Below are positions 1-31,560 of a stretch of DNA of 31,560 nucleotides, one piece after another. Under the pieces are notes generated by a model. The model made no database searches, was not told where the DNA came from, and saw nothing but the letters and a program-made list of their open reading frames with translations. The DNA comes from a bacterium (GTDB taxonomy: Bacteria; Bacteroidota; Ignavibacteria; UBA10030). The stretch spans positions 1-31,560 of the forward strand of contig JAZDJN010000099.1 in the NCBI GenBank assembly GCA_043803945.1, given 5' to 3'. Numbering within the stretch: position 1 is the stretch's first letter; each line of letters opens with the position of its first letter. The translations under genes and the position numbers were made by a program.

Positions 1-85
1 CACGCCTGCCCGACTTGCCTGCACGCCAAGGTGGGCCTGTTACTTGCCTGCCGGTAGGTATGGCAGGCAGGCGGGGAATCCAGAT
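1..85. repeat. nested short palindromic (REP-like) repeats of CCTGCC..GGCAGG type
   Basis: gcctgccggtaggtatggcaggcaggc; related units at ~2987-3014, ~6692-6717, ~17136-17165, ~28990-29023 and ~29098-29133. Confidence 0.6.
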
Positions 86-264
86 CAAAGAAATCATTTG
101 ATTTCTGATCTGCTGTCCGGTATCAATGCGTTCTCTCTTAAGCGCAAGAGAGGCATAGCCATATGTACATAACCACCGTCAGAGACGGTGGGTTTCTATG
201 CCTTACTAAAAAAAATCTGAAGGGAGTAATGTTCTGCAACTGGCAATGAGATGAATATGAAAAA

Positions 265-924
265 TCACACCATGCTGACAAGATGTGCTGCAAGCCATGC
301 TGCACAATCCGACAGGCTCTCTTCACTGATGTGATGAGCAATCGGATATTCCCGATAGGAGTAATTCGCTTTGAGAGGCGGCAGTACGATCTCAGCCCTG
401 CGTGCAAGATCGACAGGGATGACAGGATCAAAAGTTCCGTGAATCATCAAGATCGAAGCGGAGAGAGCATCGTGCTGCTTAAATTCAAGCCCCGCATCTT
501 CCGGCACATAGCCGCTGTGTGCAATGACACCTTGAACCAGTCGGGGCTTGGTCAATGCCACTGCGAGTGACATTATTGCTCCCATACTGAATCCAAAAAG
601 AAAGATGTTCTTCGGATCCACCGGATAGTTCAATTTTATATCATCGATCAATTGAAGAAGGCGGCGATAACTTTCTTGAAATTGTTTTTTATCAGGGGAG
701 CCGACTTGAATGAGATCATACCAGGTATAGCCGCTGAAGTCGAACTCATACGGTGCCCGTACGCTGATGGTGAAGAACCGCGGATCGAAATATTCTGCCA
801 GCCCAAGAAGGTCATCCTCATTCGCTCCACGGCCATGGAGAAGAATGAGCACAGGATGCGGCTCAGGCATGCTGCTGCTCAGCGGAAGAACTTTATGAAC
901 GAGAGAAGTAGGTTTCGCTGTCAT
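265..924 (-). CDS. phospholipase/carboxylesterase (alpha/beta hydrolase)
   Basis: LLHGRG, nucleophile elbow GFSMG, HGTFDPVIP (Asp), C-terminal HHIS (His). Confidence 0.9.
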   Translation of the reverse strand: MTAKPTSLVHKVLPLSSSMPEPHPVLILLHGRGANEDDLLGLAEYFDPRFFTISVRAPYEFDFSGYTWYDLIQVGSPDKKQFQESYRRLLQLIDDIKLNYPVDPKNIFLFGFSMGAIMSLAVALTKPRLVQGVIAHSGYVPEDAGLEFKQHDALSASILMIHGTFDPVIPVDLARRAEIVLPPLKANYSYREYPIAHHISEESLSDCAAWLAAHLVSMV

Positions 925-1054
925 TGACTTCCAAAGAATTCTTACAAGAAGAACACCAATTCATCAACACATCCGCTCATTAACTTACTCCGAAATATAC
1001 GAATGGAAAACAAATTATCCTGGGGGCGAATTGTGCTGAGAAATTACATCCGAG

Positions 1055-1319
1055 CTAATTATTTTTTGTGCCCTGGTTGATCCAATCGCGAATCAACAAG
1101 CGTGTACTATCGGGCAAGAACGGGCCGCCCTGTGGCATGCGGGATCCAAATGGCGGAGCCGATAATAACTTGAGATAAGGAAACAGTTTTCGTTGATGGT
1201 GATGGAGTTGTTACGACTAGCATCGGATCGCTGCCAAAGCCGGAGCAGCCCTGAATGAGCAGCAGTAGAAGAGCGGCTGCGCGTATGAGACTAAGATTTG
1301 TTCGTTGGGCAGTTCGCAT
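1055..1319 (-). pseudogene. internally deleted lipoprotein, cytochrome c-like
   Basis: One frame gives the signal LLLLIQGC..KTVS. Another frame gives YLKLLSAPPFGSRMPQGGPFLPDSTRLLIRDWINQGTKNN* (stop 1055-1057), resembling the RMP..WI.QG tail of planctomycete-type cytochrome c domains. No CxxCH remains. Confidence 0.6.
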
Positions 1320-1504
1320 AAGTTCCTTTGCTCAATTTCCATGCAACAGATTACTTGAATGTACTATCAACACTCATTGTACACAAGTTGAATGTGTCTG
1401 CTTCAAGCAGTCCGGGTTGAGAAAAAAAATAAAGATAGCGTCTGACCCTCTGTCGTCCCTCTAAGAGAGGGACATCTTGGAGTTTAGATTTCAAATTTAT
1501 TAAA

Positions 1505-1613
1505 GAGGTTGTCCAAAATGTTGGTCGAGCAGGCTGCTCGACCAACAAGACTTACGGAAATCAAACATTATACCGCACTCAGAGAGTCAAAAGAAGATTA
1601 TTAGGACAACCTC
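1505..1613. mobile_element. MITE-like element with terminal inverted repeats and an internal palindrome
   Basis: GAGGTTGTCC (1505) / GGACAACCTC (ends 1613); internal GGTCGAGCAG-G-CTGCTCGACC; related left end at 21665-21714. Confidence 0.55.
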
Positions 1614-1681
1614 AGGGTGGGATCACAAACGCGAACACAAATGCTTCACGCAAAACACAATAACAATTTTTGAAAACAGTA

Positions 1682-2104
1682 CTAACTCACTTGCGAAAAG
1701 CTTCTCTCAAAAGCCTGCTTCAGAGTCTCAGCCACCTGATCTGCGCTGTATCCCTGGATCTGACGACGATGTACCATTTCCATCAATTGACCATCGCGCA
1801 GAAGTGCAAATGAAGGGGATGAAGGTGGTTGATTATTGAAGTATGACCGTGCCCGGGCAGTTGCTTCCCTATCCTGACCGGCGAACACCGTGACAATTCT
1901 ATCGGGTTTAGTCGAATCGGAAAGAGCCTTTGCCAATGCTGGTCGGGCTGCACCGGCAGCACAACCACAAGTGGAATTGATTACGACAAGCAGAGTGCCT
2001 TTTGAATTCGGTAAAGCTGCATCGACCTCTTCGGGTGTGCGCAGTTCTTCGGCGCCAAGTCTTACAACTTCATCTCTCATCCGTTGAATAATCGGGTCAT
2101 TCAT
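1682..2104 (-). CDS. BrxA/BrxB family bacilliredoxin (YphP/YqiW)
   Basis: NSTCGCAAGAARP (CGC motif), TVFAGQD, PPSSPSFAL; start placed at MNDPII (2104). Confidence 0.9.
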   Translation of the reverse strand: MNDPIIQRMRDEVVRLGAEELRTPEEVDAALPNSKGTLLVVINSTCGCAAGAARPALAKALSDSTKPDRIVTVFAGQDREATARARSYFNNQPPSSPSFALLRDGQLMEMVHRRQIQGYSADQVAETLKQAFERSFSQVS

Positions 2105-2237
2105 AGTGGATCCTTGTTCAATAGGTTTTGATTTGCTGCTACCCCATAGAACAAATGTGGGGCAAAAATGTTCCCAGGTTGTCACTCAGTATATAATAGA
2201 ACACTGAACACACTGAAAATTCACAGATCATTACAAA

Positions 2238-2561
2238 TCAGTGAGCATCAGTTGAATCAGTGTAATCAGTGGTATCAGTGGTATCAGTGGTATCAGTGGT
2301 CCGTTGAGGAGGTTTAAATCCCCGGTAGGTATCGTAGCGTGAATCGTAGAGAACCAGTTGAAAATCGGAGTCTCTCAATGTCCCTCCTGAGGGATAGAGA
2401 TAAAATTTTGCAATGTGAGGGGCTGGATGCGTTGATGGTTTGTTTTGCGGGGTTGCGTAGAATTCAAGGATATAGTAGCCATTCCGATAGGGGGCATCGG
2501 TAAGTTGAGCGAGCAGATTCTCATGAGTAAAGAGACGGCGATCGGATTCACTACCGATCAT
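2238..2561 (-). CDS. hypothetical protein with a C-terminal TDT repeat
   Basis: 107-aa ORF overlapping the GroES-like stop; the tail is encoded by 9-bp tandem repeats. Confidence 0.7.
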   Translation of the reverse strand: MIGSESDRRLFTHENLLAQLTDAPYRNGYYILEFYATPQNKPSTHPAPHIAKFYLYPSGGTLRDSDFQLVLYDSRYDTYRGFKPPQRTTDTTDTTDTTDYTDSTDAH

Positions 2562-2947
2562 TGCGTTGCGATTCCACCGAACTCGCTGCGGCGGATGAGC
2601 ATGAGGATAGAAGAATGATTAACGATGAGATATTTCGTGTCATCGTACTCAATTTCAATCGCCTGGTCTCTCAGGAAGAGTGCATAGTCGCCAGCCTCTG
2701 CCTGCAGAGGGATGTACTTTACGGGGTCTTTCGGAGTTGTGGACCATTGTTCCTGATCGATAAAATGCGGATTGGGAACGGCATACCCTGGGCCAGCCTG
2801 CACAACCATTCCAGCCTGGACTTTTTCTTTCTCCTTCACTCCGGGTGGAAGATAGAGGCCATGTTCTGTGCGTTCTGTTCCTGCATCCGCAGCGATGAGC
2901 ACCTTGTCGCCGACGAGAATGATTTTTTTCTTTGTTTTAAGATCCAT
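2558..2947 (-). CDS. GroES-family co-chaperone (stand-alone paralog)
   Basis: GDKVLI..T..GLYLP..KEK..G.VV.AGPG..GDYALF..YLIV; no groEL adjacent. Confidence 0.85.
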   Translation of the reverse strand: MDLKTKKKIILVGDKVLIAADAGTERTEHGLYLPPGVKEKEKVQAGMVVQAGPGYAVPNPHFIDQEQWSTTPKDPVKYIPLQAEAGDYALFLRDQAIEIEYDDTKYLIVNHSSILMLIRRSEFGGIATQ

Positions 2948-3092
2948 ACACGCAGCCAAACTTTTTACTTTTTTCAGTGATTCTCAGCCTGCCCGCCGAA
3001 GGCACGCAGGCGGGTGTATCATCGGTGGTAATTCTGTTACAAAAAGATACAAAACAAACGAGGCGAAGGCAAGGATACTGCATAACTCCCAA

Positions 3093-3175
3093 ATTCCATC
3101 ATTCCCTCATTTCTATATTTCCTCATTCCCACCTTCCCATACTCCCATATTTTCATATTCCCACATTCCCATACT
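3093..3175. repeat. degenerate 8-bp tandem repeat (TTCCCAYA-like)
   Basis: ttccatca ttccctca tttctata tttcctca ttcccacc ttcccata ctcccata...; similar tract at ~6535-6590. Confidence 0.7.
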
Positions 3176-3206
3176 CTTTTGATTGATTTTCAATAAGGAA
3201 AAAATC

Positions 3207-3411
3207 TGGGAGGGAGTTATATACTCCCGACCCTGCTTGCCTAAAAATCATCTCACATCTATCGTCTAATCTGGGAGGGAGTTGTACTCCCGACCCTGCT
3301 CATCTAAAATATTATCAGAGGTTCACAAATCGGATTCGAAGGATAGGTCGGGAGCAGGAGCTCCCTCCCAGCGTGAGCCACGGGCGAATCTATCGACCTC
3401 CCAGCGCGAGA
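3207..3411. repeat. REP-like cluster (TGGGAGGGAG..CTCCCGA)
   Basis: two direct copies at ~3207 and ~3271, an inverted copy at ~3347-3371; tctatcgacctcccagcg recurs at ~6795. Confidence 0.65.
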
Positions 3412-3445
3412 GCGAAGGGGTTAATATTGTTAGTCAGGCTTTGGC

Positions 3446-4897
3446 TTACGACTTGAGGGTATCGCGTATCGCATTGAATTGTTCTAATGCAGCCTCTAAG
3501 TTTTCCGCGATCTCATCCGCAATTACATCTGGGGTTGGCAGGTTGGCTGAGTCTTCCAGGCTATCGTCCTTGAGCCAGAAGATGTCCAGGCTGGCTTTGT
3601 CACGTTGCATAAGCTCGTCGTAGGTGAAGCATTTGAAGCAGTCACTCTCTTTCCGCTGATGGCGATTCTCTGGATTATAGCACTTGATAAAGTCCTGAAG
3701 TGCGTCAAGCTTCAATGTGTTCGTCTTGAGAGTGAAGTGCTGGTTTGTGCGCAGGTCATATATCCATAACTTTTCAGTCCACTACTTCTCACTCGCGGGC
3801 TTTCGATCAAAGAAGATTACATTCGCCTTAACACCTTGTGCATAGAAGATACCTGTAGGAAGTCTCAATAGCGTATGCACATCGCATTCCGCTAGTAACT
3901 TTCGTCTTACGGTTTCTCCGGCACCTCCTTCGAAGAGCACATTGTCTGGAACAACAACGGCAGCCCGACCATTAATCTTGAGGAGTGTTTTGATATGTTG
4001 AATAAAATTGAGCTGCTTGTTGGATGTTGTTGCTGCGAAATCCTGACGCTCATACACAAGAGTTTCCTTCTCTGCTTTGCCCTCTTCATTGACAATCGTA
4101 ACGCTGCTCTTCTTGCCAAATGGAGGATTGGTCATAACGATGTCATACCTAATGCCAGGATCAGTTGCAAGGCTGTCGGATACTGAAATAGGGCAATCTT
4201 CGCCGCCGATGCCGTGCAGGAGTAAATTCATTGCACAGAGTCGGGCAGTACTATCGACGATCTCCCAACCGCTGAATGTCTTAAACTTCAGAAATTCTTT
4301 CTCAGATTTATCGAGCTTGTAGCTATGCGAGATGTAATCGTGAGATGCCAGGAAGAATCCACCTGTACCACAGGCGGGATCACAAATTGTTTGCTTCGGT
4401 TCTGGTTTCATCACAGCGACCATCGCTTTAATCAAGGCTCGTGGAGTAAAGTACTGACCAGCTCCGCTCTTTGTATCCTCAGCATTCTTTTCAAGCAGGC
4501 CTTCATAAATCTCACCCTTCACATCGATGTCCATGCCTACCCAGACCTCACCATTGATCAGCTCAACCAGGCGTTTGAGTTTCGCTGGGTCTTGTATCTT
4601 GTTCTGTGCCTTACGGAATACAACTCCCATCATCCCTTTTTCCTTACCGAGAGTTGTGAGGATATGGCGGTAGTGAACTTCGAGTTCATCACCATCCCTT
4701 GATATGAGAGTCTGCCAGTTCAAGGCTTTGGGTACGGGCGAGGTTTTGTTCAGCAGCTCTTCCTGCTCATCTGCCATCTTGAGGAAAAGGAGGAATGTGA
4801 GCTGCTCAACATAGTCCCCGTAACTCACACCATCATCACGGAGGACGTTGCAGTAGTTCCAGAGGCGTTGAACTATCGCAGATGATTCATTTGCCAT
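3446..4897 (-). pseudogene. hsdM: type I R-M methyltransferase with an in-frame amber stop
   Basis: GQYFTPR, DPACGTGGF, TNPPF; TAG at 3782-3784, after which the same frame continues WTEKLWIYDLRTN...to 3446. Confidence 0.9.
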
Positions 4898-4903
4898 TTT
4901 GCT

Positions 4904-5365
4904 CTAAGATTTTAAAGATTGATCAATATATATAACAGGAAGGAATACCACATCAAGGTGATTGAAATCCTTATCGGTTGTAATAAGAGTTGCATTTAGT
5001 ACGGATGCTGTTGAAGCAATCCATACATCGTTCTCTCCCATATTTCGCGCTGACTGACTTAAAGGTTTTGCAAGATTCTTACCTTGGCTGAAGGCGTCGA
5101 TTTGAGCATACATTTCAAGAATAGCATCACTCTTAATATCTATTTGAGGAATGTGAGAGAGCAATTCTCTAAGCCTAGTTATTTTTAATTCTCCCCAATG
5201 AAATTGGATCGCTAGTGAGAGAAGCTCACCAACCGTAACGATAGAAATTGCCGCAATGTTTGGAGCATTAAATGGATTGTATTCCTTCTCGATAAAAGCT
5301 GCATATCCAGATTGACGTAAGTAGCCAACCACGATACCTGTATCGAGTATATAGCGAGTCATCAA
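4904..5365 (-). CDS. PIN-domain (VapC-like) nuclease/toxin
   Basis: YILDT, VGEL, NDVWIA, LITTDKDF acidic motifs. Confidence 0.9.
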   Translation of the reverse strand: MMTRYILDTGIVVGYLRQSGYAAFIEKEYNPFNAPNIAAISIVTVGELLSLAIQFHWGELKITRLRELLSHIPQIDIKSDAILEMYAQIDAFSQGKNLAKPLSQSARNMGENDVWIASTASVLNATLITTDKDFNHLDVVFLPVIYIDQSLKS

Positions 5366-6324
5366 TTAACAGTTTTCCGTTCTTTTAGAGCTTCAAGTAT
5401 CTGTTCGGTGGATTCATCGCCAGGCCATTTCCCCCAGATTTCCGAAACGATTCCTTGGTGAGATTCCTTATGTAGGTGAGTAATGACTTCGCTAACCTGT
5501 AATGGGAGCTTGAGATCTCTAAGGATTTCATCGCCTGCTCGCTGCGCTACTATCACCTGCGCCTCAATGAGTCGTGGTTTCTTCGAAGCAGCATAATACA
5601 TCGTTCCTTTTATCGTAACTTTTTTACCCCATAAATCACGCATCGATTCAACCGAAAAAGAACCTTCGTCAATCTTTCCACGTACCACTTCGTTGTTTTC
5701 CATACGCAAAGTAAAACGACGTCTACTATGTTGTATCATATCAAAGAAACCAGAGATCAACACAGCTTGTGGTTCAGGTGTTGCAAGCTTTAAGGCTTCG
5801 ATTTTATCAAAGGCGCTTCTCTTAAGAGTGAATCCTTCAGTAGCGCGTTCCTTTGATGATATCTTAATCTGAATATCATCCCCGTTGAGAAGTCTTTTAC
5901 ATTCTAATAATGCATCAAGAACACCAGGATCATATCTATCGCTATCGTAGTTTTCACGGTTAGCATCTCTAACAGACTTGGAAAGAATCGATAAGGCTGT
6001 ATCTTCTGGTGATGGAACTTCATTCCAAAGATCTTGCTGTTTTATCTGCTCAGGAGCGATATCTCCAAGCTGTGGAGCCTGAATAACTAAACTCGTCGAT
6101 CCCTTTCGAACACCTGTCAAAACAAAATCTGAAGACCTTGCAAGCCATTCAGGAATAGGTCCCTTCTTAACACTTTCACCTTCTAATACAAGTCTTAATG
6201 CACGTTCAGATCCAACGGATAGTGCATTGATAATATGTTTTAAAGCGCTGAATGTAATAGAGCCTTGAGGCGTATCCAAGCCTTTTATGGAGACGATATA
6301 TTTGATTTTTTTCACTGTTTGCAA
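5362..6324 (-). CDS. hypothetical protein coupled to the PIN gene; candidate antitoxin/partner
   Basis: 320-aa ORF overlapping the PIN start; C-terminal GKWPGDESTEQILEAL. Confidence 0.75.
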   Translation of the reverse strand: MQTVKKIKYIVSIKGLDTPQGSITFSALKHIINALSVGSERALRLVLEGESVKKGPIPEWLARSSDFVLTGVRKGSTSLVIQAPQLGDIAPEQIKQQDLWNEVPSPEDTALSILSKSVRDANRENYDSDRYDPGVLDALLECKRLLNGDDIQIKISSKERATEGFTLKRSAFDKIEALKLATPEPQAVLISGFFDMIQHSRRRFTLRMENNEVVRGKIDEGSFSVESMRDLWGKKVTIKGTMYYAASKKPRLIEAQVIVAQRAGDEILRDLKLPLQVSEVITHLHKESHQGIVSEIWGKWPGDESTEQILEALKERKTVN

Positions 6325-6449
6325 CCCTGAAGATTACTTGATTAGATATTTGAAGCAACGATTCAATTTACGGTTTCACGTTCTTATTAGCAAAAACCAT
6401 GAACGAGTCGATCTCAGAATAAAATGAGGAACTGATCTTCTCTTCCAAC

Positions 6450-6516
6450 TTAAAATAAGAGATCTCGTTATTTTAATTTGAAGCGTTAACTTAAAATAAG
6501 AAAATCCTTGTTTTAA
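6450..6516. promoter_or_regulatory. two tandem operator-like palindromes
   Basis: TTAAAATAAG-N7-GTTATTTTAA (6450-6476) and TTAAAATAAG-N6-CTTGTTTTAA (6491-6516). Confidence 0.5.
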
Positions 6517-6575
6517 TCAAGCTTTTTCGTCCGTCTCCCACTCACCCGTTCTCCCACTCTTCCATTCTCACCCTC

Positions 6576-6668
6576 TTACGCTCTCACACTCTTTTTCGGT
6601 CTCTCCCCCCCTTCTTTACTTTCTTTCTCTGCTTTTATCCTCTCCAGTAACTCTGCTGCTGTTTCCAT
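6576..6668 (-). pseudogene. hsdS: C-terminal remnant of a type I specificity subunit
   Basis: translates METAAELLERIKAEKESKEGG..., the typical HsdS E.A..LLERIKAE tail; not in the ORF track. Confidence 0.65.
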
Positions 6669-6871
6669 TCTTATCTCTCGTCTAACGTCTCACCTGCCTT
6701 ATCGGTAGGGAGCAGGCTTACCCGCCGTCTGTCGCGCTTTTTGCGTCCACCAGTTTTATAGTGGATTGGCGGGAGCTCCTCGCCACAGGCGAGTCTATCG
6801 ACCTCCCAGCGTGAGCATTGCGGCCAGCGATGTAGAAAAACGTTCGTGGCAGTCTGCCCGACCGACATTGA

Positions 6872-7715
6872 TCATCCTTTCAGCAGTTCCATCAAAGGTT
6901 TATTGATGAAGAGATGATATTTGCCGACATAATCTTCCTGGAGCACTTTGCCTTTTACCAGCTCCGCTAAATAGCGGCTGGCTGTTCTATAATGGATACC
7001 CAAACATTTTCCTAAATTCACCGGTGTGATAATCGGATACGCAAACAATGCTTCCACCAGGTCGGAGGTATAAATTTTCTTATGCTTCTCCTTTACCCGC
7101 TCTTTCGTCTTCTTGAGCAGGTGAATAAGCTTTAAGAGGCTCTCCTTGGTCTCTTTTGCCTGTGTATGAAATCCTTTCAGCATAAAGAGAATGAACTCGT
7201 TCCATTTCTCATCGGTACTGACAGCCCGCAAGAGCCGGTAATAATCAGATCGGTTCGTATTGATGTACCCGCTGATATACAAAATTGGGAGTGAGAGCAG
7301 TTTTTGTTCAATGAGAAAGAGCACCATCAATATCCTGCCCACTCTGCCGTTACCATCGTTGAATGGGTGTATCGCTTCAAATTGATAGTGAGCAAGTGCA
7401 CATTTGATGAGCGGGTCGATCTCATCTTCTGCGTTAATGAAGTTTTCCCAATTGCTCATTCTCAGGGAATAGCTGCATCTGCAACACCTGCTCTACCGTT
7501 GTATTGATATTCTCGATATTGGAGCTTGCGACCGATTCTTTCAAGATCGCAGGTGAAAGCAGCAGCATTGGATTCGGCAAAGAGTAGGAATATCCATTCA
7601 ACTCTCCAAATTCTGTCCTTGCTTTAAGGAGCAGGTCGACAAACCGTTCGTGTCTGAAATTGAGCGATGGAGGAAGCGAATGCAAATCGAAAGGTTTCTT
7701 TGAGTCAAATGGCAT
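6872..7715 (-). pseudogene. Fic family protein, internally deleted and frameshifted
   Basis: N-terminal part (ESVASSNIENI) and C-terminal part (HPFNDGNGRVGR) lie in different frames, joined at ~7452-7460. Confidence 0.85.
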
Positions 7716-7840
7716 TAACTATCCTGTTATGCATTCTATGCCGCCAAGACGCCAGGAGCGCCATAGAATGCATCGAATTAAGAAAAGTACTTTGTTATTA
7801 TTCAGCATGCTCGATGATCCAATTACTATTTCTTTCTCTT

Positions 7841-7968
7841 TCTCCCCCTTTCCAAAAGGGGGCCGGCCCGCTCCGCCGAAGCGTGAGCGAGGCTGGAGGG
7901 GGATTTTTAGCATAATCTCCAACATGGGTAAAACCAAATCCCCCTTCCCCCCTTTACGAAAGGGGGAA
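7841..7968. repeat. CCCCCTTT..AAAGGGGG palindromic repeats
   Basis: ccccctttccaaaaggggg and ccccctttacgaaaggggg, with a nested insert. Confidence 0.6.
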
Positions 7969-7995
7969 ATTGTTCCCGTAGAAGCAAACCACTTC

Positions 7996-8076
7996 ATCGA
8001 TAAACCGCTCGTGTTTGAAATTGAGTGATGGAGGCAGCGATTGTAAATCGAAAGGTTTCTTTGGGTCAAACGCCAT
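7996..8076 (-). pseudogene. second, truncated 5' copy of the Fic gene
   Basis: MAFDPKKPFDLQSLPPSLNFKHERFID versus MPFDSKKPFDLHSLPPSLNFRHERFVD at 7715. Confidence 0.8.
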
Positions 8077-8285
8077 AGAGCATCCTTATTATTCCTGATA
8101 TTGATATGTGACAAATATACGAAAATTGTAACATATCTCAAGGCATATGGGACATCCTGTCACATATGCTATTCTTCAATGATTTGCTTTAGAAGTCCTT
8201 CTGTTTCCGGTGGAGAATATCGGCAGGTTGCATAGACTCTAAGGTTAATCCGAGAAATGAACTCTCTCGTTGCTGCAATAAACAT

Positions 8286-8393
8286 CCTCGCCGCAAGCAG
8301 CGAGGTATTTGTCATGGCAGCGTACGCTGGCATCCAGTTTCTGGATTCCGGCTTTCGCCGGAATGACGACGCAAGCGTCGGGGTATTAGACCC
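8286..8393. repeat. IS200/IS605-end-like hairpins enclosing a GTCAT..ATCCAG/CTGGAT..ATGAC REP
   Basis: cctcgccgcaagcagcgagg and gacgcaagcgtcggggtatt flank the palindrome at 8311-8367. Confidence 0.5.
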
Positions 8394-8655
8394 AATAGAG
8401 AATAAATTGCTGAATGTGCTTTACAAGAGTTTCCTGAGCAATCTTGTCCATCATTACGCAAAAGGTAATTCCTCGAAAAGGAAATCTAGTGGAGATGCGA
8501 CAAGTCCCGTAAACAGCTTATCGACAATAGTGGAATGCATTTTCCTATACAGAAATAAATAGTCTCATACCTGACCAACACGAACTTTCCAAAGTCTCCT
8601 ATGTCACCTGCGTAGCGGTCTTGCATAGAACTTTCAATGAGTAAAAATTCCATCC

Positions 8656-9783
8656 TCAGAATGGTAGATCACGAACTGATTGGAGTTCGTTTAATAATGT
8701 CGTCATCACATCGGTTCGTTCAGTGTCATTCTTCTCACGATAGAATGAGATCCATTCTTCAAGGCGTTTGTCGACTCTTACCACTGCTTCCTCTGACAGA
8801 TTGAATTGAGCAACTGTCAGCTCATTTTTTACCGCTGATCGATCAGACTCGCTACTCTTCGTTGATGTAATGGCACGAAGGAAAGGATCCAGCCAATCTG
8901 TAATGTCGTTTTTTCCTAAAAAGGGTGTCAATAGTGAATAGGACTTAGCAGTCTCAGGATTGTGAATCGAAGGCCGACGTGAATGATAGTATTCCTTCAC
9001 TATTGGAATATCCTTGTCCTGTAAGAAGGCTAGATCTGAGGGAATGAAAAATGCATCAGCATAGCTGTCGACCTCAGATCCCGCACTGTTCTTTAGAATG
9101 TGGACAAAGCGATTAGCTACTTTTACCCTGACAAGCTTCGAAACAACATTAAAAATTATGCGGAATGCCTTTTCGAGCCTGATTAGTTCATCAATGAAAT
9201 CCTCCGACTCCACACCCACTAGATTAGAATAAGTTGTAGGAAGTATATCAAGTAATAGTCTTTCTAATTCAGCTTCGTGAACCTCGTGAATGAGGTGGGG
9301 AAGCAATGGGATTGAGTTTCGGTCGTTTACTAGTTTCGAAGACACCTGTTCAGCAGTCAACCCAAATGCTCCTTTTCGAACAAGAGCAATCTCATCTACT
9401 ATGAGATCGACCAATGCGACAGCGATATCAGCTGATTGTTTGGTAGGGGCTTGTTCATTCAAGCGAAGCTGTCTTGCGGGGTGTATCAGATTTCGATAGG
9501 ATCTAATCACGCTGCACAAATCCGCGGTTCTCTGTGAAATAATGTTATTGTTCCTACATAATGTAATGGACTCGACTAGGTCGAGGCGGAGCGGATCCTT
9601 GCCGCGCAAGATATCCGATGGGCTATCAGTCAAATAGTCGATAAGAAGCGCCTCGACTATACTCCCTGCAAGAACGAGAGTAGATTTACAGGCTTGGGAA
9701 TCCCGGCATGTTGTTAACTCAGTGTAGTCGTGCTCGAGAGAGTCGCGAAACTCTGGGATTCTAATGAAGTCAAATCTGGCCAT
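8656..9783 (-). CDS. hypothetical protein with an N-terminal HEPN/DUF4145-like domain
   Basis: GSIVEALL ... IRSYRNLIHP (R..H motif); AAGGAG before ATG 9783. Confidence 0.7.
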   Translation of the reverse strand: MARFDFIRIPEFRDSLEHDYTELTTCRDSQACKSTLVLAGSIVEALLIDYLTDSPSDILRGKDPLRLDLVESITLCRNNNIISQRTADLCSVIRSYRNLIHPARQLRLNEQAPTKQSADIAVALVDLIVDEIALVRKGAFGLTAEQVSSKLVNDRNSIPLLPHLIHEVHEAELERLLLDILPTTYSNLVGVESEDFIDELIRLEKAFRIIFNVVSKLVRVKVANRFVHILKNSAGSEVDSYADAFFIPSDLAFLQDKDIPIVKEYYHSRRPSIHNPETAKSYSLLTPFLGKNDITDWLDPFLRAITSTKSSESDRSAVKNELTVAQFNLSEEAVVRVDKRLEEWISFYREKNDTERTDVMTTLLNELQSVRDLPF

Positions 9784-9838
9784 TCGTGTTCTCCTTAAGT
9801 GAGCTCGTATGCATTCGGACAGTGTGTAGAACTGCATT

Positions 9839-9890
9839 GCACCAAATATCTGAGTGCTTGCGTCGTTGAGTGCCGATCTATAATAAGCCG
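9839..9890 (-). other. degenerate, internally deleted attC
   Basis: tgagtgcttgcgtcgttgagtgccg is identical to part of the attC at 10896-11078; cores eroded. Confidence 0.6.
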
Positions 9891-9898
9891 GTACGTTG

Positions 9899-10858
9899 TC
9901 ACTTGATCAGATCAAGCTCTTTCTTATCCTTGTAAACAGCTTCATTCAGGTGTCGGTAATAGTGAAAGAAAGTCTCACCAGCCATGTACATGTCGTAAAT
10001 CGCACCAATTGACCAAGCCTCCATCCAGCTACGGAGTTCAGGTTCGTGTTTCATCAAGGAATTAAGACGTGGCATCTCAGCTTCGCGGATAACGATAATT
10101 ACTTTCCGATAGTTAAATTTTCTCGCCTGTGCTAATCGATCTTTAGCTTCTGTGAGATTACCTGAGATTTGAATTTCGATGGCGACCTCCGGATTCTTAC
10201 CAGACAACCATGCTACATCGAGTTCATATGCATGCTCCAGTATAATTTTGTGTCTCGTCTGAGTGTTAAAATCCATCCACGATCCAATTGATTCGAGCAT
10301 CTCACCCAAACGGTCGTGCAACGTTTTGGATTCCAGCGATAAAGCTAATATTAGTTTTTCGTAATCAGCCTCAGACTTCTTTTGCGGCTCTGATTCGCGC
10401 AGTGCAGGTTCAATACGTTGTTTTCTTTCTGCAACGACTTTTCGCATCTCAGATTCTATAAGCTTGAAATCTTCCTCTGGTATTTGTCGAATACTACCCT
10501 GGAAGTATGATCCCCAATATTCCTTCTTTTCGATAAAGGATAGGTTCGGGACAAGTTTCTTAGCATCGATAAGCTCGTCATCTTGAAGGACAATTTCTGG
10601 ATCAGAAGAACGACGAGCCGGCCACATTTCATCGTCCTCTATCCATATTTTTGTGTGATCTTCTATATAGTCTCCAGTTATGATCGCCGTAGCTCCAAAC
10701 TTCTGCAAGGTCATGATGTAGTATACAACCCTATCGCTGATCTGCATTTTCTGGACAGAGTTTCTATAGCGATAAGGAAGACCTTGAATCTTGAAACCAA
10801 TATGCTCACGGTCGTATTTAAAGTTCTCAGGGGATGTGACGACAAGCCAGAAGTTCAT
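9899..10858 (-). CDS. EVE domain fused to a PD-(D/E)xK-like nuclease domain
   Basis: N-terminal FWL..SPEN..MQISDRVVYY..QGSIRQIPEEDF (EVE); C-terminal ELDVAW..AIEIQ. Confidence 0.75.
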   Translation of the reverse strand: MNFWLVVTSPENFKYDREHIGFKIQGLPYRYRNSVQKMQISDRVVYYIMTLQKFGATAIITGDYIEDHTKIWIEDDEMWPARRSSDPEIVLQDDELIDAKKLVPNLSFIEKKEYWGSYFQGSIRQIPEEDFKLIESEMRKVVAERKQRIEPALRESEPQKKSEADYEKLILALSLESKTLHDRLGEMLESIGSWMDFNTQTRHKIILEHAYELDVAWLSGKNPEVAIEIQISGNLTEAKDRLAQARKFNYRKVIIVIREAEMPRLNSLMKHEPELRSWMEAWSIGAIYDMYMAGETFFHYYRHLNEAVYKDKKELDLIK

Positions 10859-10895
10859 TGGAATCCCTTCTATTTATGAGCTGAGGTGTGCTGAC

Positions 10896-11078
10896 GGCTA
10901 AGCAGTTTGAGTGCTTGCGTCGTTGAGTGCCGCCACCACGAAAAATCAATTATTGTGGCGGCACGAAATGGAGCGATTGTCCGCCATGATTCACCTTTTG
11001 GTGGAAGCACAATTGACTACCTTCTTTAGATTTCCTACCGACATAACCGAATGAGCTCACGTACAAGCATGATTAGCT
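10896..11078 (-). other. attC site (~183 bp, cores partly degenerate)
   Basis: GGCTAAG...ATTAGCT ends; TGCTTG/CAAGCA arms; internal sequence shared with the attC at 16922-17187. Confidence 0.7.
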
Positions 11079-11096
11079 GCAGTTGCCTGACCATAA

Positions 11097-11888
11097 TCAG
11101 AAATAGAATGAAAGATTAGGGTCGGTGTCATCGTGAGGTATGTCAAAGTTAAGCTGTTCATTTATTTTCAAACCGTCTTTGGTAAACGCGATTGACGAAA
11201 GAGTCTGGTTGACTCCGGGATGAATACCGGCAACGGGTAACACGCCTGCAACAAATTTTACCAGAAGTTTGTAGAACTCGAAACGTCCGTTCAGGGAGTT
11301 CTGGGGAAAAGAGATATTGAAACCTGCTCGGAGTGTCTTCGAGTAGTCAAGAATGTTGTCGAACAATGGCCCGAACAATGGATGATAACCATTCCTGAGG
11401 TGGAGGAATTCAAAGTTTAGAAAATAATTATATGAGTATTCACTCCACTTCTGATCATCGGGATAGTCTTTGTATAACCGAAGTTCGTGAGCAGGCTCGT
11501 TGTTGTGGCCGCAATGGACATGAAATAAAACTGGAAGGTCGTCCCGAAAACCTCCGAGGTGAAATCCACAGACAAGATCCTTCCAAGGTTTACCTGATCT
11601 CTCGAGAAATGGGTTTAGTTCTTTAGCAAGTCGATTGCCGATTGTTTCAACGGAATCTCCAGTGTTAATTGACTGGTCGGCAAATGTCGCAATCCAATTG
11701 TCAAGTCTCTGATCGCCGACACGGGCCTGGCCCCACATACCAATCCCAACATTTACCTTGGCAAAATATTGTACCTTAACAGCGCCCGAAATGACCTCGG
11801 GTGGATCAACCCCACGCTTTCGTGTTACAGCAGAATCACCGACCATTATAACACCGTGTCGAGATATATCGCTAACGACTAAAGTCAT
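11097..11888 (-). CDS. hypothetical protein, Ntn-hydrolase/proteasome-beta-like
   Basis: starts M-T-LVV..HGVIMVGDSAVT..K..GIGMWG, the N-terminal Thr/DS/K pattern. Confidence 0.6.
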   Translation of the reverse strand: MTLVVSDISRHGVIMVGDSAVTRKRGVDPPEVISGAVKVQYFAKVNVGIGMWGQARVGDQRLDNWIATFADQSINTGDSVETIGNRLAKELNPFLERSGKPWKDLVCGFHLGGFRDDLPVLFHVHCGHNNEPAHELRLYKDYPDDQKWSEYSYNYFLNFEFLHLRNGYHPLFGPLFDNILDYSKTLRAGFNISFPQNSLNGRFEFYKLLVKFVAGVLPVAGIHPGVNQTLSSIAFTKDGLKINEQLNFDIPHDDTDPNLSFYF

Positions 11889-11913
11889 TGGAATTCCTTT
11901 CAAGGGCAATGGC

Positions 11914-12044
11914 AGTTAACGTTCAAGCAAGAACGTAGTGCCGCCACGAGCCATGAAAGACAAATTTCTCCTGCGAAGTGGCGGCATTGAGTGAGCACTA
12001 TAATCATTCTAAAAGAGCGAACTCCGTGGTTGCGATTGTTAGCT
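11914..12044 (-). other. attC site (131 bp)
   Basis: AGTTAAC...GTTAGCT; internal tgccgccac/gtggcggca stem. Confidence 0.8.
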
Positions 12045-12066
12045 GGCGTTGACACGGGAAATATTA

Positions 12067-12279
12067 TTATTCTTTCGTGCTACTCGTTATTGTGTACGTG
12101 TATCCGTATTTCCAACCCTCGCCTCCAGTTCCACCTTTGTAACCAGGTTTTGAGAGCATATCCTTTTCCCAATCACGCGCTTCTTTCTCTGTTGAGAACG
12201 CTCTTTGCCACCAGTCAGAAGGATTTCCGTGTGCTTGCTTACGGCTTACTGAGTCATCTGTTAGTCCAACGTACTTCAT
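12067..12279 (-). CDS. small hypothetical protein (GIY-YIG-like YVGxT..R..H start)
   Basis: 70 aa, AAGGAG RBS, ends just before attC. Confidence 0.7.
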   Translation of the reverse strand: MKYVGLTDDSVSRKQAHGNPSDWWQRAFSTEKEARDWEKDMLSKPGYKGGTGGEGWKYGYTYTITSSTKE

Positions 12280-12299
12280 AGAAACTCCTTTAGTATTGG

Positions 12300-12539
12300 T
12301 TATGAAATTAGTGCAGCATTGACAAACTCATTCTCTTCTTTGTTATGCAAGACGTAAGGGAACATCGGATCATCGCTATTCTCAGATACAACTATTGTAG
12401 CGGTAGGTATCCAAATGCAAACGTCAGGAATATAAAATGGCGAGACCCATCATCGGGAACCATCGTCTGTAACGATTTCTTCGCCATCTTTCAGGATCTC
12501 AAGTAGCATAACTTCTCGAGAGTATTTTGGTTTGTCCAT
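12300..12539 (-). pseudogene. 80-codon cassette ORF with an in-frame TGA
   Basis: MDKPKYSREVMLLEILKDGEEIVTDDGSR*WVSPFYIPDVCIWIPTATIV..LIS*; TGA at 12450-12452. Confidence 0.65.
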
Positions 12540-12591
12540 AAATTTGCTTCCCTCAATACATAGACGATTTCGATTACCGAGTGCTAATGCC

Positions 12592-12665
12592 AGCTAACTT
12601 TTTTGTAAAAACGCATTTCGCATATTACTATATCAATGTTCGCATAGACGCAATGCGTATATTTT
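12592..12665 (-). other. attI-like site #2
   Basis: minus strand AATGCGTTTTTACAAAAAA-GTTAGCT; no attC palindrome; homologous to 18560-18632. Confidence 0.65.
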
Positions 12666-12677
12666 ACACATAAACAC

Positions 12678-12713
12678 AAAAACCTCCTTCATCGCTCGCA
12701 CGAATCCAGAGGT
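12678..12713 (-). terminator. conserved hairpin plus U-tract (platform hairpin)
   Basis: ACCTCTGGATTCG..CGATGAAGGAGGT-TTTT. Confidence 0.5.
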
Positions 12714-12802
12714 TTCTCTTCTCCGCTACCAACTTCACCTGCCTGTGTGTTCACTCGCGGATACCTTTGTAAATTAAACTCCTGCAGAATAAATAGCACT
12801 AC

Positions 12803-14896
12803 TCACTTCGTCAACAACATTTTCCGCGCGGCTCGATACTCTCCTGCTATAAGCGTATAAAGATAGACCCCGCTCGGTAGGTTATTACCGTTGAAGCTCA
12901 CCTCATAGTATCCAGCCTTCTGTTCGGTATCGACAAGTGACATTAGCTTTCGTCCCAACATATCAAAAACCTGTAGCTGCACCCTCACCCCCTTTGGTAT
13001 CGCATATCGGATAATGGAGGCGGGATTAAACGGATTGGGATAGTTTTGAAATAGTACATATTGCTCCGGTATGGATTCTTTTTGTCTAATCCAAGTTGCA
13101 CCATCCGAAGTTGATTTGAGAATTGTTCCATATTGTCCAACTATCCACCCGGTGGTTGGTGAAACGAAATGCACTTTATTAAGATCAAACATAGCTGTAG
13201 ACCAAGTTCCGACCCAGTTGGAACCTCCATTTGTCGTGTTCATAATTTGGCCTCCTAATCCAACGGCGATTCCTTTGTTCGTATCAAAGAAAAATACCGA
13301 ATAAGCAAAATCAGAAATTTGTTTGACCCATGACGTGCCGCCGTTAGTTGTTTTCCAAATACCCGAACCTCCGACAAAGCCAACATCACTATTTACAAAA
13401 TAAACACAATTGCCCTTCGGTGAACCAGTTAATAAAGTCCACGTTACCCCAGCATCAGTCGTTTTGTACGTGGCAGAATTAAAACCGGTACAATAACCTA
13501 CCGTTGAACTGACAAAGAAGACAGAATTACAATCATAATCTGCAACCTTTGACCAGGTGGTTCCTCCATTTGTGGTTCTACTGATGCTCATATAATTAGC
13601 CGATATTCCAACATTCGAGCTTAAGAAAGTAAGCGCTCTTGACGTATAAGAATTTGATTGCTGGGTCCAGGTATCTCCACCGTTTGTGGTTTTATTAATT
13701 ACCCCTTCCCCTCCGATCCAACCTGTGCTTGCATCGATAAAATACACTGACTTCATCGACGGATATTCACCACTTTGTTTCTTCAGCCAGGTTGTACCTC
13801 CATCTGTGGTTTTATATACAACTCCATCATAATTACCCACTCCGCCGACGATATATCCCGTATTTGAATCAATAAAATGAGAAGAATTTATATGAGATGT
13901 GAAACCACTACTTATCGATGACCAATTAAGCCCCCCATTTGTTGTTTTCATTATTCCACCAACTTCGCCAACGGCAATCCCGGTGTTTGCATCCATAAAA
14001 GTAACTGCGTTCAACTGATAAAATAATCCAGCAGAAATCTCAGTCCATGAAGTCCCGCCATTTGTCGTTCGGTAAACATGTCCTGTAGTACGTGAGGATC
14101 CCCATTCTCCACCTACAACAATTCCGGTATTACCATCTTTGAAAAAGGCACCATATAAACTAACAGAAGTGGATGGGAACGTAATTTTTGTCCACGATAC
14201 TCCTCCGTTATTCGATTTGAAGAATGTACCATATTGTCCGACAGAAAAACCATTATTAGCATCTATGAAGTGAATATTGTAATGCTTCCCTGTAAATGTA
14301 CCGGAAGAAATCCACGTGCTGCCATCTGTTGTTCTCGCAATAAGGAAGTCACCTGCAATCCATCCTGTGGTGGCATTAATGAAATAAATCGAAGAGATAG
14401 TACCTATTCCGGTTCCCAAACTTTGTTTTGTCCAATTTGCTCCACCATTTGTTGTTTTATAGAGCTCACCATTATTCCCTCCAACATAACCGATATTTGC
14501 ATCAACAAAGAAAATAGCATTCATATCCCTGTTTATACCGAGACTCTGCAACTGCCATGTATTGCCCCCGTCAACTGTTTTGAAAATAGAGTAATCACCA
14601 ACAATCCAGCCGGAATTTTCATTAATAAATGAAATTGAACTTAGTGGATTAGTTGTCTCTCCTACTACGCCAGGATTCTTGGGAGATGGCAATTTGGCCC
14701 ATGTGGAACCACCATTTGTGGATTTCAGAACTGTACCGTTATCTCCAACAGCTAAGACAAATGTCGAAGTTATATATTTAACTGCCTTTAGGTTGCTATT
14801 CTGCGGTAATGGATTTTGCCAGAACCAACCGCTTTGAGAAAAAAGACTTGAAGAGAAAACTATAAAGGTGCAGAATAAAAGAATCTGATTTTTCAT
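12803..14896 (-). CDS. secreted BNR/YCF48-like beta-propeller with a C-terminal sorting (T9SS-type) domain
   Basis: signal peptide, many (S/T)T(N/D)GG.TW repeats, QNYPNPFNP...LPSGVY. Confidence 0.9.
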   Translation of the reverse strand: MKNQILLFCTFIVFSSSLFSQSGWFWQNPLPQNSNLKAVKYITSTFVLAVGDNGTVLKSTNGGSTWAKLPSPKNPGVVGETTNPLSSISFINENSGWIVGDYSIFKTVDGGNTWQLQSLGINRDMNAIFFVDANIGYVGGNNGELYKTTNGGANWTKQSLGTGIGTISSIYFINATTGWIAGDFLIARTTDGSTWISSGTFTGKHYNIHFIDANNGFSVGQYGTFFKSNNGGVSWTKITFPSTSVSLYGAFFKDGNTGIVVGGEWGSSRTTGHVYRTTNGGTSWTEISAGLFYQLNAVTFMDANTGIAVGEVGGIMKTTNGGLNWSSISSGFTSHINSSHFIDSNTGYIVGGVGNYDGVVYKTTDGGTTWLKKQSGEYPSMKSVYFIDASTGWIGGEGVINKTTNGGDTWTQQSNSYTSRALTFLSSNVGISANYMSISRTTNGGTTWSKVADYDCNSVFFVSSTVGYCTGFNSATYKTTDAGVTWTLLTGSPKGNCVYFVNSDVGFVGGSGIWKTTNGGTSWVKQISDFAYSVFFFDTNKGIAVGLGGQIMNTTNGGSNWVGTWSTAMFDLNKVHFVSPTTGWIVGQYGTILKSTSDGATWIRQKESIPEQYVLFQNYPNPFNPASIIRYAIPKGVRVQLQVFDMLGRKLMSLVDTEQKAGYYEVSFNGNNLPSGVYLYTLIAGEYRAARKMLLTK

Positions 14897-14933
14897 CTGT
14901 GTCTCCTTTCATGAAATAGTGAAGAGCAATTGC

Positions 14934-15071
14934 AACTTACGTGTCAGGCTAAACGCAAGTGCTGAGTAACGCGAAACTATCTTATCTTGTCTTTCCCTTG
15001 CACGAAGCACTTGAGGGTGCACTATAGTAGATCGTAAAGTAAAGCGCCCGTCGATTAGCCGTTTGTTATGT
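14934..15071 (-). other. attC site (138 bp)
   Basis: AACTTAC...GTTATGT; GGCTAA/TTAGCC arms. Confidence 0.75.
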
Positions 15072-15482
15072 GGCTGTGGACGCCAGCAGGTGTAATACTC
15101 GTTGTAGATAATTTCTATTTCGTTGGACGAGCACATCGCTGGATATACACAGCCCGATAACGTTTAATTGTTGATTAGATTACCAAATACAGATGGCAGA
15201 CTTCTTCACCCGCTGGGAGGTCCGAAGTCACGAAGTGATGGCATTCCCAGACTCGACTCCCCGAAGGGGTCCTTCGGACCGGCGAGGAGCTCCAACTCCC
15301 TGCCATAGCGCAACACTAGTTTTTTTCGCATACTAAGTGTTTGTTAGTCATCAAAGTAAGAAGCTCACTGGATATTGATTGATAACCTGCATAAAAGTGA
15401 GAAACGAGAATGAAATCAAAGTATACAATCATCTATAGCACACACGCTATCAATTTTCTAGGAAGAGCTATACCAGCGAACC

Positions 15483-16634
15483 TCAGTCCCTCCAGTTTGG
15501 ACCTATCTTTATAAGCTTTGTGAAGCTCCAGAGCTTCGAGTTGGTAAGGCTGTGATAGACGTCCATTTGCATAGTCGTACCATCCAGTACTACCACTCCA
15601 AACCCATGCGCCGGCTGATCCGTGCCAGCTTCCGGTAACACATAGTTATCAAAATATACCTCCCGGCTATTTTTATCTTTTCCAGCAGCAACCTTATTAT
15701 TATCTATGAGATGTAAATGCCCGGTGAAAATACCGAGAACATTATATGGATTTGCTACTGCGCTCGAGCTCAGTACACGATGATGATAACGCCGGCAGAG
15801 GATATCAAGCAGCAGCTGCCTCATGGTGTCGTTCCACCACCTGGCACTACCGTCGTCATCGAGTTCCGTACTGAACCAGTCCCATCCATAGTGCTGCAAA
15901 ATGAACACACCGTTTCCGGAGTCACCTATACTGTCTCTCAGAAACGCATCCACCCAATTGATTCTATCCCAATCTATGTCTGTCTTGCTTACCGCGTTAC
16001 GGCCGCCAGCCCACAAGCCAAGCGATAGGAAGTAATAATTCCCCCAGCGCCAGGCGTAAGTGGTTGTGTCATACGATGTGATATTCGGCGCACCGATGAT
16101 CCGTTTTTGCAGATATTGAGGCGCATCGCCATTACTTGGAAAAGAATTGTTTGTAGAATTTGATACATCATGATTGCCTATATTTGGAAACAAAGGAAAT
16201 TTGATACGATGCGAAACAGGAGTGGTTGACAGGTCGTCTTCATAATAATCGCGGAAATCATTTATGTGATAATGGACAGAATCACCACCTTGCAGCATAT
16301 CACCCATATGGAGTACACCGAGAATGTTAAAATCCTGTCCACGATCATTTACGTGTCGAACTGTTTCATCATTGGCATTTGCTGACCGACCGATATGCGT
16401 ATCGGTGATTATGCCGAAGGCGATTCTCATGGGGTCTGCCGGCACATGAACTTTAATCTTATTCGGTGTGTGTGGAGGCGTCGCCCTGGGTGGCGTAGCA
16501 TCTCCAGGTGGCTCCGAACTTGGATTCTCAACACGACAGGCGATAGGCATTATCAATGAAAGAATAGCCAATATTATGCTGGCAAATTTAAGTAGGTCCT
16601 GATTGCTGACCAATTTTCGGCGATGATCTATCAT
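15483..16634 (-). CDS. calcineurin-like metallophosphoesterase, probable lipoprotein
   Basis: TDTH, MGDM, GNHD, QHYG, GHLH motifs; hydrophobic leader ending in PIAC; RBS AAAGGAG before ATG 16634. Confidence 0.85.
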   Translation of the reverse strand: MIDHRRKLVSNQDLLKFASIILAILSLIMPIACRVENPSSEPPGDATPPRATPPHTPNKIKVHVPADPMRIAFGIITDTHIGRSANANDETVRHVNDRGQDFNILGVLHMGDMLQGGDSVHYHINDFRDYYEDDLSTTPVSHRIKFPLFPNIGNHDVSNSTNNSFPSNGDAPQYLQKRIIGAPNITSYDTTTYAWRWGNYYFLSLGLWAGGRNAVSKTDIDWDRINWVDAFLRDSIGDSGNGVFILQHYGWDWFSTELDDDGSARWWNDTMRQLLLDILCRRYHHRVLSSSAVANPYNVLGIFTGHLHLIDNNKVAAGKDKNSREVYFDNYVLPEAGTDQPAHGFGVVVLDGTTMQMDVYHSLTNSKLWSFTKLIKIGPNWRD

Positions 16635-16921
16635 ATTGTCATCTCCTTTTGTGACACTCCAGTAATATTTAATCAATGAAGTTACGCAGATGATATAACC
16701 ATAAGTGAAATACGGTGGCATATTAGTCTGCCACGAAACGACTAATGTTTCAACCGGTTTTATTCACTTATGTGAATGCAATCTGTTAAAAGTGATTCGC
16801 TCATACTCCTGGCAGTGGATCGCATCCGTAGAATCCATTGCTCAGATCAACTTGCGTAACTTCAGTACCTAACAAATCTTTTGTAGACTTGCACTACTAC
16901 GTGCCTGCTGGCGGACATGCC

Positions 16922-17187
16922 ACATAACGTTTGAGTGTTTGCGCTTGCCCCGAACTTGTCCCGATGCATTGTATCGGGATGTTATTTATCGGGGCCGTTC
17001 AGTGCCGCCACTGCAACGATCCATTACTATGGCGGTATGAAATGGAGCGCTTGTCCGCCATGACTCACCTTTTGGTGGAAGCGCAATTGACAAACCATTA
17101 TTTAGGTTCTTATTCGACATAACCAAACGAGCGAGCCTGCCCACCGAAACAGAGTGCAGGTGGGCGTCGCAAGCACGATTGTTAGGT
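16922..17187 (-). other. attC site, unusually long (266 bp), with nested palindromes
   Basis: ACATAAC...GTTAGGT; GTGTTTGCG/CGCAAGCAC arms. Confidence 0.75.
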
Positions 17188-17244
17188 GGTCGTGCCCCGC
17201 CGTAGGAAGCAAATATGTTCTGCAAGAGTTGGTTGCCAAGCGCA

Positions 17245-17709
17245 CTAGTGTGGACCTCCGATCGCTGAGAGAGACTTATTAGTTCTTCTCTTGTTGAGAT
17301 AACCGAACACGGCACCGAAACCTAGGAATCCAACCAACTGATAGAGTATCCAGAATACCTGATCGGGAACATTGACTGAACCGTAGACAAGAGGATGCGA
17401 CAAATTCCACAGCGTTGTGAGCAACCAGAACGAGAATGCATATTTCATACCATCGATGACTCCGGTCAACCTCCTCGAAAGCGGTAGTATTTCGTAGGCA
17501 AAGACGAACAGAATGCCGAAGAGCCAGCCGATAAGTAATTTCGTCCAGATGAAGTAGAATGCGTTTAACTGTTCAGCACTAAACTTGCCAGGTGGAGCGA
17601 ACTGTGGGCCGTAGACAATCCTTGAGAGTATCGCCCCTCCAACGAACAGGAAGATTCCAAAAGCAAGTCCTGAAATTGTTCCGTCAATAGCGACCTTCTT
17701 GAGTTGCAT
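17245..17709 (-). CDS. membrane protein (~4 TM), cassette paralog 2
   Basis: hydrophobic segments; 28 differences in 154 aa from 18007-18471 by manual count. Confidence 0.8.
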   Translation of the reverse strand: MQLKKVAIDGTISGLAFGIFLFVGGAILSRIVYGPQFAPPGKFSAEQLNAFYFIWTKLLIGWLFGILFVFAYEILPLSRRLTGVIDGMKYAFSFWLLTTLWNLSHPLVYGSVNVPDQVFWILYQLVGFLGFGAVFGYLNKRRTNKSLSAIGGPH

Positions 17710-17797
17710 GAAAGGATCTCCTTTCAAATAAAAATGATTTGTGGCAGTGTGTCTGATGCCGAAAGAACTAGTCTGCTACCATGCGGCGGGGCATGCC

Positions 17798-17951
17798 GCC
17801 TAACGTTTAGGCAAACCGCCGTTGCGAGCCGCCACTATGACTGATCCAATTTCGTGGCGGCGAGCAATGGAGCGAGCTCTTTACATTGAGCCAATCTGAG
17901 CTTCGACATTGCCTATCAAATGTGCGAGCGTCGGTTTGCCGATTGTTAGGC
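17798..17951 (-). other. attC site (154 bp)
   Basis: GCCTAAC...GTTAGGC perfect cores; GGCAAACCG/CGGTTTGCC arms. Confidence 0.85.
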
Positions 17952-18006
17952 GGTCGTGCCCCGCCGCAGAGAAAAAAGTAATGTGTAAGAGTTGGTTGCG
18001 TATGCA

Positions 18007-18471
18007 TTAGTGTAAACCTTCTGTCGTTGGGAGGACCTTTTGAGCCCTTCTCTTGTACAGATAACCCAGCACAGCACCAAAACCTAGGAAGCCAACCAAC
18101 TGATAGAGTATCCAGAATATCTGATCAGGGACATTGACTGAGCCGTAGACCAGAGGGTGAGACAGATCCCAGAGCGTGATGAGCAACCAGAATGAGAGTG
18201 CGTATTTCATTCCGTGGATTGCTCCGCTCAACCTCCTCGATAACGGTAGAACCTCGTATGCTACGGCAAACAGAATACCGAAAAGCCAACCGATTAATAA
18301 TTTCGTCCAGATAAAGTAGAATGCATTCAATTGTTCGGGAGTGAACTTGCCTGGAGGTGCGAATTGCGGTCCATAGATAATCCGTGACAGCACCGCGCCT
18401 CCGAAAAACAGGAAGCAACCCATAGCGAGTCCTGCAATTGTCCCGTCTATGGCGACTTTCTTGAGTTGCAT
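18007..18471 (-). CDS. membrane protein (~4 TM), cassette paralog 1
   Basis: AAAGGAGG RBS; first cassette after the attI-like site. Confidence 0.8.
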   Translation of the reverse strand: MQLKKVAIDGTIAGLAMGCFLFFGGAVLSRIIYGPQFAPPGKFTPEQLNAFYFIWTKLLIGWLFGILFAVAYEVLPLSRRLSGAIHGMKYALSFWLLITLWDLSHPLVYGSVNVPDQIFWILYQLVGFLGFGAVLGYLYKRRAQKVLPTTEGLH

Positions 18472-18559
18472 GAAAAGACCTCCTTTCAAATAACCATGAT
18501 TTGTTGTAGAGAGCCCGTTGGCTGAAGAACTAGTGCGCCACCGTACGGCGGGGCATGCC

Positions 18560-18632
18560 GCCTAACATTCATGTAACAACGCATTGCGTTTATTCCATCT
18601 AAATCGTGATGAAATATGCAATGCGCATATTT
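18560..18632 (-). other. attI-like site #1
   Basis: minus strand AACGCAATGCGTTGTTACATGAAT-GTTAGGC with an upstream GCGCATTGC repeat. Confidence 0.65.
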
Positions 18633-18645
18633 CGCTTAAAGACAC

Positions 18646-18681
18646 AAAACCTCCTTAATCACGCATCGCGAATCCAGAGGT
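18646..18681 (-). terminator. conserved hairpin plus U-tract (platform hairpin)
   Basis: ACCTCTGGATTCGCG..GATTAAGGAGGT-TTTG. Confidence 0.5.
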
Positions 18682-18707
18682 CTTTCTTTCACTGGAAATA
18701 TTTTCAA

Positions 18708-18825
18708 GAGTTGCACGGTTTACTCCTTCGGAAGTACACTTAATCCTTCCCCCTGGAATGCCCCAGCACGGTACTTAAGGGATAACTGTTGGTGAAAAGG
18801 TAGATATGTTTAGCAGTATAGTCAA
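18708..18825 (-). promoter_or_regulatory. sigma70 promoter plus conserved ~75-nt leader, copy 1 (candidate Pc)
   Basis: TTGACT (18825-18820)-17 bp-TACCTT (18802-18797), then the conserved leader. Confidence 0.7.
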
Positions 18826-18862
18826 CAACACAAATCTACCAACAACAAATAGACTTATTGAT

Positions 18863-18898
18863 AAAAACCTCCTTCATCGCCAAAGCGAATTCAGAGGT
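18863..18898 (-). terminator. conserved hairpin plus U-tract (platform hairpin)
   Basis: ACCTCTGAATTCGCTTTGGCGATGAAGGAGGT-TTTT. Confidence 0.5.
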
Positions 18899-19037
18899 CT
18901 TCTTCTCCGCTACCAACTTCACAACTCTGAGTGTTCGTTAACGGATTACCGAATCAAACATAAACTATTCTGTAATAAAACGCACTATGGACGGAGCGAG
19001 AAAACTTCCGACTCTATATATCTCCGGGTCGAGTGTC

Positions 19038-20303
19038 TCAAACTTTTTCCTTGACCACTTTTGCTTCTTTCAAGAGTTTATCAGTATGCACCATGCCAAA
19101 TCCGGGAGCTGTAGGTACATTAAGAAGGCCGTCCTTCACCATTATAGGCGGGTCAAAGAGTGGACCGGTTTGTTCAATTCCGCTTTTTAATTCTTGGAAC
19201 TTACCCATATTCGGCGTGAAACTAAAAAAATTCACCATGTCCGCAAATCCTGTATTGCCACTGGAAATATGTGTCGTGATGGGTATTTGTGCCGCGGCAG
19301 CCATTCGCGCAATCCTTGTCGTGCGAATATATCCGCCATAATAATGTAAATCCGGTTGAACGATTCTTAAGGCTTTGTTCCTGATCATCCAGGCAAACCG
19401 ATATTCGCTCGACTCCTGTTCGCCTCCGGATACCGGAATGGTGAGGGCGTCGGCAACCTGCTTGGTGGAATCAAGATCATCGAATGGGCATGGTTCTTCA
19501 AAAAGATAGGCGTTAATAGCTTCCAGTCGTTTACCGACCTCGATAGCTTTGGAGACATCGAACGAACCGTTGGCATCGGCCTGGATAGTGATTGAATCTC
19601 CCAACACTTTTCTAGAGAGTTCAATGAGATCCTCCGAACGATTCGGCATGGAATCTCTGTTACGGCTCATTCTTCCGCCTACTTTGAACTTCACTGCCTT
19701 CGCACCGGTCTCGGTGATTCGTTGTTGAAGAATCTTGACCTCTTCTACCGGCGTGGTTTCGCGGTTCCCGCTTGCAACATAAATAGGGACTTTATCGCGG
19801 ACCTTTCCGCCGAATAAGACGCTGATATGTTGGTGAGCTGTTTTTCCCAGCATATCAAGAATGCTTGCTTCCACCCATGCGACACAGCACCAAAACGGCA
19901 ATCCCTGCATTTTATAGTTGCTGTCATAGACATAGACGCCATCTAATAACGTTTCGAGGTCGCGTGCATCCTTCCCGATGAAGAATGGAATTACTTGTTG
20001 GAGGAGCATGGGATACAGGAAACTGATTTTTTCATTTGTCATGAAAAGCCCGACCGCTCCATCCCTGGATCGGGTGCGAACCAAAAAGAACCTGCCGCTT
20101 TTCAATAGGTTGATCGATTCGATGATGACCGGGCTTGTGAGAGACTCCAGATGAAGAACCGGTTTATTTGCCGCTGCCATCAGTGCATCATGTTCTTGAA
20201 GAGAAGAATCTCTGGAAGAACCAACGGTTGATACAGTTGAAAATGGAATGAAGAGAGACGTTGAAAGAGATGTTCTAAGAAAATGACGACGATTGAAATT
20301 CAT
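19038..20303 (-). CDS. mandelate racemase/muconate lactonizing enzyme family protein with a Tat signal
   Basis: NRRHFL leader; KFK, DANG, FEEP, GGEQE, QPD motifs. Confidence 0.9.
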   Translation of the reverse strand: MNFNRRHFLRTSLSTSLFIPFSTVSTVGSSRDSSLQEHDALMAAANKPVLHLESLTSPVIIESINLLKSGRFFLVRTRSRDGAVGLFMTNEKISFLYPMLLQQVIPFFIGKDARDLETLLDGVYVYDSNYKMQGLPFWCCVAWVEASILDMLGKTAHQHISVLFGGKVRDKVPIYVASGNRETTPVEEVKILQQRITETGAKAVKFKVGGRMSRNRDSMPNRSEDLIELSRKVLGDSITIQADANGSFDVSKAIEVGKRLEAINAYLFEEPCPFDDLDSTKQVADALTIPVSGGEQESSEYRFAWMIRNKALRIVQPDLHYYGGYIRTTRIARMAAAAQIPITTHISSGNTGFADMVNFFSFTPNMGKFQELKSGIEQTGPLFDPPIMVKDGLLNVPTAPGFGMVHTDKLLKEAKVVKEKV

Positions 20304-20366
20304 ATATACCTCTAATAGAAATATTTATGCCGTTTATCGACGTCGATAACCACAATTCGTTCTCAG

Positions 20367-20482
20367 GAGCTGCACGGTTTACTCCTTCGGAAGTACGCTT
20401 AATCCTTCCCCACGGAATGCCCCAGCATGGTACATAAGGAATGTGTCTGAAGAAATGTAGAAATGTTTGGCAGGAGAGTCAA
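20367..20482 (-). promoter_or_regulatory. sigma70 promoter plus conserved leader, copy 2
   Basis: TTGACT (20482-20477)-17 bp-TACATT (20459-20454), then the conserved leader. Confidence 0.7.
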
Positions 20483-20616
20483 TAACGCAAACAGGTCAAT
20501 AGCCGAGAAGCATGTGCTTTTTCTCAGGTAAACACCTGAACACTAAATGGCGTGAATAGAACTTACTATAGGAGGCGGTTTATAAATACCTACTCTGTAC
20601 GTAAAAAAAGTCGTCG

Positions 20617-20645
20617 TTGATTAACCGGAATCATATTATTATATT
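20617..20645 (+). promoter_or_regulatory. candidate sigma70 promoter for the GIY-YIG/tRNA unit
   Basis: TTGATT-17 bp-TATATT. Confidence 0.5.
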
Positions 20646-20740
20646 GTTTTTGAAGGAAGTGAAGCCATTAGACAAGTGGTTACTAATAGATCATTTCAAA
20701 AGGTTTTTAGAAAGTGTCGGATCATCAAGAACCTTAAGTT

Positions 20741-20831
20741 TCATCGGGACGTAGCGCAGTTCCGTTCCGCTCTCAGAGCGGGACGAGAATCCACGTCCCG
20801 AATGAAATTCGGGACGGGACCCGGAAGCGCA
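20741..20831 (+). pseudogene. duplicated 5' fragment of tRNA-Pro with a palindromic insert in the D-loop
   Basis: TTCATCGGGACGTAGCGCAG identical to 21071-21090; resumes CCCGGA-AGCGCA after a ~60-bp insert. Confidence 0.75.
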
Positions 20832-20835
20832 AAAG

Positions 20836-21099
20836 ATGTCATATTATGTCTATATCTTGCGGAGTAAAGTATCGGGTCAGTATTATGTGGGACAGACAGA
20901 TAATCTCCTATCCCGTGTAGAGAAACATAACAAGGGTGAAGTGCAATCAACAAAACCATTTCGTCCTTGGGAATTAGTTCATTGCGAAGAATACCAAACT
21001 CGCGGTGAAGCTGTAAGAAGAGAACGAGCAATAAAGGCAAAGAAGAAAAGAAAGTTTATTGAAGAACTTATTCATCGGGACGTAGCGCAGCCCGGATAG
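20836..21099 (+). CDS. small GIY-YIG nuclease
   Basis: YYVYIL..YYVGQT..R..HN.G..TK..RPW..A..RE..IK; stop codon lies in the tRNA D-loop. Confidence 0.9.
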   Translation: MSYYVYILRSKVSGQYYVGQTDNLLSRVEKHNKGEVQSTKPFRPWELVHCEEYQTRGEAVRRERAIKAKKKRKFIEELIHRDVAQPG

Positions 21100-21150
21100 C
21101 GCACTTGCTTGGGGTGCAAGGGGTCGCGGGTTCAAATCCCGCCGTCCCGA
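21076..21150 (+). tRNA. tRNA-Pro (GGG)
   Basis: acceptor CGGGACG/CGTCCCG, anticodon arm CTTGC-TTGGGGT-GCAAG, T-loop GGTTCAAATCC; CCA not encoded. Confidence 0.95.
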
Positions 21151-21372
21151 CTTCCAACTTGACCGGACTTAGTGAGCGAAGCTAAGTTCGCTGTCAAGTT
21201 GAGAATCTCGACATGCTGTTGGTCGGGATCTAACCATATATAGGACCTTTTTTTAAGCTCAGGAGTAATCTCTTGAGCTTTTCTTTTGTAGGGGTGTCCC
21301 GCCAAACTGCGGCCGGATCCTGAAATATCAATCGTGCTGAGTCAATCGATGATCTCCAATCGGAGCGCAAGT

Positions 21373-21524
21373 ACACCTCGTGATAGATTCCAAACAACGA
21401 CATTTTGGAATCACTATTATTTTCTTTTAAGAAATACAGAAATCCCTTAGTGATCCTCGAATGACTCTGTCGAGGATCTGCTATACGGAGCAACAAAACA
21501 CCTCGTGATAGATTCCAAACAACG
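21373..21524. repeat. 27-bp direct repeat
   Basis: ACACCTCGTGATAGATTCCAAACAACG at 21373-21399 and 21498-21524. Confidence 0.85.
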
Positions 21525-21664
21525 GCCCGCCTGTGCAGATACTTCAGTGGCAGCCGGGGAGCACCAAGAGAAAAGAGAATTGATAGATATTTAAATACGT
21601 AAGTGTAAATGAATGGTATCTACTCAGTTCGTTTAGTGCTCCTACAGTTTTCGCTTATCTTTTT

Positions 21665-21714
21665 GAGGCTGACTAAAAAGTTGGTCGAGCAGGCTGCTCG
21701 ACCTACAAGACTTA
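21665..21714. repeat. second copy of the GGTCGAGCAGGCTGCTCGACC palindrome with a MITE-like end
   Basis: closely similar to 1505-1554. Confidence 0.7.
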
Positions 21715-21786
21715 ACATCCGTTCATTATCTTATCCCAAGAGAAACAAAAAGGAAACCAAATTATACTTTTGGCGAACATGCTGAG

Positions 21787-22452
21787 TTATAACACAACGT
21801 TATTTAAATATTCCACTGCCTCATGGGCATGTGGTGAAAAGAAATCAGCGCCAATTTTAGTGCAAAATTTTTGCGTGATTGGAGCGCCGCCAATCAATAT
21901 TTTTGTGTCGGGATAAGTTTTCTTAATGGCTATGACGCTATTTTCCATATTGCGCATTGTTGTTGTCAGTAAAGCAGAAAGCCCTATAAAACAACCTGGG
22001 TGCTTGGCAAGTGCATCCAAAAATTTATTGGTCGGTACATCCACGCCAAGATCGATCACTTCAAATCCGCCGCCTGTGATAATCATGGAGACAAGATTTT
22101 TACCGATGTCATGCAAATCGCCGGAAACGGTTCCAATCACAAATTTGCCTTTGCGTTTCACCTCACCGGATTCCAGGAATGGCTTTATATGTTTCAACAC
22201 AGCATTCATTGCTCCGGCAGAAACGACCAGATTGGTCACGAACGCTCTATTCTCACTAAATTCTTTCCCGATCTTTTCCATCCCCAGCATGCAACCCTCT
22301 AAGAGAATATTCGGGTGAATGCCTTTCTTTAACGCATCGGCAGCAACCTCATCAGCGCCGTCTTGATCTTTCATATCCGGTGGAAAGGGTGCTGATTTGG
22401 AAACTTTACCTCGAGCGATGCACATCGCAATTTTTTCAACATACTCTTGCAT
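21787..22452 (-). CDS. corrinoid (B12-binding) methyltransferase protein
   Basis: GDLHDIGKNLV (DxHxxG), DLGVDVP, GLSALLT, GGAP. Confidence 0.92.
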   Translation of the reverse strand: MQEYVEKIAMCIARGKVSKSAPFPPDMKDQDGADEVAADALKKGIHPNILLEGCMLGMEKIGKEFSENRAFVTNLVVSAGAMNAVLKHIKPFLESGEVKRKGKFVIGTVSGDLHDIGKNLVSMIITGGGFEVIDLGVDVPTNKFLDALAKHPGCFIGLSALLTTTMRNMENSVIAIKKTYPDTKILIGGAPITQKFCTKIGADFFSPHAHEAVEYLNNVVL

Positions 22453-22463
22453 AATCCCTCTCT

Positions 22464-23360
22464 CTAGTTTGTTATAGTTAATCCTGCTTCTTTTATAATA
22501 GTCGGAGTGATACTTTCCCACATCACAGGCATTAAGTGGATGCCTCGAACTCCATGTATATTTTTAAGCGTACGAATAATTTCAACGGCCATTTTAACGC
22601 CCTCTTCTTTAGGATCGCGCGCATGGTTCATTCTGTCAATATATTCGTCCTTGATCTTAATGCCAGGAACTTCTTCTCTCATCCAGAGCAGCGTTTTTAC
22701 CGATCGTACAGGCATAACGCCAGCGAGGATCGCCGTTTTTTCATGCAGGCCCATTTCGACCACTTTTTCCATCCACCGGGTGAAAATCTCCAGGTCAAAG
22801 ACAGGCTGTGTTTGAATGAAATGCACACCGGCCTTGATTTTTTTATACAGACGAATTAATCGCATTTCAAACGGTTGAGCAAATGGATTCGCCGCTGCAC
22901 CGATGAGAAAGTCAGGTGCTTTTTTCATTTCACAACCGGAAAGCAAAAAACCGTCGTTCATCTTAGCAACGGCAGCAATGAGCTGAATGGAATCAAGGTC
23001 AAAGACTCCTTTAGCTTCGGGTTGGTCGCCAAATGTTTGATAGTCGCCGGTCAGGCAGAGCACATTCCGGATCCCTAACGCTGCGGCTCCTAACAGATCA
23101 CTTTGAATCGCCAGTCTGTTGCGGTCCCGGCAAGTTACCTGCATGATCGGCTCAACGCCTTCGTCTAATAAGATCTTCGCTGAGGCCATACTCGACAACC
23201 GAACAATCGCTTTCTGGTTGTCGGTGATATTCACCGCATCAACATAGCCCTTGAAATATTTTAATTTCTCCCGGAGAACATCGGCATCACAGCTTTGCGG
23301 CGGGCCGATTTCTCCGCAAAGAATAAACTGATTCGATTCAATTTTCTGTTTCAGCGTCAT
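22464..23360 (-). CDS. metF: methylenetetrahydrofolate reductase
   Basis: AVNITDN, TCRDRNR, LTGD, FIQTQPVFD, GIHLM. Confidence 0.92.
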   Translation of the reverse strand: MTLKQKIESNQFILCGEIGPPQSCDADVLREKLKYFKGYVDAVNITDNQKAIVRLSSMASAKILLDEGVEPIMQVTCRDRNRLAIQSDLLGAAALGIRNVLCLTGDYQTFGDQPEAKGVFDLDSIQLIAAVAKMNDGFLLSGCEMKKAPDFLIGAAANPFAQPFEMRLIRLYKKIKAGVHFIQTQPVFDLEIFTRWMEKVVEMGLHEKTAILAGVMPVRSVKTLLWMREEVPGIKIKDEYIDRMNHARDPKEEGVKMAVEIIRTLKNIHGVRGIHLMPVMWESITPTIIKEAGLTITN

Positions 23361-23817
23361 TAGAAATCATGTCCTTCACTTTTTGTTTATCATTGCGAAC
23401 GAACCAGATCGGTGCTTTAATTCGCTTTTTGAATACATTCAGCCACGACGATGTACCTTCCAGATTCCAGTTGTGGATTTTATTTATCGTATATAACAAG
23501 CTGATGCGATTCAACAGTATTGACCGATAATATATTTTGTACCATACGCACTTTCGATCAGGATACACTTCACACGATCCATCCTCGCCGGTTCCCCCGC
23601 ATGGACCATTGCGCAGCCGTTTTGGACAATTCTGGGAACAGATAAATGCGGTCGAGGATAAGATGCACTCGCCGCAATGTTGACACCGAAATAACGGCAC
23701 TTTGATAAGGTCTTCAAAAAAAAGGATAAGACGTGAGAATTTTCGTTCGTTTGCTGTAATGGGGGGTTTGTTTAAAGCGGCTAAGTCTTTTGACAAAGGT
23801 ATTTCCTTGTAGTTCAA
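23338..23817 (-). CDS. MTHFR small Cys-rich subunit (MetV-like)
   Basis: CQHCGEC..C..NCPKRLRNGPCGG..CEV..CVW; overlaps the metF start. Confidence 0.85.
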   Translation of the reverse strand: MNYKEIPLSKDLAALNKPPITANERKFSRLILFFEDLIKVPLFRCQHCGECILSSTAFICSQNCPKRLRNGPCGGTGEDGSCEVYPDRKCVWYKIYYRSILLNRISLLYTINKIHNWNLEGTSSWLNVFKKRIKAPIWFVRNDKQKVKDMISNDAETEN

Positions 23818-23916
23818 TTATGCCTGAGAAGTGCTTTTTTGTCTTTCAGCGAAAAGCATTCATCAATCATGCAATTTCATTTCACACAATTCACATCCAT
23901 TAAATTCGCTGGCGGT

Positions 23917-24789
23917 TTAAGAATAATACATCATCACTCTCATGATAGCGTCAATGCCTTCCAGTTTCAACACATCGTGTAAACATTGCATCGCTGGAGC
24001 ATCATCTGTCAACAGTGAGTATTTTCGTTTGACAGAACCGATGATGGTGTTCAATCCCAGTGGCATTGCCATAGTCAGAAATGCATTTTCCAGCGGGCCT
24101 TTCACCGGCGAACCGTCTGCCTTCTTGGAAGGCAGCATTGCTGTAAAATTACTCAATCCAACCGACATGTTGACACCGCTAAGATCTTTATCCTGATGAA
24201 TCAGCGCCATCGCATCCATGAGCCGCTTAAAATCTCCTTTAGAATCACTCCCGATCGGCATGATGCCGGGATCAAGAACGAGTTGCTCGTTCACCAGATG
24301 GTGTATCCGTTTTCGTGCGATGCTCACCATGAATTTCGCCGTAGCATAGATTTGTTCGGCTGATTTATTCATGATCATTTCACCGGAATCATCCATTCCT
24401 TCCGTGACAAGTAAAATAGGAATGAACGGTTGATTTGCATACATGTCAAACATTTCCAGGCGTGCTTCAGAAATTGAATTCAGAATCGGCTTTCGATTTC
24501 CAGCACGTTTAGCATTGTAAGCTTCCAACCCTGCAGCCGCAATTCCCGGATCAGGGGTATCTATTGAAAGCGGGAGCGAAATATGCTCTTGAATTTTTTT
24601 AATAACTTCTGCCATAAAGCCCGGAGAGCGGGGTCCAACATTTACATCAATATACGCCGCACCATTTTCTGCCTGCACTTTAGCCAAATCAACAATGCCA
24701 TCAATGTTATTTTCTTCAAATAATGTGTGAGTGGATGGGACCGAGTCATTAATGGATTCACCGATGATAGTAAGACCAGGGATACTCAT
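23917..24789 (-). CDS. pterin-binding methyltetrahydrofolate:corrinoid methyltransferase (AcsE/MetH pterin domain-like)
   Basis: IIGESIN, YIDVN, LSIDT, ILNS, LDPG, GLSNF. Confidence 0.85.
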   Translation of the reverse strand: MSIPGLTIIGESINDSVPSTHTLFEENNIDGIVDLAKVQAENGAAYIDVNVGPRSPGFMAEVIKKIQEHISLPLSIDTPDPGIAAAGLEAYNAKRAGNRKPILNSISEARLEMFDMYANQPFIPILLVTEGMDDSGEMIMNKSAEQIYATAKFMVSIARKRIHHLVNEQLVLDPGIMPIGSDSKGDFKRLMDAMALIHQDKDLSGVNMSVGLSNFTAMLPSKKADGSPVKGPLENAFLTMAMPLGLNTIIGSVKRKYSLLTDDAPAMQCLHDVLKLEGIDAIMRVMMYYS

Positions 24790-24990
24790 TCACTTACCTC
24801 CTTCACAAAACATTTAGAAAAAAATCACCAATGAGTTTAGGTGGCTTCCAGACAAGATGGCGTTCTCACTTCTTCATAAATCATCCATCAAGTGCTTAAC
24901 ACCATGGTATCTACGATTCAACACATTTGTAAATATCAAAGTGTGTCACAAATCCAGAGGTCTATCGTTCAATGGAATTATTCTTTTCAG

Positions 24991-25106
24991 AAGTTGCTCG
25001 GTTTACTCCTTCGGAAGCACGTTTAATCCTTCCCCACGGAATGCTCCAGCAGTGTACTTAAGGTATGATTCTGGAAGAATGTAGAAATGTTTGCCAGGAT
25101 AGTCAA
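24991..25106 (-). promoter_or_regulatory. sigma70 promoter plus conserved leader, copy 3
   Basis: TTGACT (25106-25101)-17 bp-TACATT (25083-25078); followed by half of the platform hairpin at 24951-24963. Confidence 0.7.
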
Positions 25107-25187
25107 TAACTCAATTTAGTGGAGGTACTTTCACTCTTTGCGATATCCGATACTGTGCAACAAGATAAAATCCATTAACCCTCCAAT

Positions 25188-25224
25188 AAAAAAAGCCGTC
25201 ACCAACAGTGTTGATGACGGCTTT
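25188..25224 (-). terminator. intrinsic terminator (copy of the atpG terminator)
   Basis: AAAGCCGTCA..TGACGGCTTTTTTT. Confidence 0.8.
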
Positions 25225-25243
25225 GAAGAACTGAAGTCCCTTC

Positions 25244-25516
25244 CTATCTGGCTTTTTTCAAGGCCTCGGCACCGCTGACGATCTCAAGAAGTTCTTTGGT
25301 AATGGCTGCCTGGCGGGCGTTATTAAATTTCAATGTCAGCACCCGGATGAGATCTTTTGCATTTTCCGTCGCATTATCCATTGCGGTCATTCGTGCACCC
25401 TGTTCAGCAGCATTCGATTCAAGCAGAATGCGCCACGCCTGATAGTTAAGGTGCCGCGGGATCAGTGCACTGACGAACTCGACGCTTGAAGGTTCATAAA
25501 TATATTCCACCTGCGC
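25244..25516 (-). pseudogene. atpG: duplicated 3' ~90 codons of atpG
   Basis: aligns to 28040-28312; 4 aa differences plus several synonymous changes. Confidence 0.92.
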
Positions 25517-25700
25517 CACCTGTCCTGATTATCATCTTTTGTGCTTCTCGATCAAAACTCACGAAACCACCTCCACCAAGAAATACGGCAACAGCAACAG
25601 GCGTTGCACAGAGGAATGTTTTTCCAAGCTTGGAGAGCTGCAATTTACCCTGAGCAAGAAACAGAGAAGGTCTACGATCACAAAGATTTACTAAACCAGT

Positions 25701-27368
25701 TTACTTCTTCTTTATTTCTTCCTTCAATCGCTTGATGTGGCCACGGCCTAATCCTTTTACTTCACAACCATATTCCAGATACTGCTTGATTTTATCATCA
25801 GTCAGAATTCCATAGCAATCAATTAATGCGAATGGTTGACCAACCCATTTAATAATTTCTCGAGGATTAAGTCTAACATACGGTTCGTGCGGAACTGCAA
25901 GTATGAGCGCCTCGACTCCTTTCAATGCCTTGGCCAGATCCTTCTGAACATGAATAGACGTCAGTCCTTCCTGATTTCTGAAAAATCGCTTCCAGGAATA
26001 CCCGACTGCTGGATATGTATCTTGATCCTCCAATTCAGGCCAGTGATCTACGTACGGATCGTGTACATGCAGATCAGCTCCCATTTCAGCCAATTTCCGA
26101 ACGACAAGTTCGCTGCCACTGTAGCGTGTATCACCTACATCCTGTCGATAGCTTGCCCCGCAAAGGAGGACATTTGCTGATGCGATATGACGCCCCATAT
26201 TCCGTAGTGCATCACGTGTTAGTTCAGCAACGTGTAATGCACGCATATCATTTATATCGATAGCATTCGGTGTAATTTTGAAAATTGAATCTCCATCTTC
26301 AAATCCGAGTATGTGCTGATACGCCCAGTAACCAAGTCCTCCATCCTTCGGAAGACAGTATCCGCCAATTCCGGGTCCTGGAAAAATAATGTTATTGTGT
26401 GTTGGGCGCATTTTTATCGCTTTGATGATCTTGATCAGATCGATGCCGTTTCGTTCGGCGAAAAGGCTCCATTCGTTTAGGAAAGCTAAAATTGTAGCTC
26501 GATATGAATTCTCAACTATCTTTGTTGTTTCCGATTCAATGGGGCGATCCATCACGGTTAATGGAAATTGCTTTGTGTTTAGTACTTCGTGTAAAAATTT
26601 TTCAACTCGGTTTCGTGCTTTTTCATTACACCCAGAGCAGACACGCCAGAAGTCGCGGATGCTGGCAACGTACTCTCGACCGGGCATCACACGCTCAAAG
26701 CTATGCGCAAGTAAAGGCTCAGAGTTGATACCACGGATAGCAAATGCTTTCTTGAGAATTGGCCATGCGATATATTCGGTAGTTCCAGGTGCAACGGTTG
26801 TTTCGATCAGGACGAGACACTCTGGTGAAATATTATCACCGATAGTCCTCATTGTCGCTTCGAGCGCTGACATATCTGCTTCACCAGTGCGCATATTGCC
26901 GAGCTCTTTTTTCAGAAAATCGCATTGTACATCGACCACGACACAATCAGCAAGTTTGAGGCATTCGCTATTGAAGGAAGCTATCAGTGTCTTCTTCTTT
27001 TTTACACACCTCTCAATGATTTGATCGACTTCTGGATCTTCTGCTTTGACAGGAGAAATACCACGGTTAAAGTACTTAATTTTCCAGTAACTTCGTGTAC
27101 TTGGTCTTTGATACCCGATAACAAATTTGCTTGGCCTCTTTTTATCATCTACAGAGTCTGCAATGATTGCTGCCATGACAGCACCCACAAAACCAAGTCC
27201 CACTACCACAACAATTTCTTTTCCTTCTTTGCGGGCTTGCTCTACTTTCGCTGCAACTTTCTTATATTCTTCATTATAGCTCGTTTTTTTTGGCAATCTG
27301 AATTTAATATGCGATGGACTAATAGAGATTTTAGGAATGACTCTTTTGGAATCGGTTTTGATTGACAT
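25701..27368 (-). CDS. nucleotide-sugar dehydrogenase (UDP-glucose/GDP-mannose dehydrogenase family)
   Basis: GLGFVG, ETTVAPGTT, ERVMPG, PGPGIGGYCLPKD, HDPYV. Confidence 0.9.
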   Translation of the reverse strand: MSIKTDSKRVIPKISISPSHIKFRLPKKTSYNEEYKKVAAKVEQARKEGKEIVVVVGLGFVGAVMAAIIADSVDDKKRPSKFVIGYQRPSTRSYWKIKYFNRGISPVKAEDPEVDQIIERCVKKKKTLIASFNSECLKLADCVVVDVQCDFLKKELGNMRTGEADMSALEATMRTIGDNISPECLVLIETTVAPGTTEYIAWPILKKAFAIRGINSEPLLAHSFERVMPGREYVASIRDFWRVCSGCNEKARNRVEKFLHEVLNTKQFPLTVMDRPIESETTKIVENSYRATILAFLNEWSLFAERNGIDLIKIIKAIKMRPTHNNIIFPGPGIGGYCLPKDGGLGYWAYQHILGFEDGDSIFKITPNAIDINDMRALHVAELTRDALRNMGRHIASANVLLCGASYRQDVGDTRYSGSELVVRKLAEMGADLHVHDPYVDHWPELEDQDTYPAVGYSWKRFFRNQEGLTSIHVQKDLAKALKGVEALILAVPHEPYVRLNPREIIKWVGQPFALIDCYGILTDDKIKQYLEYGCEVKGLGRGHIKRLKEEIKKK

Positions 27369-27718
27369 GCAATAAGCCTTTCAAAGGATAATAGTGCTTG
27401 TTAGTAGAACATAGGGATTTATAATACGATCTACCCCCTAGTGATGTGCCAATGGTAAGTTTGTTTTTCACTTTAGTCAAGCGCAGAATCACCAACATCC
27501 AGGCTGGTAATCGAACAACAGCCTAGACTATGGACGTACCTGACAAACAATGGTACTAGATAAGCTGGAACAGCATATTGATTCGGTCAGGGACAAACTC
27601 TTAAAAAGCAAAAATTCTTTGAGTTTGAGTTTAGAACCAACTTTCTATCTGGGTAGTACTGCGGACCAGATGGATGGTATAGATATCATAGAGATATCAT
27701 ATACGTAACAAAACGCAC

Positions 27719-27805
27719 TGTCATTTCCGAATGCTTCTATCGGGAATCTCGAATTTGGAGAACTCTGGGCACAAGACCACCCGATAAAAGCACTCGAGTG
27801 AGACA
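27719..27805. repeat. degenerate GTCATT..GGAATC REP-like palindrome
   Basis: tgtcatttccgaatgcttctatcgggaatct...cccgataaaagcactcgagtgagaca. Confidence 0.5.
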
Positions 27806-27984
27806 ATGGTGTAGTTTTTGGACAACCTCGGAATTGCGTTACGCCCGAATATTCGAGAAAATAAAAGAAATTGAATGTTTGCCCAATTTCTTTCGAATAG
27901 ATCTAAGAACTTTTCGATCAGGATGCAATGCTCAATATGACGCAGAACATTTCACTCTTTTAGCGATCTGACAGCCGCTCCAAT

Positions 27985-28017
27985 AAAAAAGCCGTCTCCA
28001 ACTGTGTTGAAAACGGC
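27985..28017 (-). terminator. atp operon intrinsic terminator
   Basis: GCCGT..ACGGC-TTTTTT after atpG. Confidence 0.75.
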
Positions 28018-28039
28018 CCTGAAGAATAAGAGTCCTTCC

Positions 28040-28939
28040 CTATCCGGCTTTTTTCAAAGCCTCGGCACCGCTTACGATCTCGAGAAGTTCTTTTGTAATT
28101 GCTGCCTGTCGGGCATTATTGAATTTCAATGTCAGCGCCCGGATGAGATCTTTTGCATTTTCCGTCGCATTATCCATTGCGGTCATTCGTGCACCCTGTT
28201 CAGCAGCATTCGATTCAAGCAGAATGCGCCAGGCCTGATAGTTGAGATGCCGCGGTATCAGTGCATTGACGAGCTCGACGCTTGAAGGTTCATAAATATA
28301 TTCCACCTGCGCAAGTGCATGGAGATCACCAGGTTTGTGCTGCGTCTCTTCGGGGGGAATGGGGAGCAATTGTTCGACAACAATCTTCTGCTGAATCACC
28401 GACTTGAATTCGTTGTAGATCACTTCAACTTTATCAAACTCGCCTTTCAGGTATCCTTCGGTGATTTCGGTAACGAGCTCACGCGCATCGCCAAAATCGA
28501 GAGAGTTAAAGATGCCGACATGCTTTGCATAGAGCGGATAATTCCGCTTCGAAAAGAATTCGAATCCTCTCTTGCCGACAGTGATCAGGCGAAGATCTTC
28601 CCGCGCAACCTCTTCTTTGTAGTGAGCCTGGATATGCTGAACGGCAGCGCGGATGATGTTGCTGTTGAAGGCACCGCACAATCCACGGTCGGCGGTGACA
28701 ATGATCAGAATCGACTTCTTCACTTCACGGCTTGCCAACAAGGGATTCAGCAAAGGATCAACCTTCGTCACGAGATGGCGCAAGAGTCTGCCCAGCTTGC
28801 GAGCGTACGGCCGTGTTGAAATAATGGCCTCCTGTGCACGGCGAAGTTTTGCCGCAGCGACCATTTTCATCGCTTTCGTGATCTTCTGGGTGTTTTTTAC
28901 GCCGCTGATGCGGCTGCGAATTTCTCTTAATGTTGCCAT
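28040..28939 (-). CDS. atpG: ATP synthase F1 gamma
   Basis: [37 protein letters not shown]. Confidence 0.98.
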   Translation of the reverse strand: MATLREIRSRISGVKNTQKITKAMKMVAAAKLRRAQEAIISTRPYARKLGRLLRHLVTKVDPLLNPLLASREVKKSILIIVTADRGLCGAFNSNIIRAAVQHIQAHYKEEVAREDLRLITVGKRGFEFFSKRNYPLYAKHVGIFNSLDFGDARELVTEITEGYLKGEFDKVEVIYNEFKSVIQQKIVVEQLLPIPPEETQHKPGDLHALAQVEYIYEPSSVELVNALIPRHLNYQAWRILLESNAAEQGARMTAMDNATENAKDLIRALTLKFNNARQAAITKELLEIVSGAEALKKAG

Positions 28940-29197
28940 ACGTTAGTTCGATGTAAAAAATTAGAATCCTTGATGCAAATCAAACCGCCCTACCTGTCCG
29001 CCACGGCGGACACGCAGGCAGGCAAAACGCCAAGCTATAAATAGAATTGGAGAAAAAGATCAGAGAAAAAATTTTCTCTACCATCCTTCGCGTCCTTCCC
29101 GCCTGCCTAAAGGGATTCTTATTGGCGGGCAGGTGTGTCCTTTGCGGAACCTCAAGATGAAAAAGAGTTCTCAATTCATCTTGTTATGTGCTGCACG

Positions 29198-30757
29198 TTA
29201 CGCACTCTTGCCGGATACTTTGAATTTACTCACAAACTCCCTGGCAATGGTTTGCAGCTTGTTGGTGAGTTCATCTGAAATCACTTTTTGTTCTGAGATT
29301 GCTGTAAACACCTCGGGGTATTTCATTTCAATCATCTCATGGAATTCCCGTTCGAATCGCTCAACATCACCCAGGGGAATTTCATCCAGCGAACCGTTCG
29401 TGCCGAGAAAGATACTCACCACCTGTCTTTCCACCGGCATCGGTGCATACTGACCCTGCTTCAAAAGTTCAACCAGCCGCGAACCGCGTCGTAACTGTTG
29501 CTGAGTGGCCTTATCGAGATCGGAACCGAATTTTGCAAATGCTTCGAGATCGCGGTATTGTGCAAGATCGATTCTCAACCGGCCGGCGACCTTTTTCATC
29601 GCCTTGATCTGCGCATTGCCGCCAACGCGGGAAACCGAGATACCGACATTAATGGCAGGCCGGATACCGGCGTTAAACAAATTCGATTCCAGATAAATCT
29701 GCCCGTCGGTAATGGAAATGACATTTGTCGGGATGTAGGCCGAGACATCGCCCGCCTGTGTTTCGATTACCGGCAACGCTGTGAGGCTTCCGCCGCCCAG
29801 CTCATCGCTCAATTTTGAGGCGCGTTCAAGAAGACGTGAGTGCAGATAAAAAACGTCGCCCGGATAGGCTTCACGACCGGGGGGGCGCCGCAGGAGCAGC
29901 GACATCTGGCGATAGGATTGCGCATGCTTCGACAAGTCATCATAAACAACAAGGGCGTGACGGCCGTTATCGCGGAAATATTCTCCCAGCGTTGCCCCGG
30001 CATAGGGAGCAATGAATTGAAGAGGGGCGGAATCGCTTGCCGTCGCCAGGATGACGGTTGTATATTCCATCGCACCCGATTCCTCCAGCTTTGCCACAAC
30101 CTGGGCAATTGTTGAACCCTTCTGACCGATCGCCACATAGATACAATAGACCGGCTTGATCCCTTCCTTTTTTGCTTTTTCCGTGTGGGTGTGCTTCTGG
30201 TTGATGATCGTATCGAGCGCAATGGCTGTCTTGCCGGTTTGCCGGTCACCGATAATCAATTCACGCTGACCGCGGCCGATCGGGATCATTCCATCGACCG
30301 CCTTAATGCCGGTCTGGAGCGGTTCCTTCACGGGCTGACGCTGGATAACACCGAGCGCCTTCCGTTCCAGCGGAAAATATTTTTCAATCTTGATCGGTCC
30401 CTTTCCATCAAGCGGATCGCCAAGAGGCGTGATCACACGGCCGAGCATTTGTTCGCCGACCGGCATGGATGCTACGCGCTTGGTACGCTTGACCGTGTCA
30501 CCCTCTTTAATATGGGAGCATTCGCCAAAGAGCACGCAGCCAACGTTATCTTCTTCAATATTCAATACCATGCCGAAGACGTTGTGGGGAAATTCCACTA
30601 GTTCGCTTGACATTACTTTCGAAAGGCCGTACACCCGAGCAATACCATCGCCTACCTGGAGTACGGTACCCACGTCGTAGATATCGACTTCCTTTTCGAA
30701 GCCGGAGAGTTGTTTACGCAATATCGTCGAAACTTCATCTGGTCTGACTTCTGCCAT
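29198..30757 (-). CDS. atpA: ATP synthase F1 alpha
   Basis: [30 protein letters not shown]. Confidence 0.99.
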
Positions 30758-30827
30758 AGATCATTCCTTCGTTTGAATCACAATACAGCAGCGTCCTGAG
30801 TTGCTTGAGTTCTGCCGTACGAAACCA

Positions 30828-31379
30828 TTAATTTTTAGCACCACCTGAAGTGAATCGTTTGTGCATCAGTTCCAACTGGCGCTGGACGCTGCCATTGTAT
30901 ACCGTATCGCCGACGCGGGCGATGAACCCGCCTTTCAGTGCCTTATCGAGCGTGAACGAAATCCGAATCTTCTTCTTCGTCATCTGCTCAAAGCGTTGTT
31001 GGACAGATCGCTGCTGGTCGGCCGACAATTCCGTCGCTGCCTTGAGTTCGAGAGTAACGATGCCCAATCGCTCATCATTGAGTCTGAAGAATTCCTGGAT
31101 AATGCGGGGAAGCACATCTTCCCTTCCCTTCTCTGCAAGCAGGTTGAGAAAGTCCATCGATACGGCATCCAGGTGTTTCTTAAAGAGCTCAGCAAAGACA
31201 ATTCGTTTTTTTTCTTTGGAGATGACAGGGCTCTTCAGGATCATGGAGAACTCCCTCGACGACCGAATGGTCTGATCGAGAACCTGGAGATCACCCGCCA
31301 GACGATCTAGCGTTCTCTGTTCTTCTGCCATTCCCATTAACGCCAGCGCATAGCGGCGTGCGACTCGCATATCACTCAT
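30828..31379 (-). CDS. atpH: ATP synthase F1 delta
   Basis: ARRYALAL ... GGFIARVGD; directly upstream of atpA. Confidence 0.95.
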   Translation of the reverse strand: MSDMRVARRYALALMGMAEEQRTLDRLAGDLQVLDQTIRSSREFSMILKSPVISKEKKRIVFAELFKKHLDAVSMDFLNLLAEKGREDVLPRIIQEFFRLNDERLGIVTLELKAATELSADQQRSVQQRFEQMTKKKIRISFTLDKALKGGFIARVGDTVYNGSVQRQLELMHKRFTSGGAKN

Positions 31380-31440
31380 GAAAAACCTTATCTATGAATC
31401 CAATAACTGTGCCTAGAAACTTGGACGAAAAGTCCAACCA

Positions 31441-31560
<120 letters not shown>

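Follow-up and report, generated by a model that had tools for sequence, protein, structure and literature searches.

An integrase-less cassette array from an Ignavibacteria bacterium contains two attI sites and members of two genome-wide families of non-coding modules

In class 1 integrons (attI1 with its promoter Pc and ORF-11), cassettes enter a double-stranded site that has repeated boxes upstream and ends in GTTRRRY; insertion takes place at G|TT and the cassettes are transcribed from one upstream promoter. The Ignavibacteria locus described here resembles them in each of these respects, its transcription being predicted. Unlike attI1, however, its attI sites have no adjoining integrase gene, number about 6-7 copies per genome and have a 95-nt leader plus a terminator-like hairpin between them and the promoter. 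The short ORF after the hairpin is not conserved, and to our knowledge the attI box sequences are unrelated to those of attI1. Arrays of attC sites without a neighbouring intI, termed CALINs in IntegronFinder analyses, are defined from attC alone and are described there as degraded or split integrons, on which distant integrases in the same genome may still act (PMC4889954, PMC9024848). Integron surveys detect arrays through attC and canonical IntI rather than attI (PMC4889954), which is unknown for most integrons and so falls outside IntegronFinder searches (PMC4889954, PMC9024848). The present locus shares the attC array without intI, but differs from CALINs as those two reports describe them in that intact, conserved attI sites and their own promoter-leader are kept, with two heads in tandem. 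Attachment sites within arrays are known from the 'delta-attI-type' of attI-bounded cassettes, in which a gene lies between an attC upstream and an attI downstream (PMC12901181). The counterpart here is a 697-aa gene followed by a hairpin and the attI at 12598; whereas the cassettes in that report belong to class 1 and 2 resistance integrons with IntI1 (PMC12901181), this array is chromosomal and carries the hairpin module on its attI.

The arrangement of promoter, structured leader, terminator-like hairpin and co-oriented gene, with the terminator as the default fold, is that of attenuators and riboswitch expression platforms. In reverse of riboswitch classes, the terminator is the conserved part here and the upstream leader the variable one (three types in this genome, others in relatives), and no Rfam family was matched. 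XerS with difSL and XerH with difH are single Xer recombinases whose target site lies beside the gene. An Xer-like recombinase of this genome likewise lacks the IntI insertion and adjoins a conserved site, but attC-type cassettes come after that site and the gene occurs in just 22 of 60 relatives and so does not belong to a core system for dimer resolution.

The window (the whole stretch of 31,560 nucleotides that was analysed) had been described beforehand as carrying a repeated non-coding platform of promoter, leader, hairpin and attI-like site, stacked downstream of atpG. All of the parts listed in this preliminary description are present on the minus strand at the positions given there, and each part of the complete unit was recovered:

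18825 to 18560, minus strand: complete unit A, with promoter (18825-18797), leader (18792-18697), hairpin (18681-18649) and attI core (18566-18560), where the first cassette begins

The single stacked platform did not hold up. It is a composite of three separate modules, namely promoter plus leader, terminator-like hairpin, and attI, which genome-wide also occur apart and in varied combinations, and the hairpin and promoter-leader families also head many unrelated non-cassette genes. We lean, if only slightly, towards reading the window as a CALIN with two orphan attI docks and two genome-wide non-coding modules, in which a recombinase would act in trans and the hairpin would gate read-through.

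The attI-like sites are true integron cassette entry sites, as had been claimed:

18560-18646, minus strand: attI of unit A, with box 1 at about 18632-18612, box 2 AACGCAATGCGTT at 18590-18578 and core GTTAGGC at 18566-18560
17805-18565, minus strand: cassette 1, a 160-aa membrane-type ORF (18489-18007) plus attC
17951-17798, minus strand: attC of cassette 1, with R'' GCCTAAC (17951-17945), L''/L' GGCAAACC/GGTTTGCC and R' GTTAGGC (17804-17798)
12592-12680, minus strand: mid-array attI, with boxes plus CGAAATGCGTTTTTAC and core GTTAGCT at 12598-12592
11914-12597, minus strand: first cassette of the second array, with 5' end TTAGCTGGC complementary to its own R'' GCCAGCTAAC (12047-12038) and R' GTTAACT at 11920-11914

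G|TTAGGC (18566) and G|TTAGCT (12598) mark the exact starts of the cassettes, the 5' end of each being the complement of the R'' box in that cassette; GTTAGCTGGC at 12598, for example, is complementary to GCCAGCTAAC at 12047. This complementarity of first cassette and R'' was also found on contigs C14, C15 and C114. Both attC that were read consist of imperfect inverted repeats in the order R''-L''...L'-R' with R' of the form GTTRRRY (the one at 12047-11914 reads (GCC)AGCTAAC ... GTTAACT), and further attC-like repeats lie down the array (D5, D7, D15). With two attC fully read and no intI in 31.5 kb, the window has the composition by which CALINs are recognized (at least two attC, no intI nearby). 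The attI type comprises two palindromic ACGCAATGCGT-like boxes, TTTTAC, 5-7 nt and GTTAKGY, and homologous sites ending in GTTAKGY are present at 6 loci in the genome. A hairpin lies at most 140 nt upstream of every orphan attI with an intact core (6/6), fused to its 5' side as a conserved composite with the same junction in the relative G018.

No integrase gene lies in cis to attI in the window, in agreement with the preliminary description: the TIGR02249 profile, searched at E<=0.001, hit nothing on the contig of the window, and a domain search detected no recombinase domain in any of the 20 largest window ORFs. The search for a trans-acting intI that had been recommended yielded candidate recombinases encoded elsewhere in the genome. 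On contig C5, the attI type is situated 64 nt past the gene of an Xer-like tyrosine recombinase and is followed by attC cassettes. Among relatives, 20 of 23 loci have a GTTA[GT]N[CT] core no more than 140 nt from the stop codon of the recombinase gene, versus 60 of 460 control windows, and in 10 of 15 such loci the first cassette has its R'' complement. Its presence in 22 of the 60 relatives marks the C5-type gene as accessory. The recombinase beside this attI type lacks the ~40-residue IntI insertion, a feature that sets integron integrases apart (PMC4889954), and scores 214.9 bits with TIGR02249, the cut-off of which is 265. Pieces of a canonical IntI were located on C45, C70 and C41 (113.6, 131.9 and 75.5 bits), adjoining a different attI. 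In G018, hairpin-attI sites of this type occur without any C5-type recombinase at E<=1e-70.

Promoter and leader were found three times in the window, the copies at 20482-20356 and 25106-24980 having been correctly reported as recurrences:

25078-25106, minus strand: promoter-like site of copy C, TTGACT-17-TACATT, found by promoter scan and conserved over 11 copies
24980-25075, minus strand: type-1 leader of copy C, 103.3 bits with model R1, heading the methyltransferase operon
24789-21787, minus strand: operon of pterin methyltransferase, MTHFR and B12-binding genes (domain search), behind leader copy C
20523-20540, minus strand: small upstream hairpin TTCAGGTGTTTACCTGAG, far 5' end of the extended unit, copy B
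20454-20482, minus strand: promoter-like site of copy B, TTGACT-17-TACATT, found by promoter scan
20356-20451, minus strand: type-1 leader of copy B, 108.4 bits with model R1, heading the MR_MLE gene
20303-19038, minus strand: MR_MLE (enolase-superfamily) gene (domain search), behind leader copy B
18797-18825, minus strand: promoter-like site of copy A, TTGACT-17-TACCTT
18697-18792, minus strand: type-1 leader of copy A, 111.2 bits with model R1

Compared with copy B, copy C is 85% identical (E 2.6e-37) and copy A 82% identical with gaps (E 1.4e-31), with E-values from a search of the whole 5.5 Mb genome, and in several copies the similarity extends to about -207. The genome holds 11 promoter-leader copies, whose cores are 88-91% identical and whose flanks are about 70-80% identical; searches of other genomes returned no copy of the module, and the leader could thus be a young repeat and not a sensor. 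Covariation was detected in only 1 of 18 pairs of the leader fold, among 11 near-identical copies. The simple promoter scan missed copy A, the -10 hexamer of which is weak, and returned 31 promoter-like sites in the region against 24.9 +/- 5.3 in shuffles. Since this count is no higher than in shuffles, the promoter call rests on conservation across copies. The copies diverge from each other by at least 15-18% and are therefore not assembly duplicates of one sequence.

The enolase-family gene and the methyltransferase operon, which had been taken for non-cassette cargo recruited near the hairpin, are ordinary genes joined to the promoter-leader at variable breakpoints, with no fixed-site capture. 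At these non-cassette loci the similarity to complete units stops at +1, +5, +8 or +33 to +37 after the leader, and neither the gene nor the operon has an attC, their ends bearing ordinary terminator-like hairpins.

Three hairpins and one half hairpin lie in the window:

24946-24962, minus strand: half hairpin, the 5' arm GACCTCTGGATTTGTGA alone with the 3' arm absent; repeat D12
18867-18946, minus strand: type-2 GA-rich flank plus hairpin (18898-18867), 139 nt past the enolase-family stop; repeats D9/D10; 57.1 bits with R2
18649-18681, minus strand: leader hairpin A, ACCTCTGG...GGAGGT, with outer stem, GGAU/UGAA internal loop, inner stem and U-run; 58.3 bits
12682-12762, minus strand: type-2 flank plus hairpin, 89 nt past a 697-aa BNR / Por_Secre_tail gene (14896-12803); repeats D9/D10; 68.5 bits

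The half hairpin thus follows promoter and leader before the methyltransferase operon, and hairpin plus attI stand in mid-array at 12713-12592, both as previously noted. The enolase unit was described correctly as to the promoter and leader before the gene and the hairpin after it; this hairpin was not displaced from unit B, since it has the type-2 flank of the mid-array copy rather than the type-1 spacer. The family has 24 matches in the genome, and a search of 40 relatives detected it in 12 at E<=0.01 and in 9 at E<1e-4. With an alignment that had been fitted to the model, pairing holds in 94% of cells against 88.9% in shuffles (0 of 500 shuffles reach 94%), falls to 48-63% when the partners are slid, and shows compensatory change in 9 of 14 pairs. 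The conserved stem with its U-run and covariation resembles that of an intrinsic terminator or attenuator, termination and its relief being predicted; the U-run is asymmetric and, like the A-rich 5' flank, conserved. Of the 24 copies here, 21 share their orientation with the nearest downstream ORF, as do 16 of 17 loci of relatives; with the upstream ORF, only 9 of those 17 do. Seven of the 24 copies lie 7-139 nt past a co-oriented ORF and could be plain terminators. A search of the window with Rfam 15 at gathering scores returned only tRNA and a group II intron domain, and at E<=10 the interval 18550-18960 gave three chance-level matches only.

In the mechanism that we propose, a recombinase encoded elsewhere would insert and excise cassettes at the docks, the candidates being the C5 enzyme, which lacks the IntI insertion, and the canonical IntI of C45/C70/C41. 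Transcription would begin at the conserved TTGACT-17-TACNTT promoter and proceed through the leader to the hairpin, which, terminator-like and formed by default, may gate it in a default-off state. The first cassettes, or an adjacent ordinary gene, would then be expressed on read-through only. The enolase-family gene and the methyltransferase operon may have gained their promoter-leaders through duplication or illegitimate recombination and not by site-specific capture. A wider version, which we put forward tentatively and consider doubtful, is that this family of Ignavibacteria has a distributed integron, in which one accessory Xer-like recombinase without the IntI domain serves the attI beside its gene and about six satellite docks across the chromosome, each fused to the same attenuator hairpin that also gates some 17 other accessory genes, and that cassettes thereby come under one shared regulatory signal.

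Some small RNAs typically come as multi-copy families, and promoter, leader and hairpin might together form such a family of stand-alone genes (type 1 of about 150-165 nt, type 3 of about 95 nt) that end at the hairpin terminator and act in trans, for instance via CUCCU/ACCUCU anti-Shine-Dalgarno-like stretches, their adjacency to attI being chance. The minimum-energy folds of the 12 full leaders all end in the strong hairpin followed by the U-run, and in several copies a small hairpin 5' of the promoter gives the layout of a self-contained gene. We nevertheless judge this unlikely: in 37 of 41 cases the hairpin points the same way as the nearest ORF downstream, with mixed orientations upstream, 4 of 11 promoter-leaders have no terminator or half of one and lead straight into genes, and the hairpin also occurs directly after ORFs without any promoter-leader. 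The high copy numbers (24 and 11), the hairpin at all six intact orphan attI and three hairpin copies just downstream of phage-type integrase genes (C103, C48, C39) would suit modules that act as DNA, whether as REP/MITE-like or recombination-prone repeats spread by a hairpin-handling enzyme or as recombinase accessory sites within attI, with the promoter- and terminator-like features incidental. REP-type elements occur in both orientations, whereas the orientation of these modules strongly follows that of the gene downstream, and terminal inverted repeats were not seen by eye at the unit ends; the conserved U-run and A-rich flank, and the scarcity of hairpins at recombinase-adjacent sites (1 upstream match in 26 loci), also speak against this reading, which we think improbable.

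The unified platform of the preliminary description, seeded downstream of atpG and stacked, with cassettes entering at attI and non-cassette cargo at another site close to the hairpin, has in its favour the three promoter-leaders and three hairpins within 12.5 kb downstream of atpG, the conserved hairpin-attI composite and the parallel with attI-bounded cassettes of mobile integrons (PMC12901181). It is highly improbable all the same, as atpG matches the window only and 8 of 11 leaders and 21 of 24 hairpins lie on other contigs without an atpG match; the variable junctions, the type-2 flank of the post-enolase hairpin and the ordinary, attC-free ends of the presumed cargo count against it as well. 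The parts do occur all over the genome, and while their link to atpG fails, that to attI partly holds.

If the CALIN reading with trans-acting recombinase and hairpin-gated read-through is true, integrase-less arrays can retain intact, multiplied docks with their own promoters, and CALINs therefore need not be debris. An attI-linked recombinase family without the IntI hallmark domain would likewise mean that tools demanding that domain miss such integrons, and, should the C5-type recombinase really move attC cassettes, the definition of the integron integrase would widen. On this reading, too, the hairpin would be a new and well-supported structural motif, carried in the 5' leaders of numerous accessory genes of an uncultured lineage, and a concrete target for work on regulation. 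RNA-library contigs from one run matched the window only at 20652-21090, in one 33-nt piece and at 18305-18477, the last lying in the cassette 1 ORF with 0 differences.

Each of the elements listed in the preliminary description was re-found in its place. The window makes up the entire contig C99 of a 5.5 Mb genome assembled in 118 contigs, and its main features are arranged as follows.

Features of the window in minus-strand reading order
28939-28040, minus strand: atpH, atpA and atpG, the first genes in this order
25701-27368, minus strand: UDP-glucose/GDP-mannose-dehydrogenase-like gene (555 aa), between two copies of the atpG end
25488-25189, minus strand: duplicate of the last 300 nt of atpG, 91% identical
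minus strand: promoter-leader copy C, then a pterin-methyltransferase / MTHFR / B12-binding operon
21076-21151, plus strand: tRNA-Pro(GGG)
minus strand: promoter-leader copy B, then an MR_MLE enolase-superfamily gene, then a hairpin
minus strand: promoter-leader copy A, then a hairpin, an attI-like site and cassettes
minus strand: 697-aa BNR / Por_Secre_tail gene, then a hairpin, a second attI-like site and further cassettes

The preliminary description had read these parts as a single stacked unit tied to atpG. Our analysis separates them into three families, namely the promoter-leader, the hairpin and the attI-like site. The three promoter-leaders of the window can be aligned over approximately 135 nt, copy C being 85% and copy A 82% identical to copy B. 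Of the 11 copies of the promoter with its 95-nt type-1 leader in this genome, the window has three, and the other eight lie on further contigs (C4, C25, C114, two on C35, C103, C15 and C81). Since sequence matching atpG was found in the window only, the promoter-leader unit is not tied to that gene. Among eight relatives, ffh directly follows atpG in seven, while in this genome ffh is located on C85; the window DNA downstream of atpG is therefore a lineage-specific insertion. The position of the modules behind atpG is incidental. In the eight relatives, the 1.5 kb to each side of atpG yielded no tRNA gene. The duplicated 300 nt of the atpG 3' end, terminator included (27985-28284 and 25189-25488), flank the dehydrogenase-like gene, and the downstream one is a disrupted 3' remnant containing one TGA and one TAA. 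Group II intron domains V/VI (31441-31520, minus strand; Rfam match of 54.2 bits) are located immediately upstream of atpH at the window edge. On C85 (about 43000-43060), a conserved leader hairpin, (A)CTTCCGAAGTC...GACTTCGGAAGTTTTG, stands behind the ffh promoter and is kept at four relatives' loci (L093, L094, L097 and L101), representing a second terminator-like hairpin in a 5' leader of this lineage.

A covariance model of the type-1 leader (R1), searched with the stricter filters, matched none of 100 relatives, and with the filters off it found no leader upstream of the relatives' hairpins. Scanning genome_contigs and metagenome_contigs, collections from which this genome's own records are possibly absent, for the exact pattern of the core likewise gave no match. 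Rfam holds no family for the leader or the hairpin, and the consensus fold of the leader gained no useful support from covariation. A coding function for the leader was ruled out by one-base indels in four of the 11 cores. The conserved AAGGAG-N6-GTG was also rejected as the start of a leader peptide: the reading frame varies from 10 to 38 codons, its stop can precede the hairpin, fall within it or follow it, and the start codon is missing from one copy.

The hairpin is a more widespread family, composed of an A-rich flank, ACCUCU, a GGAU/UGAA internal loop, a variable inner stem, AGAGGU and UUUUUGUG. This genome contains 24 matches (23 strong and one weak), and among 40 relatives it was detected in 12 at E<=0.01 and in nine at E<1e-4, with a maximum of 11 copies per genome. 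In an alignment of 43 copies, which had been fitted to the model, 94% of cells were paired versus 88.9% in shuffles (none of 500 reached 94%) and 48-63% when the partners were slid out of register; nine of the 14 pairs displayed compensatory change. Three kinds of sequence precede the hairpin: the long type-1 leader in seven copies, a type-3 arrangement in five copies in which the type-1 promoter is followed at once by the AAGGAGUNAACCGUGCNNCUCCUG hairpin, and GA-rich type-2 or other flanks in the remainder. The nearest downstream open reading frame is co-oriented with the hairpin in 21 of 24 cases in this genome and at 16 of 17 relatives' loci, whereas the upstream one is co-oriented at only nine of the 17, which indicates that the hairpin belongs to the gene behind it. 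Ten such downstream genes share no function (PAS/GAF, WD40, DUF5694, Big_7, TPR and five without a family). An antiterminator pairing of leader GCGAATC with hairpin GATTCGC, noticed by eye in C25b and C102 and involving one covarying base, was set aside because these two copies are close kin and count as one event.

Each attI-like site consists of two palindromic ACGCAATGCGT-like boxes, TTTTAC, 5-7 nt and GTTAKGY. The core is intact in six copies of this genome, each with a hairpin no more than 140 nt upstream, and is 2-3 nt too short in a seventh on C4. Cassettes begin exactly at the G|TT of these sites. The cassette at 12597 has the 5' end TTAGCTGGC and GCCAGCTAAC in its own attC, and a textbook attC (GCCTAAC, 4 nt, GGCAAACC ... 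GGTTTGCC, 5 nt, GTTAGGC) closes the cassette at 18565. The proposal that classical cassettes are recruited at these sites is thus upheld, and judged by sequence the orphan sites, or docks, are working-type attI sites, two of them in tandem in the window. A strict attC finder returned 35 sites in the genome and only one in the window, making it too strict for cassette counts; a relaxed version also performed poorly. The first two cassettes (17245-17727 and 18007-18489, minus strand) encode paralogous 160-aa proteins without a Pfam family, their DNA being 81% identical over 300 nt. The lower array carries defence or modification-type cargo: an HsdM-type N6 DNA methylase (3782-4897), a truncated-looking Fic/SoFic protein (6872-7459) and an EVE-domain protein (9899-10858), all on the minus strand.

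The window contains no recombinase gene, in agreement with the earlier claim that an integrase is lacking in cis. Searched for elsewhere in the genome, intI was recovered as pieces split over contig ends, and a separate Xer-like tyrosine recombinase was located on C5.

Recombinase genes outside the window
C45 13792-14076: canonical IntI, N-terminal part
C70 58758-59042: canonical IntI, second copy of the N-terminal part
C41 2315-1569, minus strand: canonical IntI piece
C5 7497-8513, plus strand: Xer-like recombinase gene (relatives' loci L105-L129)

The attI of the canonical IntI differs in sequence from the window type and has its own TTGACA-17-TATAAT promoter. A window-type attI is found on C5, 64 nt past the stop of the 338-aa Xer-like recombinase gene, and is followed by attC cassettes. 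Homologues of this recombinase with 48-62% identity are present in 22 of 60 relatives. Twenty-three loci extend 60 nt or more past the recombinase stop, and 20 of them have a GTTA[GT]N[CT] core no further than 140 nt from it, versus 60 of 460 control windows. The box before the core is often the same as the window type (for example AAACGCAATGCGTTTTTACAAACGTTAG in G030), and the complement of the first cassette's R'' was found in 10 of 15 recombinase loci within the available DNA. The IntI insertion of some 40 residues is absent from the C5 recombinase, whose TIGR02249 score of 214.9 bits falls under the cut-off of 265; its score of 224.3 bits with NF040815 ("site-specific tyrosine recombinase/integron integrase") exceeds the cut-off of 220. 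No canonical IntI above the cut-off was detected in relatives G030 and G033. Another relative, G018, has window-type docks and a canonical IntI with no Xer-like recombinase at E<=1e-70. Tools demanding the IntI domain would label arrays behind the Xer-like recombinase integrase-less. The hairpin was rejected as a leader of the recombinase gene, being upstream in one of 26 loci (G005), with one weak intragenic match besides. The IntI frame on C41 is broken by an 86-aa GIY-YIG ORF (1971-1711), and in relative G084 (L129) a GIY-YIG-like ORF immediately follows the Xer-like recombinase.

The closest known systems are the attI with Pc of class 1 integrons, leader terminators, CALINs (PMC4889954, PMC9024848) and attI-bounded cassettes inside arrays (PMC12901181). 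Word searches of the open-access literature found no description of orphan attI sites that are multiplied and have leaders of their own, or of Ignavibacteria integrons headed by an insertion-less recombinase. According to Loot et al. (10.1101/2022.09.11.507474), cassettes can insert outside att sites; the docks of this genome are conserved and do not correspond to random GTT targets.

Capture of non-cassette cargo near the hairpin, the other proposed route of entry, was not supported. In copies without a full hairpin, similarity to complete units ends at +1 (C25), +5 (copy B) and +8 (C35_39k), and in copy C it ends at +33 to +37, within the hairpin. The hairpin after the enolase gene, formerly assigned to the unit of copy B, lacks the type-1 spacer and carries a 46-nt type-2 flank 80% identical to that of the mid-array hairpin. 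No attC was found at the enolase gene or the methyltransferase operon. These variable breakpoints, the type-2 flank and the missing attC fit a regulatory module that was duplicated and joined to genes by illegitimate recombination rather than second-site capture. The final ~38 codons of a diverged intI are joined to copy C35_39k, and three copies lie immediately downstream of phage-type integrase genes (C103, C48 and C39), so the modules travel with mobile DNA. The operon directly behind copy C (21787-24789, minus strand) is a corrinoid-dependent methyl-transfer set of four genes: a pterin-binding methyltransferase, an MTHFR C-terminal-like protein, MTHFR and a B12-binding protein. A G+C-rich terminator-like palindrome, GTTGGTCGAGCAG(G)CTGCTCGACC, occurs at 1519-1547 and again at 21683-21703, the copies having a flank of ~69 nt in common at 80% identity.

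Predicted folds of all 12 full leaders contain the hairpin and its U-run and, together with the orientation bias, favour a hairpin-gated promoter. Transcripts from the promoter would stop at the hairpin unless some signal permits read-through, which would then reach the first cassettes or the adjacent gene. Rivals to this gating are a stand-alone small RNA, a DNA-level repeat and the unified platform of the preliminary description, whose interpretation was borne out in part: cassette entry at attI and the lack of a cis integrase stood, and the atpG link, the unity of the platform and second-site capture were not supported. An RNA library (X1), in which 5% of sampled words were found, matched 18305-18477 (cassette 1) and 20652-21090 without differences; these matches speak to presence in the library only, not to starts or ends, and X1 being assembled contigs, uncovered leader stretches are uninformative on leader transcription. 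The X1 contig spanning 20652-21090, between promoter-leader B and tRNA-Pro(GGG), is 450 nt long, shows 0 differences and ends within the tRNA gene with 11 unmatched letters.

Follow-up and report, generated by a model that had tools for sequence, protein, structure and literature searches.

A multicopy promoter-leader module as a probable integrase-less head of integron cassette arrays in an Ignavibacteria genome

The 31,560-nt stretch of DNA analysed here in full (the window) carries three copies of a ~75-nt leader, all on the minus strand. A preliminary description had reported three such copies, and a CM built from all genomic copies and run with filters off confirmed each of them, returning exactly 3 leader matches in the window (E 6.5e-29 to 4.5e-27) and a next best match at E 1.7. 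The leaders and the features that accompany them are:

18697..18784, minus strand, leader copy 1 (CM 107.2 bits, E 6.5e-29), enclosing the element originally noted at 18708-18782
20356..20443, minus strand, leader copy 2 (CM 106.8 bits)
24980..25067, minus strand, leader copy 3 (CM 100.9 bits)
18797..18825, minus strand, promoter-like site of copy 1, TTGACT-N17-TACCTT (10/12 against TTGACT-N17-TATATT)
20454..20482, minus strand, promoter-like site of copy 2, TTGACT-N17-TACATT (11/12)
25078..25106, minus strand, promoter-like site of copy 3, TTGACT-N17-TACATT (11/12)
18637..18691, minus strand, module 4 hairpin of copy 1 (nhmmer 48.5 bits; folded)
18551..18648, minus strand, attI-like module 5 of copy 1 (nhmmer 87 bits), with terminal core GTTAGGC at 18566-18560
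18855..18908, minus strand, lone module 4 hairpin that follows the 421-aa gene and immediately precedes the copy 1 promoter (nhmmer 48.3 bits)
12581..12720, minus strand, module 4 (12720-12670) and module 5 (12680-12581) with neither promoter nor leader (nhmmer)
17787..17958, minus strand, canonical ~175-nt attC of the first cassette (attC profile 179.6 bits)

In copy 1 the leader is followed by module 4, a hairpin whose interrupted stem contains a 4x4 internal loop and which leads into a U-run and GTG, and by module 5; the attC of the first cassette has its GCCTAAC box at 17951-17945 and its GTTAGGC core at 17804-17798. Copy 2 abuts the 5' region of a 421-aa enolase-superfamily gene (19038-20303; Pfam MR_MLE_C) and has neither the hairpin nor the attI-like module. 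Copy 3 is followed only by the 5' half of module 4 (24971-24946; partial nhmmer match, 17.6 bits), and downstream of it lies a four-gene operon (21787-24789) assigned by Pfam to a pterin-binding methyltransferase, an MTHFR C-terminal domain protein, an MTHFR and a B12-binding protein. The promoter of copy 3 directly follows the terminator of a partial atpG copy. The modules at 12581..12720 follow a 697-aa T9SS-tail gene (Pfam Por_Secre_tail) and close with the core GTTAGCT at 12598-12592.

The source genome is metagenome-derived and comprises 5.54 Mb in 118 contigs, so that array heads lying at contig ends are invisible. BLAST and CM searches agree on 11 leader copies in it: three in the window, one each on contigs C4, C114, C25, C103, C81 and C15, and two on C35. 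By BLAST the others are 71-85% identical to copy 3, and the CM scores of all copies range from 78.7 to 113.4 bits. Alignment of the surroundings revealed a modular unit in which promoter and leader are the sole parts common to all 11 copies. The unit begins with an optional upstream block of ~100 nt (complete in 4 copies, partial in 2), continues with the promoter-like site, ~15 poorly conserved bases, the ~75-nt leader and a ~30-nt spacer, and proceeds to module 4, a hairpin with a U-run that is complete in 7/11 copies, reduced to half in window copy 3 and wholly missing from 3/11. Module 5, an imperfect inverted repeat, closes the unit in 5/11 copies. At the 5' boundary, no cassette core or terminal inverted repeat was found in any copy.

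Mean pairwise identity per 10-nt block across the 11 genomic copies is 0.88 where the promoter spacer ends and the -10 hexamer begins, 0.56 in the block between the -10 and the leader core, 0.81-0.95 within the core (CGTGCTGGGG...GGAGTA) and 0.66-0.68 just 3' of it. The core is the most conserved block of the module, which bears out the original observation that the leader is better conserved than its flanks. A coding remnant was ruled out, since copies vary by 1-nt indels within the core and share no conserved reading frame.

The constant distance from a conserved promoter that had been claimed for the three copies likewise stands: TTGACT-N17-TAC(A/C)TT precedes each of them, and 62, 60 and 60 nt separate the end of the -10 hexamer from the invariant CTTCCGAAGGAG anchor in copies 1 to 3, respectively. 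Genome-wide, 7/11 leader copies match the promoter pattern at 10/12 positions or better (range 10-11), and 3/11 have a poor -35 hexamer (TTGTTT, 8/12). TTGACT-N16-18-TATATT was found at 10/12 or better upstream of 10 of 47 tRNA genes versus 33 of 2000 random 120-mers, an enrichment that is partly circular, as the tRNA set used for this count was also the one inspected by eye to derive the consensus. Judged by its sequence, the site upstream of the leader is a credible sigma-70-type promoter with predicted activity and a predicted transcription start. One sparse metatranscriptome run, which covered only 6% of sampled words and is uninformative on expression, yielded contigs solely on 18305-18477, 20652-21090 and 23213-23245 (33 nt), none overlapping a leader copy.

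The module shows an orientation bias, with a co-oriented ORF of at least 80 aa beginning 187-550 nt after the start of the element in 10/11 copies. The first downstream genes are functionally unrelated. They encode 10 proteins, 8 with different Pfam families and 2 with none: a pterin-binding methyltransferase, an enolase-superfamily enzyme, an unassigned membrane protein, a methyladenine-glycosylase-like protein, a DUF2971 protein, a caspase-PEGA protein, a BNR protein, a ThsB-type TIR protein, an unassigned protein and an AAA_15 ATPase.

An nhmmer profile of module 4 detected 25 copies genome-wide. The hairpin is built of an outer stem, a 4x4 purine-rich internal loop (GGAU/UGAA), an inner stem, a U-run and GTG; the inner stem shows compensatory changes (GC to AU, CG to UA), and the loop and the U-run-GTG segment are conserved. 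Copies lie mostly between co-oriented genes and also before attI-like sites. A simple terminator scan did not call the hairpin. Its possible roles are those of a terminator, an RNA motif bound by protein or a site of translation start. Given that the promoter-like site and the U-run hairpin bracket ~150 nt in 7/11 copies, promoter, leader and module 4 might together constitute a multicopy gene for a trans-acting sRNA of that length, with the downstream genes using other promoters; conservation at the level of sequence, predicted loops included, would suit a base-pairing seed. We regard this as improbable. The hairpin is missing or halved in the copies noted above, yet the leader is kept there directly upstream of a gene, and the orientation bias toward downstream ORFs and the occurrence of module 4 after ordinary genes without any leader also argue against it.

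Integron recombination cores are GTTRRRY-type motifs. Module 5 closes with a core of the GTTAGGC type, and homology between copies ends there. Clean terminal cores were found in copy 1, in the copies on C114, C81 and C15, and in modules that stand without promoter or leader at window 12720-12581, on C14 and upstream of the C40 array. On C114 the core reads GTTATGC and is exactly complementary to the GCATAAC box of the attC that belongs to the cassette behind it, a signature of cassette insertion. A profile of the ~175-nt attC family with GCCTAAC and GTTAGGC boxes identified 45 sites on 16 contigs of the genome and placed an attC on the same strand, at most 5 kb downstream, in 6/11 leader copies. 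The leader had been said to lie ahead of a hairpin that leads into the cassettes; this hairpin, present with its U-run in the 7/11 copies, does precede integron cassettes. Module 5 itself is not a canonical attC, a possibility ruled out because no long attC-type hairpin is formed (fold z +0.7 to -1.8). We call it attI-like on account of this missing hairpin and of the motifs that it shares with the site right after intI on C5, which ends in GTTATGC.

The first two cassettes behind copy 1 start at the same base after the core, be it the module 5 core (18566-18560) or the attC core (17804-17798). Their 160-aa membrane-protein ORFs (17245-17727 and 18007-18489, minus strand) are paralogous and belong to no Pfam family. 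With ~80% nucleotide identity over 633 nt, the pair is a tandem cassette duplication within the array.

Conservation of the leader core could also act at the level of DNA, as an operator for a repressor of acquired promoters or as an accessory binding region for the integrase. The core DNA contains nested inverted repeats (TTCC-N4-GGAA and GGAAG-N11-CTTCC) and its loops are conserved like its stems. There is also a precedent: according to the portion of the report available (PMC9410878), the class 1 integron leader once proposed to be an aminoglycoside riboswitch is the attI1 integration site, and experiments excluded the riboswitch. We nonetheless hold a DNA-level explanation to be quite improbable here, as the core sits ~155-170 nt upstream of the crossover core with a hairpin between them, is retained in 6/11 copies that have no attI-like module, and could be matched with no candidate binding protein.

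No integrase gene adjoins a complete leader copy. Matches to TIGR02249, all below cut-off, occur on C5, C65, C41, C45, C70, C17, C102, C48, C95, C39 and others, and integrase traces near leader copies consist of a 39-residue intI fragment (C35:39023-39136) and a weakly IntI-like recombinase upstream of the C103 copy. The leader copy preceding the intI fragment, at C35:38893, is truncated and fused in the same orientation to the last 39 codons of intI (about 1630-1745 of locus L011). The fusion records a rearrangement that involved both the promoter module and an integrase locus.

The leader was found in 0/40 relatives (BLAST with a 201-nt stretch), 0/85 other genomes of the family (CM) and 0/150 other genomes sampled across the class (CM). 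Plasmid and phage collections contained no leader match, and a strict leader pattern had 0 matches among species-representative genomes. A looser pattern gave 3 matches in species-representative genomes, 1 in JGI metagenome contigs and 0 in viral contigs. Upon rescoring, three of these four loci matched over the pattern span only (11-17 bits) and the fourth not at all, and for this reason we judge all four to be chance matches and not homologues. The leader is probably lineage-specific. The attC family, by comparison, occurs in 27/85 other family genomes with up to 90% identity, including 10/10 genomes of one genus, which points to an old integron cassette pool common to the bacterial family. 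Queries with modules 4 and 5 recovered a module 4 match in two genomes of that genus, G098 and G091 (L065:1500-1550 and L066:545-592). Both have a promoter-like site and a ~60-nt leader ahead of module 4, and in G098 the sequence past the hairpin ends in an attI-like GTTAGGC core, with an attC following 4.8 kb further on. The two leaders are alike but unlike the 75-nt element, and the CM scores nothing there. Because the related genus has it with a different leader, the layout that runs from promoter through leader and hairpin to attI-like site predates the present genome, and the 75-nt leader is a local version that has multiplied.

Searches of the whole window against Rfam 15 at the gathering threshold recovered only tRNA and a group II intron domain, with no leader match, and relaxing to E<=10 over 16500-25500 placed nothing on any leader copy. 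Single folds of six 110-nt segments (four sense strand, two antisense controls) were no stabler than shuffles (z -1.8 to +0.9). Two transcripts of 155-159 nt behaved like shuffles as well (z -0.6), and their minimum-energy leader folds differ from each other. RNAalifold proposed a consensus rod of 18 pairs with a covariation term of +0.17 kcal/mol; across the 11 sequences, 94.9% of cells can pair in this structure versus 94.2% after shuffling (42/500 shuffles reach the observed value), and 1/18 pairs is compensatory in a set whose mean column identity of 86% leaves diversity too low for covariation. Both hairpins named in the preliminary description are kept in the three window copies, and the alternative GGAAG/CUUCC pairing that it mentioned is present within the RNAalifold consensus. 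Extended to all 11 copies, the two hairpins pair in 97.3% of cells versus 96.1% in shuffles and contain one compensatory pair in 10; shuffles matched them in pairing in 50/500 cases and in covariation score in 45/500, which is no convincing excess. The UACUUC-CGAA-GGAGUA hairpin is paired in 100% of cells and holds the sole compensatory pair (AU in 7 copies, GU in 2, GC in 2). In the UUCC/GGAA hairpin, 3 cells are unpaired; they fall in 3/11 copies, and none is compensated.

These results weigh heavily against the riboswitch that had been put forward as one function of the element. A metabolite- or ion-sensing riboswitch would fit the 5' UTR position, the ease with which the leader is drawn as hairpins and the U-run hairpin downstream. 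Such a function is nevertheless very unlikely, because the leader was found in none of the other genomes and contigs searched, has no Rfam match at either threshold, precedes genes without a common pathway and shows negligible covariation, with folds resembling those of shuffled sequences. The suggestion that GGA motifs in the leader serve as CsrA-type sites is excluded, since a genome scored as 100% complete encodes no CsrA (PF02599, 0 matches; the same model matched in 3/14 reference genomes).

At the 3' end of the leader, inside the small hairpin, lies a Shine-Dalgarno-like AAGGAG. A GTG or ATG start codon stands 6 nt after it in 8/11 copies and is absent in 3/11; C15 retains the ATG although the neighbouring sequence has diverged. 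The short ORF that follows spans 13-38 codons and enters or crosses module 4 wherever both are present, and its frame is not conserved, with 1-nt indels between copies. In addition, all leader copies contain a chain of overlapping complementary segments. The leader could accordingly be pictured as a cis-acting attenuator or translational switch, in which mutually exclusive helices (UUCC/GGAA, GGAAG/CUUCC, CUUCC/GGAG, GGAGU/ACUCC) and the short ORF decide whether module 4 forms and hence whether polymerase or ribosomes pass. In favor of this are the overlapping segments, the completely paired hairpin that would sequester AAGGAG, with its one AU-to-GC compensatory change, the placement of the start codon and its survival in C15, the entry of the short ORF into module 4, the fact that module 4 is a true hairpin, bearing compensatory changes and followed by a U-run, and the conserved place of that hairpin between promoter and attI-like site in another genus. 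Several observations make us doubtful of it, and we rate it as unlikely: fold energies are like those of shuffles and minimum-energy structures vary among copies, covariation does not rise above controls, the short ORF is missing from 3/11 copies and inconstant in length and frame in the others, module 4 is lacking in 3/11 copies and escapes the terminator scan, and the related genus puts a different leader before the same hairpin.

The interpretation that we consider probable, with some reservation, is that the element is the leader of an amplified, lineage-specific promoter module that acts as an integrase-less head of the Pc-attI type for cassette arrays, a truncated form of which serves other accessory genes. 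A sigma-70-type promoter would transcribe the ~75-nt leader ending in the SD-like AAGGAG hairpin, followed by the ~30-nt spacer, module 4, and module 5 with its GTTAGGC-type core. Unrelated cassettes, each with its own attC, have been inserted at that core. Truncated copies consisting of promoter and leader only, joined directly to other accessory genes, would represent a portable promoter. What the data show directly are the copies and their anatomy, the orientation bias, the junctions with cassettes and the lack of the leader in the other genomes searched. We infer that the promoter is active and that what preserves the leader is a role of its sequence in expression rather than ligand sensing. 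Candidates for such a role are the 5' end of the mRNA, the SD-containing hairpin and possibly the short upstream ORF, translation of which could open module 4 and let ribosomes or polymerase continue into the cassettes. A sequence-specific function is suggested by how strongly the core is conserved, and the AAGGAG hairpin and the start codon 6 nt on are the best concrete candidates for it. That ~50 nt are conserved, predicted loops included, beyond the needs of a plain 5' UTR hints at a specific partner. If module 4 is an efficient terminator, the product would be a short RNA and the cassettes would not be expressed, which counts against a role as array head. Also against it are the lack of an integrase gene beside any complete copy, of the attI-like module in 6/11 copies and of a good -35 hexamer in 3/11. 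The attenuator, sRNA and DNA-level explanations overlap with this role and are not mutually exclusive with it. A more speculative combination, which we offer tentatively, is that the modules are satellite integron heads in which one regulated leader device switches many arrays and accessory genes together, with integrases supplied in trans from elsewhere. It is equally tentative that alternative hairpins and the short ORF of such a device decide if module 4 stops transcription and translation or lets them pass.

Compared with the Pc-attI region of class 1 integrons as described in the available part of PMC9410878, the module has in common a conserved non-coding stretch after a promoter, unrelated cassette genes and a GTTRRRY-type terminal core, and in both cases conservation invited a riboswitch reading. 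It differs in having no adjoining integrase gene, in occurring 11 times in one genome, and in a 75-nt core that is separate from the recombination site and survives in copies without that site. Vibrio superintegrons contain gene-less cassettes that bear promoters (Blanco et al. 2024, PMC11014356, as far as the text available describes them). Like these, the present module is a short non-coding unit in or at the head of arrays driving promoterless cassettes, an activity shown in Vibrio and predicted here. Judged from the same portion of that paper, the Vibrio units are true cassettes between attC sites, whereas here there is no 5' core and the 3' site is attI-like; with no 5' core in any copy and no long hairpin in module 5, the copies are not gene-less promoter cassettes. 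CALINs are clusters of attC sites without an integrase, and integrons have been reported in Chlorobi and Ignavibacteriae (Neron et al. 2022, PMC9024848, in the sections available). The genome resembles this description in having several attC clusters without a neighbouring intI. CALINs are, in those sections, defined by attC only, unlike several clusters here, which carry a common promoter, leader and attI-like head. We found no description of such shared heads on attC clusters in the literature searched, supplementary files aside. JUMPStart/ops elements are conserved leaders of long accessory operons and are served by NusG paralogues. The present leader is similar in being a short, conserved 5' leader common to unrelated acquired operons in one genome. 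It is dissimilar in that this genome has a single NusG-family gene and no specialised paralogue, and for that reason an ops-like antitermination mechanism was rejected. The present unit differs from the known integron systems in being multicopy with no adjoining integrase, in having no 5' recombination core and in a conserved core set apart from the recombination site.

For expression of the silent bulk of chromosomal integron cassettes, two routes are recognised, namely one Pc promoter at the platform and promoter cassettes in scattered positions. In the present genome, one promoter-leader unit seems to have been multiplied and set at several attI-like sites as well as before other accessory genes. 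If so, this would be a simple means of keeping many small arrays expressed without an integrase beside each. The case also calls for caution, in that a conserved leader before diverse cassette genes mimics a riboswitch and integron architecture explains it better, as it does for class 1 integrons in the account cited above.

Further features were observed in the window. The 3' end of atpG, next to leader copy 3, is duplicated (25189-25488 and 27985-28284; 91% identity over 300 nt), and the two copies flank a ~2.8-kb segment with a 555-aa gene of the UDP-glucose/GDP-mannose dehydrogenase family (25701-27368, minus strand). The arrangement resembles the outcome of an insertion directly 3' of atpG, which either carried in or generated a second copy of the target end. 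Between leader copy 2 and tRNA-Pro(GGG) (21076-21150, plus strand) lies a segment in which the first 15 bases of the tRNA gene occur twice, at 20745-20759 and 21076-21090. The repeats enclose an ORF for an 87-aa GIY-YIG nuclease (20836-21099), and the end of this ORF overlaps the tRNA gene. At the window's end, upstream of atpH-atpA-atpG, the group II intron catalytic domain detected by Rfam (54.2 bits) occupies 31441-31520 on the minus strand.
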